This document shows, piece after piece, positions 1-64,000 of a stretch of 64,000 nt of DNA (the stretch's first letter is position 1; every line of letters starts with the position of its first letter). The stretch is from an uncultured Myxococcales bacterium. GTDB lineage: Bacteria > Myxococcota > B64-G9. A model generated the notes under the pieces. It saw only the letters and a list, made by a program, of their open reading frames with translations, ran no database searches and was not told where the DNA came from. Location of the stretch: NCBI GenBank assembly GCA_964454005.1, contig CAYVQE010000005.1, forward strand, positions 4,404 through 68,403, in the 5' to 3' direction. The position numbers and the translations under genes are program-made.

Positions 1-840
1 GAGCCAGACGACCCGGGCCTCGGGCTGGGTCGCGAGCAGCGCGTCCAGGTGCGTCAGGTGCTCGGGCGCCTTGAGCGCCAGGCGACGGGCCGGGCGCTGG
101 GCGAGCAGCAGCCGGAGCTGATCCGCATAGTGGGCGTAGGTGTCGGTGTAGTCCTGATCGCGCGACCAATCCAGATAGCCGCGCACGTCTCCCAACAGTA
201 CGTAGAACTGTTCGCACATAAAGGTGCGCGCCAGCAGGAAGATACACTCCTCGGTGCTGTCGTGCCGGGAGGGGTGTATCTTGTCGAGCTGGTCCACCCA
301 CCAGCGCATCGCGGCGATGGTGTTCTTGGCCGCCAGCTTGCGCATCCGCGGGTAGCGCTTGAAGTGAATCGGATCCAGGACCGGATAGTACATCTCCCAC
401 AACTGCGGCGCGCGGGCGTCGGGGTCCTGGGCCAGCAAGCGATGCAGCAGCGTGGTCCCGGTGCGGGGCAGCCCGATCACGACCAGGGTGTCCGGCAGGC
501 GGGTGGCGCCGATCTCCGGATTGGCCCGCAGGGCCTGATCCACCTGGATGCGGGTGGCCAACTGCATCAGCAGCATGTTGCGGGCACCGCGGCGCCCAAG
601 GGTGTTGAGGCGGGCGTCGGTCTCTAGCGAATCCACCAGGACGGACAGCGGTTCCCGGATGTCGGCCGGGAGGGGTGCGTTGTGGGTCTTGGCCAGGCGG
701 CAGGCCATGGACCAGAGGCTGTCGACTTCGAGATCGGCCCGCTTGTCGAACAGCGTCAGCAGGCCCTTGGCGAAACGAAGGCGGATCGGGCGCCTCTTCT
801 CGAACATGGTCGGCTCGTGGTCGGATGGACCGGCGGACAT
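1..840 (-). CDS. Sulfotransferase family protein (3' end runs off the window)
   Basis: This gene is absent from the ORF track because it is open to the window edge. The reverse frame from the ATG (complement of 838-840) is stop-free where I translated it (positions 31-60 and 421-480) and by eye across the rest, and it contains VIGLPRTGTTLLHRLLAQDP. That sequence matches the 5'-phosphosulfate-binding loop of bacterial sulfotransferases. Listed + ORF 49..627 is its antisense shadow. Confidence 0.7.
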   Translation of the reverse strand, partial: MSAGPSDHEPTMFEKRRPIRLRFAKGLLTLFDKRADLEVDSLWSMACRLAKTHNAPLPADIREPLSVLVDSLETDARLNTLGRRGARNMLLMQLATRIQVDQALRANPEIGATRLPDTLVVIGLPRTGTTLLHRLLAQDPDARAPQLWEMYYPVLDPIHFKRYPRMRKLAAKNTIAAMRWWVDQLDKIHPSRHDSTEECIFLLARTFMCEQFYVLLGDVRGYLDWSRDQDYTDTYAHYADQLRLLLAQRPARRLALKAPEHLTHLDALLATQPEARVVWL

Positions 841-1032
841 CTGCGGTCTGGCTCCCTTCTCTCGATCCAGGGCGTCGTTTTCAGGGCCATTGTAGTCCGC
901 TCTGACTCGGGCAGGCAAGGCCGCTGCGCGCGACCAGAATTTCCCACCACCGATGGGGCTGTCCTGAATCCGAATGCCTCGCTCCTCCCGTTCCGTGTTT
1001 TTTGCGGTGTGAGGTGATAGACTCGCGATAAG

Positions 1033-1743
1033 ATGGCCTTGAGCAACGAAAGCCAGCCTGCCAGCGCGGTCGAGACCATCCCCCGATCCGCATTGTTTCC
1101 GATCGAACCGGCTGCGCTAGCAAGCGCCATGGGCGGGCAGGGCGCTTCATTGCCGCCGCGCCTGCGGCGGCGGGCCGAGCAAGCGGCGGCCGTGGTGGAG
1201 CGGGCCAGCCGGCCGCGGCTCTGTCGGCGCCGCCTGTCTCTGAGCCGTGGGCAGGCGGGTTTTCTCCTGGACGGGCGAGGACCGTTCAAAAGCGCCAACC
1301 TGGACCGCATGCTGGCGGTCTGCAGCCACGTCTACGCCTTCCTGGTCACTCTGGGCCCCGAGTTGGATCGCCGCCTGCAGGCTGCCCAGGGGGCCGGAAT
1401 GGCCGAGGCCTACGTGCTGGACGCGATCGCCGCGCAGCTCACCGAGGCCGCCGCGGCTTACGCCGAAGAGCGGATCCGGCAACAGCTGGCCCCGGGCGAG
1501 GAGGCGACCATGCGCATCAGTCCGGGATACTGCGATTGGCCTGTCAGCCAGCAGGCCCTGTTGTTCTCGCTGCTCGATGGAGCGACCGCCGGGGTCTCGT
1601 TGACCGAGGGGGGCATGATGCAGCCGCGCAAGAGCATCTCCAGCATCCTGGGGGTCGGGCCCCGCGAGCGCGTGCTGCCGGTGCGCAATGCCTGCCTGTT
1701 CTGTGGGCAGCGGGATTGCCCCTACCGGAGGGAGGCGAGATGA
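1033..1743 (+). CDS. Stand-alone cobalamin-dependent methionine synthase activation-domain-like protein
   Basis: The C-terminal half (MRISPGYCDWPVSQQALLFSLLD...SLTEGGMMQPRKSISSILGVG) resembles the MetH reactivation domain, which occurs as separate proteins in corrinoid methyltransferase operons. Its stop overlaps the next start (ATGA at 1740-1743). Confidence 0.6.
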   Translation: MALSNESQPASAVETIPRSALFPIEPAALASAMGGQGASLPPRLRRRAEQAAAVVERASRPRLCRRRLSLSRGQAGFLLDGRGPFKSANLDRMLAVCSHVYAFLVTLGPELDRRLQAAQGAGMAEAYVLDAIAAQLTEAAAAYAEERIRQQLAPGEEATMRISPGYCDWPVSQQALLFSLLDGATAGVSLTEGGMMQPRKSISSILGVGPRERVLPVRNACLFCGQRDCPYRREAR

Positions 1744-2768
1744 AGGCACTACAGATTGCGGAACGCGGCAAGCCCTTGGCGCAGAGGCAAGTCGACCAGC
1801 CGGGTCCCGGTCCGGGCGAGGTCTTGGTCAAGGTGGCCGCCGCCGGCATCTGCCGCTCCGACGTGCACTACCGCTCGGGTACCGCCCCGACCGGACCGCT
1901 GCCGCTGACGCCCGGCCACGAGATCGCCGGGGTGATCGAAGCCGTCGGCCCACAGGTCGCCGAGCGCAGGGTGGGCCAACGGGTCTGTCTGCACTACCTG
2001 GTTACCTGCGGCCATTGCCACTACTGCGCGCTGGGCAGCGAGCAGTTCTGCACCAGCGGCGCCATGCTCGGCAAACACATCGACGGCGGCTACGCCGAGT
2101 ACATCGCGGTGCCGGAGAAGAACGCGGTGCCGCTGCCGGACTCGATCTCGTTCGAACAGGGCGCCATCATCGGCTGCTCGGCGGTGACCTGCCTGCACGC
2201 CATCCGCAAGAGCCGCCTGGCGGCTGGTGAGACCGTGGCCGTGTTCGGCGTGGGCGGGCTGGGGCTTTCGGCCATCCAGCTGGCCCGGGCTTTCGGCGCC
2301 CTGGACGTCTACGCGATCGACATCGCGGCGGAGAAGCTGAAGATGGCGGCTGCGCTGGGAGCGTTGCCGATCGACGCTGGCGCCGGCGATCCGGTCGCCG
2401 CCATCATGCAGCATACCGGCGGTCGCGGCGTGGACGTGGCCCTGGAGGTGATCGGACTGCCGGCGACGCTGCAGCAGGCGGTCAAGAGCCTGTCCATTTT
2501 CGGCCGGGCCATGGTCGTCGGCATCACCGACCAGCCGATGCAAATTCTGCCCTACTCGGACCTGCTGATGAAAGAAGCCGAGCTGATGGGCGCCGCCGAT
2601 CATCTCCTGACCGAGATGCCCTTGTTGCTCGAGATGGTCCGCCGCGGTGTGCTGCAGCTCGGCGACGTGGTGGCCAAACGCCTGCCGCTCGAGGCCGATG
2701 CCGTCAACGCCGAGCTCGATGCCATCGAGCGTTTCGACAGCGAAGGCCGGGCGGTGATCATCCCCTGA
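1740..2768 (+). CDS. Zinc-dependent alcohol dehydrogenase family oxidoreductase
   Basis: ATG 1740 lies inside listed ORF 1536..2768. Motifs seen are the GHEIAGVIEAVG zinc-ADH signature, the structural-zinc Cys cluster CGHCHYCALGSEQFC and the Rossmann motif GVGGLG. Confidence 0.85.
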   Translation: MKALQIAERGKPLAQRQVDQPGPGPGEVLVKVAAAGICRSDVHYRSGTAPTGPLPLTPGHEIAGVIEAVGPQVAERRVGQRVCLHYLVTCGHCHYCALGSEQFCTSGAMLGKHIDGGYAEYIAVPEKNAVPLPDSISFEQGAIIGCSAVTCLHAIRKSRLAAGETVAVFGVGGLGLSAIQLARAFGALDVYAIDIAAEKLKMAAALGALPIDAGAGDPVAAIMQHTGGRGVDVALEVIGLPATLQQAVKSLSIFGRAMVVGITDQPMQILPYSDLLMKEAELMGAADHLLTEMPLLLEMVRRGVLQLGDVVAKRLPLEADAVNAELDAIERFDSEGRAVIIP

Positions 2769-2800
2769 GCGCATGGCCGAGCGAGGAGCGAGGACGCACC

Positions 2801-3601
2801 ATGATCCTGATCGGAGAGCTGCTCAACACCTCACGCCGGTCGATCGCCGGGGCGGTCGAGCGGCGCGACACCGAGGCCATCGCCGCCGTCGCCCGGCGCC
2901 AGGCCGAAGCCGGTGCCGACTACATCGACGTCAACGCCGGGACCTTCGCCGCCCGCGAGAGCGAGTGTCTGTGCTGGTTGGTCGAGACGGTGCAGGCGGC
3001 GGTCGATCGACCGCTGTGCATCGACAGCCCCAGCCCCGATGCCATGCGCGCGGCGCTCGAACGCCACCGCGGCACAGCGCTGGTCAACTCGATTTCAATG
3101 GAGCCGCAGCGCTGGCGCGGTATGCTCGAGGTGGTGGCGGAGTGGCCCTGCCGGGTGATCGCCCTGTGCATGACCTCGGCCGCCATGCCGCAAGGGGCCG
3201 GTGAGCGGGTCGACGCCGGCACGGCCATCGTCGATGAGCTCGAGCGCGCCGGGGTGGCGCGGGAGCGGATCCTGCTCGATCCGCTATTGCAGCCGGTGTC
3301 GATCGACGTGCGCCAGGGAAGGGGGTTTCTCAAAGCCCTGCGCCGACTGACCGCCGCGCTGCCCGAGGTCGAGACCGTCTGCGGCCTGTCGAACGTGTCC
3401 TTCGGCCTGCCGCGGCGCTCGCTGGTCAATCGGACCTTTCTGTCACTGGCCCTGCAGGCCGGCCTGGGCGCCGCAATCTGTGACGCGACCGACCGGCGGC
3501 TGCTGGCCGCGCTGCGGGCGGCCGAGATGCTGCTGGGCCGGGACGAGTACTGCGAAGCCTTCATCGACGCCCACCAGTCCGGTGCGCTCGACGAGGATTG
3601 A
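2801..3601 (+). CDS. Methyltetrahydrofolate:corrinoid methyltransferase (pterin-binding domain protein)
   Basis: The pterin-binding TIM-barrel motifs ADYIDVNAG, LCIDS, LVNSIS and GLSNVSFGLP match the MetH/AcsE type. A GAGGAG ribosome-binding site (RBS) precedes the ATG. Confidence 0.8.
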   Translation: MILIGELLNTSRRSIAGAVERRDTEAIAAVARRQAEAGADYIDVNAGTFAARESECLCWLVETVQAAVDRPLCIDSPSPDAMRAALERHRGTALVNSISMEPQRWRGMLEVVAEWPCRVIALCMTSAAMPQGAGERVDAGTAIVDELERAGVARERILLDPLLQPVSIDVRQGRGFLKALRRLTAALPEVETVCGLSNVSFGLPRRSLVNRTFLSLALQAGLGAAICDATDRRLLAALRAAEMLLGRDEYCEAFIDAHQSGALDED

Positions 3602-3645
3602 CCCGAACAGCCCCGAGCACGGATCGGAGAACGGAGCGAGTGACG

Positions 3646-4299
3646 ATGGCGCCCGAAGCAGATCAGCAGAGACTGGAATCCCTCAACGCTGCCGTCATCG
3701 GGGCTGAGGCCGACGAGGCCCAGGCGCTGACCCGCCAGGCCCTGGAGGCCGGCATGCCCGCCCAGCGCATTATCGACGACGGGCTGATCGCGGCGCTGGA
3801 CGAGGTGGGTGAGCGCTATGCCAAGGGGCTGCTGTTCGTGCCCCAGATGCTGCGTTCGGCCAACACCATGCGCAAATGCGTGGATCTGCTCAAGCCGCAC
3901 CTAGGCGGCCAGGAGTTCAAGCCCAAGGGCAAGATCGTGATCGGCACGGTCAAAGGTGACCTGCACGACATCGGCAAGAACCTGGTGGCCATGATGCTGG
4001 AAGGCGCCGGCTTCCATGTCGCCGACCTGGGGGTCGACGTGGCCCCGGAGCAGTTCGTCCAGGCGCTCAAGGTCGAGGGCGCCGACATCCTGGCCATGTC
4101 GGCCTTGCTGTCGACGACCATGCTGGCCATGCCCGAGACCATCGCGGCGCTGCGGGCCGACGAGGTGGGGGCGCGGGTCAAGGTGTTGGTCGGCGGGGCC
4201 CCGGTGACTGAGGCCTACGCCGAGGAGATCGGAGCCGATGGCTATGGTCCAGATGCGGCCTCGGCGGCCGGGCTGGCCAAGAAGCTGATCGGCGATTGA
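3646..4299 (+). CDS. Corrinoid (B12-binding) methyl-carrier protein
   Basis: It has a B12-binding helical cap plus a Rossmann domain carrying DxHxxG (GDLHDIGKN), SxL (SALLSTT) and GG (VGGAP). ATG 3646 is preferred over TTG 3598 of the listed ORF. Confidence 0.9.
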   Translation: MAPEADQQRLESLNAAVIGAEADEAQALTRQALEAGMPAQRIIDDGLIAALDEVGERYAKGLLFVPQMLRSANTMRKCVDLLKPHLGGQEFKPKGKIVIGTVKGDLHDIGKNLVAMMLEGAGFHVADLGVDVAPEQFVQALKVEGADILAMSALLSTTMLAMPETIAALRADEVGARVKVLVGGAPVTEAYAEEIGADGYGPDAASAAGLAKKLIGD

Positions 4300-4326
4300 A
4301 GCACGACACGGCGGAAGGGCGAGCGG

Positions 4327-5742
4327 ATGGTTTTTCTTTCCAGTGCGGACATCGACGCCATCGACTACAGCGCGCGCGACCTGCTGTGGCGGGTAGGGGT
4401 GCGGATCGACGATCCTGCGACCTTGGATGCGCTGGAGCGGGACGGGGCGGCAGTCGACCGGGAGACCGGCCGGTCCCGCCTGACCCGGTCGTGGCTGGAC
4501 GACCGACTGGGCAAGGCCCCGGAGCGTTTCGTACTGCACGGTCGCGATCGGACACACGATCTACAGCTCGGCCAGGGCCGGGTGCACTTCGGCAACGGCG
4601 GCCGGGTGTTCCGGGTGCGTGACATCGACAGCGGCGAGTTCCGCCCCACCGGCATGCGCGACCTGGCGGCCATCGCCAGCCTGGTCGAGCATTTGGAGCA
4701 GATCGACTTCTTCATCATCCCCTGCCAGGCTGAAGACCTGGCGGCCGAGCAATACCACGCCAACGAGTTCTGGCTGGCCTGCAACCACACCGCCAAGCAC
4801 GTGATGGGCGGCTGCGGCGATCTGCGCGGTGTCGAGCAGATATGGCGACTGGGCGGCTTGTTGGCCGGCTCTGCGGAAGCCTTCGCCGCGGCGCCCTTCC
4901 TGTCGGTGATCACCAACACCGTCAGCCCGCTGATCTTCAACGCCGATGTGCTGCGCATCATGCGCTTCTGCTGCCAGAACGGCCTGCCGCTGACCTGTGC
5001 CCCGGCTCCGATCGCCGGGGCCACCGCCCCGGCCACATTGGCCGGAGCCCTGACGCAGCAGCACGCCGAATCGCTGGCCGCGGTGGCCATCGCCCAGGTC
5101 TTCCAGCCGGGCGCCCGCATCCTGTACGGCGCCGTGCTGTCGAGCATGGACCTGCGGCACATGGATTTCTGCCTGGGTGCGGCCGAGATGGCCATCATGA
5201 ACGCGGCCGCGGTGCAGCTGGCCAAACACAGCCGCCTGCCGATCTACGCCAGCGCCGGGGTGACCGACGCCAAGACTCCGGACGTGCAGGCCGGCATGGA
5301 AAAGGCCCTGTCGCAGCTGTTGGTGGCCCAGGCCGGCGGCGACGCCATCCACCTGGCGGCCGGAATGCTGGATTCCGGCAACAGCGTGGCCTACGAGCAG
5401 TACCTGATCGACGACGAGCTGATCGGCATGGTGCGGCGGTGTTTGGCCGGCGTGCGGGTCGACGAGCAGACGCTGGCCCAGGAGGTGATCGCCCGGGTCG
5501 GTCCGGGTGGCAACTACGTCACCGAGGACCACACGGTGGATCACATGTTCGATGAGTTCTTCTTCCCCCGGCTGGCGGTGCGCAGCAACTTCGACGTCTG
5601 GAACACGGGCGGCCGGCAGGGGATGGGAGACCGGGCCCGGCAGGTGGCCAGCGAGTTGCTCGAGCAGCACGCGGCGACGCTGCTGGCGGCCGAGCGACGC
5701 GCCGCGGTGGAGGCGGCTTTTCCGGGAATCGTCACCCTGTGA
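4327..5742 (+). CDS. MttB-superfamily substrate:corrinoid methyltransferase (non-pyrrolysine type)
   Basis: The 471-aa length and overall pattern fit the trimethylamine methyltransferase family, including the C-terminal VGPGGNYVTEDHT motif. The frame is uninterrupted, with no in-frame TAG. Confidence 0.8.
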   Translation: MVFLSSADIDAIDYSARDLLWRVGVRIDDPATLDALERDGAAVDRETGRSRLTRSWLDDRLGKAPERFVLHGRDRTHDLQLGQGRVHFGNGGRVFRVRDIDSGEFRPTGMRDLAAIASLVEHLEQIDFFIIPCQAEDLAAEQYHANEFWLACNHTAKHVMGGCGDLRGVEQIWRLGGLLAGSAEAFAAAPFLSVITNTVSPLIFNADVLRIMRFCCQNGLPLTCAPAPIAGATAPATLAGALTQQHAESLAAVAIAQVFQPGARILYGAVLSSMDLRHMDFCLGAAEMAIMNAAAVQLAKHSRLPIYASAGVTDAKTPDVQAGMEKALSQLLVAQAGGDAIHLAAGMLDSGNSVAYEQYLIDDELIGMVRRCLAGVRVDEQTLAQEVIARVGPGGNYVTEDHTVDHMFDEFFFPRLAVRSNFDVWNTGGRQGMGDRARQVASELLEQHAATLLAAERRAAVEAAFPGIVTL

Positions 5743-5767
5743 CGGCCCGGCGAGGGGTGCGCGAGCC

Positions 5768-6379
5768 ATGCCGGTCGAGCCCGAGCAACCGGAGTGCCGG
5801 CGGCTGATCGCCTGCGGGGTGTTCGTCCCGGCCCTGGAGAACCTGGGGCTCGACCGGCGCTGGCCCGGGCTGGAGCTGAAAGTGATGCCGGCCAGCCTGC
5901 ACATCCAGCCGACCCGCCTCTACGAGATGCTGGCCCAGGAATTGGCGCGCAGCGACTGCCCGCGGCCCCGGACCGGCCTGCTCTATGGCAGCTGCTTCCC
6001 CGGCATCGATGACTTCTGCCGCAAGCAGGGTTTGCGGCGGGTCAGCGGAGCCCACTGCTACGAGATGCTGCTCGGGCCACGGCGCTTTACCCGGCTGATG
6101 GACGAGACCGCCGGGACCTTTTTCGCCGAACGGGTGTTGCTGCAGAACTTCGAGCAGCACTGCGTCGAACCGTTGGAGCTCGACGATGCCGAGGTGCGCG
6201 CGGCCACCTTCGCCCACTACCGGCGCCTGATCTACATCCGCCAGCCGGACGACCCCGACCTCGGCCCCCGGGCCGCTGCGGTCGCTGATTTTCTGGGCTT
6301 GAGCCTCGGAGTGCTGGATGCGGATTACACCTACTTCGAGCACCTGGTCGACGACCTGGTGCGGGGAGGTGGAGGCTGA
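5768..6379 (+). CDS. DUF1638 domain protein
   Basis: ATG 5768 lies inside listed ORF 5507..6379. The pattern LIACGVF..LENL...LH..P..L...LLYGSC...HCYEMLLG is typical of DUF1638 proteins, which accompany corrinoid methyltransferase genes. Confidence 0.65.
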   Translation: MPVEPEQPECRRLIACGVFVPALENLGLDRRWPGLELKVMPASLHIQPTRLYEMLAQELARSDCPRPRTGLLYGSCFPGIDDFCRKQGLRRVSGAHCYEMLLGPRRFTRLMDETAGTFFAERVLLQNFEQHCVEPLELDDAEVRAATFAHYRRLIYIRQPDDPDLGPRAAAVADFLGLSLGVLDADYTYFEHLVDDLVRGGGG

Positions 6380-8316
6380 TGGCCCGACCCGAACGACCGA
6401 CTGCATTGGGGCTGCCGCGCTATGCGCCCGGGCCGCCGGCCGCCCGGCGGCCGCGCGATCGAACCGTGCTGGTCAATGTGCTGCCGGACGACATCTGGCT
6501 CGAGGCCCGGCGCGGGGACAACCTGCTCGACGTTTTGAAGAAGGGTGATGTGGACATCGATGCCGAATGCGGCGGCTTGGGCCAGTGCGGCAAGTGCAAG
6601 GTACGCATTCTGAGCTCCATCGACCTGCCGCCGGAGCAGTCGCGCGAGCACCTGAGCCGAAAGGAGATCGGCCAGGGCATCCGGCTGGCTTGCCACACCG
6701 TGCTGCAGGACGATCTGATCGTGTGGACCGGCGACCGCGAGCCCGAGTCGGAGTACGTCCAGATCCTGCAGACCGGGGCCCGGCCGCTGTTCCAGCTCGA
6801 GCCGCTGGTCGATCGCAAGCTGATCAACCTGCGGGTCGACTCGGCCGGCGGCGAACTGTCCTACATGGAACAGGTGCGCCTGGCCATGGGGCCGGTCGGC
6901 CGCCGGCTCGAGCCCTCGCTGTGGTGCCTGCGGTCGATCGTCGAGCGCATGCAGCAGGCGGAGTTTCGCGGCGCAGCGGTCTACCACGCGGATCGCTTGA
7001 TCGCCTGGCAGGCCTGGGAGGATCTGGAGCGCTACTACGGGCTGACTCTGGACCTGGGCACCAGCACGTTGGTGGGCAAGCTGGTCAACCTGCTCGACGG
7101 CACCGTGGTGGCCGCCATCTCGCGGCTGAACGGCCAGCTCCAGTACGGCGCGGACGTGATCAGCAGGCTGAAGTACATCAAGGAGAATTCCGACGGCCTG
7201 GAGCGGCTGCACACCATCATGCTGCGCGACATCAACCGCATCGTCCAGCGCCTGCTGGAGGTCGAGCATATCGACGCCGGGGATGTCTACGCAGCCGTGG
7301 TCGCCGGCAACACCACCATGCAGCACATCTTTCTGCGGGTCGATCCGACCAGCATCGCCGAGGTGCCCTTCGTGCCGGTGGTCAAGGAGGGGGTGATCGC
7401 CAGGGCGTCCGAGCTGGATCTGGGGGTGCACCCGGAGGCGCCGTGCCACGTGGTGCCGTCGCGCAGCGGCTACATCGGCGGCGACCTGATCGCCGTCATC
7501 CTGGCCTCTGGCGCAGCCGAGCAGAACGACGAGTTGGTGCTGGGGCTCGATCTGGGCACCAACGGTGAAATTTTTCTGGGCAACGCCGATCGCATCCTGA
7601 CCTGTTCGGCCGCCGCCGGGCCGGCCTTCGAGGGCGCCAACATCTCCCACGGGATGATCGCCCGCGGCGGCGCCATCGAGGCGGTGCTGAGCAGCGAGCA
7701 CAAGAGCACCTTCGTCTACCGCATCGTCGGCAACATCGAACCGCGCGGCCTGTGCGGCAGCGGCCTGGTGGATCTGGTCGCTTTGCTGCTGCACTGCGGT
7801 ATCATCGACCCCGAAGGCCTGATCGGCCATGTCGGCGACGAACGGCTGGCCGACCTCGACGCCCGGGTGGTCGAGCGCGCAGGCGCCCACGCCTTCATGG
7901 TGGCCCCGCCGGAAGAGGCCCACGGCGGCCGGGCCATCTTCTTGACCCAGCGCGACGTGCGCGAGCTGCAGCTGGCCAAGGCGGCCATCGCCGCCGGGGT
8001 GGAGTCGCTGCTGGAGGAGCTGGGCGTCGGCCCCGGCGACATCGACAAGGTCCTGCTGACCGGGGCCTTCGGCAACTACATCAACGCCCACAGCGCGCTG
8101 CGCATCGGGCTGCTGCCGGCGTTCGACCCGGGGGTCATCACCACCCTGGGCAACGCGGCCAGCACCGGGGCCAACATGATGCTGCTGTCCAAGATGCACT
8201 GGCGGCGGGCTGAGGAGCTGAGCGAGCGGATCGAGTACATCGCGCTCAGCGCGCGTCCGACCTTCATGCAGCGCTTCGTCGAACAGATGGACTTTCCGGA
8301 GGACAACCTGTGGTGA
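6379..8316 (+). CDS. Reductive activator of corrinoid protein (RACo/RamA-like; 2Fe-2S ferredoxin + ASKHA ATPase)
   Basis: The N-terminus has a plant-type ferredoxin motif (CGGLGQCGKCKV...ACHT). A large ASKHA-like body follows (LDLGTSTLVG, LDLGTNGEIF, AGPAFEG). The ATG overlaps the upstream stop (TGATG). Confidence 0.8.
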   Translation: MARPERPTALGLPRYAPGPPAARRPRDRTVLVNVLPDDIWLEARRGDNLLDVLKKGDVDIDAECGGLGQCGKCKVRILSSIDLPPEQSREHLSRKEIGQGIRLACHTVLQDDLIVWTGDREPESEYVQILQTGARPLFQLEPLVDRKLINLRVDSAGGELSYMEQVRLAMGPVGRRLEPSLWCLRSIVERMQQAEFRGAAVYHADRLIAWQAWEDLERYYGLTLDLGTSTLVGKLVNLLDGTVVAAISRLNGQLQYGADVISRLKYIKENSDGLERLHTIMLRDINRIVQRLLEVEHIDAGDVYAAVVAGNTTMQHIFLRVDPTSIAEVPFVPVVKEGVIARASELDLGVHPEAPCHVVPSRSGYIGGDLIAVILASGAAEQNDELVLGLDLGTNGEIFLGNADRILTCSAAAGPAFEGANISHGMIARGGAIEAVLSSEHKSTFVYRIVGNIEPRGLCGSGLVDLVALLLHCGIIDPEGLIGHVGDERLADLDARVVERAGAHAFMVAPPEEAHGGRAIFLTQRDVRELQLAKAAIAAGVESLLEELGVGPGDIDKVLLTGAFGNYINAHSALRIGLLPAFDPGVITTLGNAASTGANMMLLSKMHWRRAEELSERIEYIALSARPTFMQRFVEQMDFPEDNLW

Positions 8317-9941
8317 GCCGAGGACGGGACTGGGACGCCACCGTCGACCTGGTGGTGGTGGGTCTCGGCGCCGCCGGTACCTGCGCCGCCATCGAGGCGG
8401 CTGCGGCCGGGGCGCAGGTGTTGGCGGTGGATCGCTTCGACGGCGGCGGTGCGACCCGCCGCTCGGGCGGCGTCATCTATGCTGGGGGCGGCACCCGCTT
8501 GCAGCGCCGTCACGGCTTCGAAGACGACGTGCAGCGGATGCTGACCTACATCGAGGCCGAAGCCGGCGGCGTGGTCGACCGGGTGGTGCTGCGGGCCTTT
8601 TGCGAACGCAGCTGCGAGAACATCGATTGGCTAGAACGGCACGGGGTCGAGTTCGGCGAGGCATTCTATCCCGGAAAGGCCACCGAGCCGCCGGCCGGCG
8701 TGGGCCTGTACTACTCGGGCAACGAGTGGCAGCTCGAGCGCGACCGGCCGCCGCCGCGGGGACACGTGCCCGACGGGGGCGGACGCAACGGTCGGGTACT
8801 CTACGAGGCACTCAGCCGGGCCGCGACCGCGGCCGGGGTACGGATCCAGCGCTGGACGCGGGCGGTCGAGCTGGTGACCGATGAGAGCGGCGCTGTGGTC
8901 GGCGCCGTGCTCGAGGCCCAGCGGCCAAATCCGTTGCTGCGTGCAGCGCAGCGCGGTTTGTTGGCGGCAGCCGGCCTGCAGCGACGCCTGGGCCCGGCGC
9001 TGGCGCGGCTGGAGCGAAGCGGCGGGCGTCGCCAGCGGGTGCGCGCGCGCGGTGGGGTGGTGCTGGCCAGCGGCGGCTTCGTGTACTCGGCCGGGCGCAT
9101 GCGCCGGCGGGCGCCGGCCTTTGCCGGCTGCATGCCCCTGGGCACCCCGGGGGACGACGGCGCGGCCCTGCGGTTGGGCGCGGCGGTGGGCGCAGCCAAC
9201 GGCGAGCTGGACGCCTGCGCCGCGCTGCGTTTCATCAGCCCGCCCGAAGCATTCAGCCACGGGCTGTTGGTCGACTCCAGCGGCCGGCGTTTCTGCGACG
9301 AGAGCCGCTACGGCGCCAGCCTGGGCCGGGCCATCGCCGGGCGGCCCGGCGGTCGGGCCTGGCTGATCATCGACGCCGGGTTGCGGCGCCGGGTGCTGGA
9401 CGAGTTGGCCGCCGCCGCCAAGCCCTGGCGCCAATCGCCGACGGCCCTGCTCAGCGGCCGTAGCAACGCCCTGCTGTTCCTGCACCTGACCGGCCGCACC
9501 CAGCTGCATCTCAACCGGGTGCGGGCGCCGCATCCGGAGCGGCTGGCTCGCAAGCTGGGCCTGACGGCTGCGGCGCTGGCGCGAACCATCGAGCAGCACA
9601 ACCGGGCGCTGGCCGCCGGCCGGCCCGATGAGCGGGGCAAGCCCGATCGCTTCCGGGCGCCGATCACCGAGCCGCCCTTCGAGGCGTTGGCCTGCCACCT
9701 GGACCATCCGCTGCTGTTGACCCCGTGCTTCACGCTGGGCGGCCTGCGCACCGATCCGTTGACCGGGCGGGTGTTGGGCCGCCGCGATGGCCGGCCCATC
9801 GCCGGGCTCTACGGCGCTGGCCGGGCCGCGGTGGGGGTCTGCTCGCGCTCCTACGTCAGCGGCCTGTCGCTGGCCGACTGCGTGTTCAGCGGCCGCAACG
9901 CCGGCCGCCACGCAGCCGAGCGGGCCGCGTCCGGTCGCTGA
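8310..9941 (+). CDS. FAD-binding dehydrogenase (fumarate reductase/KstD-like flavoprotein family)
   Basis: The N-terminal dinucleotide fold reads DLVVVGLGAAGTCAAIEAAAAGAQVLAVDR. A GTG start overlaps the RACo stop. The C-terminus has GLYGAGR. Confidence 0.75.
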   Translation: MVSRGRDWDATVDLVVVGLGAAGTCAAIEAAAAGAQVLAVDRFDGGGATRRSGGVIYAGGGTRLQRRHGFEDDVQRMLTYIEAEAGGVVDRVVLRAFCERSCENIDWLERHGVEFGEAFYPGKATEPPAGVGLYYSGNEWQLERDRPPPRGHVPDGGGRNGRVLYEALSRAATAAGVRIQRWTRAVELVTDESGAVVGAVLEAQRPNPLLRAAQRGLLAAAGLQRRLGPALARLERSGGRRQRVRARGGVVLASGGFVYSAGRMRRRAPAFAGCMPLGTPGDDGAALRLGAAVGAANGELDACAALRFISPPEAFSHGLLVDSSGRRFCDESRYGASLGRAIAGRPGGRAWLIIDAGLRRRVLDELAAAAKPWRQSPTALLSGRSNALLFLHLTGRTQLHLNRVRAPHPERLARKLGLTAAALARTIEQHNRALAAGRPDERGKPDRFRAPITEPPFEALACHLDHPLLLTPCFTLGGLRTDPLTGRVLGRRDGRPIAGLYGAGRAAVGVCSRSYVSGLSLADCVFSGRNAGRHAAERAASGR

Positions 9942-10040
9942 CCTTCGTTCTTGCCGCCCGAAGAGCGGGGGGCCACGAGCCAATTGGCCGGCGCCGGCGT
10001 GGTCGACATGCAAAAAATTCCGGTGCAACTCCGGGCCAGA

Positions 10041-10074
10041 GGCCGCTCGGGGCAAAGCGGCCGATTTCTTTTTT
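10041..10074 (+). terminator. Intrinsic terminator of the corrinoid operon
   Basis: A GGCCGCT-cggggcaa-AGCGGCC hairpin is followed by gaTTTCTTTTTT, 100 nt after the stop at 9941. Confidence 0.6.
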
Positions 10075-10220
10075 CCGCCCGGGGACCTGTAGTATACCTG
10101 GATGGCGCTGATCGGGGGGAAGACCAGAAATTCCCGCCCGCCGGGCGGGGATGAAAACCGAGCTGGAAGCTCCTGTGGCGGATCGTCCGTCGAGGAGCTT
10201 CGGGAGAGAGAGGACGGTAC

Positions 10221-11768
10221 ATGGCAGGCACGGACTTCGGTTATGCGCTCTCCAACCCGCTCGCCAAGCTGCTCGACAAGCCGCGCCAGGACTTCACCCG
10301 GCGCGACCTGATGCAGCTGATCGCGCAGCAGGGCATCGAGCGTTTCGGCTTCCACTACACCGCGCTCGACGGCAAGCTCAAGGAACTCAAGATCCCGATC
10401 ACCTCGCGCTCCGGCGCCGAGCTGATCCTGGCAGAGGGGGAGCGGGTCGACGGCTCGTCGCTGTTCAAGGGCATGGTCGACGCCGCCCTGTCTGACCTGT
10501 ACGTGGTCCCGCTCTACCGCAGCGCCTTTTTGAACCCCTTCGAGGGCAAGAGCCTGGACTTCATCTGCCGCTACGTCACCAAGGACGGCGAGCTGGCACC
10601 CTTCGCCCCGGACACCATCCTGATCAACGCCAGCCGGCGTTTCCGCGAGCGCACCGGGCTCGATCTCTACACCCTGGGCGAGCTCGAGTTCTTCCTCATC
10701 GGCGAGGACCCCAAGGGCATCTTCACCGCCCAGAAGCAGCACGGCTACCACGCCGCCTCGCCCTTCATCAAGAGCGGCCCCATCCTCAACGAGATGATCC
10801 ACCACATCACCCAGATCAGCGGCGACGTGAAGTACGCCCACAGCGAGGTGGGCTACATCGACGCCATCCGTAGCAACCTGCCCGAGATCGAGGGCAAGTG
10901 CGGCGAGCAGCTCGAGATCGAGTACCTGCCGCGGCCCATCGAGGAGGCGGCCGACAACCTGGTGCTGGGCCGCTGGTTGATCCGCAACATCGCCTACCGC
11001 AACGGCTGCGTGGCCACCTTCGCGCCCAAGATCGAAGAGGGCGTGGCCGGCAATGGCATGCACGTGCACATCGCCGCCATGCGCGACGGCCAGAACGCGA
11101 TGACCGACGAATCGGGCGAGCTGTCGGCCGCCGCCCGCAAGCTGATCGGCGGGTTGTGCCGCTACGCCGGCTCGCTGACCGCCTTCGGCAACACGGTCTC
11201 GTCGGCCTACCTGCGGCTGGTGCCCAACCAGGAGGCGCCGACGCGCGTTTGCTGGAGCGATCTGAACCGCAGCGCCATGATCCGGGTGCCGCTGGGCTGG
11301 GCGCGGGTATCCAACCTGGCCCGGCTGGTCAACCCCCAGGAGACCGAGCAGGTGGAGCGGACCGGCGAACGCCAGACGGTGGAGCTGCGCAGCCCGGACG
11401 GCAGCGCGGTGGTGCATTTGCTGCTGGCCGGCATCGCCATGGCCGCCGAGTGGGGCTCGGCCGAGACCGAGGCCGATGCGCTGACCGAAAAGCTCTACGT
11501 CCAGGGCAACATCTTCGAGGATCAGGCCTTGTTGGATCGGCTGCCCAAGCTGCCCGGCTCCTGCGAGGCCTCCGGCTGGAACCTGGACGAGCAGCGCGAA
11601 CTCTATCAGCGCGGCGGGATCTTTCCGCCCAGCGTCATCGACTGGATGGTCGGCCGGCTGACCGGCCAGGCCGACGCCGAGATGAACCGGCGCCTGGCCG
11701 ACATGCCGGCCGAGGATAGACTGCACGAGACGCGGCGCATCATGCACCGCTGCCTGCACGAGCAGTGA
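10221..11768 (+). CDS. Glutamine synthetase family protein (GS catalytic domain)
   Basis: GS-type motifs seen are GELEFFL, HSEVG...QLEIEY, KIEEGVAGNGMHVH, YLRLVPNQEAP and NRSAMIRVP. Confidence 0.8.
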   Translation: MAGTDFGYALSNPLAKLLDKPRQDFTRRDLMQLIAQQGIERFGFHYTALDGKLKELKIPITSRSGAELILAEGERVDGSSLFKGMVDAALSDLYVVPLYRSAFLNPFEGKSLDFICRYVTKDGELAPFAPDTILINASRRFRERTGLDLYTLGELEFFLIGEDPKGIFTAQKQHGYHAASPFIKSGPILNEMIHHITQISGDVKYAHSEVGYIDAIRSNLPEIEGKCGEQLEIEYLPRPIEEAADNLVLGRWLIRNIAYRNGCVATFAPKIEEGVAGNGMHVHIAAMRDGQNAMTDESGELSAAARKLIGGLCRYAGSLTAFGNTVSSAYLRLVPNQEAPTRVCWSDLNRSAMIRVPLGWARVSNLARLVNPQETEQVERTGERQTVELRSPDGSAVVHLLLAGIAMAAEWGSAETEADALTEKLYVQGNIFEDQALLDRLPKLPGSCEASGWNLDEQRELYQRGGIFPPSVIDWMVGRLTGQADAEMNRRLADMPAEDRLHETRRIMHRCLHEQ

Positions 11769-11786
11769 GCCGGCTCGCCCCCGTCT

Positions 11787-12650
11787 TCAGCGCACCAGCA
11801 GGATGGCGCCGTCGATCAGTTCTTCCAGGCAGGGAGGGCGGGGGGCGTTGAGCAGCGGCAGGTCGGCCGGCAGACACCACAGCGCGCCGGGCAACTCGGC
11901 GGCCAGCGCCCGGATGCGACCGATGGCGGTGATGCGCGGCGTGGCACCCAGATCCTCGGCCCGGCCGCGCACATCCAGCCGGTGGCGCGCCGCGCGCGAC
12001 TCGGCGGCCGCCAGCAGCTGCCGGGCGCGAGCCGCATCGGCCCCCAGCGCCTGGATCACCAGCGGCCGCTGAATGCGCTCGGCCAGCTCGGCACAGAACC
12101 CGAGGGCGCGCTCGGACAAGGGGGTATCGGCCAGGGTGACCACCACCGGGCCCAGCGGCTCGACTCCAGGCCGCAGCAGCAGCACCGGCCGGCCGGCCCG
12201 GGCGGCGGCTTCCAGCGCCGCGGCCGCCACGCATTGCGGTCGGGCCAGCGGCCGGGCAGCGGTCAGCGCCACCAGCAGATCGATGTCGCCGGCGGCCGCC
12301 GCCACCGCGGCCCGCTTGCGCCCGCGCACCACCCGGAAGCGCCAGCTCACCCGCGCCCGGCCGACCGTCTGCGCCAGGGCCCGCTGGGCGTCGGCGGCCA
12401 GCGCCCGCAGCGTGCGGCGCAGGGCGCGGGCCTCGATCGGGGCGGCGGTGGCGGTGCGCAGGTTGATCTCGCGCAAAAAGGAGAGTTCGGCGGTGCGCAG
12501 CAGATCGTCGTCCTCGATGAACAGGGCGTCGACCTCGGCCCGCAGGTGCGCGGCCAGATCGGCGACCAGCTGCAGCTGCACCGGGTCACAGCGGGCCGCA
12601 TCCAGCGCCAGCAGGATGCGCTGGCCGGCGGTCGCCACAGCCGCGCTCAT
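11787..12650 (-). CDS. Hypothetical protein (possibly tandem USP-like fold)
   Basis: This 287-aa ORF has an ATG that overlaps the Lon-like stop (ATGA at 12647-12650). The RILLALD and PVLLL strand-like repeats only weakly suggest a universal-stress-protein-like fold. Confidence 0.5.
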   Translation of the reverse strand: MSAAVATAGQRILLALDAARCDPVQLQLVADLAAHLRAEVDALFIEDDDLLRTAELSFLREINLRTATAAPIEARALRRTLRALAADAQRALAQTVGRARVSWRFRVVRGRKRAAVAAAAGDIDLLVALTAARPLARPQCVAAAALEAAARAGRPVLLLRPGVEPLGPVVVTLADTPLSERALGFCAELAERIQRPLVIQALGADAARARQLLAAAESRAARHRLDVRGRAEDLGATPRITAIGRIRALAAELPGALWCLPADLPLLNAPRPPCLEELIDGAILLVR

Positions 12651-15082
12651 GGGCTGGGCTCCGCTTCGCGGGCCGCGGCGGCGTAACGGCGGGCGCGGTC
12701 GGCCATCTGGTCGAGGCGCCGCTGGACGCGGGCGTTGATGCTGTCGGCCGGCCAGCCGCCGCCGGCCTGGCGGTCGCCGGCCGCCACCCCGGTGAGCAGC
12801 TCGATGCCCTGGTCGATGGTCCCGACCGGGATGATCGAGAACCGGCCGGCCGCCACCGCCTGGCGCACGTCGCGGCGCAGCATCAGGTGAATGGTGTTGC
12901 TGGCCGGGATCAGAACCCCCTGATCGCCGGACAGACCGGCGGCGCGGCAGACGTCGAAGAAGCCCTCGATCTTCTCGTTCACCCCGCCGATGGCCTGTAT
13001 CCGCCCGTGCTGATCGACCGAGCCGGTAACCGCCAGGCCCTGGCGCAGCGGGGTGTCGGCCAGGGCCGACAGCAGCGCGTAGAGCTCGGCCGACGATGCG
13101 CTGTCGCCGTCGACCCCGCCGTAGGACTGCTCGAACACCAGGCTGGCCGACAGGGCGAATGGCCGGTCGCCGGCGAAGCGCGCGCCCAGAAAGCCCGCCA
13201 GGATCAGCACCCCCTTGGAATGCAGCGGGCCGCCGAGGGCCACCTCGCGCTCGATGTCGGTCACCTCGCCCTTGCCCAGGCGCACCCGGGCGGTGATCCG
13301 ATTGGGCTGGCCGAAGGCGAAGCCGCCGAGCTGCAGCACCGATAGGCCGTTGATCTGCCCGATGCGTTCGCCGCTGGTGGCGATGCGGACCGTGCCGCGG
13401 GCGATCTGCTCCTGGGAGCGCTCGCGCACGCGATCGGCACGGTGGATCTGGGCGGCCACAGCGCGCTCGACGTCGTCATCGGTGACCGTGTCGCGCTCGG
13501 CCTGGGCGGCCCAGTGGTCGGCCTCGCACAGCAGGTCGACCAGGTCGCCCATGCGGATCGAGAGCCGCTCGGCATCGGCCACCAGCCGCGAGGAGCGTTC
13601 GATGATCCGCGCCACCGCCTCCGGGGTGAACGGCAGCAGCTGGTGGCGCCGGGCCAGGGTGGCCACCAGGCGGGCGTAGAGCTGGTCGTTCTCGGGCTTG
13701 CGCGGCATGCGATCGTCGAAGTCGACCTGAACCTTGAACAGATCGGGAAAGTCGGGGTCGAGCTGCGACAGCAGATAGTAGATCATCCGCTCGCCGACCA
13801 GCACCACCTTGGCCTCGAGCGGGATGGCCTCTGGCTCCAGGGTGATGGTGCTGATCAGGCTCAGCTGCTGGCCGACCGACTCGATGCGGACCTGTCCGGC
13901 GCGCAGGGTGCGCTTGAGGTTGTCCCACGCCAACGGCTGGGTCAGCAGCTTGTTGGCGTCCAGGATCAGGGTGCCGCCGTTGGCCCGGTGCAGGGCGCCG
14001 GCCCGGATAAGCCGATGGTCGGTCACCAGGGCGCCGAACTCGGTGCGGTGCTCGACCCGCCCGAGCAGGTTCTGCAGGCTGGGGTGATCCTCGTAGATCA
14101 CCGGGGCGCCCTCGGTCTCGGCGTTGTCGACCAGCAGGTTGACCCGGTAGCGATCGAGCGGATCCGACTTCTGCATTCCGGGCGGCAGCGCGACCCCCGG
14201 TGGCGCGGCCGGTTGCTGCTTCTGCTCCTTGCTGGGCAGAAAGTCCTCGGCCCGGTCGACCACGTCGGCGGCCAGGGCTTCGAGGTAGGTGGTGACCGGT
14301 TCCAGATCGGCGTAGGCTTGCTTCAGTTCGGCCAGCAGCTTGTCGACGGCGAAGGAGACCACCTCGCGGTTCAACTCGCGTACCTTCTCGCGCTGCTCCT
14401 TCTCCCAGGCCGGCAGCCGGCCGGCGATGTCGCGCACTTCCTTCTCGAGTTCTTCGATGTCGCGCTTGATGCGTTCCTGCTCTTCCTCCGGCAGCTTGCG
14501 GAACTCCTCGGGCGGCAGCACCTCGCCGTCGCGTACCGGGGCCAGGGCCATGCCGTTGGGGGTGTTGACCGGCGCGATGTCCTTTTCCTTGGCCCGCTGC
14601 TGGATGTCCTCGAAGTCCTGCTGGTGCTTGTCCTTGAACTCCTGCTCCAGCGCCTGGCGCCGGTTGCGGTAGTCGTCGGACTCGAACGCGGCCGGTATGG
14701 CCGCGCCCAGCTCGTCGATCAGCTCTTCCATCTGGTGCTGGAAGGCGGCGCCGCGGCCGGCCGGCAGCTGCAGCGCCCGGGGCCGGTTGGCGTCCTTGAA
14801 GTCGCGCACGTAGCACCAGTCGTCCGGTCGCGGCCGGTCGGCCGAGACCCGCTCCAGGTACTGGCGCACCACGCTGTGCTTGCCGGTTCCGGGCGGGCCG
14901 AGCACGAACAGGTTGTAGCCCTGGTGGCGGATGCCGATGCCGAAGGCGATCGCATCGACGGCGCGTTGCTGGCCGATAACCTGCTCCAGATCCTCCAGCT
15001 CCGCGGTCGAGTCGAAGTCGAACTGCGCCGGATCGCAGGCGCGGTAGAGGACATCGGCGGGTAGGGGAGCGGGTCGGGCCAT
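12647..15082 (-). CDS. Lon-related AAA+ ATP-dependent protease
   Basis: The start MARPAPLP (ATG complement of 15080-15082) lies inside listed ORF 12647..15589. Motifs seen are Walker A GPPGTGKH and a C-terminal S16 Lon protease domain with GVDGDSASSAE (Ser) and GGVNEKIEGFF (Lys). Confidence 0.85.
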   Translation of the reverse strand: MARPAPLPADVLYRACDPAQFDFDSTAELEDLEQVIGQQRAVDAIAFGIGIRHQGYNLFVLGPPGTGKHSVVRQYLERVSADRPRPDDWCYVRDFKDANRPRALQLPAGRGAAFQHQMEELIDELGAAIPAAFESDDYRNRRQALEQEFKDKHQQDFEDIQQRAKEKDIAPVNTPNGMALAPVRDGEVLPPEEFRKLPEEEQERIKRDIEELEKEVRDIAGRLPAWEKEQREKVRELNREVVSFAVDKLLAELKQAYADLEPVTTYLEALAADVVDRAEDFLPSKEQKQQPAAPPGVALPPGMQKSDPLDRYRVNLLVDNAETEGAPVIYEDHPSLQNLLGRVEHRTEFGALVTDHRLIRAGALHRANGGTLILDANKLLTQPLAWDNLKRTLRAGQVRIESVGQQLSLISTITLEPEAIPLEAKVVLVGERMIYYLLSQLDPDFPDLFKVQVDFDDRMPRKPENDQLYARLVATLARRHQLLPFTPEAVARIIERSSRLVADAERLSIRMGDLVDLLCEADHWAAQAERDTVTDDDVERAVAAQIHRADRVRERSQEQIARGTVRIATSGERIGQINGLSVLQLGGFAFGQPNRITARVRLGKGEVTDIEREVALGGPLHSKGVLILAGFLGARFAGDRPFALSASLVFEQSYGGVDGDSASSAELYALLSALADTPLRQGLAVTGSVDQHGRIQAIGGVNEKIEGFFDVCRAAGLSGDQGVLIPASNTIHLMLRRDVRQAVAAGRFSIIPVGTIDQGIELLTGVAAGDRQAGGGWPADSINARVQRRLDQMADRARRYAAAAREAEPSP

Positions 15083-15120
15083 GCGATCGCCTCCAGCGGA
15101 CGGTTTTCGACGCCGCCCGA

Positions 15121-15399
15121 TCAGCGTTTGATGGTGTCGGGTCCCCGGCCGGCCGTCTTGCGGTAAACACCGGGTTTGTCCTTGCGGTATTGGGTGAAGC
15201 CCTTGGCGGACAGGTTCTGCTCCGACAGCACATCCCGCGGCCGGGTCGAGACATTGGGCGCCGAGATCAGCCGCCGGCAGCTGGCGCCGCATTCCGGGCA
15301 GCGCTCGAGCGGGGCGTCGTCGAAGGACTGCAACAGCTCGAATCCGCCGCGACAGTGGGCACAGCCTCGTTCCAGCGTCTCGTATTCGTAGAGCGGCAT
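15121..15399 (-). CDS. FmdB-family zinc-ribbon putative regulatory protein
   Basis: The sequence MPLYEYETLERGCAHC...CPECG shows the characteristic YEY start and two CxxC pairs. Confidence 0.8.
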   Translation of the reverse strand: MPLYEYETLERGCAHCRGGFELLQSFDDAPLERCPECGASCRRLISAPNVSTRPRDVLSEQNLSAKGFTQYRKDKPGVYRKTAGRGPDTIKR

Positions 15400-15592
15400 G
15401 ATGTCCTTCCAGCCGCCGTCGGCCCGGGCGGCTGAGTCCGAATGTAGGCCAGCCCCGGCGGTGTGTAAACCCGGCAGGACACGAGCGGGGCGCTGTGGAC
15501 AGCCGCAGCGGCCGGCGCCTCGACCTGCCGCCGCTGCCCGAAATCCTGCCGCCCTGAAAAAGCGTTGTTCGACAGCAGCTTGGGCCCAAAAG

Positions 15593-16204
15593 TTAAAAAG
15601 TTGAAACCGTCCCCGAGGGGAAGCGGGCGTCGGTCTCGAGGGCGGTGGCCAGGCGGCGCTGGTACTCGGGGCGGGGGATCTCCTCGACGCCGAACTGGCG
15701 GAAGTGATCGTTGACGATGTACTGGATGTCGAACAGGACGAAGCCGCCGGCGCGCAGCAGCTCGACCAGGTGCACCAGGGCCACCTTGCTGGCGTCGCGC
15801 ATGCGGTGGAACATGCTCTCGCCGGCGAATAGGCCGCGGACGGCCACGCCGTAGGTGCCGCCGACCAGCTCGCCGGCGTGCCAGCACTCGACGGAGTGGG
15901 CTGCGCCCAGCCGGTGCAGCAGGGTGAAGGCGTCGATCAGCTCCGCTGAGATCCAGGTCTGCTCGCGTCCCGGCGCCGGTGCGGCGCAGGCCTGCATCAC
16001 CTCGCGGAAGGCGGTGTCGAGGCGCAGCTCGAAACGGCCCTCGCGAACCGTGCGCGCCAACCGCCGCGGCACGTGGAAGCGTTCGTCCAGCGGCAGCACC
16101 GCCCGCGGATCGCATTCGTACAGATCCACCCGGCCGGCCTCGTCGGCCATCGGAAACGCGCCCTGGCAGTAGGCGGCGATCAGGGTTTGCGGATCGAGTC
16201 TCAT
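15593..16204 (-). CDS. aat: Leucyl/phenylalanyl-tRNA--protein transferase
   Basis: Motifs seen are AYCQGAFPMA, WISAELIDAF, HSVECW, GESMFH and FVLFDIQ. ATG 16204 is preferred over the longer listed ORF. Confidence 0.9.
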   Translation of the reverse strand: MRLDPQTLIAAYCQGAFPMADEAGRVDLYECDPRAVLPLDERFHVPRRLARTVREGRFELRLDTAFREVMQACAAPAPGREQTWISAELIDAFTLLHRLGAAHSVECWHAGELVGGTYGVAVRGLFAGESMFHRMRDASKVALVHLVELLRAGGFVLFDIQYIVNDHFRQFGVEEIPRPEYQRRLATALETDARFPSGTVSTF

Positions 16205-16304
16205 TACCCAAGGCTCCACTGGGGCCCATTTAGCATGTGCCCCTGGGGCGGGTCGAGCGAAAGGGCAGGGTGGCCACAACGGAAGTTCCCAGGGGAACTT
16301 CCGT

Positions 16305-17636
16305 CTACAGGAGCCGGTAGCGGCGCAGCTTGCGGTGCAGGGTGGAGCGGTGGATGCCGAGCTCGGCGGCGGCCTTGGTGCGGTTGCCGGCGTGGCGTTC
16401 GAGCGCCTGGCGGATGGCCTCGGCCTCCATCTTCTCGAGCTCGCCCTGGGGCCCGCTGCCCTCGTCGGGCCGCGGCGCCTGGGCGATGACGTGTGGCGGC
16501 AGATCGCCGGTGGAGATCTCTTCGCCCTTGCACAGGATGAAGGCCCGCTCGATGATGTTCTCGAGTTCGCGGATGTTGCCCGGAAAGGAGTACGCCAGCA
16601 GCGCCGACAGCGCGTCGGTGGTGATGCCGGTGATCGGCCGGCCGGTGGTCAACCGGGTGCGGTCGATGAAGTGGCGCACCAGCAGCGGGATGTCCTCGCT
16701 GCGCTGGCGCAGCGGCGGCAGGCCGATCTGCAGCACGTTGAGCCGGTAGTACAGGTCCTCGCGGAACTCGCCGCGCTCGACCAGCGGTTCCAGAGGCTGG
16801 TTGGTGGCGGCCACGATGCGCACATCGGCCTGCACCGGCTCGTTGGAGCCGAGCGGCTCGTACTCGCGATCCTGCAGAAAGCGCAGCAGCTTGACCTGCA
16901 GCGACCTGGGCAGGTCGGCCACCTCGTCGATGAACAGGGTGCCGCCCTCGGCCTGGGCGATGCGACCCGGTTTGTCGCTGCGGGCGTCGGTGAACGCGCC
17001 GCGGCGGTAACCGAACAGCTCGGACTCCAGCAGGGTCTCGGGCAGGGCGGCGCAGTTGACCGGCACGAGGCGGCTGCGCCGCCGCGGGCCATGGTTGTGG
17101 ATGGCCTTGGCCACCAGCTCCTTGCCGGTGCCCGACGGACCGGTGATCAGCACCGAGCTGTCGGACTCGGCCGCCAGCGGCAAGATGTCGAAGATGCGGT
17201 GCATCTCGACGTTCTTGCTGATGATGTCGTCGAAGCGGTAGCTGCCTTCGAGCCGGCGGCGCAGGTGTTGCACCGAGGACAGATCGCTGAACACCTCGAC
17301 GCCGCCGAGCAGCTTGCCGCTCTTGGTCTCCAGCGGCGCGGTCGAGACCGAGATGGCCAGGTTGCGGCCCTCGCGGGTATGGATGGTCACCTCGCGCGAA
17401 TGCACCGCATCGCGCGAGTGGATGCTGCTCTTGAGCGGGCAATCGCTCTGGCACAGCTCGGTCTGGAAGATGTCCTGGCAGCGGCAGCCGAGCACCTCGG
17501 ACTCGCGGTAGCCGGTGATCTCCTCGGCGGCGCGGTTGAACGAGGTGATGCAGCCGGCCGGGTCCACGGTGAAGATGCCGTGGTTGACCACATCGAGCAC
17601 CAGCGGCAGAAAGCGGCTGTCCAGCCGTTGTCTCAT
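16305..17636 (-). CDS. Sigma-54-dependent transcriptional activator with N-terminal PAS domain
   Basis: A PAS domain (GIFTVD...[14 protein letters not shown]) is followed by an AAA+ domain with [21 protein letters not shown] (a GAFTGA variant) and NIRELEN. A Fis-type HTH ([18 protein letters not shown]) closes the protein. The listed ORF starts at TTG 17753; ATG 17636 is chosen here, and the start remains uncertain. Confidence 0.9.
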
Positions 17637-17790
17637 GGGGGCCAGTTTACCAGGCTGCCGCTCTGCCGGCCAGTGCGCGCCGGCGGTGGTCTGCGCATCG
17701 GCGCCGCCAGCGGCGGCGCCCGGATCGGCCTGTAGCTGCTCGTCGAACTCCAAGGGTCAGTCCTTCCCGGGCCGGCTGCCGGGCCCGTGC

Positions 17791-18348
17791 TCAGCCGACG
17801 TGGCGCATGCCCGCCGAATCGGCCAGCGAGGGAGCGCCCAGCGCTTCGTCCAGCCGGGCCGCCTCGGCCAGCAGCTGGTCGCAGGTCTCGAACTCGCCGC
17901 GCTCTTCGTAGCAGTCGATCATGTCCATCAGGATGTCGCGCCGGCTGCCCGCGTCATCGAGCCCCTCGGCCAGCTCCAGGCTGCGGCGGTAGTGGGCCAG
18001 CGCCCTGTCTTGCTTGCCCCAGGCGTAGTAGAGCTCGCCCAGCGCCGACTCGGCGATCAGCTCGCCGCGGGTGAAACCGCACTGCCGGGCCAGTTCACGG
18101 CCGTCGCGGAAGAACTTCAAGGCCACGTCCCAGATCCAGTTGCGGTAGACCTTGCCGATGTGGATCAGCACGAAGGCCTCGCGCTGCGGTGAACCCTCGT
18201 CGCGGGACGCGCGCAGCATCTGCCACAGCACCTCGAGCGCCTGGCCGTAGCGCTTCTGCCGGCACAGGTTGCGCGCCTCGAGCGCTTTGGGCATCAAGGC
18301 CCGCGGATCGGGCGCGATCGCCTCCGAAAGCTGTCGTTCCCAGTTCAT
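17791..18348 (-). CDS. TPR-like repeat protein
   Basis: The start MNWERQ (ATG 18348) is preceded by GAGGAGG. Helical repeats such as GELYYAWGKQDRALAHYRRSLELAE are present. Confidence 0.6.
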   Translation of the reverse strand: MNWERQLSEAIAPDPRALMPKALEARNLCRQKRYGQALEVLWQMLRASRDEGSPQREAFVLIHIGKVYRNWIWDVALKFFRDGRELARQCGFTRGELIAESALGELYYAWGKQDRALAHYRRSLELAEGLDDAGSRRDILMDMIDCYEERGEFETCDQLLAEAARLDEALGAPSLADSAGMRHVG

Positions 18349-18404
18349 CTCAACCTCCTCGGTCCCTTCGCCGTGCGGGATCGAATTGACCCAAGATCCG
18401 CGGC

Positions 18405-18722
18405 TCAGACGCAGCCCTGGGCCTTGCCCAGCCCGGCCAGTTTGGCCGCTCGTTTGCCAGGCTGTTTTTGGAACAGCGCGTGCAACTCGCGGAAGCTCTT
18501 GTTGCACTCGCGCGTCAGGATGTGGGCCATGGGCGGCACCTTGAACTTGTCGTAGTAGGCGCGGATGGTGCGCAGCACCGCCAAGTGCTCCTCGGTCAGC
18601 TCACCGATGCCATCGCGGTCGGCCAGGGCCTGGGCCACCTCGGGGCTCCACTGGGAGTAGTCGGCCAGGTGGCCGTCCTCGTCCAGCTCGACCTGGCGGT
18701 CGCCTACGGTCAGGGTCTCCAT
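18405..18722 (-). CDS. TusE/DsrC-family sulfur-relay protein (single C-terminal Cys)
   Basis: The 105-aa protein contains ELTEEHLAVLRTIRAYY and ends ...AAKLAGLGKAQGCV, with the conserved penultimate Cys. Confidence 0.85.
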   Translation of the reverse strand: METLTVGDRQVELDEDGHLADYSQWSPEVAQALADRDGIGELTEEHLAVLRTIRAYYDKFKVPPMAHILTRECNKSFRELHALFQKQPGKRAAKLAGLGKAQGCV

Positions 18723-18737
18723 GCTCCACCTCCCCCG

Positions 18738-19970
18738 TCAATCGAGAACCAGGGCGTTGGCCAGCAGCGCCCACAGGTGAGTCGGCTTCCAGTCCCGTTT
18801 GTACTCGGTGGCCAGGCCCTCGACAGCGTCGTGGCAGTTGACGCACGGGGTGCACACCAGCGCGGCGCCGGTGCGGTCGATCTGGTCGACCTTGACCTGG
18901 CCGTAGTAGTTGCGGGCTTGCTTGAAGCCCGAGATCAACGCTCCGCCGCCGCCGGCGCAGCAGTAGTTGTACTCGCGGTTGGGCCACATCTCGACGAAGT
19001 TCTCGCAGACCCGGCTGAGCACGTAGCGGCTGTCGTCCATGATATCGGCGAAGCCGTCCATGATCGCCTTGCGGCTGGCGTTGCACGGATCGTGCAGCGT
19101 AACCGGCTGCGGGTTGCGCGACGGGTCGACCTTGAGCCGGCCCTCGCGCAGCCACTTGGCGTAGAGGTTGACCTTGTGGACGACGTCGAACTTCGGCTCG
19201 ATGCCGAACTTCTTGTAGCCGGCCAGGGTGGCGTAGTAGCCATGGCCGCATTCGGTGTAGGCCATGGTCTTGATGCCCAGCTCCTCGACCCGGGCCACCT
19301 GCTGGCGCAGGGTGTACTCCCAGGTGTCCAGGTCGCCTGCGAACATGGCGTAGTTGGTGCCCTCCCACCAGATGCTGGGCATGGTCCAGCTGACCCCGGC
19401 GGCGTGGAAGACCTTGTAGATGCACTGTAGATCCAGCGGGTAGTACTGCGGCAGCTTGGAGTTGATGGTGATGAAGTAGTCGGCCCCCTGCTTGTCGATC
19501 GGGAAATCCAGATCCGGGATGTCGTCCTGGACCTCCTCCTTCATCCAATCCACCGTCTCCAGCCAGTCCTCGGTGCTCAGCTCCATATTGTTGCCCACGC
19601 TGCGGTGCAGATCGGCCGTCTTCTGGCTGCCGCCGGGCACCTGGTCGCGCGGCCGCATCGAGCGGGCGCGGGTGATCAGCGAGCCGATGCGCACGCCCAT
19701 GGGGCAGATGTAGGAGCAGCGGTCGCAGCCGGTGCACTGGTAGATGGCGTCGGCGTCGATCAGCTCCTGCTCGCGGCCGAACAGCACCAGCCGCACCGCC
19801 CGGCGCGGATCGAAATCCGAGTAGCCGTGCAGCGGGCAGACGCTCAGGCACTTGCCGCAGGTCAGGCAGACGTCCAGATCGGCTTTCCAGGCCGACTCCT
19901 CCAGCAACGCCTTGCGCAGCGGCAGATCGCGGTTTTGCTCCAGCTGAATGGCCTCTGCTGTCTCAGCCAT
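18738..19970 (-). CDS. HdrD/DsrK-like heterodisulfide-reductase-type Fe-S protein (2x[4Fe-4S] + CCG domains)
   Basis: It carries the ferredoxin motifs CLTCGKCLSVCP and CTGCDRCSYICP. Cys-rich CCG-type segments follow (HDPCNASR, NYCCAGGGG, CTPCVNCH). No obvious TM helices are present. Confidence 0.8.
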   Translation of the reverse strand: MAETAEAIQLEQNRDLPLRKALLEESAWKADLDVCLTCGKCLSVCPLHGYSDFDPRRAVRLVLFGREQELIDADAIYQCTGCDRCSYICPMGVRIGSLITRARSMRPRDQVPGGSQKTADLHRSVGNNMELSTEDWLETVDWMKEEVQDDIPDLDFPIDKQGADYFITINSKLPQYYPLDLQCIYKVFHAAGVSWTMPSIWWEGTNYAMFAGDLDTWEYTLRQQVARVEELGIKTMAYTECGHGYYATLAGYKKFGIEPKFDVVHKVNLYAKWLREGRLKVDPSRNPQPVTLHDPCNASRKAIMDGFADIMDDSRYVLSRVCENFVEMWPNREYNYCCAGGGGALISGFKQARNYYGQVKVDQIDRTGAALVCTPCVNCHDAVEGLATEYKRDWKPTHLWALLANALVLD

Positions 19971-21978
19971 TGCTCGCCTCCTGCCGGGCGCCTTGGCCGG
20001 CGCCCTGCTCGATGGTGCCTTCGGGGAAGGCCGCCACCGCTTTTTCGAGTAGGTGGACCAGCCGGTGCGGCTCGTTGGCCGCCAGGCTGTGGAAACAGAT
20101 GCGCTGGCCGCCCAGGCCGCTCGCCTCGAGCCACTCGTGCAGCATGCCGACCCGCCGCCGGGTGATGTCCGAACCCCACAGCGAGCGACAGTTGTCGTGA
20201 TGGCAGCCCAGCACCACCGCGCCGCGGGCGCCCTGCTCGATGGCGTCGAGCAGGATGCGGTCGCTGATCAGACCGGCGCAGGGCACGTCGATCAGCAGCA
20301 GATCGCGGGGCAGCGAAAGGCCCTGGCGCATCGCGCTGTCGGCCGCGGCCACCGCCGATTGGTGGCAGGCGAAGCCGATGATGGGTGCCCGGCCCGCCAG
20401 GGTGCGGGTGGCCTCGGCCAACACGGCGTGCATCTGGCCGAAGCGCATGCTGCCGTGCTCCAGCGCCAGGCCGGGGCAGACGGAGGTGCAGATGCCGCAC
20501 TGCCAGCAGGCGGAGTCGAGCACCTGCATGCGGTGCTGGGTGTCCTCGATGGGCTCGATGGCGCCGTGGGGGCAGACCCGCACGCAGTTGAGACAGGCCG
20601 CGCAGTGGCCCTTGTCGTAGGCCACCTTCTCCAGCGGGAGCCGCAGGGGAGCATCGGGCAGCTGGGCGGCCAGCTCGGCCACCACGGCCTGGGCTTCCAG
20701 CCGCGCCTCGGCCGGATCGCATTCGTCGTGGCAGCCGCCGACGAAGAACACGCCCCGGCGCGCCGAGCCGACCGGACGGTGGCGCACGTTGCCGCTCTGC
20801 AAAAAGCCCTGTCGGTCCAGCGGCTGCTGCAGCAGGTGGGCCAGCTGGCGGTGGGCCGCCGAGGGCCGCACCGGCTCGGGCAGCACCAGCAGATCGGCAG
20901 CGATTTCGATGGGCTTGTCCGGCAGCACGCTGTCGGTGACCCGCACCAGCAGGCTCCGTCCGCCGACCTCCACCTCGGGTTGCTGCGTGGTGCGCAGAAA
21001 GGTCACCCCGGCCAGCCGGGCCTCGTCGTAGCGCAGCTGGCCCTGCTCGCCGTAGACCGGCATCTGGCGGGCCAGCACGTAGACCGGGCTGCCCCGGCGC
21101 GCCTGATGGAGGGCCAGCTCGACCGCCGCCAAGCCGGCACAACGCCGGTCGTGGTTCTGGTGATCGAGCCAGATCACCACCGGCCCATCGGGCGCGTCAC
21201 CGCTGTTCAGCCGATCGCTGTAGCTGCGCAGAGTGATGACCTTGCCGCTGTCGGCCAGCTCGGGCGCCAGATGCAGCGGCAGACTCTCGGCGTCGACCGC
21301 CACGACCAACGCCCCGGCGCACAGCACGTGCCGGCCGGCCTCGTCCGCGGTCCACAGCTTGAAGTTGCCCAGCCCGCCCTCGACGCGATCGATGCGCGCG
21401 TCGTCGATCACGGTGATGGCCGGGTGATCGAGCACCGGCTTCAGCTCGTCCTCCCCCAGCTCGTAGTAACAGCCGCTGGGCGGCGCGGTACGCAACAGGG
21501 TGACCGGATGGCCGGCGGCGGCCAGGGCGCGGGCGCTGGCCATGGCACCGTGGTTGCCGCCCAGCACCACCACCCGCCGCTCGGCAGCCACCTCGCCGAT
21601 TTGCAGCGGTGCGGCTTGCCGGGCCCGGGCCACGGCCATTCGAACCAGGCGCGCGGCGTGGGCGGATCCGTCTTCGTCCACCGACCGTATGGTGGCGCAG
21701 GTGATGGGCACGGCAGCATCGCCGTTGTCGCCACCCACCCATTCGGGCAAACGGTCGGCCGATCGGGCCGAGGCGCAGACGACAACCCGCGACAGCGATT
21801 GCTCGCGACACAGTTCGCCGATGCGGCTGGCCGCCGAGGCGTCGCTCCAGCTCGGTGCGCTGAACAGCTGCAGGTCTTCGGCGCCATTCAGCTCCGCCGC
21901 CAGCGACTCCTCGCTCAGCAGTTCGGCCAGAACCGCATCGCCGGTCTCCAAAAAAACGCCGATCTTCTCTCCACTCAT
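19963..21978 (-). CDS. QmoB-like HdrA-type flavoprotein fused to ferredoxin and MvhD domains
   Basis: A dinucleotide fold (RRVVVLGGNHGAMASA) is followed by CAACLNCVRVCP and CWQCGICTSVCP. The C-terminal MvhD/FlpD-like domain reads IGFACHQSA...VPCAG...LGCHHDNC. Confidence 0.8.
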   Translation of the reverse strand: MSGEKIGVFLETGDAVLAELLSEESLAAELNGAEDLQLFSAPSWSDASAASRIGELCREQSLSRVVVCASARSADRLPEWVGGDNGDAAVPITCATIRSVDEDGSAHAARLVRMAVARARQAAPLQIGEVAAERRVVVLGGNHGAMASARALAAAGHPVTLLRTAPPSGCYYELGEDELKPVLDHPAITVIDDARIDRVEGGLGNFKLWTADEAGRHVLCAGALVVAVDAESLPLHLAPELADSGKVITLRSYSDRLNSGDAPDGPVVIWLDHQNHDRRCAGLAAVELALHQARRGSPVYVLARQMPVYGEQGQLRYDEARLAGVTFLRTTQQPEVEVGGRSLLVRVTDSVLPDKPIEIAADLLVLPEPVRPSAAHRQLAHLLQQPLDRQGFLQSGNVRHRPVGSARRGVFFVGGCHDECDPAEARLEAQAVVAELAAQLPDAPLRLPLEKVAYDKGHCAACLNCVRVCPHGAIEPIEDTQHRMQVLDSACWQCGICTSVCPGLALEHGSMRFGQMHAVLAEATRTLAGRAPIIGFACHQSAVAAADSAMRQGLSLPRDLLLIDVPCAGLISDRILLDAIEQGARGAVVLGCHHDNCRSLWGSDITRRRVGMLHEWLEASGLGGQRICFHSLAANEPHRLVHLLEKAVAAFPEGTIEQGAGQGARQEASNG

Positions 21979-21982
21979 GGCT

Positions 21983-23140
21983 TTATGCTCCCGCGGCGGT
22001 CCGCTGGCTGGACTCGGTCCGTTGTGAGGGTCCGCGTTCGGCCTCGTCGCGGTTCAGGTGACCGGCGGCCATGGCGGCCGCCGCCAGGCCCGTGCGCCGC
22101 GAGCCCTGGATGTCGGTCGGGCCGGCGCAGGCGCCGGCCATGAACAAGCCGGGCTGCTCGGTCATGGTGGCCCCGTCCGGACTGTGGGCCAGAAAGCCGA
22201 ATTCGTTCTGCGCCAGCCCGAAGCGTTCGGCCAACTCGCCCTGCGCCGCACCGGGGGCCAATCCGGTGGCCAGCACGATGCGGTCGAAGGCGAAGGCCTC
22301 GGCCTTTTCGGCCCCCTGGCGGATGGCGTGCACCACCGCCTTGTCCGCCAGCTCCTCGGTGCCGTAGCACACCTCGGCCGGTACGCCCTGGATGAACTCG
22401 ACCCGATCGCGCGCCTGGCGGTAGAAGGTCTCGAACTCCTTGCTCATGATCTGCAGGTCGATGTAGAAGACCGTCACCTCGGTCTCGGGGCGCAGATGCA
22501 GCAGCCGGTTGACCAGCCGGATGGTGGCCCGGCAGCAGAACTGCGAGCAGTACTCGCGGCCCAGCTGGCGGTCGCGCGAACCCACGCACTGGATGAAGGC
22601 CAGCCGCGGCTTCTCGATGGCGGCGGGGAGGAACACCTCCAGGTCATCCTGGGCCAGGGCGTGATCCAGCTCGCGGATGGTGCGGACCTGATCGAAGCGA
22701 CCGTAGCCCAACAGCAGATCCGCGGACGGATCGTAGACCGAGAACCCGGTGGCCAGAACGGTGGCCGCGGCCCGTAGCTGGCGGGGTGCGTCCAGCCCGG
22801 GGGCCGCCGCGTCATCTTCGTTCTGCGCTTCGTCCGCGACCGGCTCCAGCGCCAGGGTGCGGCCCGCGGCATCGACGTCCACCTGCGCCACCTGGGCGTT
22901 GGCCAGTACCTCGATGTGCGGATGCGCCAGGGTGCGCCGGATCAGATCCTGGACCATGCAGGCCGAGCAGCGGGCGCACTCGTCGGTGGCCATGCAGGCC
23001 CACTCTGCCGCGTGGCCTCCCAGGCGGCGCGAGCGCTCGATGAGGGTGACGTCGATTCCCCGGTCGGCCAGGGCGGTGGCGGCGGTCAGCCCGGCCACTC
23101 CGCCGCCGACGATCGCGACGTGCTTGTGGCTATCCTCCAT
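21983..23140 (-). CDS. QmoA/HdrA-like FAD- and Fe-S-containing oxidoreductase
   Basis: Motifs seen are the FAD fold VAIVGGGVAGLTAA, the HdrA-type cluster signature CVGSRDRQLGREYCSQFCC and the N-terminal Cys motif CMATDECARCSAC. Confidence 0.8.
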   Translation of the reverse strand: MEDSHKHVAIVGGGVAGLTAATALADRGIDVTLIERSRRLGGHAAEWACMATDECARCSACMVQDLIRRTLAHPHIEVLANAQVAQVDVDAAGRTLALEPVADEAQNEDDAAAPGLDAPRQLRAAATVLATGFSVYDPSADLLLGYGRFDQVRTIRELDHALAQDDLEVFLPAAIEKPRLAFIQCVGSRDRQLGREYCSQFCCRATIRLVNRLLHLRPETEVTVFYIDLQIMSKEFETFYRQARDRVEFIQGVPAEVCYGTEELADKAVVHAIRQGAEKAEAFAFDRIVLATGLAPGAAQGELAERFGLAQNEFGFLAHSPDGATMTEQPGLFMAGACAGPTDIQGSRRTGLAAAAMAAGHLNRDEAERGPSQRTESSQRTAAGA

Positions 23141-23147
23141 CTCGAAC

Positions 23148-23567
23148 TCACCTCTCCCTTTCCGGGCTCGATCCGGGATCGGCCCAGCGTCGGTAGTATT
23201 CGCAATCCTCGCAGCGCCCGCGCGGAGCGCTGGCGTCCGGGCGCATGCCCATCAGCTTGAAGCAGTCGCGCACGCCCAGGTACTTCACCAGGCAGCCCGC
23301 GCAGGCGGCCGGCGGCTGGCCGTCGGCCCCGGCGTGGAACTGCCAGCACATCGGGCGCACATCGGCCGGGTCGACCAGCAGGTCGGTGTTCATGCCCTGG
23401 GCGTGCATGAAGGAGCGCAGATCGCGGCGCAGGATGCGGTACTGGCCGCCGGCGGTGCGTTGCGCGGGCAGCCGACCGGCCTTGATCCAGTTGACGATGG
23501 TGTCCGCGGTCACCAGGCAGCAGCGGGCGGCCTGGCCGGTGGTCATGGCCAGTCGCTGGTCAGTCAT
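23148..23567 (-). CDS. Excisionase/MerR-type HTH DNA-binding protein with Cys-rich C-terminal domain
   Basis: The start MTDQRL (ATG 23567) lies inside listed ORF 23148..23792. The HTH reads TTGQAARCCLVTADTIVNWIKAGRLPAQRTAGGQYRI. The C-terminus carries Cys residues in the pattern CW...CAGC...C...CEDC. Confidence 0.65.
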   Translation of the reverse strand: MTDQRLAMTTGQAARCCLVTADTIVNWIKAGRLPAQRTAGGQYRILRRDLRSFMHAQGMNTDLLVDPADVRPMCWQFHAGADGQPPAACAGCLVKYLGVRDCFKLMGMRPDASAPRGRCEDCEYYRRWADPGSSPERER

Positions 23568-23651
23568 GATCGACCGGGCTGGCGCTTGCTTCGCGCTTTT
23601 TTCGATTTTTCCACATTCCGTGCATTCGCCCTTTTCCGGAAATCCATACAG

Positions 23652-23666
23652 GCAAGGCCTGTGCCC
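23652..23666 (-). promoter_or_regulatory. Predicted sigma-54 (-24/-12) promoter of the HTH-Hdr/Qmo-like operon
   Basis: The reverse strand reads GGGCAC-AGGCC-TTGC. This matches GGCAC-N5-TTGC with correct GG/GC spacing, and it lies about 85 nt upstream of ATG 23567. Confidence 0.5.
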
Positions 23667-23756
23667 AGTGGCCAGATCGGCCTGGAGACAGCATAACGTT
23701 CTGAAATAAAGATAAATTAACCTTTGAGCGGACATCGGACAATGTGGCGCAAGTGT

Positions 23757-23790
23757 CGCAACAGTCCTCACTGTTGCGCTACAGTGTAGC
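23757..23790. promoter_or_regulatory. Adjacent perfect palindromes (candidate activator binding sites or terminator hairpin)
   Basis: CGCAACAGT-cctc-ACTGTTGCG (23757-23778) abuts GCTACA-G-TGTAGC (23778-23790). They sit about 100 bp upstream of the sigma-54 element and about 80-110 bp downstream of the convergently oriented... same-strand gene ending at 23869. Confidence 0.4.
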
Positions 23791-23868
23791 ACAACAAGAC
23801 ACTCAGGATAGGCAAAATCCGGAAAAAATGGGTCTATAATTAGGACTGCGCGATCGGGGGCAGCGGCT

Positions 23869-25212
23869 TCAGATCAGCAGCCGACAGGCCCAGACCGCGG
23901 CCAGGACGCCGGTCAGATCGGCGATCAGGCAGGCCGGCACCGTGTGGCGGGTACGGCGGATGCCGATCACGCCGAAGTAGAGCGCCAGCACGTAGAAGGT
24001 GGTCTCGGTCGAGCCCTGCATGGTGCTGACGATCTGGCCGATCAACGAATCGGGCCCGTGGACCTGCATGATCTCGGCAGCCATGCCGAAGGCGCCCTTG
24101 CCGGACAGCGGTCGCATCAGGGCCATCGGCAGGGTCTCGGCCGGCATGCCCACCAGGCTGGTGGCCGGCTGCAGGCCGTCGACCAGCAGTCCGAGGGCGC
24201 CCGAGGCGCGCAGCATACCGATGCCCACCATCAGCACGATGAAGTAGGGCACGAAGCGCACCACGAACTGGAAGGCCTCGCGGCCGCCCTCGACCACCGC
24301 GTCGAAGACCTTGACGCCGCGGATCAAGCCGTAGAGCACGAAGCCGGCGATCAGCAACGCCAGCGGCCACTGGGTGATGGCCGTGCCCAGGGCCTCGGCC
24401 CAGCCCTGGTCCTGGCCGCCGGGGCCGGGCCGGCCGGCCTGGAGGAACAGGGCATAGCCGATGGCGGCCACCGCGCCGATCGCCAGCAGCCAGCCGGCCA
24501 GCCGCACCCAGGTCGATGGCCGCTCCGGCTGGGCGTCGAACAGCGCCTGGGCCTCGCTGATGTCGAGCCCGTCGTCGGCCGCGGCCTCGGCCGCGCCCTC
24601 GGCCGGGGTGTTCTCGGCGGCCTCCTTGATGCGAAACACGGGCAGGCGTTGCAGCAGCTTGGCCGTCAGGATGGCGACACAGGTCGACAGTCCGGTGCTT
24701 ACGATCGAGGCCAGGATGAACGAGCCCGGCTCCTCGGAGCCGAGCGAGGAGCGCAGCGCGATCATGCCGGTGGGCAGCAGGGCCAGGTTGGAGGTGTTGA
24801 TGGCCAGAAACAGCACCATCGAGTTGCTGGCCACCCCCTTGTGCCGGTTGAGCTTGTCCAGCTCGACCATGGCCTTGAGGCCGAAGGGGGTAGCCGCGTT
24901 GCCCAGCCCCAGCATGTTGGCCACGATGTTCATGATCATCATGCTCATGGCCGGGTGCTCCGGGGGCACGTCCGGGAACAGGCGCCGGGTCAGCGGGCGC
25001 AGCAGCCGGGCGAAACGATTGAGCAATCCGCCGCGCTGCAGCACCCGCATCAGGCCCAGCCAGAAGGCCATCACCCCCACCAGGCCCACCACCAGCATGA
25101 CCGCCGTCTTGGCCGCCTCGGTCGAGGCGGTCGAGACCTCCCCGAGCCGGCCGGTCAGCGCCCCGCAGATCAGGGCGCCGACGATCATCAGGATCCAGAT
25201 GGCGTTGAGCAT
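23869..25212 (-). CDS. Nucleoside-recognition (Gate) domain membrane protein, SpmA/SpmB-like fusion
   Basis: The start MLNAIWILMIVGALI (ATG 25212) matches a SpmA-type N-terminus. The protein is polytopic and hydrophobic, and its second half is SpmB-like (RPLSGKGAFGM...TTFYVLALYFG). Confidence 0.75.
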   Translation of the reverse strand: MLNAIWILMIVGALICGALTGRLGEVSTASTEAAKTAVMLVVGLVGVMAFWLGLMRVLQRGGLLNRFARLLRPLTRRLFPDVPPEHPAMSMMIMNIVANMLGLGNAATPFGLKAMVELDKLNRHKGVASNSMVLFLAINTSNLALLPTGMIALRSSLGSEEPGSFILASIVSTGLSTCVAILTAKLLQRLPVFRIKEAAENTPAEGAAEAAADDGLDISEAQALFDAQPERPSTWVRLAGWLLAIGAVAAIGYALFLQAGRPGPGGQDQGWAEALGTAITQWPLALLIAGFVLYGLIRGVKVFDAVVEGGREAFQFVVRFVPYFIVLMVGIGMLRASGALGLLVDGLQPATSLVGMPAETLPMALMRPLSGKGAFGMAAEIMQVHGPDSLIGQIVSTMQGSTETTFYVLALYFGVIGIRRTRHTVPACLIADLTGVLAAVWACRLLI

Positions 25213-25379
25213 ATGCGCTGCCGTCCCCACCGCCGCCTCGCCGGCGGCGGCCATGGGCCATGAATGCCCCTGGGTGGCACATCGTGCCCGCCAAGTCAAG
25301 AATTCGCGGCGTGTTTTGGTTCTCCGGGGCCTGGATTTGAATCCGCGGCCGCGAAGCGGTAGCCTGACCGGGGGTGACG

Positions 25380-25721
25380 ATGCACCGCGTCTATCTGATT
25401 CCGGGCTTCTTCGGGTTCGCCAATCTCGGTTATTCTCACTATTTCAACCACTTGTACGATCTGCTGGCCTCGTTGTTCACCGGCCTGCAGGGCCAGAACC
25501 TGCTGCGGCTGCTGTCGCTGGCCACCCTGTACATGCTGCGCTTCGGCCAGCTGCCGCTCGGCGCGGCCGAGGCCGATCACCTGGACGTGATCGGCCACTT
25601 CGGCGACGGCGGCCACACCCCGCAGCACGTCGATTGGTTGGCCTCGGGCAGCGCGTTCGACCACCGGCGGTTCGAAGGTCTGTGGGACGAGGCGGTGGAT
25701 TTCATGTTGAACGCAGAGTGA
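25380..25721 (+). pseudogene. Possible remnant of a lipase-like alpha/beta hydrolase (internal deletion)
   Basis: The N-terminus VYLIPGFFGFANLG..YF and the C-terminus ADHLDVIGHF...DWLASGSAF resemble the two ends of PGAP1/lipase-like hydrolases. The roughly 200-aa core with the GxSxG nucleophile is absent from this 113-aa ORF. Confidence 0.35.
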
Positions 25722-25770
25722 GTCGCTGGCAAGCTGCGGGTCTTTGACGTGCGGCATCGCGAACGGGAGC

Positions 25771-26327
25771 ATGGATTTGGCAGAAGACGAGAACGGCAAG
25801 CGCACCGAGCACGAGCAAGAGCGGATCCAGGTCCGCGAGATGGAGATCGACGATCTGGCCGGGGTGTTCCACCTGGGCGAGCAGCTGTTCACCGCCGGCG
25901 ACGTGCCGGTGCTCTACCGCACCTGGGACGAGTTCGAGGTGACCTCGATCTACCAGAACGATTCGGAGGTGGGCCTGGTGGCCAACCGCGGGCCGGACGG
26001 GGAACTGATCGGTTTCGCCCTGGGCACCACCATCACCAAGCGGGGCTCGGCCTGGAAGTACGGCCACTTGATCTGGCTGGGCGTGCGCCCCGACCAGCAG
26101 CGCCACCGGGTCGGTGAGCGGCTGCTCGAGGCCTTCATCGAGCGGATGCTGGAGATGGGCGTGCGCCTGCTGCTGGTCGACACCGAGGCCGACAACCTGC
26201 CGGCGTTGGACTTTTTCGACAAGCACGGCTTCGGCCGGCCGCAAAACCACGTCTACCTGTCGTTGAACCTCGACGATCGCCGCCGCGGCGAGGCCGCGGT
26301 GCCCGCTCCGGGCGCCGGAGGCAGCTG

Positions 26328-26328
<1 letters not shown>
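25771..26328 (+). CDS. GNAT family N-acetyltransferase
   Basis: Acetyl-CoA motif A is present (LIWLGVRPDQQRHRVGERLLEAF), followed by ...ADNLPALDFFDKHGF. ATG 25771 is preferred over TTG 25744. Confidence 0.8.
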
Positions 26329-28885
<2,557 letters not shown>

Positions 28886-28913
28886 CTCACAGCGCGGCTC
28901 ATCAGCCGCAACC

Positions 28914-28977
28914 AAAAAACCGCGCAGTACTACTGAGAATCTTTGCGGGACGCGAAGATTCTCGCGGTTAGTAGTAC
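28914..28977 (-). terminator. Long bulged hairpin plus T-run (minus-strand intrinsic terminator between convergent genes)
   Basis: Positions 28927-28947 pair with 28951-28977 as 13 bp plus 8 bp around a 6-nt bulge. On the minus strand the hairpin is followed by gcgcggTTTTTTgg. It overlaps the last codons of the minus gene. Confidence 0.5.
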
Positions 28978-29597
28978 AGCAGGGTGCAGCCGACTACCCC
29001 GGCCACGGTCAGCAGCACGCCCGGAAAGCCGACGCCGCCCATGGCGTCGGTCTCGATTCCGATCCAGAACCGCCGCCGGGGCGTGTGCCAGGTCATGCCC
29101 AGTCCCCCCAGCCAGGACAGCCGGCTGCGGCCGTCGAAGTTTTCGACGCGCACCAGGATGTCCGGCGCCGACCACTGCACGCCGATGCCGCCGCGGGCGA
29201 ACAGATCGAAGCGCTCCAGCGTCCAGCCCAGACGCAGGCCGCCGTGCAGGGCATGGGTGGTAAAGGCGCCGGCGGCCGGCGGATGCGGCTGATCGGTCTC
29301 GTGGAAACCGGCCCGGTAAGCGGCCTCGATGGCCAGGAAATCCCACAGCTCCCAGCCGGCGGCGAAGGTGAAGGCCAGCCCCGGCCGGCTATCGGCGCCC
29401 ACCGCGCCGAGCCAGACCGCCGGGCCCAGGGCCGAGCGCAGGGTCAGCCCGCGGGGCACGCGGTCGGCGGGATCGGGGCAGTCGGCCGGAGCGGTGGCAT
29501 CCTGACCGGCGGACGGTGCCTCGGCGGCGGGTTCCGCCCGGGCGCTGACGGCCGGCGCCGCCATGACGAGCAGCAGGCTGGTCAGCACAGCCCGCAT
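28968..29597 (-). CDS. Outer-membrane beta-barrel-like protein
   Basis: The start MRAVLTSLLLVMAAPAVSARA gives a signal peptide. Alternating amphipathic strands follow, and the C-terminus is aromatic (...LLYY). Confidence 0.6.
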   Translation of the reverse strand: MRAVLTSLLLVMAAPAVSARAEPAAEAPSAGQDATAPADCPDPADRVPRGLTLRSALGPAVWLGAVGADSRPGLAFTFAAGWELWDFLAIEAAYRAGFHETDQPHPPAAGAFTTHALHGGLRLGWTLERFDLFARGGIGVQWSAPDILVRVENFDGRSRLSWLGGLGMTWHTPRRRFWIGIETDAMGGVGFPGVLLTVAGVVGCTLLYY

Positions 29598-29599
29598 GG

Positions 29600-30244
29600 T
29601 CAATCCCCCGGCCGGACGCGCACGGTGACTTCGATGGCCACCGCGGCTTCGGTCGCTTCGTCCAGGCTGACGCCCAGCAGCCAACCCAGCGGTGCCGGGC
29701 TGCCGTCCGGCTCGGTCTCGCACTGCGGGTAGCGGCTCTGGGCGAAGACCAGGTCGGCCTGCTGCAGCTCGGGCTCGCTGAAGGCGTCATCGGTGATCTC
29801 GCCCGGGCCCAGCCGGTGCAGGTGCTCGGCCAGCGGCTCGATGCGCGGCAGGTCGGGCAGCAGGTCCGGCGGCTCGGCGCCGTCGGCCGCGGTCACCCCC
29901 AGCCACACCGTGGCGTTGACCGCCTCGCCCGAGAGGTGGCGCAGCCGGTAGTCGACACGCACCTCCTGCTCGCCGACGGTCAGCACCCGGTAGTCGCAGC
30001 GGCACGGCACCTCGCGCTCGGCTTGGTTCTCGCGGCAGTACTCCAGGTTGTCGTGCTCGCGCTGATCGCTGCGGTCGAGCGGCAGCTCGAAGGTGCGGTA
30101 GGCCGAGCGCTCCTGGATGGCGGTGGGCACTTCCAGGGCGTAGGGCCCGAAGTAGCGTTCGGGCTGACAGCCGCCGGCGACCGCCAGCAGCAAGATGGCG
30201 GCGGCCGGACGGGCGGTGCCGCGGCTGGCTCGAGCGACGCTCAT
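29600..30244 (-). CDS. Lipoprotein, unknown function (position equivalent to GltH/NfsH)
   Basis: The start MSVARAS... precedes the lipobox LLAVAGGC. The gene is coupled by ATGA to the upstream gene and lies 2 nt before the next gene. Confidence 0.5.
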   Translation of the reverse strand: MSVARASRGTARPAAAILLLAVAGGCQPERYFGPYALEVPTAIQERSAYRTFELPLDRSDQREHDNLEYCRENQAEREVPCRCDYRVLTVGEQEVRVDYRLRHLSGEAVNATVWLGVTAADGAEPPDLLPDLPRIEPLAEHLHRLGPGEITDDAFSEPELQQADLVFAQSRYPQCETEPDGSPAPLGWLLGVSLDEATEAAVAIEVTVRVRPGD

Positions 30245-31638
30245 CGGCTGCGTCCGAAGGTGAAGGGGTAGATCACGCGCACCTTGCCTCCCTCGGGGCT
30301 CGGAAACGTCCAGCGCTTGATGAAGCGGATCAGACACGAGGCCACCGCGCGGCCGGCGGCCCGGGGCCGCAGCTTGTTCTGGCCGATCTTGACCGTGCGC
30401 ACCGAACCGTCGGGCTCGATGATGAAATCGACCACCACCTTGCCCTGCAGGGTGGGATAGCGGGTCAGCTTGGACTCGTAGCAGTAGCGGATGGCGCCCT
30501 TGTTGGACTGGACCACCTTGGCGATGGCCGCCTTGGACAGCCGGCCGCCGGTGACCCGGGCCGCGGCGGCCGGCAGCCGCAGCTCGATCGCGGCCGGCTG
30601 GCGGCCGGCCAGCCGGCTGCGCCGGGCCGCCCGGCGGCCGGTGCGGCCGGTGCGCGGCCCGCGGTCGGCCTGGTCGCGGCCGACCGAATCGCCGGCGCGC
30701 CGGGCGCTGACCAGCGGATCGGCGCTGGCGCTGTCGCCGCCCTTGGCGCCGATCACCCGTGCCCGGGCGTTGCGGTCGAGCTGGGCCAGCGCATCGCCGA
30801 GATCCAGGTCGAGCCCGCTCTCGTCGAGCACCTGGGCCAGGGCGCGATCGCGCTTGCGGGCCCGGCCGATGGCGCCGACCACGCCCTTGCGCGCCACCTT
30901 GTCGCGGATGCGGCGCAGCTCGCGCTGATCGGGGGATTCGGCCGCCGCTACCCGCTTGCGCCGCGGTTCGTCCCGCTCGGCCGGCTTGTCCTCGGGCTGC
31001 TGCTTCTGGCGCTCGGCCTTCTTTTCCCGCCGGCGCTCGAGCTCGCGGCGCAGCGCCTTGGCCGATTCGGCGTCGTCGGTGACGAAGGAGACGAAGCGAT
31101 CCGGCAGCTGCTCGATGGTGAACTCGCCCGGCGGCGTGGCGAACAAACGCGAGACCAAAGCCAGCAAGGCGATCACCAGCACGCCGCCGCCGAACAGCTT
31201 GTTGATGTTGGGATCGGCGTCCAACAGCTGGCCCAGCCGCGCCGGCGGCAGCGGCCGCGGCGGGTCGACGAAGTCGAAGGCCAGCCCGGCGTCGCCGAAG
31301 ACCAGCACCCCGCCGTCGCCCGGCGCCAGCCGGTACTCCACCGCGTCGCCGCGCCGGCTGGCCAGGCCGCGGTGGTCGTTGGCCAGATCGGCCACCTCCA
31401 CCGGCCGGCCGCCGATCTGCACCCGGCCAAGCATGCCCGGCACCAGCCGCAGGGTGGCCCCGTCGGCGTCCGGACGCAGCACGGTCAGGCTGCGGCCCGT
31501 CCCGGCCGCCGGCAGGGTGAACGCGGCTCGATGCGACGCGCCCACCGTCACCCGCTCGCCGGGGGCGAACACGCGCTCGTCGAGCAGGGTGTGCTCCCAG
31601 ACCACAGCGCAGCGCAGGTATTTCGCTCGTTCGGCCAT
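30241..31638 (-). CDS. GltG/GltJ-type protein: FHA-like N-domain, one TM helix, charged linker, AgmX/PglI (TonB-C-like) C-terminal domain
   Basis: The start is MAERAKYLRC (ATG 31638). The TM helix is LFGGGVLVIALLALVSRLF. The C-terminus reads GRLSKAAIAKVVQSNKGAIRYCYESKLTRYPTLQGKVVVDFIIEPDGSV, typical of the AgmX/PglI domain. Confidence 0.75.
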   Translation of the reverse strand: MAERAKYLRCAVVWEHTLLDERVFAPGERVTVGASHRAAFTLPAAGTGRSLTVLRPDADGATLRLVPGMLGRVQIGGRPVEVADLANDHRGLASRRGDAVEYRLAPGDGGVLVFGDAGLAFDFVDPPRPLPPARLGQLLDADPNINKLFGGGVLVIALLALVSRLFATPPGEFTIEQLPDRFVSFVTDDAESAKALRRELERRREKKAERQKQQPEDKPAERDEPRRKRVAAAESPDQRELRRIRDKVARKGVVGAIGRARKRDRALAQVLDESGLDLDLGDALAQLDRNARARVIGAKGGDSASADPLVSARRAGDSVGRDQADRGPRTGRTGRRAARRSRLAGRQPAAIELRLPAAAARVTGGRLSKAAIAKVVQSNKGAIRYCYESKLTRYPTLQGKVVVDFIIEPDGSVRTVKIGQNKLRPRAAGRAVASCLIRFIKRWTFPSPEGGKVRVIYPFTFGRSR

Positions 31639-31826
31639 TACAGTCCGCCGCGATTCTCCGCCACCACTGTCAGACGTGTCAAGCGGGCGCCCGGTTCCCT
31701 GATTTCCCACCTCGGCCGCGATCTCTGCGGACCGAAAACCGCATTTCTAACGGGTGTTTTGCATCGTAAGCAATCATGAATTACCATGTCGGGCTGGATG
31801 TGCAACCGCAAATCCGAAGGTGTTGA

Positions 31827-34379
31827 ATGAAGCTCTCGCAGAATTGGTTGACGGTCGTGGCGGGCGTGGCGCTGCTCTGGTTGCCCGCGTGTGGTGGAGA
31901 TTCGGCCTCGCGGACCGACGCGGGGGTCGATGCCGGCATCGATGCCGGAGGCGACGGCGGGCAGGAGCAACCGCCGCTCGAAATCAGGGTTGCCCTGGAC
32001 GAGAGTGTCCAGCCGGAGAGAGAGCTGGTCGAAGGGCCGGAAGAGTGGGGGCCGCGCCAGCTGGCGGCGGTGGCCGACGACGAGGGCGCCGTCTCCAGCT
32101 TCGTGGTCGACGAGCTGGTGCTGGTGTACGAGGAAGCCGGTGAGCTGGATGCGTTCGTCTCCCGCACCGGGGGCACCGTGCTGTTCCAGGTGGAGCCGGA
32201 CGCGGAGGGTGCGGAGGCGCCGGGCATGGCCCTGGTGCGGGTCACCACCGCAGAGCAGGACATCTCCGCCCTGGAAGACGACCTGGTGGCGGTCAACCGC
32301 GCCGCGGGCGTCTTCGGCCAGGCGGAGCTGCGGGTGTCGTCGGCCGACGGCATGCGGCTGGTGGCCCTGGCCAGCTCCGAGGCGCGCTCGGGCGCCGGGG
32401 TGGGCATCAACTTCGTCATGTCGCCTGACGCCATCCCGGGCTCCGCCGAGGAGGCGCCGGTACCGAACACCACCGACGTCTACCACGATGTCTACGAATG
32501 GGACCGCTGGACCCGGGACGGCCCGCTGGCCATCGGGGTGCCCGAGGCCTGGGATCTGCTGTACTACGCGGGCAAGTTGCACAACACGGTGCGGGTGGCG
32601 GTCATGGATCAGGGCTTCACCGCGAACGACGATTTCCAGCGGTGGTCGTCGACCCACGTCTACGGTGGAAGCGGCATGGAGCAGTCTGGAAGCGGAGACA
32701 GCCCCTGGCACGGCACCTGGGTGGCCAGCATCCTCATGGCCCGGCTCGACAACCACTTCGGCTGGGCCGGGGTGGCGGGCCCGGTGAGCCACGGGGTGTT
32801 CATCCACACCCCCTACGACGCGGCCACAGCCAACCTGGCGCTCTACAAGGCCTCGTCGCGCAACGCCCGGATCATCAACATGAGCTTCAGCGGGCGGGTG
32901 CACCACACCCTGAAGTGGGCCCTGCGCTACTATCGGGACAACACCGATCGCCTGCGCAACCGCGGCATCCTGCTGTTCGCCTCGGCCGGCAACGATGGGC
33001 GCAACGTGGATTACGAGAAATGTCTCCAGGGAACCAACTGGTGCTGGGAGACGCATTTCTACTTCCCGTGCGAGAACCCCGGCGTGTACTGCGTGGGCGG
33101 TACGAATGCCTCCGGCGGCAGGCACCAGAGCTCCAACCACGGCAGCCAGAGCGTGGACATCTGGGCGCCGTACGAGGTCTACGTCGGGCCCGATGCCGAC
33201 GACGGGGACGCGAACATTCGCAGGGAGGTCATGGGAACCTCGTTTTCGTCGCCGTTCGTGGCGGGGGTCGCCGCCCTGGTCTGGGCGGCCGATCCTTCTC
33301 TCAGCCGCAGCCAGGTGGCCGAGCTGCTGCTGTCCACCGCCCATCCCCACGGGTACTACAACCGGATCAACGCCTACGACGCCGTGCTGCAGGCGATGGG
33401 GGCGGGGTTCACCGGCCGGATCACCAGCCCCTACGACGGGGCCCGGCTGACGGCCGGCATCCCGGTGACGCTGATGTCCGGGCTCACCGCGGTGGGTGCC
33501 CCGGGAAGCTCCGCGGTGCCGGTGGCGGTGGAGTGGTACACCAGCCCCGGTGGGCTGCTGCACGAGGAGCAGGTGACCATTCCGTTGACCGAAGAAAGCG
33601 GTTACAACACGGCCCAGTCCTCCTGGACCGGAACCCTTGCCGACGACGTTTACGCCATCACCCTGATCACCCGCGCCGACGTGACCCCAGATGGCTGGGG
33701 CGGCCAGGAGATGATCGTGGATCAGGACATGGTGGCGGTCGAGGTGGTCAACCCGCCTCCCGAGGTGAACATCCTCCGGCCCGAACCGGGCTCGTACTGC
33801 CAGGGACAGGTCATCACCTTCCGGGGTAGCGCACAGGACCCGAACGAGACCCTGCCCGACGACGCTTTTTTGTGGATCCTGAACTCGATGAGCAACGCCT
33901 GGTTCCTGCGCATCCTGGGCGAGGCGCCCACCGTGACCGCCGGGAATTTCACGCCCGACGATTACCAGGTGCGCCTGCAGGTGACCGATTCCCGTGGCGC
34001 GATGGGAGAAGACGTACACCAGTTCACCATCCTTTCTTCCTCCCACCCGGACTGCTCGGACCTGCCGCCCCAGGCCACCATCATCCATCCCGGCCAGGGT
34101 GACCGTTTCCAGGTGGACGGGTACGACGCGGACGGCAACTACAAGGATCTCATCCTGCAGGCCACAGCCACCGATCCCGAGGATGACGACGCCACCTTGC
34201 TGCTGGAGTGGTTCTCGGACACCGACGGCAAGCTGGGTGAGGGCGAAAACCTGGACGCGCGCATCCACATGACCGAGCAGTGCGCCCAGGACATCACCGT
34301 CCGCCTGGAGGTCACCGACTCGGATCAGAACATGACCCACGACGAGGTGACCATCAACCTGTGGTACGTGTGCAAATAG
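31827..34379 (+). CDS. S8 (subtilisin-like) serine peptidase lipoprotein with C-terminal PKD/Ig-like repeats
   Basis: The lipobox is LWLPACGG. The catalytic residues are D in VAVMDQGF, H in HGTWVASI, N in SAGNDG and S in GTSFSSPFVAG. About three beta-sandwich repeats follow. Confidence 0.85.
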   Translation: MKLSQNWLTVVAGVALLWLPACGGDSASRTDAGVDAGIDAGGDGGQEQPPLEIRVALDESVQPERELVEGPEEWGPRQLAAVADDEGAVSSFVVDELVLVYEEAGELDAFVSRTGGTVLFQVEPDAEGAEAPGMALVRVTTAEQDISALEDDLVAVNRAAGVFGQAELRVSSADGMRLVALASSEARSGAGVGINFVMSPDAIPGSAEEAPVPNTTDVYHDVYEWDRWTRDGPLAIGVPEAWDLLYYAGKLHNTVRVAVMDQGFTANDDFQRWSSTHVYGGSGMEQSGSGDSPWHGTWVASILMARLDNHFGWAGVAGPVSHGVFIHTPYDAATANLALYKASSRNARIINMSFSGRVHHTLKWALRYYRDNTDRLRNRGILLFASAGNDGRNVDYEKCLQGTNWCWETHFYFPCENPGVYCVGGTNASGGRHQSSNHGSQSVDIWAPYEVYVGPDADDGDANIRREVMGTSFSSPFVAGVAALVWAADPSLSRSQVAELLLSTAHPHGYYNRINAYDAVLQAMGAGFTGRITSPYDGARLTAGIPVTLMSGLTAVGAPGSSAVPVAVEWYTSPGGLLHEEQVTIPLTEESGYNTAQSSWTGTLADDVYAITLITRADVTPDGWGGQEMIVDQDMVAVEVVNPPPEVNILRPEPGSYCQGQVITFRGSAQDPNETLPDDAFLWILNSMSNAWFLRILGEAPTVTAGNFTPDDYQVRLQVTDSRGAMGEDVHQFTILSSSHPDCSDLPPQATIIHPGQGDRFQVDGYDADGNYKDLILQATATDPEDDDATLLLEWFSDTDGKLGEGENLDARIHMTEQCAQDITVRLEVTDSDQNMTHDEVTINLWYVCK

Positions 34380-34512
34380 AGCAGGGAGGTCGACATCGAC
34401 CGTTGCTCGTAACCGCGACGCCTGGATAAGTCGGCAAAACGAAATCAGGTCAAAAATTCCTATAGGACTTATTGCGCAGAGGACCATGGCATATCGCAAA
34501 GGAGGGTGCGAA

Positions 34513-35223
34513 ATGCAGACAGCAAGTCACAAGAGTTGGCTCGCCTTGATCCTGGCGATGGCGCTGGCCGGTACCGGCTGCGACAAGAAAGACAAGGAGC
34601 CCGCCACCGATCCCGGCCCCGCCGGCGAACCGTCCGGGAAAAGAGCAGATGCCCCCGGGGGTAGCGGTCCGTTCGCAGGCTTCGACCTGGGTGCCATCAA
34701 GACCAGGCTGGAGGGTGCCTGGGTGCTGGGCGGCTCCTCTCTCGGCAAGAAGGAAGCCTGGCAGGTCAGCGGCTCGGAGGTGACCGTCTACGACGGAAAG
34801 TCCGAGAAGAAACACGAACTCTCGCTGGTGGCCCCGTGCTACGGAAAGCTCACCTGCGAGGAAGGCGGGGGCACCACCAGCAACTACTTCACATTCGCCT
34901 TCGACGGCGACACCCTCTACAAGGGGCTGGGCCAGGCCGGCCTCAAGAAGGGTGACACGATCGTGGCGTGCATCTCGGGCGAGATCTTCACCTTGCAGGA
35001 CGGCAAGTGCCAGAAGTGGAAGGAATCCATGTTCGGCGACAAGCTCAAGAGTGCGGACGCCGAATGCGCGCTGGAAGGCGATGTCTTCAAGGCCAAGACC
35101 CGCAGCGGCGAAAGCGAACTCGAGATCGAGGGTACAGTGCTGCTCAACCAGCAGATGGCAAAAAACCAGGCCGTCAAGACCACCGACTTCGCCGAAGCCA
35201 AGTCCAAGATCGATGCCGAATAG
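34513..35223 (+). CDS. Lipoprotein, unknown function
   Basis: The RBS AAAGGAGGG precedes MQTASHKSWLALILAMALAGTGC (lipobox). The protein is Lys-rich and the gene is visibly less GC-rich than its surroundings. Confidence 0.6.
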   Translation: MQTASHKSWLALILAMALAGTGCDKKDKEPATDPGPAGEPSGKRADAPGGSGPFAGFDLGAIKTRLEGAWVLGGSSLGKKEAWQVSGSEVTVYDGKSEKKHELSLVAPCYGKLTCEEGGGTTSNYFTFAFDGDTLYKGLGQAGLKKGDTIVACISGEIFTLQDGKCQKWKESMFGDKLKSADAECALEGDVFKAKTRSGESELEIEGTVLLNQQMAKNQAVKTTDFAEAKSKIDAE

Positions 35224-35358
35224 ACATGCTGGAACTGGATACCGGGCCGGTCACCTTGAGTCGTCTTACGTCCTTCCACTCGAAGAAGGCCCTGGGTCCC
35301 ATGGAAAAGACCAGTGTGAGCCCTTCCTGCGACAACCCGAACCCGGCTGCCACAGTGC

Positions 35359-36810
35359 TCACGGCGACGGGAAAACCCGGAAAAACATTTTCGGCTCGTT
35401 CGAACGCCTGGGGGGCTCTGGACGTACCACCTGCCGGACCAGCAAGACGGGACGCTCGGTATCGCTGTCGATTCCGAACAGGAGGTCCAGGATGTGTACG
35501 CCTTGTCCGGGGACAGAGGGGGGACATCGCAGCCGGTATGCGCATGCCTTCGAATACCGGCTCTCGATCCGCTTGACATAGGCGACGAGAGTCTCGTTGT
35601 TCCTGAGATGTTCCGGCACACGGTCTGCAAAGCGAAGGAAGTCGTGGTCGATCGTCTCCGATTTTACCACCGTACAACCGTTCTCGAGGATGTTCTTGTA
35701 GGCTTTCGCCAGCCGACGTCCGTATTTCGTTCCTGATTCAACGAGATGTTCCACAATCGACTTCTCTTCCTTGTCGGCCTCTTTCAATCCGGCCTTCACG
35801 GCGCGTCGTTGCCGAGGTGGGCCCATTCCCTTGCATGACGAAAGACACGATTCGATGACACCGATTTTGGTCTCGAACAGCTCGGCATACGCCTCCCCGT
35901 TCCCCTCCTGCGAGGCTTGGTGCGCCAGCTCATACCATCTGCCTGCAGGCGTCTCTCCCAGCTCCGGATGTGCGGGCTCGAATTGCTCGAGATACCCGGC
36001 CGCGTTTTCGTTCCCCAACTCCCGGGCCCACTCCAGGGCGGTTTTTCCTCTTTTGTCCATGGTGTTTGGATCGGCGCCGTGATCGACCAGGAGCTTGCAT
36101 ATGTCGGCATAGTCGTGCCAGGCAGCTGCGATCAGCGGCGTCTGTCCCCCGGAGTCCTTGCTGTCGACGGTCGCGCCCTTTTCCAGAAGCAGCCTGACCG
36201 CCTCCAGGTTCCCGGACCCCGCCGCTCTGTGCAGGGGCGTGTCCTCGGTCAAGTCCTTTTCGTTCACATCCATGCCGTTATCGATCAGCACCCCGCAAAT
36301 CTCCGTACTGCCGTGTTCCGCAGCCATGTGAAGCGTTCCCTTGAACACATCGTTCTTCGGGTCTGCGCCCCGTTCGATGAAGAACTTGCAGATCGTGACG
36401 TGTCCGTACTTCGCGGCAAAATGCAAAGGAGTGTCTCCTCTCTTGTCGCGCAGGTCCATCCTGGCCCCGTGTTGCACCAGCAGTTCGACGGCATCGCTGT
36501 ACTCGGCATAGCACAAAGCCGTCTCGTGAAGGGGGGTTCGGCCTTGCTTGTTGGTCGCGTCCACGTTGGCGCCATGTTCCAGCAGGAATCTGCACACCTC
36601 GGTCTTTTTGCTCCGGGCGGCGTAGTGGAGGGGGGTGTTGCCGGAATCGTCTTTTGCGTTCACCAGGGAAGGGTTTTCCTCGACGAGCTTTCTGGCCTCG
36701 TCCAGGTCAGGCTTCTGCGCGGCGATGTGGATCCGGCCGGCAACCACGACCGCGGGCAATGACCACAACGACAGACCGAGCACCAACAACAGCAACCTGC
36801 GTACTTGCAT
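35359..36810 (-). CDS. Secreted ankyrin-repeat protein with unknown C-terminal domain
   Basis: The start MQVRRLLLLVLGLSLWSLPAVVVAG gives a signal peptide. About 7 ANK repeats follow (GNTPLHYAA, GRTPLHETA, GDTPLHFAA, GTLHMAAEHG, DTPLHRAA, GQTPLIAAA, GKTALEWA). The gene has low GC. Confidence 0.85.
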   Translation of the reverse strand: MQVRRLLLLVLGLSLWSLPAVVVAGRIHIAAQKPDLDEARKLVEENPSLVNAKDDSGNTPLHYAARSKKTEVCRFLLEHGANVDATNKQGRTPLHETALCYAEYSDAVELLVQHGARMDLRDKRGDTPLHFAAKYGHVTICKFFIERGADPKNDVFKGTLHMAAEHGSTEICGVLIDNGMDVNEKDLTEDTPLHRAAGSGNLEAVRLLLEKGATVDSKDSGGQTPLIAAAWHDYADICKLLVDHGADPNTMDKRGKTALEWARELGNENAAGYLEQFEPAHPELGETPAGRWYELAHQASQEGNGEAYAELFETKIGVIESCLSSCKGMGPPRQRRAVKAGLKEADKEEKSIVEHLVESGTKYGRRLAKAYKNILENGCTVVKSETIDHDFLRFADRVPEHLRNNETLVAYVKRIESRYSKACAYRLRCPPSVPGQGVHILDLLFGIDSDTERPVLLVRQVVRPEPPRRSNEPKMFFRVFPSP

Positions 36811-37044
36811 GACGTTCTCCATGGGACTGGATTGCGGTTCTTCCATGTTTTCGCAATCATTCATACCGTCCGTGCGATTCGATCGTCAACCGAGAGCAAG
36901 GGTCCATACGAGTAGTTGCCGGTGGGCCGTCGAGATCATTTGCCGGTGCATAGACTCCAACGCTGCCCGACCTTTTTGGTTGCGGCGGCGGTTCTCGCCG
37001 TGCCATGCAGAGGGGCGATTCCACGAACCGAGGAGGCCGACAGC

Positions 37045-39399
37045 ATGGCAGCCAAAACGGTGTTTGTGTTGTTCCATGTCGCCTTCGCTGCTGCGGTCTG
37101 GTCGGTCGCCGGGCCGGCGGCGGCCGGTGGCCTGGGCAGGGGTGGAGAAGCGGAGCGGGCAGAGGCGGGTGGCTCGGAAGAAAACGCGGAGGAGGAAGGC
37201 GGCGAAAGGAGCGGCGGGGACGAGGCCGAAAAGGCCGAAAAGGCCGAGGAGTCCGATGAGGCCGAGGCGGCAGAGGGGGTCGAAGGGGCCGAAGGGGGCG
37301 AAGGGACGCGGTCCGGGCCTGGGGCGGCGGCCGAGACGGTGGTGATCACGGCCAGCCGGGGCGAGCAGAAACGCTTTTCCGCGCGGCGGTCCATCGCGGT
37401 GGTCGAGCGGCGCGAGCTGGATCGGCGCCAGGTGCGCTCGGCGCCCGCGGCGCTGGCCGAGGTGCCGGGGGTATTTCTGCAGCAGACCAACCGCGGCGCC
37501 GGGGCGCCCTTCATCCGCGGTCTGGTGGGACCGCAGAACCTGATCCTGATCGACGGCATCCGCTTCAACACCGCCAGCCACCGCACCGGGCCCAACCAGT
37601 ACCTGGCCCTGATCGGGCCCTTCGGCTTGCAGCGGCTGGAGGTCGTGCGCGGGCCCTCGTCGGTGCTCTACGGCAACGGGGCCATGGGCGGCGTGATCCA
37701 GGCCATGACCCGCCGGCCGCCGGTGCACCGCGGCGGCTGGCGGTTTGGCGGCCGTGCCCAGGGCACCTTCTCCAGCGCCGATCGCACCACCGGCGGGGGC
37801 TTCGAGGCCTGGGCCAGCGGCGGCGGTCTGGCGCTGCAGGCCGGCCTGGAGGTCCACTCCTTCGGTGAGCTGCGCGCCGGCGGCGGCGCCGAGCAACCGG
37901 TGTCGGACTACCTGGCCAGCTACGGCCGGCTGAAGCTGATCTACGCCCCCCAGCCTGGCTGGTCGGCCAGCGCCAGCCTGCTGGTGGCCGGCTTGCGCGA
38001 TGCCGGCCGGGCCGATCAGCTCGGCCGCGGCGATCTGCGCTTCTACGACAACGACGACGTGTTGGCCGCGGTGGTGCTGCGCCACCGCGGTGGCGATCTG
38101 TTCAAGCGCATGCGCCTGAGCCTGTCCTTCCAGCGCCTGGCCGAGCGGGTCGACCGCTACAGCTGCGCCGTGGGCCCCGAGGGCACCCTGCGCGATCGAG
38201 CGGCCTGTCTGGCGCTGGCGGCCGAGACGATCACCCGCCGCCGGCGCTACGCCGACGCGGTCGACGTGATCGGAGCCGACGGCAATCTGGGCCTCGACCT
38301 GTGGCAGGGCCGGCTGCGGCTGGATGCCGGCGGCGAGTTCTACCAGGACCTGGTGACCTCGACCCTCGAGCAGGCCACGGCCGAAGACGACTTCGTCTTC
38401 GAAGATCGGCCGCGGGGCAACTACAGCGACGGCTCGACCTACTCCTCGTTGGGGCTGTATCTGCACGCCGCCGCCGATCTGCTCGAGCTGGGCCGAGACA
38501 ACTGGTTGGTGGCCTCGGCCGGGCTACGGTACTCGCACTTCGGCGCCGGCGCCGAGCAGGTGCCCGAGCTGGGCAACGTCGACTACGACCACGACGGGCT
38601 GGTCGGCTCGGCCGGGCTGCAGCTGCTGCGGCCGGGGCGCTACAACGTCTACTTCACCTTCGTCCAGGGCTTCCGGGCGCCCAACCTGCAGGAGACCACC
38701 GTGTTGGGCGACACCGGCGACCGCTTCGAGATCCCCAACCCGGAGCTGGGACCCGAGCTGTCGAACACCCTGGAGCTGGGTGCGCGGTTGAACATCGAGC
38801 CGGCCTGGCTGGAAGCGGCTTACTTCTACAGCTTCCTGGAGGACGCCATCACCCAGCAGCCCACCAGCTACGAGGGCCGTACGACGGTGGACGGCAAGCC
38901 GGTCACCCGGCTGGTCAACGGCGACCACGGCGCCATTCAGGGCGCCGAGTTCAGCCTGGGCCTGCGCTGGTGGCGGCTGGAGGCCCGGGCCCAGGCGACC
39001 TGGACCGAGGGCCAGGTGACCACCGAGCGCGGCACCTTCCCGGCGCGGCGCATCCCGCCGCTGTTCGGCCGGGTAGGGCTGCGCACCCGCCAGCCCGACC
39101 AGCCCTGGTTCGTCGAGCTGTTCGTGCGCTGGGCGCTGCGCCAGGATCGGCTGCACCCGGCGGACGCGGCCGATGTGCGCATCTGCGAGACCGCTCCCTA
39201 CAGCGGGCTGCTGCGCGATCCCTGCGACGGCACCGCCGGCTGGTGGACCCTGAACCTGCGCGCCGGGCTGCGGCTCGACGAGCGCTTCCGGCTCGATCTG
39301 CAGCTGGCCAACATGACCGACACCCGCTACCGGTTGCACGGCTCCGGCTTCGACGCCCCCGGCTTCGACCTACGCTTCTCGCTCACTGCGAAGCTGTGA
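37045..39399 (+). CDS. TonB-dependent receptor
   Basis: A GAGGAGG RBS precedes a signal peptide and an acidic linker. The plug domain reads VVITASRGEQKRF...EVPGVFLQQTNRGAGAPFIRGL...LILIDGIRFN, followed by a long beta-barrel. Confidence 0.85.
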   Translation: MAAKTVFVLFHVAFAAAVWSVAGPAAAGGLGRGGEAERAEAGGSEENAEEEGGERSGGDEAEKAEKAEESDEAEAAEGVEGAEGGEGTRSGPGAAAETVVITASRGEQKRFSARRSIAVVERRELDRRQVRSAPAALAEVPGVFLQQTNRGAGAPFIRGLVGPQNLILIDGIRFNTASHRTGPNQYLALIGPFGLQRLEVVRGPSSVLYGNGAMGGVIQAMTRRPPVHRGGWRFGGRAQGTFSSADRTTGGGFEAWASGGGLALQAGLEVHSFGELRAGGGAEQPVSDYLASYGRLKLIYAPQPGWSASASLLVAGLRDAGRADQLGRGDLRFYDNDDVLAAVVLRHRGGDLFKRMRLSLSFQRLAERVDRYSCAVGPEGTLRDRAACLALAAETITRRRRYADAVDVIGADGNLGLDLWQGRLRLDAGGEFYQDLVTSTLEQATAEDDFVFEDRPRGNYSDGSTYSSLGLYLHAAADLLELGRDNWLVASAGLRYSHFGAGAEQVPELGNVDYDHDGLVGSAGLQLLRPGRYNVYFTFVQGFRAPNLQETTVLGDTGDRFEIPNPELGPELSNTLELGARLNIEPAWLEAAYFYSFLEDAITQQPTSYEGRTTVDGKPVTRLVNGDHGAIQGAEFSLGLRWWRLEARAQATWTEGQVTTERGTFPARRIPPLFGRVGLRTRQPDQPWFVELFVRWALRQDRLHPADAADVRICETAPYSGLLRDPCDGTAGWWTLNLRAGLRLDERFRLDLQLANMTDTRYRLHGSGFDAPGFDLRFSLTAKL

Positions 39400-39526
39400 G
39401 CGAATCCTCTCGGAAACCGGCTTTCTCGTCCCAGCCGCACGGGCGGGCATGAAGCCCGCCTGCGTCCCGAAGGGTCTTGAGCGGGAACCGTTTGCCGACA
39501 TGGCCTTCGGTCGCAGAGGCTTCACC

Positions 39527-39811
39527 TCACAAGAAATCGGCCTCGCGGGTCTCCAGGGTCTTGCGGCTGAAGTTCTGCTCGGGCAGGCGGAAGGAGCGGA
39601 ACTTGGCGCGGATGCGTTTGAGGAAGAACATCAGCTGCGGCGCCTTGACCCGACCCTCGACGTCCAGATCGTCGAAGCGGTAGACGCGCACCGAGCCGGC
39701 GCGCTGTCGCGGTCCGGCGGCGGTGGCGGCGCCGGCGGCCAGCAGTCCGGCCAGCAGTCCGGCCAGCAGCCCGGCCATCCAGGGGCGCCGGCGGGGACGC
39801 GTTCGGTTCAC
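39527..39811 (-). CDS. Small membrane-anchored protein (GltF/NfsF-like by size and position)
   Basis: The 94-aa ORF has a GTG start overlapping the upstream stop (GTGA). It has an Arg-rich N-terminus and a (LAGL)3 hydrophobic segment. There is no motif-level identification. Confidence 0.45.
   Translation of the reverse strand: MNRTRPRRRPWMAGLLAGLLAGLLAAGAATAAGPRQRAGSVRVYRFDDLDVEGRVKAPQLMFFLKRIRAKFRSFRLPEQNFSRKTLETREADFL
39739..39774 (-). repeat. 3 x 12-nt tandem repeat inside the CDS (encodes LAGLLAGLLAGL)
   Basis: The sequence ccagcagtccgg ccagcagtccgg ccagcagcccgg is read directly from the window. Confidence 0.9.
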
Positions 39812-40971
39812 GGCTCACCTCCCGCCTTTTCGGGACAGGCCTCGGGATGGGACAGGCGCAGGTCTTCCAGGCGGCCGCGGGCACGCTCGGCCAGCTTCTC
39901 GCTGGCGCGGCCCGAGCCGAGGAAGCGCTGGAATGCCTCGCAGGCCCAGCCCGGCTTGTCGCGGTGGTTCATGTACAGCAGGCCCAGGTTGAACAGGGTC
40001 TCGGGGTGGCTGGCGTCCAGGCCCAGGATCTGCTGGTAGGCCTTCTCGGCCCGCTTGTGGTGGCCCAGGCCGCGCTCGGCCACCGCCGCGCCGACCAGTG
40101 CCGGCAGGGTGCCTGGCACCCGTTGGGCCACCTGGCGGTAGAGCCGCGCCGCCCGGCGGTAGTCGCCGTTGTCCATGTAGACGCCGGCCGCGTTCAGCCC
40201 CGCCTCGAGCAGCGGCGGTTCGGCGCGCCAGGCCTGCTCGAACATCTCCAGCGCCCGCTGCACCTCGCCCGATTTCAATCGCGCCAGGCCCAGGTTGTTG
40301 AGCACCCGCGGGTCGTCCGGCTCGAGTTCCAGCGCCCGGCGGAACAGATCGGCGGCCATGGCGTGCTTGCCCTGCTCGGAGAAGGTGGTGGCCAAGTTGT
40401 TGTAGGCCAGCACCTGCTCGGGATCGCGGTCCAGCACGTAGCGCGCCTGCTCGATGGCCTTTTCGTAGGCGCCTCGCATCCGGTAGAGCACGGCCAGGTT
40501 GTTGCGCGCGGCCAGATCCTCGGTGTGCAGCTCGACGAAGCCCTCGAGCAGGTCGACCGCGTCGACCAGCCGATCGTGGCGGCGGTAGAGGGCGGCCAGG
40601 TTGAACAGGGTGCGCCGATGCTGGGGCCGCACCTCCAGCGCCGCGCGGTAGGCCGCCTCGGCGCGCTGTGGATCGTTGCCGCGGGTGAACAGCACGCCCA
40701 GGTTGTAGTGGGCGGTGAAGAAGTCCGGCTTCAGCTCCACCGCCCGCTCCAGCGCGGCCACCGCTTGGTGGTAATCGGCCTTGCGCCCCGAGAGCAAGGC
40801 CACCCCGCGGTTGAAGGTCTGCACCGCCTCGCGCTCGCGGGCGACGGTCGCGCGGTCGGGCGACTTGACCACCTCGCGCTTGGCCGGACAACCGGCGGCG
40901 GCTAGGCCCAGCAGGGCCGCCAGCCACATCGCGGGCGGCCAGCAGCCGCGGCTTCGGCCGCAGGGGTTCAT
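39808..40971 (-). CDS. TPR lipoprotein (GltE/NfsE-like)
   Basis: The start is MNPCGR... and the lipobox is LGLAAAGCPAKREV. About 8 TPR units follow (AHYNLGVLF, FNLAALY, NNLAVLY, YNNLATTF, LNNLGLA, LFNLGLLY). The gene is coupled by ATGA to the upstream gene. It is a paralog of the 63457.. gene. Confidence 0.7.
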   Translation of the reverse strand: MNPCGRSRGCWPPAMWLAALLGLAAAGCPAKREVVKSPDRATVAREREAVQTFNRGVALLSGRKADYHQAVAALERAVELKPDFFTAHYNLGVLFTRGNDPQRAEAAYRAALEVRPQHRRTLFNLAALYRRHDRLVDAVDLLEGFVELHTEDLAARNNLAVLYRMRGAYEKAIEQARYVLDRDPEQVLAYNNLATTFSEQGKHAMAADLFRRALELEPDDPRVLNNLGLARLKSGEVQRALEMFEQAWRAEPPLLEAGLNAAGVYMDNGDYRRAARLYRQVAQRVPGTLPALVGAAVAERGLGHHKRAEKAYQQILGLDASHPETLFNLGLLYMNHRDKPGWACEAFQRFLGSGRASEKLAERARGRLEDLRLSHPEACPEKAGGEP

Positions 40972-43900
40972 TCGGCCTCCTCGGCGGCGCCGGCCGGCGG
41001 CAACGGCGGCGGCTCGCGCCGCTCGAGCGCCAGGCCGAAATCGGTAAACGAATCGGCCCAGCGGGGGTTCGGGCGCACCTCGGGCTCGGGCGGGAAACGG
41101 GCCGGATCCAGCTGGCGCAACCGCTCGACGGTGCGGCGGGTCCAGACGCTGTAGTAGGCGTGCTTCAGCGCCACCCGGTGGCTGACGGTGAAGGCATTGA
41201 GGGCCTTGTCCTCGATGGGGAAGGCCAGCGATTGCAGTTCCTGGCGGTAGACCTCGAGTTCGCGCGGGCTGAGCCCTTCGGGCATGGGCGCGTTGTAGAT
41301 GGCCTTGGCGAACGCGGCGTACATGTCGCCGATGCGGAACAGCGCCGCCGAGGCCCACTCGGGGTGGCCCGCCTGGATCACGCGGGTGAACAGCGCCTCG
41401 GCCCGCTTGAGCCGGGCCGCCTTCTGGCTCAGCAGGCGGGTCAGACGTTTCATCGGCGGCCGCAGCGCGATGCGCTGGTAGGCGTCGAACTCCAGCTCGC
41501 CGAGCTGAAAGCGGCAGTGGGCGGCGGCCGCCAACTCGCCGCCTTCGGGCGCCCGCCGTGGCCGGAAGGCGGCACAGCGCTCGAACTGGCGCTCGGCCTG
41601 GCGGCGTTTGCTCTGGGCCACCAGCGCCAGGCCCAGCTGCAGGGTGGCCTCGCGCACCCGGCCCTGGCGGCGGGCGTGGCGGCGCAGGTAGTCGCGCAAC
41701 ACCCGCTCGGCCGCGCCGTGGTCGCCGGCGCGCACCAGCGCCTCGGCCTGGCGGAACCGGGCGGAGGGTGCCTTGGGGTGGTCGCCGAAACGGCGGCCGA
41801 ACGCGGCCAGCGCGGCCGCTTCGCGCTCGGGCGCCTTGCGGGCGCGGTGCAGCAGCGAGGCCTGCAGCAGGCATTCGGCCGCCCGCCGGTCGTCGCTGAA
41901 GCGCTCGGCGAAGCGCTCGTAGGCCTCGGCCGCAGCGGCATAGTCGTACTGCTTCTCGTAAACGCCGGCGATGACGTACAGGGCATCGGCCGCGCGGGCC
42001 GGGTAGCGTTTGATCACCCGCTGGTAGCGCTCGATGGCGGCGCGCTTCTCGCCGGCCCGCTCCAGGTTGACCGCGGCGTTGAACAGCGCCTTGGGCGCCA
42101 GCTCGCTGTCCGGATAGTCGGCGACCAGTCGCTCGTACTCGCGGGCGGCCTTGACCAAGCGCTCCCGCTCGACCAGGGCGGCGGCCTGCTGGAAGATGGC
42201 CCCGGCTGCGAACCCCGGCAGCTGCTCGCCCAGCTCGCTGGAGGCGAACCAACCCTCGTCGATGAAGCGGCGCGCCCAGCGCTCGAGCTCCCCCCACTGC
42301 CGGTTGCGGCTGAAGCAATCCAGCGCCAGGTCGGCGGCCGGCGCGGCGAACTCGTCCGCGGGCCGCCGGCGCACCAGCGCCAGCAGGGTCTCGGCGGCCC
42401 GGTCGAAATGCCCGCGGTCGTAGTAGGTGCGGCCCAGCTCGAAGCGCAGCTGCGCCAGCTTGGGATCGTCGGCGGCGATGGCGGCATAAGCCTCGACCGC
42501 CGCCACGAAGCCGCGCTCGGCTCGATCGAGCGGCTGGGCCTCGGCCGGCGGCTCGTCGGGCCGCTCGTCCTGGCGCCGCAGCCGGTCCCAGCTCAGCACC
42601 GCGGCATAGGCCGCATCGCGGCGCTCCTTCGGCTCCGCCAAGGTCTCCGCCGCCTGGCGGTAGTGGCCGGCCGCGCCGGCGTAGTCGCCCAGCTCGAACA
42701 GCACCTCGCCCAGGTAGTAGCGGATGCGCGGCGCCTCGTCGGTGTCGGCGAAGCGATCCAGGTAGGCCCCGTAGGCTGCCCGGGCCTTGCGGTAGGCCTT
42801 TTCGTCCCGGCGCTGCTGGGCTTGCTTGTGGCGCGTCAGGGCGGCGAAGCGCAGCGCCTGCTCGGCGAGCTCCAGGGCCCGATCGCGCACCGGTGGGTTC
42901 TCGGTGTGATGCTGGGCGAAGGAGGAGCCCGGCCCGTAGCGCTCGGCCAGCCGTCGGCGCTCGGCCAGGGAGCGCTCCATCTCGCCCTGGCGCTCGTAGG
43001 CCAGCGCGATGCGCAGCTGGTGCTCGGGGCTGTCCTCGGCCAGCGGAAACCGCTCGACCAGCAGCCGGTAGGAGTCGATGGCCTGGTCGTAGCGCGCCTG
43101 GCGGAAGAAGACCTGGCCCAGCCGTTCCAGCACCCGGATCGAGTACTCTTCACCGCCGACCTGGGCCATGAAGCGGTAGGCCTCGGCGGCGCCGCCGTAT
43201 TCCGAAAAGGTGAAGGCCAAATCCTCCAGCGCCTCGCGTTCCAGATCGGCAGATGGGGTGGGCAGCCGCTCATCCGGCTGCTGGCGCTTGCGCTGGCGGG
43301 CCCGGGCCAGCACCCGCTTGAAGTACTCGGCCGCCTGCGCGGCGCGGTCGCGCTTGAAGTGGCACCAGGCGGTCTTGTACAGCGCCAGGTCGTACAGCGG
43401 TGAGTCGACGTGCTCGAGTACCTTGGCGTACGCCTTGAGCGCGGCGGCGAAGCGACCCTTGGCGAAGTAGTGCTCGCCGATGGCCAGGTGGGCGTCGGGC
43501 ACGAAGGACGACTGCGGGAAGCGCTTCAGCAGCGAGCGGAAGATACCCAGCGCGGCCGCCTCGTCGCCCTGCTCATTGAGGGCGAAGCCGTACAGGTAGA
43601 GCACCGTGTCGCTGCGCTCGAAGTCGGGATGCTGGCGCAGGATCTCCTCGTAGACATCGAGCGAGGCGCCCAGGTCGATGCGCGGCTCGGGCGGCCGCGT
43701 CGCGCTCTGGCCCGCGCGAAAGGCGTCCAGCTCGGCCTCATAGCGGCGCATGCGTTCGAGCAGTTGGGCCTCGGCCCGCTCCCACTGCAGCTCGGCCAGG
43801 CGGAACAGGGCGTCGGCCCGTTGCAGCGCGTCCGGGTGGCGTTCGAGAAAGGCCTCGATCAGCGCGATGGCCCGATCGCGCTGGCGAGCGAGCTCGGCCT

Positions 43901-44060
43901 CGCGCCGCTGCATCTGCTGCTCCAGCCAGCCGGGCTGTCCGGGCTGCAGCGGGCAGCGCCCCGGCGGCTGCGGCCCGGCGGGATCGGCCTGACCGACGGC
44001 GGCCAGCGACAAGGCGAGCGCGGTGACGATGGCGCGCAGCGCTGTGCTACTCGTACTCAT
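40968..44060 (-). CDS. Large TPR scaffold protein (GltD/AgmU/NfsD-like)
   Basis: The 1030-aa protein has a signal peptide. It is clearly a paralog of 59848..63444, sharing blocks such as SFVPDAHLAIGEHYF / RFVPDAYLAMGEHYF, ALYKTAWCH / ALYKLGWCD and WASAALFRIGDMY / WSIAALVRVAQIN. Confidence 0.75.
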   Translation of the reverse strand: MSTSSTALRAIVTALALSLAAVGQADPAGPQPPGRCPLQPGQPGWLEQQMQRREAELARQRDRAIALIEAFLERHPDALQRADALFRLAELQWERAEAQLLERMRRYEAELDAFRAGQSATRPPEPRIDLGASLDVYEEILRQHPDFERSDTVLYLYGFALNEQGDEAAALGIFRSLLKRFPQSSFVPDAHLAIGEHYFAKGRFAAALKAYAKVLEHVDSPLYDLALYKTAWCHFKRDRAAQAAEYFKRVLARARQRKRQQPDERLPTPSADLEREALEDLAFTFSEYGGAAEAYRFMAQVGGEEYSIRVLERLGQVFFRQARYDQAIDSYRLLVERFPLAEDSPEHQLRIALAYERQGEMERSLAERRRLAERYGPGSSFAQHHTENPPVRDRALELAEQALRFAALTRHKQAQQRRDEKAYRKARAAYGAYLDRFADTDEAPRIRYYLGEVLFELGDYAGAAGHYRQAAETLAEPKERRDAAYAAVLSWDRLRRQDERPDEPPAEAQPLDRAERGFVAAVEAYAAIAADDPKLAQLRFELGRTYYDRGHFDRAAETLLALVRRRPADEFAAPAADLALDCFSRNRQWGELERWARRFIDEGWFASSELGEQLPGFAAGAIFQQAAALVERERLVKAAREYERLVADYPDSELAPKALFNAAVNLERAGEKRAAIERYQRVIKRYPARAADALYVIAGVYEKQYDYAAAAEAYERFAERFSDDRRAAECLLQASLLHRARKAPEREAAALAAFGRRFGDHPKAPSARFRQAEALVRAGDHGAAERVLRDYLRRHARRQGRVREATLQLGLALVAQSKRRQAERQFERCAAFRPRRAPEGGELAAAAHCRFQLGELEFDAYQRIALRPPMKRLTRLLSQKAARLKRAEALFTRVIQAGHPEWASAALFRIGDMYAAFAKAIYNAPMPEGLSPRELEVYRQELQSLAFPIEDKALNAFTVSHRVALKHAYYSVWTRRTVERLRQLDPARFPPEPEVRPNPRWADSFTDFGLALERREPPPLPPAGAAEEAE

Positions 44061-45924
44061 CCGGCCACAGCTCTCCGTCGTAGGGCCAGTACTCGCTCTG
44101 GTCGTCGAGCAGGCCCGCCTCGGCCAGCTCGCGCAACAGGCTCAGCGGGTAGCGGCCGAGCGCCAGGTTCTGCACCTCGGTCTCGAGCGCCTGCTTGCGC
44201 GCGGTGACCGTATCGATCCGGCCCAGGGCCGAGCGCCGGGCCCAGCCAGCCACCCGCCGCGCGCATCGCCGCCGGCGGTCTTCGGCCGTCTGCACCAGCA
44301 AACGCCCGGCCCGGGTGCGCAGGCCGACCAGCGTCCGGATCGACCGGTCGAGCCAGGCCCGCTCGGCCTTCAGGTAGCCCACCGGAACCGACCCGCCGGC
44401 GGCGGCGGTCACCGGCCCCGCGGGCGGCCGGCCGCCGAGCACCGCCGCCAGGGCGCGGTCGGCCCGGGCGGCGGCCTGCTGCACCTCGGCCTGCAGCCGG
44501 TGCAGCGCCTCGAGCTTGGACTGCTCGTTTTCGGCCCGGCCCAGCCGGGCGCGCAGATCGGCCAGGCGTTGTTCGAGGCCGCGGGCCCGGGAGCGGGTAC
44601 GCCGCAGCCGGTCGGCCAGCGCCGCGGCCGGCCGCGGCCGTTGCCGGCGCGGCATGCCCGAACCGACCCGGGCCAGCTCGGCCCGCAGCCAGCGGCTGCG
44701 GCCCAGGCTCTCGGCCAGCCCTGCCCACAGCCGCTGCGTCCGCGCCTCGGCGCGGCTGGGCGGCACCCAGGCGCGGACTTGCCGCGGCAGCCGCTGGGTG
44801 CCGGCCGGGTCGGCCACTGCGGCTGCCAGGGATGTCTGGCGCTGCTCGATGCGCTCGAACAGCGCCTGGGCCTGGTCGAACAGGCAGTCGCCCAGCAGGG
44901 CGTAGCCGAGCAGCAGCCGCGCCATAGGCGCCTCGGCCAGCCCGGGGGCGGTGAGCAGCAGCCGGCGCAGTTGGTGGCGGGACCGGCCCAGCGCATCCAG
45001 CCGGTAGAGCGACCAGGCCTTCTCGTAGCGCGCCCGTTCGACCGCCCGCGCATCGCCCGCCACCTGGTCGTAGGTGGCGATGGCCCGGGCGTGGTCGCCG
45101 CGGTCGTGGCGCAGCCGGGCCAGCGCCAGCCAGGCGTGGGCCACCACCCGCTCGGCGTCGGCCGACAGATAGAAGGTGGTCTGCCGGCGGCCGCCGCCGC
45201 GCACCAGCGCGCAGAAATCTTCCTCGGCCCGTTCGCGCTCGCCGTGGGCCAGGGCGTCGAGCCCGGCCAGGTAGCGGGCCGCGGCGAACAACCGGCTGGA
45301 ACGGCCGACCTCGTCGAGCGCCGCTCGGGCCTGCTCGCGGTGGCCCAGCTGCACCAGGGCCTTGCCCCGCAGGTAGGCCAGCTCATCGGCCTCGGCCGGT
45401 TCGGGTTCGAAGCCCAGCTGGCGCAGCGCTTCCAGGGTTTGCGGGATCCGATCGGCGCGCAGCGACAGGTCGACCAGCTTGCGAAAGGCCGGCGCGCGAA
45501 AGTGCGACGGGGGCCGGCGGCGGATCAGCTCCAGCAGCAGGCCGCGGGCGCTGGCCAGGGCGGATTGGCGTTCGAGGGCTCCGGCCAAATGGTAGCGCAG
45601 GTTGTCGTGGGCCGGGCTGCCGGCCAGCGGGCGGAAGGCCGGATCGAGCAGTACCGCACCGAAGCGGGCGGCCGTGGAGCGGGCGCCGCCGTCGAGGTAG
45701 ACCGCCTCGCCGGCGCGCAGCACCGCCTGCAGCCGCTCGGCGCCGGCCGGCGGGCCGATGCGGTCGTTCTGGCGCAGCCAGGTCAACAGGGCCGCGCCCG
45801 GGTCGGCTCCGGGCGACGGCAACGGCGCCGGGCCGGCGACCGCCGGTGCCGCCGGGCCGAGCAAGGTGCAGGCGGCCAGCAGCCCGGCCAGGCGCCGCCG
45901 TCGGATGGGCCGCACGCAGCTCAA
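44047..45924 (-). CDS. TPR/helical-repeat secreted protein (GltC/NfsC-like)
   Basis: The 625-aa protein has a TTG (or GTG 45915) start overlapping the upstream stop. Its C-terminal tail SEYWPYDGELWPDEYE parallels ETYNYWKFVKEYWRDELGYY in 58216..59811. Confidence 0.6.
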   Translation of the reverse strand: MSCVRPIRRRRLAGLLAACTLLGPAAPAVAGPAPLPSPGADPGAALLTWLRQNDRIGPPAGAERLQAVLRAGEAVYLDGGARSTAARFGAVLLDPAFRPLAGSPAHDNLRYHLAGALERQSALASARGLLLELIRRRPPSHFRAPAFRKLVDLSLRADRIPQTLEALRQLGFEPEPAEADELAYLRGKALVQLGHREQARAALDEVGRSSRLFAAARYLAGLDALAHGERERAEEDFCALVRGGGRRQTTFYLSADAERVVAHAWLALARLRHDRGDHARAIATYDQVAGDARAVERARYEKAWSLYRLDALGRSRHQLRRLLLTAPGLAEAPMARLLLGYALLGDCLFDQAQALFERIEQRQTSLAAAVADPAGTQRLPRQVRAWVPPSRAEARTQRLWAGLAESLGRSRWLRAELARVGSGMPRRQRPRPAAALADRLRRTRSRARGLEQRLADLRARLGRAENEQSKLEALHRLQAEVQQAAARADRALAAVLGGRPPAGPVTAAAGGSVPVGYLKAERAWLDRSIRTLVGLRTRAGRLLVQTAEDRRRRCARRVAGWARRSALGRIDTVTARKQALETEVQNLALGRYPLSLLRELAEAGLLDDQSEYWPYDGELWPDEYE

Positions 45925-46559
45925 TCCACCGGCTCCGTCTCGCTCTGGGCGTGGAATTCCACCTCCCAGGCGACCTCGGGCCGGTCGCCGCGCAGCGCCT
46001 CGGCGTCCGGCGCCTCGCCGTCCTGCTCGGCCTCGAACTCCACCCGGGTCACGGCCTGGGCGCGCAGGTGGACGGCCAACCCGGCCGCCGCGGTATAGGC
46101 CGGCACGGTCGCCGGCGTACCGTCCGGCCCGCGGGCCCAGAGCCGCACCTCGACCACGTGGCGGCCCGGCGGCAGGTGGCCGTCGAACAGCGCCAGCGCC
46201 TGGGCGCTGGGCGCCTGCTCGAACTCGCGCCGGTGGGCCAGCTCGCCGTCGAGGCGCATCTCCACCGCGGCCAGCCGAAAGGGCGACTCCAACTCACCGC
46301 GGTAGCGCACCTCGAGCCGGGCGTCGTAGAGCTTCTCGGCCAGCAGCGCCAGCCGGGACTCGGCCGCCAACAGCGCGTCGCGGGCCCGGGAGTGCTCGAG
46401 TTCGAGCTCGGCCAGAGCGCGGGCGTCGAGTTCAGGTGCGGCCGGCTCCGATTCGGCCGGCGGCGCGTCGTCGGGCCCGGCGATCGTGCGGCCAGCGGTC
46501 AGCGCCAGCAGCGCCCCGGTGCCCAGCAGCAATCCCATCGACCAGGTTCTCGTGCGCAT
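45921..46559 (-). CDS. Secreted protein, unknown function
   Basis: The 212-aa protein has the signal peptide MRTRTWSMGLLLGTGALLALTAG. A coiled-coil-like segment and then a beta-rich segment follow. I recognise no family. Confidence 0.5.
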   Translation of the reverse strand: MRTRTWSMGLLLGTGALLALTAGRTIAGPDDAPPAESEPAAPELDARALAELELEHSRARDALLAAESRLALLAEKLYDARLEVRYRGELESPFRLAAVEMRLDGELAHRREFEQAPSAQALALFDGHLPPGRHVVEVRLWARGPDGTPATVPAYTAAAGLAVHLRAQAVTRVEFEAEQDGEAPDAEALRGDRPEVAWEVEFHAQSETEPVD

Positions 46560-46592
46560 GTCGTTCTCCGTCGTCGCCTGCGGCGGTCGGCC

Positions 46593-47960
46593 CTAGAAGC
46601 CGGCCGTCAGGCCGAGCCAGCCGCCGTAGTGCCAGCCGCCGGCGAAGGCCAGCCGGCCGCCGGCCGCGCCCGGTGCGGCATAGCGGGTGAAGCCGTTGTC
46701 GCCGGCCAGGCCCTCGAAGTTGAAGTCCTCGCGCAACAGCCGCGCCACCAAGCGCAGCTCCAGATGGCGCAGGAATCCCAGCAGCCGGCCGCGCTCGGGC
46801 AGCAGGCGCAGCCGCAACCCGATCCGGGCCCACCAGCTCAGGCAGGCAGCCAGGCTGCGATCGGCTGTCCAGTAGGCGCCGGCAGGACCGCCGGGGTAGT
46901 CGTCGCGGTAGAAGTTGGCCCGGATGCGGTGGGCCGCGCCGCCGTGAAGCTCGAGCGTCAGCCGGCGGCCCAGCCGCTGCAGCCAACCCAGCTGGGCCTG
47001 GCTATGCTCGACCCGCCAAGAACCGGTGCCCCAGCCGGCCCCCAGCTCGGCGGCCGCGCTCCAGGTCGGGATGGCGAAGCGCGCCCGCAGCAGCGCGCCC
47101 CAGCGCATCCGCGCCGGCGGGTGCTGTTCCGGCCGCGCGCGCGGGACGGTGGCCGGGGCCGGGCCGTCCACCGCCGGCCAGTGGCTCCACAGGGTGACCC
47201 AGCGGTAGGGGCTCTGCATGAAGCCCTCCTCGAGCAGGCCGGCCAACTCCAGGCGCAGGTTGATGCCCGGCAAGAAGCCCTGCTCGACGGCGGCCACGAT
47301 GCGATCGCTGGTCCGTTCGGCGGCGACCGCTTCCAGGGCCGGGCCCTGGCCGGCCGCCAGCCGCAGCCGCTGCATGGTTCGGCGGTAGGCCAGCTCGACC
47401 ACGGTGTCGCTGCCCAGCACCAGGGTGCGGGCGCTGATGGCCGGTGCGTGGACGTCGCCGTCGAAAGCGGTGCGGTAGCGGTAGCCGGCCCGCAGTACGC
47501 TGGTGCCGTCGTCGTAGACCAGCGCGGCCACCGGCCCGTGGGCCAGCCGGTCGAGTTGCAGCCGCCCGCGGAAGCCGTCGAAGCGGAAGATCCGCCGCCG
47601 CTCGAGGCTCTGGGTATAGCCGGCCTCCAGGCCGAAGCCGGCCGCCAGCTCGACCGCCGCCCGGGCCTCGGTGTCGAACCACAGGCCGTCGGCCTGGGCG
47701 CCGGGCTCGGCTGCGGTGCGCACCCGCAGCCGGGCGGTGTCGGTCGGCAGCGGGCGCAGGTCGGGCTCCGGCGGCGCGCTCGGCGCGTGCACCGGGCGGC
47801 CCGGCTCGAAGCGCATCAGCGGATCGGCCAGCACCTCGCGCGCCACCAACCGCTCGGCGCTGCAGCCGGCGGTGGCCAGCGCGACCAGGCCGGCCAGACC
47901 GACCACTCCGATCAACCCGCCGGCCGGGCGCCGGCCGCGGCGGCGGCCGGGCGGCTTCAG
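46593..47960 (-). CDS. Predicted outer-membrane beta-barrel lipoprotein, unknown family (start uncertain)
   Basis: The lipobox is VALATAGC and the C-terminus is aromatic (...LGLTAGF). The listed ORF 46593..48674 overlaps the whole upstream gene. Plausible starts are CTG 47960, TTG 47915 or GTG 47906. Confidence 0.5.
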   Translation of the reverse strand: MKPPGRRRGRRPAGGLIGVVGLAGLVALATAGCSAERLVAREVLADPLMRFEPGRPVHAPSAPPEPDLRPLPTDTARLRVRTAAEPGAQADGLWFDTEARAAVELAAGFGLEAGYTQSLERRRIFRFDGFRGRLQLDRLAHGPVAALVYDDGTSVLRAGYRYRTAFDGDVHAPAISARTLVLGSDTVVELAYRRTMQRLRLAAGQGPALEAVAAERTSDRIVAAVEQGFLPGINLRLELAGLLEEGFMQSPYRWVTLWSHWPAVDGPAPATVPRARPEQHPPARMRWGALLRARFAIPTWSAAAELGAGWGTGSWRVEHSQAQLGWLQRLGRRLTLELHGGAAHRIRANFYRDDYPGGPAGAYWTADRSLAACLSWWARIGLRLRLLPERGRLLGFLRHLELRLVARLLREDFNFEGLAGDNGFTRYAAPGAAGGRLAFAGGWHYGGWLGLTAGF

Positions 47961-48661
47961 CTGGAGTCCAGCGGCAGCCAAAAACCGACCCCCAGGCTGA
48001 GCACCAGGTTGTTGGTCACGGCGTCGGAGCCGAGCAGCTCCTGGACGGTGATCTGATCGCGCAGATCCAGCCGCAGCGACAACCAGCTGGTGGTGAAGAT
48101 CTTGATCCCGGCGCCGAAGCTGTAGGTCAGCCCCTTGGCGGTGCGGCTGTCGGTCACCCCGGCGCCGGCGGTGAGGTAGATGTCGAAATGGGGGATCAGC
48201 GTGCGGAACAGCATGAACTTGCCGTGGATCGGGTGCCAGACCAGGTTGCCGCTGTAGATGCGCGCCGTATGATCCGCCAGCACCCGGTAGCCGCTGACCC
48301 GCTCGACCGGCCGCCGGACCTTGGACGACAGCCAGGTCATGCCGAAGCGCGCCTCGATGGCGAAGCTCTCGTCGATGTGGAAGGTATAGTTGATGCCCGC
48401 CAGCGGCGCCGCCCCCATCACGTCGCTGGCGTAGACCCCGCCCGCCAGACCGATCTCGTGGCGCAGGCTCTTGATGAAGTTGCGCCGGGCCAACCCCTTG
48501 CGACCGCCCTGGTCGGTCTCGGGCGGCTCCGGGCAGCGGGACCGGCCGGCCGCCGGGACCAGGCAGAGCGCGAGAAACAGACCGAGCAGGCCGAACGCCG
48601 GCCAACGCCGGCGGTGGATGGCGGCGTGTTCGGCAGGGCTGATCGGGTGGTGGCGGTTCAT
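47957..48661 (-). CDS. GltA/GltB-type outer-membrane beta-barrel protein
   Basis: It shares blocks with the 56622 and 57392 genes: HFDIYLTAGAGV versus FHFYLVAGAGV and VDFYLTAGGGV, and WLSLRLDLRDQ versus WSLRIEIRDH and WFAIRLEIRDY. Confidence 0.65.
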   Translation of the reverse strand: MNRHHPISPAEHAAIHRRRWPAFGLLGLFLALCLVPAAGRSRCPEPPETDQGGRKGLARRNFIKSLRHEIGLAGGVYASDVMGAAPLAGINYTFHIDESFAIEARFGMTWLSSKVRRPVERVSGYRVLADHTARIYSGNLVWHPIHGKFMLFRTLIPHFDIYLTAGAGVTDSRTAKGLTYSFGAGIKIFTTSWLSLRLDLRDQITVQELLGSDAVTNNLVLSLGVGFWLPLDSS

Positions 48662-48692
48662 CGGCGGCTCGCATCCCTTCCGGCGTCCGGTA

Positions 48693-49469
48693 TCAAAACG
48701 ACAGCATCAGCCCCGCGCTGAAGCTGAACACGCCGACCAGCTCCTCGGCGTCGAAGGCCAGCAGCTGCCGGGCATCGAGCCGCAGGCCGAAGCCGCCGCG
48801 CAGCGCCAGCAGCAGGCCACCGCCGGCGCTGACCAGCGGGCGGGTGCTGGCGGCGAACAGGGCGTTGCCGCGGTGGGGCAGGGTGGTCGCCGCCCCGCCG
48901 CCGACGGCGATGAACGGCACCAGGCAACGCCAGGGACCCACCGCCACCAGCAGCTCGGCGCCGTAGATCAGCACGCTGCCCAGGTGGCCGGCCGACTGGC
49001 CCAGCACGGCCTCGATCATCCAGTGCCGGCTCGGCTGGTAGCCGAGCCGCAGGCTGAACAGGCCGTCGCGATCGAGCACGCCGCCGGCCAGGGTGGCGCT
49101 GAGCGCGCCGCCGGCCAGCTGCTCGGTGGCCAACAGGTGCTCGAACAGCCAGCGCTCGACCGCGCCCGGACCGGTCGGATCGGCCACCTCGAAGGGCCAC
49201 ACCAGCTCGGCCAGCACCCAACCGCTGATGCCCCGGGCCAGCCGGATTCGGTACCAGTCGCCATCCGGGGCCCGATCGAGGGCCTCGAAGACCTGGCCGC
49301 GACCCACCCGGCCGACCTCGCGGAAGCTGCCGCCGGGGCCGGCGCGCACCGGCACGCTGGGGGCCATGGCCCGCAGATGTACATCACGGCCGGCCAGATC
49401 GGCCGCCCAGCCGGCGGCCGCCTGGACGAGCAGCCCGAGTAGAACGATCGGGACGGCGATCGGCCTCAT
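48693..49469 (-). CDS. SH3b-domain protein fused to a GltA/B-type beta-barrel
   Basis: After the signal peptide comes an SH3_3-like segment (VPVRAGPGGSFREVGRVGRGQVFEALDRAPDGDWYRIRLARGISGWV). Barrel blocks follow (FIAVGGGAAT, GFGLRLDARQL), ending in ...LMLSF. Confidence 0.6.
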   Translation of the reverse strand: MRPIAVPIVLLGLLVQAAAGWAADLAGRDVHLRAMAPSVPVRAGPGGSFREVGRVGRGQVFEALDRAPDGDWYRIRLARGISGWVLAELVWPFEVADPTGPGAVERWLFEHLLATEQLAGGALSATLAGGVLDRDGLFSLRLGYQPSRHWMIEAVLGQSAGHLGSVLIYGAELLVAVGPWRCLVPFIAVGGGAATTLPHRGNALFAASTRPLVSAGGGLLLALRGGFGLRLDARQLLAFDAEELVGVFSFSAGLMLSF

Positions 49470-49960
49470 CGGTCACCACCGGCATCGCGCAGCCAGTCCA
49501 GGATGGCGACCAGTTGTTCGTCGCCGAGCGCATCGCCGCCCGGGTGGGCGGGCTGCTCGCCGCCGCCCCACAGCAGCAGCGGGCTGAGTTCGGGGCGGTC
49601 CAGCAGGCAGTAGCCGAGCACCGTGTAATAGCCGCTACGGAAGGGCTCTTCCAGCTCCCCGGGGTGGGCCACCACGGTGTCGGGCGGCAGCGCCTGGGCG
49701 GCCGCGACGAGCTGCAGCCCGCCCGGCCGGCCGTGGCAGGCGGCGGTGGCGCAGCCGTCGGCCAGGGCGGGGTGGATGTGCAGCGCGTAGCTGCGGGCGT
49801 CGGGCAGCTGCTTCGACGCCGCCAGGCTCGAACGGCCCGGATCGACCGGTCCGCAGCCCGCTGCCGCGGCCAACCCGGCCAGCAGCAGCGTCCAGGCCGC
49901 AGCCACCGGGCGCCGGTGCGCCGGGCTCGTGGAACCACTGTGGGCGTCGCATGGCGGCAA
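49466..49960 (-). CDS. Lipoprotein, first gene of the minus-strand Glt/Nfs-like operon
   Basis: The gene has a TTG start with an AAGGTG RBS and the lipobox LAAAAGC. It contains the motif IHPALADGCATAACHG and is coupled by ATGA to the next gene. Confidence 0.5.
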   Translation of the reverse strand: MPPCDAHSGSTSPAHRRPVAAAWTLLLAGLAAAAGCGPVDPGRSSLAASKQLPDARSYALHIHPALADGCATAACHGRPGGLQLVAAAQALPPDTVVAHPGELEEPFRSGYYTVLGYCLLDRPELSPLLLWGGGEQPAHPGGDALGDEQLVAILDWLRDAGGDR

Positions 49961-49974
49961 GCAGCTTCACCTTT

Positions 49975-49998
49975 CCGCTGTTTCGTCCGCTGTTTCGT
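49975..49998. repeat. Perfect 2 x 12-nt tandem direct repeat in a divergent promoter region
   Basis: CCGCTGTTTCGT CCGCTGTTTCGT lies 15-38 nt upstream of the TTG start at 49960. Confidence 0.9.
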
Positions 49999-50011
49999 CT
50001 GATGGTCCTCT

Positions 50012-50039
50012 TTTATGCTTTGGCAGTGGGCTTTGTCAA
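50012..50039 (-). promoter_or_regulatory. Sigma-70-like promoter for the minus-strand cluster
   Basis: The reverse strand reads TTGACA-N16-CATAAA, with a perfect -35 and a 4/6 match at -10. Confidence 0.45.
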
Positions 50040-50103
50040 TCCTGCTTTCCGGGCTCGACAGGGCCGCCACCGACGCTAACTTGTTGATTTTACTGGGTTG
50101 GAC

Positions 50104-50132
50104 TTGACAGGTCGACCCGGCTCGGCTATATT
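50104..50132 (+). promoter_or_regulatory. Near-consensus sigma-70 promoter
   Basis: The sequence is TTGACA (50104-50109), a 17-nt spacer, then TATATT (50127-50132). Confidence 0.6.
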
Positions 50133-50212
50133 GAGCGCTCGTTCGTGAACCGGGGGGGGCCACGGGCGTTCCAAGGGGGTGTGCGCGTTCGCGCGACAAG
50201 GAGGTTTTGCGG

Positions 50213-50374
50213 ATGGCCGAGGCGAAGGAAGGCAAGCGCGGAACGGCTGGTCGGGACAAGGCCAAGGCTGAAGGCGGCAAGCGCCGGGCGAGCCAGTCGC
50301 AGACGCAAACCAAGAAGGTACCCTCCAAGGCGGCGCTGAAGCAGTTGGCCAAGGACTGGGACCAGGTCACCTGA
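50213..50374 (+). CDS. Small basic protein (53 aa), not in the ORF track
   Basis: AAGGAGG lies 8 nt before the ATG. The ORF reads MAEAKEGKRGTAGRDKAKAEGGKRRASQSQTQTKKVPSKAALKQLAKDWDQVT. Third codon positions are mostly G/C, as in neighbouring genes, and the ORF lies downstream of the promoter at 50104. Confidence 0.5.
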   Translation: MAEAKEGKRGTAGRDKAKAEGGKRRASQSQTQTKKVPSKAALKQLAKDWDQVT

Positions 50375-50476
50375 CCGCCAGGCGCCCGGGCGGTCGCCGC
50401 GGCGGCCGCCACCCCGAGCGATTCGCGTTCCAGCATCGAGGCCGCAAACGGCCGCCGAGTATGCAACCCTGAACGG

Positions 50477-51394
50477 CTACGGCACGTCTTGTTCTTTCTT
50501 GGGCTGGCGTTTCTTGATGGCATCGGCCCGGGTGCGCTCGAACTGGTCGCGGCTCTGATCGAACCGTTCCCAGTCGGCGCGCTTGCGGTAGTCCTGGTAG
50601 AACGACCACCCGATCCACACTCCGGCGCCCAACAGGATCAGCAACAGCAGCAGCAGCACGTCGCGCAGACTGGGTTGGAACCAACGCCGCACCACCCGCT
50701 GTGAGCCGGCCATGCGCATCGGTCCCCGGCGCAGCAGCGCCGAGTCCGACTGCCCGCCGCGCCGTTTGCCCCCGGGCGCCGGAGAGGGCTCGAACTGCGT
50801 CCCATCCAGCGGCAGGCCGCCGGTGGTGCCGGCGGCGAATCGCGGCCTGGGCTCGGGATCCGATGGCGGCGGGGCGCTTTCGAGGCTGGCCGGAGAGTCG
50901 AACCCCCGCTCGTGCACCGGTGGCCGGTCGTGGATGCCGGAGACGTCTTCGAACAGCTCATCGCCCGCCGGTGGGCTGTCGTCGGCCGCTGGTGGCGGGC
51001 CGAGCAGGCTGCTGAGGTCCGGCGGGCCGGCCGCCGGCGCGTCATTCGTCTCGGGCAGCGGCGGCGGTGGCGGTTCGGTGCCGGGCCGATCGGAGGGCAG
51101 AAAAACGGGCAGCACCTGTTCGTTCGAGGCCCGCGGCAGGGGCAGTTCGTCGGGCGCGGCCTCGTCCGACTGGGCGCCGCAGGCGGTGGCCGCAATCTCG
51201 GTCACCTCCTCGGTGATCTCGCTGTCGTCGTCGAACAGGTCGGCCACCGGCCGCTGCTGGGGGGCGACCCGGGTCAGATCGGTCTCGACGTCGATATCGA
51301 GCTCGAACTCGTCGTGGGCGTGGATGCGCGGCCGAGCCTGCTGGCCATCCCCGCTGTCGCCGTCACCGGCGCCGGATCGATCGTCGTCGTCCAT
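50477..51394 (-). CDS. Acidic, proline-rich membrane-anchored protein
   Basis: The start MDDDDRSG (ATG 51394) lies inside listed ORF 50477..53248. The protein has one C-terminal TM helix (VLLLLLLILLGAGVWIGW) and a basic tail. Confidence 0.55.
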   Translation of the reverse strand: MDDDDRSGAGDGDSGDGQQARPRIHAHDEFELDIDVETDLTRVAPQQRPVADLFDDDSEITEEVTEIAATACGAQSDEAAPDELPLPRASNEQVLPVFLPSDRPGTEPPPPPLPETNDAPAAGPPDLSSLLGPPPAADDSPPAGDELFEDVSGIHDRPPVHERGFDSPASLESAPPPSDPEPRPRFAAGTTGGLPLDGTQFEPSPAPGGKRRGGQSDSALLRRGPMRMAGSQRVVRRWFQPSLRDVLLLLLLILLGAGVWIGWSFYQDYRKRADWERFDQSRDQFERTRADAIKKRQPKKEQDVP

Positions 51395-51553
51395 GGTTAC
51401 TCCGCTTCTGCTATCCTGGATGATAGGACCAAGCCGCCGCCGGGCGCAAGCTCGCGTCAGCAGCCGGCCGGCTGCTTGACACCCCGGTCGAACTCTTGCT
51501 ATTTTCGTCAGCCGCCCGGTAGGTTGCGCCGATTCGAGGAGAACCGCACACCC

Positions 51554-53113
<1,560 letters not shown>

Positions 53114-53135
53114 CGGGAGCGGGAGGACGGTCTCG

Positions 53136-53957
53136 ATGGCAACCAAGCTCGAAAAGGCCCAGTATCGATACGAGGCCCTGCTGCGCGATTTGGGCGAGAA
53201 GGCCGAGATGGTCGGCGAACTCGAACGGGCGGCCCCTGGCGTGCTCAAGAGCTACCGCCGCGCCAAGGACAACCTGTCCGACCGCAAGCTCGAACTCGAG
53301 TTCATCGAGAGCGAGATCGAGGGGCTGCAGGCCGAGCAGGGCCAGGCCGACGAGCAGGCCGAGGCGCGCTACGAGGAAGTCAAGGCCGAGATCGCCGACC
53401 TGGAGGAGCTGGTCGATATCAAGTACGGCAAGTCGAACCCGATCAAGAAGAAGCTGGCCGGGGCGCAGTACGACTTCAAGTTCGTCGAGAAATCGCTGGC
53501 CGACGAGCAGAACAAGGTCAAGGAGAAGAAGCGCCGCGAGGAGATGAAGGCCGCCCGCGAGCACGAGGACAACGTCAAGAAGCTCAAGATCGAGATCCTC
53601 AAGCGGCGCAAGGCCATCGTGGACATGAAACGCGAGATCAAGGAACTCGAGGGCCCGGCCAAAAAGATGGAGAAGGAACTCGAGGAACTCAAGGTGGAGG
53701 CCGGCGAACTCGAGCAGCAGCTGGAATCCGACCGCGCGGAAAACGACCAGAGCGACCTGTTGGCCGAGCTCGAGCGCCAGAAGGCGGCCAAGGAAAAAGA
53801 GGTCCAGCGGGCCGGGCAGCACCTCAAGGACGTGTTGGCCGACGTCGGCGAGGACCTCTACGAGCGGCGCAAGAACCACACCGTGCTCAACAAGTACTAC
53901 GCCGACCTGGACGCGGTGGCCGAGATGATCGATAAGCTCCAGGGGCAGGCGGGATGA
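53136..53957 (+). CDS. Coiled-coil protein
   Basis: The 273-aa protein is E/K/L-rich with heptad character throughout. A GGGAGG RBS is present. Confidence 0.6.
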   Translation: MATKLEKAQYRYEALLRDLGEKAEMVGELERAAPGVLKSYRRAKDNLSDRKLELEFIESEIEGLQAEQGQADEQAEARYEEVKAEIADLEELVDIKYGKSNPIKKKLAGAQYDFKFVEKSLADEQNKVKEKKRREEMKAAREHEDNVKKLKIEILKRRKAIVDMKREIKELEGPAKKMEKELEELKVEAGELEQQLESDRAENDQSDLLAELERQKAAKEKEVQRAGQHLKDVLADVGEDLYERRKNHTVLNKYYADLDAVAEMIDKLQGQAG

Positions 53958-53979
53958 GCCGATCGCGAGGACATCCGGC

Positions 53980-55575
53980 ATGAGGCGCCGGTCCATTCCG
54001 CTGGTGGCGCTGCTGGTACCGCTGGCCGCCGCGGCCGGCTGCACCGAGCCCGGTCCCAGCGAGAAAAAGCCCTGGGTGCTGGTGCTGGCCGAGAAGCCGA
54101 CCCACCGAGCGGCCGCTCGGGCGGCCGAGCGGCTGGTCGAGCAGGATCCGGCTTTCGAGGGCAGCAGCGCCCTGTCGCTGCGCGCGGCCAACGGCGGGCG
54201 GCGCCACCTGTTGGTCTCGGCGCCGCGGGCCGCCCGCGCCGGGCTGGACGCGTTGGCCGACCAGCTGCCCGGGGCGGCCGGGCGGCGGCTGGAGCGGCTG
54301 GACGTGCGCCGGGTCGAGCGGCTCGATCCCGAGCGGCTGGCCATCATCTCGCCGCCCGAGGACTGCGAGACCATCGAGCGGCTGGCCCGCATGCTGCCGC
54401 GGCCGGTCGACGAGCGGCTGGTGTCGTTTCTGATCCGCGCCGAGACCGACGGCGACAGCGGGCCCGGGGCACTGGCCCGCTCGGCCGCAGCGGGTTTTTC
54501 CCAGGCCTTCGGTGAGCTGGGTTGGCGGGCCACCGCCGAGGCGACCTACCGTGCCGCCGGCGGCGAGGGGCGCTGCCATGTGTTCATCGGTTGGTTGGCC
54601 GCCGGCGGCGACGCCGAGGCGGCCCTGCGCGCCAGCTACAACTTCCTGCTGGCCCGGGTGCATCCGGAGCCGGCGGCCGCAGCGGCCGAAGCGGGGGCCG
54701 AGCCGGCCAAGCGCCAGCGGCGGCGCAAACGCCGGCGCCGCCAGCGGCCGGAGCCCGAGTCGGCGGAGCCCTTGCCGCTGGTGCCGGTACAGCAACCCCT
54801 GCCCGAGCGGGTGGCGGGCCGCATGCCTTGGGGAGAGACCGAGCTGATCGCGCTCGAACGGGTGGGGTTGCGCGTTTTGCCGCCGGCCGGCCGCCTGCGC
54901 CGCCAGCGGCTGGCCGCGACGCCACCGCCCTGGCGGGCCCGGCTGGCCGCGGCCCCGGGGGGCCGGGCGGTGGTGCTGCTGCTGAGCGACGATGCGCAGC
55001 TGGCCGATCGCTTGTCGCGACCCGGCGGCCTGGGCGAGTCGACCGGATTAGCCCACTCCAGTTGGCTGCAGGCCATCTGGGCCGCCCTGCCCGAGGTGGC
55101 CATCCCGGGCGATCGCTTCGCCTATGCCGCTATGCAACGGCTCGATAGCTGGCTGCCGGCCAGGATGCGCCGCCGCTTGAAGCTGGCCGCGGCGGCCGGC
55201 CGGCCGGTGCTGCAGGCCGGCTACCGGGCCGAGAAGGGCCGGGCCGGTTGGCAGCTCAACTGGTTCCGCACCGCCGACGCGGCCACCGCCGGCCGGTTGT
55301 TCGAGCAAGCGCTGGTGGCGCCGCGCCAGGCCCTGATCAAGCGGGTGATGGAGGCCGAACGGGTGGTGCGCTACGAGGTCGGCCTGAACCTGCGCGAGAC
55401 CGGCGACGTCCAGGCCTGGCACCTGATGGGTGCGCGGCGCGGCCGGCTGCAGGAGCTGTACTTCCAGCGCGGCCGGGAGGTGTGGCTGATCCGGGCCCGG
55501 ACCGAATCCAGCGGTGGCCTGCCGGCCGGCGATCTGCTCGGCCGCGTCGAGATGCTGGCCATCTGGGACCGCTGA
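53980..55575 (+). CDS. Lipoprotein, unknown function
   Basis: The lipobox is PLAAAAGC. The 531-aa protein has an internal poly-Arg/Lys patch (KRQRRRKRRRRQR). Confidence 0.55.
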   Translation: MRRRSIPLVALLVPLAAAAGCTEPGPSEKKPWVLVLAEKPTHRAAARAAERLVEQDPAFEGSSALSLRAANGGRRHLLVSAPRAARAGLDALADQLPGAAGRRLERLDVRRVERLDPERLAIISPPEDCETIERLARMLPRPVDERLVSFLIRAETDGDSGPGALARSAAAGFSQAFGELGWRATAEATYRAAGGEGRCHVFIGWLAAGGDAEAALRASYNFLLARVHPEPAAAAAEAGAEPAKRQRRRKRRRRQRPEPESAEPLPLVPVQQPLPERVAGRMPWGETELIALERVGLRVLPPAGRLRRQRLAATPPPWRARLAAAPGGRAVVLLLSDDAQLADRLSRPGGLGESTGLAHSSWLQAIWAALPEVAIPGDRFAYAAMQRLDSWLPARMRRRLKLAAAAGRPVLQAGYRAEKGRAGWQLNWFRTADAATAGRLFEQALVAPRQALIKRVMEAERVVRYEVGLNLRETGDVQAWHLMGARRGRLQELYFQRGREVWLIRARTESSGGLPAGDLLGRVEMLAIWDR

Positions 55576-55583
55576 AAAAATCC

Positions 55584-55611
55584 TTGCCTTCGATCGATTT
55601 CCGAGTATAAT
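55584..55611 (+). promoter_or_regulatory. Sigma-70-like promoter of rplC
   Basis: The sequence is TTGCCT, a 16-nt spacer, then TATAAT (a perfect -10), about 60 nt upstream of ATG 55672. Confidence 0.55.
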
Positions 55612-55671
55612 CCGCCCCTCTCGATCCGCCGTGGTGCGGATTGGCGCGCAATACTCGAGGAGTGTGAGATC

Positions 55672-56328
55672 ATGTCGACAGCCATCTTGGGAAAGAAGCT
55701 CGGGATGACCCGGATCTTCGACGAGACCGGCAACCAGATCCCCGTCACCGTCGTCCAGGCCGGGCCGTGCCCGGTGGTGCAGAAGCGCACCCCGGCCAAG
55801 CACAAGTACAGCGCCATTCAGATCGGCTTCGAGACCGTGCCCGGCCGCAAGCTCAACAAGCCCGGCCGGGGCGTGTTCGAGAAGGCCGACATGAAGCCCC
55901 TGCGCCACCTGCGCGAGGTGCGCATGAGCCCCGAAGATGTCGATGGCTACAAGGTGGGCGACAGCATCGACGTGTCGGTCTTCGCCGCCGGCGATCGGGT
56001 CGACGTCATCGGCACATCCAAGGGCCGCGGCTTCCAGGGCGTGGTCAAGCGCTTCGGCTTCGGCGGCAACACCAAGACCCGCGGCACCCACGAGCACCGC
56101 CGGCATCCGGGCTCCATCGGCAACTGCGAGTTCCCCGGCCGGGTGTTCAGGGGCCGCCGGCTGCCGGGGCAGATGGGCGACAAGCGGGTGACCACCCAGA
56201 ACCTGACCGTGGTCGACGTCGACGCCGGCGACAACCTGCTGATGCTGCGCGGGGCGGTGCCCGGCGCCCGCGGCGGGTTGGTCATGGTCCGCAAGGCCGT
56301 CAAGCGGCGCGGTCCCGCGCCGAGCTGA
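55672..56328 (+). CDS. rplC: 50S ribosomal protein L3 (isolated from the S10 operon)
   Basis: L3 motifs seen are ILGKKLGMTRIF, GTSKGRGFQGVVKR, HPGSIG and GQMGDKRVTTQNL. A GAGGAG RBS is present. Confidence 0.93.
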   Translation: MSTAILGKKLGMTRIFDETGNQIPVTVVQAGPCPVVQKRTPAKHKYSAIQIGFETVPGRKLNKPGRGVFEKADMKPLRHLREVRMSPEDVDGYKVGDSIDVSVFAAGDRVDVIGTSKGRGFQGVVKRFGFGGNTKTRGTHEHRRHPGSIGNCEFPGRVFRGRRLPGQMGDKRVTTQNLTVVDVDAGDNLLMLRGAVPGARGGLVMVRKAVKRRGPAPS

Positions 56329-56621
56329 GTCGTCTTCTCTCCGCTGCGAACCCGCAGCGCTCCCGCTGGCGCTAGACCGATCGGTCGATTTAGCCCGCGG
56401 CGCTGAGACCGCCAGGCCGCAATTGGTGGGCGTGATCTGCATCACGCCGCCGGCGGGGTCCAGCGGGCACCCGTTGTAGCGAGATGTGGTAGCAAGTGCG
56501 AAGTGTAAGGGATCGTGGAGCAAATTCAAAAAAACCTTGCGTTCCCCTGCGACTCGTACTACACCCTTCGCAATCATGCGGATGCACGATCAATCCCCTG
56601 CGCAGCGGAGAGTCCAAGACC

Positions 56622-57368
56622 ATGCGTAATCGCCGAAGACTACTCGTGTTCGTGGGAGTCTGTTGCCTGTTGCTGGGCAGCGTTCCGAACTCCTTGCTGG
56701 CGGCCGAACCGGCGGTGGCCAAACGCCTCTACGATCTGGGCGGACGTCTGGAGCTGTCGCTGGCCCCGGCCTTCTCCATCTTCGACAAGTACACGCAGCA
56801 CGTCGGAGCCTCGGTGGGGCTGGCCTACTACTTCAACGATTACATCGGGCTCGAGGTCGAGGGGGGCTACGCCTTCCTGTCCGGCGACGTGAGCCTGCTC
56901 GACGAGATCCTCGAGGTGGGCGTGGACAACATCTCGGGCATCGAGCGGCTGCCGCTGACCGACCTGAAGTACACCACCTGGTGGGCCACCGGCGGGCTGG
57001 TATTCAGTCCGCTGTACGGCAAGCTCAACCTGTCGGCCGAACTCGATTTCAACTTCCACTTCTACCTGGTGGCCGGGGCCGGGGTGGCGGGCTACAAGTA
57101 CTCGCAGCTGCGGTGGCCCACCGACACCGAGTTCCGCAAGGTCGAGAAGGACGTGGGCGCCCAGCCCACCTTTTACGTCGGCGGCGGCCTGCGCATGCAC
57201 TTCACCCAGAGTTGGAGCCTGCGCATCGAGATCCGCGATCACTTCTACTACGACGAGTACGAGGCCCAGACCAAGTCGGCCGGCGGCAGCACGCCCGATC
57301 CGAAGAAGATCGAGGACTTCGTACACATCACGCTGATGCGGCTCGGCGTGTGCTACTCCTTCTTCTGA
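56622..57368 (+). CDS. GltA/NfsA-type outer-membrane beta-barrel protein
   Basis: The start MRNRRRLLVFVGVCCLLLG gives a signal peptide. Barrel blocks LVFSPLYGKLNL, FHFYLVAGAGVAGY and WSLRIEIRDHFYY are present, and the protein ends ...VCYSFF. Confidence 0.7.
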   Translation: MRNRRRLLVFVGVCCLLLGSVPNSLLAAEPAVAKRLYDLGGRLELSLAPAFSIFDKYTQHVGASVGLAYYFNDYIGLEVEGGYAFLSGDVSLLDEILEVGVDNISGIERLPLTDLKYTTWWATGGLVFSPLYGKLNLSAELDFNFHFYLVAGAGVAGYKYSQLRWPTDTEFRKVEKDVGAQPTFYVGGGLRMHFTQSWSLRIEIRDHFYYDEYEAQTKSAGGSTPDPKKIEDFVHITLMRLGVCYSFF

Positions 57369-57391
57369 TATCCGAGGCGAGGGAAAAGACC

Positions 57392-58177
57392 ATGAAGGCA
57401 AAAGCCCTGTTCGCGGCCGCTGCGGTGCTCCTGGCAGGCGCCATCGCGCGCGCCGAGAGCCCCAACGAGCGCATCCACGTGCTGCAGAAGCGCGACTACT
57501 CGGTGAAGAACAAGCTCGAGGTCAGCGTGTTCAGCGGCCCCTCGGTCGGTGACGTGTTCACCCAGCAGGTCGGGTTGGGACTGGCGCTGGACTACCACTT
57601 CGACGAAGCCTTCGCCATCGAGCTGTCCTGGCTGACCTGCAAGGTGCCGTTCTACGACGGTGACCAGGCCCAGCCGGGCCAGTACGAAGGCGACGACCTG
57701 CGCTGGGGCGCCTGGTACACCGACGCCTACGACGAGGTCAAGAACGACGCCCAGCTCAGCCCGTCGAACGCCGACCTGGCCATGATCACCAACTACATCG
57801 GTCTGAACGTGCTGTTCAGCCCGCTGTACGGCAAGTGGACGCTGTTCAATCGCGGCCTGGGCCACGTCGACTTCTACCTGACCGCCGGCGGCGGGGTGGC
57901 CGGAACCGAGTTCCGCAACTCGCGCAAGCTGTGGCAGGACACCGGCACCTACTTCGTCGGCAACTTCGGCCTCGGCCTGCGCGTCTATCTGGCCCGCTGG
58001 TTCGCCATCCGGCTCGAGATTCGCGACTACGCCTTCGCCGCTCGGGTCAAGGAGGCCGACCAGACCGGCTCGACCGGCGAGGTCTCGACCAAGATCCGCA
58101 ACAGCCTGTTCGTCACCCTGGGTCTGAGCTTCCTGTTCCTCGGCGAGGAACCGGTCCAGATCTGGAGCCCGTACTGA
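57392..58177 (+). CDS. GltB/NfsB-type outer-membrane beta-barrel protein
   Basis: After the signal peptide MKAKALFAAAAVLLAGAIARA come the blocks VLFSPLYGKWTL, VDFYLTAGGGVAG and WFAIRLEIRDYAF. It is a paralog of the preceding gene. Confidence 0.7.
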   Translation: MKAKALFAAAAVLLAGAIARAESPNERIHVLQKRDYSVKNKLEVSVFSGPSVGDVFTQQVGLGLALDYHFDEAFAIELSWLTCKVPFYDGDQAQPGQYEGDDLRWGAWYTDAYDEVKNDAQLSPSNADLAMITNYIGLNVLFSPLYGKWTLFNRGLGHVDFYLTAGGGVAGTEFRNSRKLWQDTGTYFVGNFGLGLRVYLARWFAIRLEIRDYAFAARVKEADQTGSTGEVSTKIRNSLFVTLGLSFLFLGEEPVQIWSPY

Positions 58178-58215
58178 GGTCCGGGCGCGGACCCCGAGGG
58201 AGGTCGACGATTCCC

Positions 58216-59811
58216 ATGAGAACCTGCACCGCCCTGTTCGTCAGCCTGCTGGTGTCGCTGGGCGCCTTCGCCGTCCAGGCCCAGCCGGCCAGCCCGCTCA
58301 ACGAAGCCGTGGAGGCCTACAACGCCAACGATCTGCCCCGGGCCGCCGAGCTGTTCTACGAGGCCCGGATGACCGATACGGTGGTGGCCAATCGCGCCAA
58401 GGCCGAGTACTACCTGGGCCACAGCCTGTACAAGATGGGCCTGTACCAGTCGGCGTTGGCCTATTACAACGCGGTGTTCGTCCAGGGCCCGGCCCACCCG
58501 TACTACCTCAAGGGGGCCGAGGGTCTGATCAACGTGGCCGCCGAGCTGCGCGACGACACCCTGATCCCGTCGCAGATCAACAAGTTCTATAACCCGCAGG
58601 CCTTCGCCGGCATGGATCCGATGGCCCTGAGCCGGATCAACTTCCACGTCGGCCTGCTGCTCTACCGGCAGGAGAAGTACGACCAGTCGCTGGCCTTCCT
58701 GCAGGCGGTCGAGCAGGAGTCCAGCGTCTTCGCCAAGTCGCTCTTCCTGCAGGCCATCATCCATACCCGGCTGGGAGTGCGCTACGCCCGGGCCGGTGAC
58801 GAGGCCCGCACCCAGGCCGAGTACGACAAGGCGATCGCCCTGTTCGAGCAGATCGTCGGGCTGTCGGAGCGCACCGAGGAGGGTGCCCGGCGGGCCATGC
58901 AGCTCTACGAGGACGTGCACCGGTTGTGGCAGCTGTGCACGCTCAACCTGGCCCGCTCGTACTACGGCAAGGGCGACTTCGCCCGGGCCGTCCAGTATTA
59001 CAGCCGCATCCCGCGTTTCTCGCAGGACTGGGCCGCGGCCTTGTTCGAGATCGGTTGGGCCTTCTACATGCGCCAGGAGTACGGCCGGGCGCTGGGCGCG
59101 CTGCACACCCTGCACTCGCCCCACTTCGAGAACCTGTTCCACCCCGAGTCGTGGATCCTCAAGGCCACCATCTACTACCAGGTGTGCCTGTACGACGAGT
59201 CCATGGCCATGCTGGAGCACTTCCAAGAGAACTACGCCGCGATGATGCCCCTGATCAAGGAGCTGACCGAGGGCCCGCTGCCGAACGAGGCCTTTTCCGC
59301 GCTGCTGCTCAAGGACGAGCTTTCGGCCGACGACCCGCTGGCCGAGCTGCCGGAGTCGATCAAGCAGTACATCCTGAGCAACCCGCGGGTGGAGAACTTC
59401 CGCCACTTCCTGCGCAGCCTCGAGGCCGAGGCGGTGGCCATCCGCGAGCAGGACGAGTGGAAGGGCGAGCGCTTGGCCGAAGAGCTGCTGGGCGTGGTCA
59501 ACGTGCAGCGCAACCTGCTGCAGAAGACGGCCGGCGGCTTCGTCAAGGCCAAGCTGAAGCAGGCCTACCTCAACATCAGCAGCTACGTCAGCCACGCCAA
59601 GATGGTGGAGTTGGAGATCACCACCCGCCGGCGCAAGCTGGTGGCCGCCGGACACTCCGTCAGGGCCGAGCTGCGCGGCAAGCTGGCGCCTCGGCCGCGG
59701 GTGCCCGACGAGACCTACAACTACTGGAAGTTCGTCAAGGAGTACTGGCGGGACGAGCTGGGCTACTACGTCTACACCGTCCGCCGGGCCTGCCCCAAGC
59801 AGGCCCGGTAA
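58216..59811 (+). CDS. TPR/helical-repeat secreted protein (GltC/NfsC-like)
   Basis: The protein has a signal peptide and TPR-like helices (AEYYLGHSLYKMGLYQSALAYY). It is a positional and C-terminal-tail paralog of 44047..45924. Confidence 0.65.
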   Translation: MRTCTALFVSLLVSLGAFAVQAQPASPLNEAVEAYNANDLPRAAELFYEARMTDTVVANRAKAEYYLGHSLYKMGLYQSALAYYNAVFVQGPAHPYYLKGAEGLINVAAELRDDTLIPSQINKFYNPQAFAGMDPMALSRINFHVGLLLYRQEKYDQSLAFLQAVEQESSVFAKSLFLQAIIHTRLGVRYARAGDEARTQAEYDKAIALFEQIVGLSERTEEGARRAMQLYEDVHRLWQLCTLNLARSYYGKGDFARAVQYYSRIPRFSQDWAAALFEIGWAFYMRQEYGRALGALHTLHSPHFENLFHPESWILKATIYYQVCLYDESMAMLEHFQENYAAMMPLIKELTEGPLPNEAFSALLLKDELSADDPLAELPESIKQYILSNPRVENFRHFLRSLEAEAVAIREQDEWKGERLAEELLGVVNVQRNLLQKTAGGFVKAKLKQAYLNISSYVSHAKMVELEITTRRRKLVAAGHSVRAELRGKLAPRPRVPDETYNYWKFVKEYWRDELGYYVYTVRRACPKQAR

Positions 59812-59847
59812 CGAACACCAGTCACCGGGAGCGTGCGGAGGACATCC

Positions 59848-62800
59848 ATGCGCCTGATTTTTTCGATGAGTTGGTTCGTGCTGCTGTTGGCTCTGATCTT
59901 CGGTCTGGACGGCCTGACCTTGCCCGAAGCCCGGGCGGCCGCGGCGGCTGAATCGCAGCTGTTGGCCGGCGACGGGGAGTTGGTGGCCAAGGCCCGGCGC
60001 AAGAAGCGCAAGCGGAAACGGCGCAAGGGCAAGAAAAAAAGTGGTCGCAAGCACGAGTTCTCCGAGGTGCCCGACTTCGGCGACGACAAGAAGAAGGAGA
60101 AAGAGGAGCCGGAGGAGGAGGAGCCCAGCGGACCGGCCAAGATCAAGCTGCCCATGGTGGAGCAGAAGCGGGCCGAGGGGGCCACGCTCGAAGAGAAGCT
60201 GCTGGAGCAGGAGATCAAGCAGCTCAAGGAGATCATCCGCGAGACGCCGGATGGCCCGGCCAAGTGCGATCTCTACTTCCGGCTGGCCGAGCGCTACTAC
60301 GAGAAGGCGCGGGCGATCTACTATGCCGAGATGCAGGCCTACGACAAGAAGATCGAGGCCTGGATGACGGCCCGCGAAACCGACCCGGACGCGACCGAGC
60401 CCAAGCTCGACAACCGCAAGAGCCAGGTCTACACCGACCAGGCCATGGCCATCTACAAGACCATCCTGAAGAAGTGCAAGAACTACCACCGGCGTGACGA
60501 AGTGCTGTTCACCATGGGCTACAACCTGTACGAGAGCGGCGAGAAGTCGGAAGGCGTCAAGATGTACTGGGAGCTGATCAAGAGCTTCCCCGAGAGCCGC
60601 TTCGTGCCGGACGCCTACCTGGCCATGGGCGAGCACTACTTCAACAACAACGACGTCAGCAACGCCAAGAAGGCTTACGACCGGGCGTTGGAGTTCAAGG
60701 ACTCCAAGGTCTACACCTTCGCCCTCTACAAGCTGGGTTGGTGCGACTACAACCTGGGCGAGTACGAGAAGGCGATCGACAAGTTCCAGCAGGTGGTCGA
60801 GCTGGCCCAGCGCGAGGCGCAGAAGGCCGGCGGCGACAAGAACAAGATCCAGCTGCGGCGCGAGGCGCTGCAGGACATGGTGCTGTCCTATGCCCAGATC
60901 GACGCGCTGGACTCGGCCGAGCGCTACTACCTGTCACAGGTAGGCAAGCAGGGCGCGCTGGAGTACCTGACGCGGCTGGCCAAGACCTACGAGAAGCAGG
61001 GCAAGGCCGAGATGACGTTGAAGTCCTTCCGGCGGCTGCTCAACGAGTACCCCAACAATCCGGACTGCCCGTCGTTTCACAACTCGGTCGTGATGGCCTA
61101 CCGCAAGATGAACCAGCGCAACAAGGTCAAACGCGAGATCAACCGCCTGATCGACCAGTACAAGCCCGGCTCGACCTGGGCCGAGGTCAACAAGAGCAAC
61201 AAGACGGCCATCAAGAAGGCCAACGCGCTGGTGGAGGCCTCGCTGCGCGATCTGGTCACCTCCTACCACAAGGAGGCCCAGCAGACCAAGGATTGGGACA
61301 CCTACAACCTGGCCCGCTCGATCTACAAGAAGTACCTCGATACCTTCCCCGACAGCGAGTACGCCTACAAGCTGCGCTGGTACTACTCCGACATCCTGTA
61401 CAAGATGCGCAACTTCTACGTGGCCGCGATCCAGTACTCGACCATGGTCGACAACAAGCCCGAGGGGGTCTACTCCTCCGAGGCGGCCTACAACGCGGTG
61501 CTGTGCTGGGAGAAGTGCCTGCAGCTGCGCGACTCCGAGGGCAAGGATTGCCGCAAGTGGGATCCCAAGTCGCGCAGCGGACGCAAGCTGGAGAAAGAGG
61601 CATCCAAGGAGATCAAGAAGAAGAAGATCGACTTCACCGAGAACGTGACCAAGGAGATGCTGGTCAAAAAGGAGATCCCCTTCTTCGAGCAGAAGTTCCT
61701 GGCCGCGGCCGACGCTTACTCCGAGGTGGCGCCGGATCACGACATGTACATCCCGATCCGTTTCAAGAGCGCTTTCATCTTCTACAAGTACCGCCACTTC
61801 GGTGAGATGGCCAAGCGCTTCGGCGAGATCATCGAGCGCCACCCGCGCAACCAGTACGCGCTCAAGGCGGCCCGGCTGTCGCTGAACACCCTGTACATGA
61901 AGGCCAAGAACAAGGACGCCAGCGAGGCCGAGCGCAACGAGGCCTGGCAGGCCGTCAACCACTGGGCCAAGACCTTCAAAAAGAACGAGGTGCTGGCGCG
62001 CTCCAAGGTGGCCCGCAAGGCCAAGTTCGCCAAGGAAATGCAGAGCCTGATCGAGGAGTCGGGCTACAACCTGGCGCTGGCCTTGCGCGACAAGGATCCG
62101 CTGGCGGCGGCCAAGCGCTTCGACGCCTTCGTCGACAACTACCCCAAGAGCAAGTACGCCCACCGGGCGCAGTACGCGGCCATAGTCATCTACGACGAGG
62201 CTGACCAACTCGACCTGGCCATCCGGGCGGGCAAGCGGCTGCTTGAGGATTACCCGGACTCGGACCGCTACAACCAGACCATCGGCTTTTTGGCCACCTT
62301 CCACGATCGGGTGGCCGATTTCGCCACCTCGGCCCGCTACAACGAGATGTACTTCGAGAAGTGGCTCGAGCAGGAGGGCAAGAAGAAGAAGAAGAAACGG
62401 CGCCGGCGGCGCCGGCGGCGCAAGAAGGCCGAGGAGAAAAAGGACGTCATCTTGATCACCGACAAGGAAGCCTCGGACGCGCTCTACAACGCCGCGCTGC
62501 TGCGCGAGTCGATGGGCCAGTACCCCAAGGCCATCGCGCTCTACTCGCGCTACATCAAGAATTTCCCCGACAACAAGGACACCCACGATCTGTTCTACCG
62601 CATCGGCGAGATCTACGCCCGGCAGGATAACTGGCGCAAGGCGGACATCATCTACGAGGGCTACCTCGACAAGTACGCCGACCGTTCCAATCCGGGGCGC
62701 ATGTTGGCGGTAACCTACAAGCACGCCATGGCGCTGCGCAAGATGAAGAAGGTGGCTGAATCCGACAAGCTGCTGGACAAGATCATCGAACGCTACCACA

Positions 62801-63444
62801 AGCTGGACGAGAAGGCGCGCACGGCCGAAGCCCGACAGGCGGTGGCCCACGCCCGCTTTCTGCAGGTGGACAAGGAGTTCGGCGAGTACATGGCGCTGAA
62901 GCTGGTGCTGCCGCCGCGGACGCTCAAGCGCAACCTGTTCAAGAAGATCGAGTTGCGACCCAAGCTGCAGGAGAAGTACCAGGAGATCGTATCCTACAAG
63001 GATCCCGACTGGTCGATCGCCGCCCTGGTGCGGGTGGCCCAGATCAACCAGGATCTGGCCGACGCAATGCTCGAGGCGCCGGTGCCGGCCGGGCTGACCC
63101 CCGAGCAGGCCGACATCTACATCCAGGAGCTGCAGAAGCAGGCTTTGCCGTTGGAGGAGACGGCCCTGAACTTCTACCGCAAGGCCATCGCGGTCTCGTC
63201 GAACAAGGGCCTGTACAACGAGTGGACGATCAAGGCGCAGGAGCTGCTGCGCAAGTACGAACCCAGCAAGTACCCCGAGCCCTACGTCGCCAGCCAGGTC
63301 TCGACCGAGTTCTTCTACGAAGGCGAGCCGCGGTTCGAGCGGGTCGAGGTGCCGCCGCAGCCCGAGCCGGCCCCGACACCGCCCGCTGCCGGCACGGCCG
63401 GGGGCGAGCCGAAGGCGGCCAGCGCCGCCCGGCCCTCGATGTAG
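59848..63444 (+). CDS. Large TPR scaffold protein (GltD/AgmU/NfsD-like)
   Basis: ATG 59848 lies 6 nt after GGAGG (the listed ORF starts at GTG 59833). The protein has a signal peptide and about 1200 aa of TPR-like repeats. It is a paralog of 40968..44060. Confidence 0.75.
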   Translation: MRLIFSMSWFVLLLALIFGLDGLTLPEARAAAAAESQLLAGDGELVAKARRKKRKRKRRKGKKKSGRKHEFSEVPDFGDDKKKEKEEPEEEEPSGPAKIKLPMVEQKRAEGATLEEKLLEQEIKQLKEIIRETPDGPAKCDLYFRLAERYYEKARAIYYAEMQAYDKKIEAWMTARETDPDATEPKLDNRKSQVYTDQAMAIYKTILKKCKNYHRRDEVLFTMGYNLYESGEKSEGVKMYWELIKSFPESRFVPDAYLAMGEHYFNNNDVSNAKKAYDRALEFKDSKVYTFALYKLGWCDYNLGEYEKAIDKFQQVVELAQREAQKAGGDKNKIQLRREALQDMVLSYAQIDALDSAERYYLSQVGKQGALEYLTRLAKTYEKQGKAEMTLKSFRRLLNEYPNNPDCPSFHNSVVMAYRKMNQRNKVKREINRLIDQYKPGSTWAEVNKSNKTAIKKANALVEASLRDLVTSYHKEAQQTKDWDTYNLARSIYKKYLDTFPDSEYAYKLRWYYSDILYKMRNFYVAAIQYSTMVDNKPEGVYSSEAAYNAVLCWEKCLQLRDSEGKDCRKWDPKSRSGRKLEKEASKEIKKKKIDFTENVTKEMLVKKEIPFFEQKFLAAADAYSEVAPDHDMYIPIRFKSAFIFYKYRHFGEMAKRFGEIIERHPRNQYALKAARLSLNTLYMKAKNKDASEAERNEAWQAVNHWAKTFKKNEVLARSKVARKAKFAKEMQSLIEESGYNLALALRDKDPLAAAKRFDAFVDNYPKSKYAHRAQYAAIVIYDEADQLDLAIRAGKRLLEDYPDSDRYNQTIGFLATFHDRVADFATSARYNEMYFEKWLEQEGKKKKKKRRRRRRRRKKAEEKKDVILITDKEASDALYNAALLRESMGQYPKAIALYSRYIKNFPDNKDTHDLFYRIGEIYARQDNWRKADIIYEGYLDKYADRSNPGRMLAVTYKHAMALRKMKKVAESDKLLDKIIERYHKLDEKARTAEARQAVAHARFLQVDKEFGEYMALKLVLPPRTLKRNLFKKIELRPKLQEKYQEIVSYKDPDWSIAALVRVAQINQDLADAMLEAPVPAGLTPEQADIYIQELQKQALPLEETALNFYRKAIAVSSNKGLYNEWTIKAQELLRKYEPSKYPEPYVASQVSTEFFYEGEPRFERVEVPPQPEPAPTPPAAGTAGGEPKAASAARPSM

Positions 63445-63456
63445 CGGGGGCGCGGC

Positions 63457-64000
63457 ATGAGCCAGCCACGACTGCGAGGGATGCGAACCATGCGTAGCCA
63501 GGTCACCGTATCGCTGTTGCTGGGCACCGCCCTGATTCTCACCGGCTGCCCCGAGAAGAAGGTGGTCAAGCCGACTGAGAAGAAGGTGGTGCGGATCATC
63601 TTCCCTGAAGAGCTGTACAACCGGGGTATCGATGCGCTGGAGCAGGGCAAGCCCGAGCGGGCGCTGGACCTGCTGCAGAAGGCCATCGCCAAGAACGAGA
63701 AGCGGCCCGAGCCGGCCCCGATGGTCGATGCCCACTACAACCTGGGTCTGCTCCAGCTGCGCCGGGGCGATCTCGAGGCCGCCGAGCTGGCCTTCAAGAC
63801 GACCCTGCAGAAGGAGCCCGAGCACCGCGACGCTCTGTTGAACCTGGGGGTGGTCTACAAACGGCAGCAGGAGTACGACCAGGCCATCGAGCACTACCGC
63901 CAGGCGCTGGAGAAGGTGCCGCGCGACCCGGAGATCATGAACAACCTGATCGTGGTCTACCGGCTGGCGAAGAAGTACGAGCAGGCCGAGAAGACCGGTC
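63457..64000 (+). CDS. TPR lipoprotein (GltE/NfsE-like), 3' end off the window
   Basis: The lipobox is LILTGCPEKKVV (compare AAAGCPAKREVV in 39808..40971). TPR units AHYNLGLLQ, LLNLGVVY and MNNLIVVY are present. Alternative ATG starts are at 63481 and 63490. Confidence 0.65.
   Translation, partial: MSQPRLRGMRTMRSQVTVSLLLGTALILTGCPEKKVVKPTEKKVVRIIFPEELYNRGIDALEQGKPERALDLLQKAIAKNEKRPEPAPMVDAHYNLGLLQLRRGDLEAAELAFKTTLQKEPEHRDALLNLGVVYKRQQEYDQAIEHYRQALEKVPRDPEIMNNLIVVYRLAKKYEQAEKTG

What the first reader, a model, noticed from the sequence alone, without database searches (positions are those of the whole stretch)
56622..64000. Second Glt/Nfs-like cluster in contiguous A-B-C-D-E order with contrasting composition
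Five + strand genes (two small barrels, a GltC-like protein, a GltD-like protein and a GltE-like lipoprotein) repeat the architecture of the minus-strand cluster and continue beyond the window. Each protein has a recognisable paralog in the other cluster, with shared blocks quoted in the feature list. The + strand copies are Lys/Glu/Tyr/Asn-rich and their DNA is visibly less GC-rich, whereas the minus-strand copies are extremely Arg/Ala-rich. Two such machines 7 kb apart with different compositional histories suggest either acquisition of one copy by transfer or long-standing functional divergence, as with glt versus nfs in M. xanthus.
Basis: partly seen in the sequence, partly recalled or inferred. 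Interest (0 to 1): 0.65.

Follow-up and report, generated by a model that had tools for sequence, protein, structure and literature searches.

The report
Nfs-type envelope machine operon, native paralogue
The five genes are the first part of an eight-gene operon for a cell-envelope-spanning machine of the kind Myxococcus uses to wrap its spores, sitting beside an old and very different second copy; this is an ordinary, already described arrangement for this phylum, and nothing points to gene transfer.

Summary
The five + strand genes exist as described: two OMP_myx_plus beta-barrels, a GltC-like TPR protein, a 1198-aa GltD-like TPR protein, and the start of a GltE-like TPR lipoprotein. Contigs 94% identical in DNA show the operon continuing with F, G (FHA plus TonB-C-like) and H. 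By gene order, by a conserved stand-alone rplC upstream, and by trees, it belongs with the Myxococcus nfsA-H operon. It is not the gliding glt system: it fails the GltC/E/F/G equivalog cut-offs that a true Anaeromyxobacter glt cluster passes.

The minus-strand cluster is a distant paralogue (D proteins 26% identical). It is of the Haliangium type and is built like the M. xanthus G4/G5 clusters, with an FHA-less G and extra genes. It is also complete, running from 49960 down to 28968.

The GC contrast is real but lies only at codon positions 1 and 2. GC3s is 0.93 versus 0.92, and codon usage matches the background (r = 0.99). Lys-richness is shared across the whole Nfs-type clade. Both clusters sit side by side in relatives down to about 61% protein identity.

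Recent transfer and recent duplication are therefore rejected, and ancient divergence is supported. This is a new member of a known kind and of modest interest.

The parts
56622..57368 (+). A2: outer-membrane beta-barrel (NfsA/GltA-type), signal peptide, C-terminal ...YSFF
   Evidence: TIGR04565 OMP_myx_plus 94.6 bits (cut-off 60) and PF13505 34 bits. Same 248-aa gene in L001.
57392..58177 (+). B2: second outer-membrane beta-barrel (NfsB/GltB-type), signal peptide
   Evidence: TIGR04565 103.5 bits. 30% identical to A2 and 26% to B1.
58216..59811 (+). C2: secreted TPR protein, NfsC/GltC-type
   Evidence: NF033756 gliding_GltC 239.6 bits over profile 105-620, below the equivalog cut-off of 450. 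M. stipitatus NfsC scores 210 and true GltC 687.
59848..63444 (+). D2: 1198-aa secreted TPR protein, NfsD/GltD-type, Lys-rich, with two polybasic tracts (aa 45-69 and 841-866). An alternative GTG start lies at 59833.
   Evidence: Homologues. 26% identical to D1 over 1032 aligned positions. Lies inside the 100%-bootstrap Nfs-type clade. Tracts.
63457..64000 (+). E2: N-terminal third of a TPR lipoprotein (NfsE/GltE-type), lipobox LTGC, cut by the window end. Relatives start at the Met at 63490.
   Evidence: TPR families and NF033758 GltE 41 bits on the fragment. The full 545-aa orthologue in L001 scores 98 bits. 35% identical to E1.
55672..56328 (+). Stand-alone rplC (ribosomal protein L3), the conserved upstream neighbour of nfs-type operons. 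It serves as a synteny anchor and is not part of the machine.
   Evidence: PF00297. The L001 copy scores TIGR03625 260 bits, cut-off 143. The same neighbour is seen in Myxococcus, Archangium and low-GC MAG loci.
51554..55575 (+). Conserved spacer genes between the two clusters: Ser/Thr kinase with PEGA domain (51554-53113), coiled-coil protein (53136-53957), and a 531-aa protein of unknown function (53980-55575).
   Evidence: Pfam hits. Same genes and order in relatives at 61-95% identity. Any role in the system is an inference only.
39527..49960 (-). Cluster 1, first part: Z (49466-49960), A1 SH3+barrel (48693-49469), B1 (47957-48661), Y barrel (46593-47915), X (45921-46559), C1 (44047-45924), D1 (40968-44060), E1 lipoprotein (39808-40971), F1 (39527-39811).
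   Evidence: NCBIfam: B1 TIGR04565 122 bits, C1 GltC 58.5, E1 GltE 126. The Y orthologue in L009 hits DUF3570. Same order in L007 and L009.
28968..31638 (-). Cluster 1, second part: G1 (30241-31638, GltG-like without FHA), W1 (29600-30244, unknown), H1 (28968-29615, GltH/CglE-like barrel).
   Evidence: tblastn of L007/L009 genes. NF033760 GltG 133.8 bits from profile position 206, AgmX/PglI C-terminal domain 96 bits, CglE 48.6 bits.

Best explanation
Window 56622-64000 holds genes A to E of an eight-gene nfsA-H-type operon in an uncultured Myxococcota bacterium from microbial mats. The operon encodes a Glt/Nfs-class complex that spans the cell envelope. Its predicted parts are outer-membrane beta-barrels (A2, B2, and H beyond the window), periplasmic TPR scaffolds (C2, D2, the lipoprotein E2), a small secreted protein F, and an inner-membrane protein G. 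G has a cytoplasmic FHA domain and a periplasmic TonB-C-like (AgmX/PglI) domain.

By analogy with M. xanthus, G would couple the complex to a proton-driven TolQR/ExbBD-like Agl motor encoded elsewhere. The complex would then be dragged along the envelope and carry a surface polymer with it. In Myxococcus that polymer is the Exo spore-coat glycan. In this organism the cargo and the physiological output are unknown. My estimate is about 45% coat or surface-glycan organisation, 35% gliding, 20% something else.

The cluster is native to the genome. It is the positional and phylogenetic orthologue of nfs. It is an ancient paralogue, not a recent duplicate or a transfer, of the minus-strand cluster, which is a complete machine of a different class with an FHA-less G.

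The lower GC of cluster 2 reflects a clade-wide amino-acid composition rich in Lys, Tyr and Asn, expressed through the same codon usage as the rest of the genome.

Shown here: gene content, homology, synteny, tree position, composition. Inferred: subunit locations, motor coupling, cargo.
For: Continuation E-F-G-H is seen in contigs collinear with the window at 94% DNA identity. There, F matches CglF/GltF (61.7 bits), G matches GltG (305 bits) with FHA and the AgmX/PglI C-terminal domain, and H matches CglE/GltH (138.7 bits, above its cut-off).

Synteny rplC-A-B-C-D-E-F-G-H is shared with the M. stipitatus and M. qinghaiensis nfs operons, with Archangium, and with low-GC Bdellovibrio-like MAGs.

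Bit scores against the Glt equivalog models (C/E/F/G/H): cluster 2 gives 240/98/62/305/139, M. stipitatus Nfs gives 210/102/69/343/206, and true Anaeromyxobacter Glt gives 687/260/128/782/119.

In the NJ tree of 65 D proteins, D2 lies inside a 100%-bootstrap clade with Myxococcus NfsD, and GltD lies outside it. The concatenated C+D+E+G tree (1967 positions) gives the same result with 100% support.

Native status: GC3s and RSCU, and the same two-cluster layout in relatives at 61-95% identity. Lys-richness is clade-wide.

Mechanism is taken from the literature. [quoted passage not shown] Paralogous clusters G3 (nfs), G4 and G5 exist in M. xanthus (PMC3169522).

Weak sign of transcription: short contigs of a salt-lake metatranscriptome lie on B2, D2 and E2.
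Against: No motor genes (MotA/TolQ/ExbB or ExbD families) were found in the Pfam or NCBIfam scans of the window's larger predicted genes, which did not cover every ORF; their presence in the genome is untested.

F, G and H were seen only in relatives, not in the window itself.

M. xanthus GltD itself was not retrieved. Glt is represented by one Anaeromyxobacter cluster on a long branch, so long-branch attraction could hide a true position of Glt inside the Nfs-type clade.

The trees are distance-based only.

B2 (261 aa) is much shorter than Myxococcus NfsB (412-424 aa).

Most relatives are MAGs with unknown phenotypes. Spore formation in this lineage is unknown, so a functional equivalence to Nfs is not established.

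The RNA evidence consists of contigs at 90-99% identity from another habitat, and DNA carry-over cannot be excluded.
Confidence: 0.8

Rival explanations
1. One of the two clusters, most plausibly the lower-GC cluster 2, was acquired by horizontal transfer from a lower-GC donor. This would explain the compositional contrast.
For: Cluster 2 DNA is 6-13 points lower in GC than cluster 1. In the trees its clade is sister to clusters from low-GC (36-43% GC) Bdellovibrio-like MAGs, with 72% bootstrap and 92%. An ancient inter-phylum exchange, in either direction, therefore cannot be excluded. Luciano et al. document transfers of the core complex.
Against: GC3s is 0.931 in cluster 2, 0.920 in cluster 1 and 0.905 in the background. 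RSCU correlates with background at r = 0.993. A real foreign-looking island in the same window shows GC3s 0.754 and r = 0.865. The cluster occupies the same site, next to rplC, in relatives down to 63% identity and even in Myxococcus. The Lys-rich composition is shared by all Nfs-type D proteins whatever the host GC.
Confidence: 0.05
2. Cluster 2 is this organism's gliding-motility machine. Functionally it would be a Glt, used with an Agl motor to move cells over surfaces in mats, and it would have no role in spore-coat assembly.
For: Luciano et al. propose that any bacterium with AglRQS plus GltD, E, F, G, C, A and B is a potential glider. Bdellovibrio glides without GltH, I, J or K. Cluster 2 has A-H with an FHA-bearing G. 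Its closest non-family relatives are in Bdellovibrio-like MAGs. Nfs-type operons are spread far beyond known spore formers. The habitat is surface-attached.
Against: It fails the GltC, GltE, CglF and GltG equivalog cut-offs, which a true glt cluster passes. No GltI-like giant TPR gene, GltJ or GltK lies next to it in relatives; a response regulator and a hybrid kinase/GGDEF gene follow H instead. It groups with Nfs and not with Glt.
Confidence: 0.3
3. The two clusters are recent tandem (inverted) duplicates that diverged quickly.
For: They lie 6.7 kb apart in divergent orientation and share the order B-C-D-E-F-G-H.
Against: The D proteins are only 26% identical, and the A pair is undetectable by BLAST. 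Each D has closer relatives in other orders than in its neighbour: D1 with Haliangium at 33%, D2 with the rplC-linked MAG cluster protein P0021 at 38%. The two fall in separate 100%-supported clades. They differ in architecture: FHA in G, the extra genes Y, X and W, and SH3 on A1.
Confidence: 0.01
4. The genes are generic TPR and outer-membrane proteins that sit together by chance and do not form a Glt/Nfs-type system.
For: Most Pfam hits are generic TPR repeat families. D2 also matches YbgF and BamD models.
Against: There are specific hits to the GltC, CglF, GltG, CglE and OMP_myx_plus models. Eight-gene synteny is conserved across the phylum. D-protein E-values reach 0 to 1e-140 against proteins in nfs operons.
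Confidence: 0.01

Closest known systems
Myxococcus xanthus Nfs system (nfsA-H, MXAN_3371-3378; cluster G3 of Luciano et al. 2011)
   Same: Eight genes in the order A-B-C-D-E-F-G-H in one operon, with a stand-alone rplC upstream. G carries FHA plus a TonB-C-like domain. D, C, E and G fall in the same 100%-supported clade. The distance to the Glt models is about the same.
   Different: Only about 30% identity in D and 33% in C. B2 is 261 aa against 412-424 aa. D2 carries two polybasic tracts that Myxococcus NfsD lacks. The host is an uncultured mat-dwelling lineage with no known sporulation. Cargo and phenotype are unknown.
Agl-Glt gliding machinery (gltA-K, clusters G1+G2, with the aglRQS motor)
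   Same: The same component families A-H, the same predicted envelope-spanning build, and the same presumed coupling through G to a TolQR-like motor.
   Different: It fails the NCBIfam equivalog cut-offs for GltC, GltE, CglF and GltG. C2 lacks the roughly 100-aa N-terminal part of GltC. No GltI, GltJ or GltK lies nearby. It lies outside the Glt branch in the trees.
M. xanthus G4/G5 paralogous clusters (gltD homologues MXAN_1922 and MXAN_1327; function unknown) and the Haliangium/Kofleriaceae clusters. These are the closest known to the minus-strand cluster.
   Same: Cluster 1 shares the X gene before C, an FHA-less G of about 450-470 aa, an extra gene between G and H, and weak GltC/GltH scores. 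D1 groups with the Haliangium-type D (79% bootstrap in the D tree, 100% in the concatenated tree).
   Different: D1 is not inside the Myxococcaceae G4/5-type clade. Cluster 1 has an SH3-fused A barrel and a DUF3570-type barrel Y. In this window it is split by a TonB-dependent receptor gene and a 5.3-kb insertion.
Core complex of Gammaproteobacteria and Geobacter (GltD-E-G-C with AglRQS in one operon; Luciano et al. 2011)
   Same: D homologues of about 938 aa from Woeseiaceae and other gamma lineages are detectable (24-26% identity to D1) and were used as the outgroup.
   Different: In those organisms the motor genes are in the same operon and the A, B, F and H components are absent.

Membership tests
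Glt/Nfs-class envelope-spanning complexes (Agl-associated 'transducer' clusters) | Large secreted TPR protein homologous to GltD/NfsD | tested here: met
   D2 is 1198 aa with a signal peptide. Its homologues include proteins in Myxococcus nfs operons (E about 1e-140). Tree position.
Glt/Nfs-class envelope-spanning complexes (Agl-associated 'transducer' clusters) | GltC-like TPR protein and GltE-like TPR lipoprotein flanking D | tested here: met
   C2 scores 239.6 bits on NF033756 over nearly the full length. E2 has a lipobox plus TPR repeats. The full-length orthologue scores 98 bits on NF033758.
Glt/Nfs-class envelope-spanning complexes (Agl-associated 'transducer' clusters) | Outer-membrane barrels of the GltA/GltB family | tested here: met
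   A2 scores 94.6 and B2 103.5 bits on TIGR04565, cut-off 60.
Glt/Nfs-class envelope-spanning complexes (Agl-associated 'transducer' clusters) | Bitopic G subunit with TonB-C-like/AgmX-PglI C-terminal domain, plus F and H | tested here: met
   These genes are not in the window. They were tested in the collinear 94%-identical contig L001. G: GltG 305 bits, myxo_SS_tail 104 bits, FHA. F: CglF 61.7 bits. H: CglE 138.7 bits.
Glt/Nfs-class envelope-spanning complexes (Agl-associated 'transducer' clusters) | A cognate AglRQS-type (TolQ/TolR-like) proton-driven motor in the genome | not testable with these tools
   No MotA/TolQ/ExbB or ExbD family hit on the larger predicted window genes that were scanned; not every ORF was scanned. 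The rest of the genome is not available. In M. xanthus the motor is also encoded elsewhere.
Nfs (nfsA-H of Myxococcus) | All eight genes contiguous in the order A-H | tested here: met
   A-E in the window, F-H in L001/L002/L070. The same order is seen in the M. stipitatus nfs operon L006.
Nfs (nfsA-H of Myxococcus) | Orthology to NfsC/D/E/G rather than to Glt or G4/G5 proteins | tested here: met
   NJ trees with 100% bootstrap for the clade that joins cluster 2 with Myxococcaceae Nfs and excludes Anaeromyxobacter Glt. The rplC neighbour is shared. Caveats: distance method only, a single Glt representative, and a long Glt branch.
Nfs (nfsA-H of Myxococcus) | Required for compact spore-coat (Exo glycan) assembly and expressed at sporulation | not testable with these tools
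   The organism is uncultured. This is known only for M. xanthus (PMC3858216).
Glt proper (gliding machinery, NCBIfam equivalogs) | Scores at or above the curated equivalog cut-offs for GltC (450), GltE (225), CglF (90) and GltG (650) | tested here: not met
   Cluster 2 scores 240, 98, 62 and 305. The positive control, the Anaeromyxobacter glt cluster, scores 687, 260, 128 and 782.
Glt proper (gliding machinery, NCBIfam equivalogs) | Presence of GltI (TPR protein of about 4100 aa), GltJ and GltK | tested here: not met
   They are absent from the 5-8 kb after H and from the region before A in relatives. GltI follows H in the true glt locus L152. Copies elsewhere in the genome cannot be excluded.
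G4/G5-type and Haliangium-type clusters (for the minus-strand cluster) | FHA-less G of about 450-470 aa, an X gene upstream of C, an extra gene between G and H | tested here: met
   G1 is 465 aa and aligns to the GltG profile only from position 206. The X and W genes are present. The same features are seen in the Myxococcus sp. Y35 locus L048 and in Haliangium-type loci.

The most novel reading that the evidence does not exclude
The rplC-linked A-H operon, of which cluster 2 is a member, could be the ancestral form of the whole Glt/Nfs group. It is conserved from Bdellovibrio-like MAGs to Myxococcus. In lineages such as this mat-dwelling one it may not serve sporulation at all. It may instead be a general motor-driven conveyor of a surface polymer, or a glider. 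The lineage-specific polybasic tracts of D2 could be the polymer-binding element, and the neighbouring PEGA-domain Ser/Thr kinase could control the machine through the FHA domain of G. On this reading Myxococcus nfs would be a late specialisation of that machine, and glt a fast-evolving offshoot.
Probability: 0.25. Interest if true: 0.5.

Novelty: new member of a known kind. Interest (0 to 1): 0.3.

Why it matters
Several paralogous Glt-like clusters per genome were described for Myxococcales in 2011, so the finding itself is expected. Three points add some value. First, a GC contrast between neighbouring paralogues can be purely an amino-acid effect and should not be read as transfer unless GC3 is checked. 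Second, the nfs-type operon and its rplC neighbour form a very old and widely conserved unit, reaching well beyond known spore formers. This bears on which function, gliding or coat assembly, came first. Third, this lineage keeps an nfs-type machine and a Haliangium/G4-G5-type machine side by side across at least family-level divergence. That makes it a compact locus for asking what the uncharacterised G4/G5 class does.

Tried and rejected
Exact-sequence look-ups of D2 with either start found nothing, so the window's own genome is not in that collection. Look-ups of P0110 and P0164 also failed.

Several attempts to obtain a true GltD went nowhere at first. P0021, named 'gliding motility protein U' by its source, sits in an rplC-linked A-H operon, so the name is only similarity-based. 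P0068 is likewise nfs-type. The Myxococcaceae locus L127 scores like Nfs and not like Glt. A true glt cluster was finally identified in Anaeromyxobacter, by the GltI gene that follows H and by its passing every equivalog cut-off. M. xanthus GltD itself was never retrieved.

A sigma-54 promoter search gave chance-level counts and nothing upstream of A2. The sigma-70 and terminator scan showed nothing between rplC and A2. Rfam found nothing at 49.9-56.7 kb.

The kinase association is inconclusive. Kinase-domain genes lie within 10 kb in 10 of 41 nfs-type loci and 18 of 40 G4/5-type loci, but the PEGA-type C-terminus is found only in close relatives. Ser/Thr kinases are abundant in this phylum and the loci are not independent.

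One script call produced nothing.

Full report
**What is in the sequence**

The window has 69% GC, so genes were called by third-position GC together with ORF translations.

From 56622 to the end of the window there are five intact + strand genes:
- A2, 56622-57368, 248 aa
- B2, 57392-58177, 261 aa
- C2, 58216-59811, 531 aa
- D2, 59848-63444, 1198 aa
- E2, from 63457 or 63490, cut by the window end

All five begin with signal peptides. E2 has a lipobox (L-T-G-C).

A2 and B2 pass the curated cut-off of TIGR04565 OMP_myx_plus. C2 aligns over almost the whole GltC model (239.6 bits). D2 and E2 are TPR proteins.

The window is collinear to its last base with contigs of 94% DNA identity. In these the operon continues as follows:
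- E, 545 aa
- F, 91-128 aa, CglF/GltF model 61.7 bits
- G, 659 aa, with FHA, GltG model 305 bits, and the AgmX/PglI C-terminal domain
- H, 230 aa, CglE/GltH model 138.7 bits

**The other cluster**

On the minus strand lie Z (164 aa), A1 (SH3 plus barrel), B1, Y (440-aa barrel; DUF3570 in the L009 orthologue), X (212 aa), C1, D1 (1030 aa) and E1 (lipoprotein).

Comparison with relatives shows that this cluster also continues:
- F1, 39527-39811
- a TonB-dependent receptor gene on the other strand
- a 5.3-kb stretch absent from the relative
- G1, 30241-31638, GltG-like but without the FHA part
- W1
- H1, 28968-29615, CglE model 48.6 bits

Pairwise identities between the clusters are low:

| Pair | Identity |
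|---|---|
| D1/D2 | 26% over 1032 aligned positions, E 5e-114 |
| E1/E2 | 35% |
| C1/C2 | 23% |
| B1/B2 | 26% |
| A1/A2 | no hit |

**Which known system each resembles**

Luciano et al. (PMC3169522) described five clusters in M. xanthus. These are the gliding clusters G1+G2 (glt), the nfs operon (G3, nfsA-H), and two further paralogous clusters of unknown function, G4 and G5.

I used NCBIfam's Glt equivalog models as a yardstick. The true glt cluster is from Anaeromyxobacter and was recognised by the 4102-aa GltI gene that follows H. It passes every cut-off.

| Cluster | C | E | F | G | H |
|---|---|---|---|---|---|
| True glt (Anaeromyxobacter) | 687 | 260 | 128 | 782 | 119 |
| M. stipitatus nfs | 210 | 102 | 69 | 343 | 206 |
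| Cluster 2 | 240 | 98 | 62 | 305 | 139 |
| Myxococcus G4/5-type | 66 | 120 | 32 | 159 (no FHA) | none |
| Cluster 1 | 58 | 126 | none | 134 (no FHA) | 49 |

Cluster 2 therefore behaves like Nfs, and cluster 1 like the G4/G5 class.

**Synteny**

Upstream of A2 lies a stand-alone rplC. The same arrangement, rplC followed by A-H, is found in several places:
- at the nfs operons of M. stipitatus and M. qinghaiensis
- in Archangium
- in several MAGs
- in MAGs of 36-43% GC labelled Bdellovibrio sp. or Deltaproteobacteria

In three of these loci, other genes lie between rplC and A: two in L090 and L150, and two on the opposite strand in L151.

**Trees**

An NJ tree of 65 D proteins (973 columns, 100 bootstraps, rooted on the roughly 938-aa gammaproteobacterial group) gives three results:
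- D2 lies inside a 100%-supported clade with all rplC-linked clusters and Myxococcus NfsD.
- Anaeromyxobacter GltD lies outside that clade.
- D1 lies in a separate 100% clade, sister (79%) to the Haliangium group.

The Myxococcaceae G4/5-type forms a third clade.

A concatenated C+D+E+G tree (26 loci, 1967 positions, 200 bootstraps) gives the same picture with 100% support at the key nodes. Because E and G lie outside the window, cluster 2 is represented in that tree by its 94%-identical relative L070.

Caveats: these are distance methods. Glt is represented by a single cluster on a long branch. M. xanthus GltD itself was not retrieved.

Haliangium and Kofleriaceae loci share cluster 1's architecture: B-X-C-D-E-(F)-G-W-H, with Y nearby.

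**Composition**

The GC contrast is real but lies entirely at codon positions 1 and 2. Codon-level measures are as follows:

| Gene set | GC3s | RSCU correlation with background |
|---|---|---|
| Cluster 2 | 0.931 | 0.993 |
| Cluster 1 | 0.920 | 0.991 |
| Background genes | 0.905 | (reference) |
| Ankyrin island at 34.5-36.9 kb | 0.754 | 0.865 |

The ankyrin island shows what a foreign segment looks like in this genome.

K/(K+R) is 0.46-0.86 in all Nfs-type D proteins, from hosts of 36-70% GC. It is 0.16-0.37 in D1 and its near relatives. Within the window, cluster 2 resembles conserved genes such as rplC, and cluster 1 resembles the Arg/Ala-rich majority.

Both clusters occupy the same divergent layout around the kinase / coiled-coil / unknown / rplC spacer in relatives at 93-95% protein identity and at 61-63%. 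Recent transfer and recent duplication are thus excluded, and old divergence is supported.

**Likely mechanism**

This part is inferred from the M. xanthus literature (PMC3858216; PMC3169522). There, the TolQR-like AglRQS motor interacts through AglR with GltG and NfsG. Movement of NfsD needs AglQ and the proton motive force. The complex carries the Exo glycan around the spore surface.

For cluster 2 the same build is predicted: barrels A, B and H in the outer membrane, TPR proteins C, D and E in the periplasm, and G in the inner membrane.

No motor genes turned up in the window genes scanned. The motor is also unlinked in Myxococcus.

Whether the output in this organism is coat assembly, gliding or something else cannot be decided. 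The organism occurs in microbial-mat metagenomes, and relatives occur in tidal-flat and sediment samples. A salt-lake metatranscriptome contains short contigs on B2, D2 and E2 and almost none on cluster 1 at 44-50 kb. That is only a weak hint of transcription.

**Verdict**

Of the two readings offered, long-standing divergence holds and transfer does not. The better analogy is nfs versus the G4/G5 or Haliangium class, not glt versus nfs. This is a new member of a known kind, of modest interest.

Noticed in passing
window 31700-36900: A 5.3-kb stretch is absent from the 92-94% identical relative L007. It carries a subtilisin-like protease gene (31827-34379, +), a Lys-rich 245-aa ORF (34486-35223, +) and an ankyrin-repeat protein gene (35359-36864, -). 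The ankyrin part has GC3s 0.75 and deviant codon usage. It looks like a recent insertion that splits the minus-strand cluster between F1 and G1.
   Followed up: partly
window 36916-39399 (+): A TonB-dependent receptor gene sits inside the minus-strand cluster between F1 and G1. It is shared with the 95% relative L007 but absent from the 61% relative L009, where F is followed directly by G.
   Followed up: partly
window 55672-56328 (+); L006, L141, L146, L081, L083, L090, L150, L151: A stand-alone ribosomal protein L3 gene has the highest GC3 in the window (0.95) and is a clear TIGR03625 match. It lies upstream of nfs-type operons from Myxococcus to low-GC Bdellovibrio-like MAGs. Whether it is the only rplC of these genomes or an extra copy was not determined.
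   Followed up: partly
window 59980-60054 and 62368-62445 (D2 residues 45-69 and 841-866): D2 has two polybasic tracts (for example GKKKKKKRRRRRRRRKK). They are kept in relatives down to 63% identity but are absent from Myxococcus NfsD, Anaeromyxobacter GltD and D1. They account for part of the strong AT skew at 60-63 kb.
   Followed up: partly
window 50104-50374 (+): A 53-aa basic ORF (MAEAKEGKRGTAGRDKAK...) lies behind a near-consensus promoter-like site (TTGACA-17-TATATT). It is 98% conserved in L007. The metatranscriptome run X23 has its deepest contig of the 44-64 kb stretch here. There is no Rfam match.
   Followed up: partly
window 51554-55575 (+): A Ser/Thr kinase with a C-terminal PEGA domain, a 273-aa coiled-coil protein and a 531-aa protein of unknown function lie between the two clusters in every relative examined (61-95% identity). 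A coiled-coil homologue also precedes rplC in Myxococcus. A link between the kinase and the FHA domain of G is conceivable but untested.
   Followed up: partly
window 4327-8316 (+): An MTTB-family trimethylamine methyltransferase, a DUF1638 protein and a RACo-type corrinoid activation protein lie together. This suggests methylamine or glycine-betaine-type methyl transfer, which is unusual to see annotated in Myxococcota.
   Followed up: no
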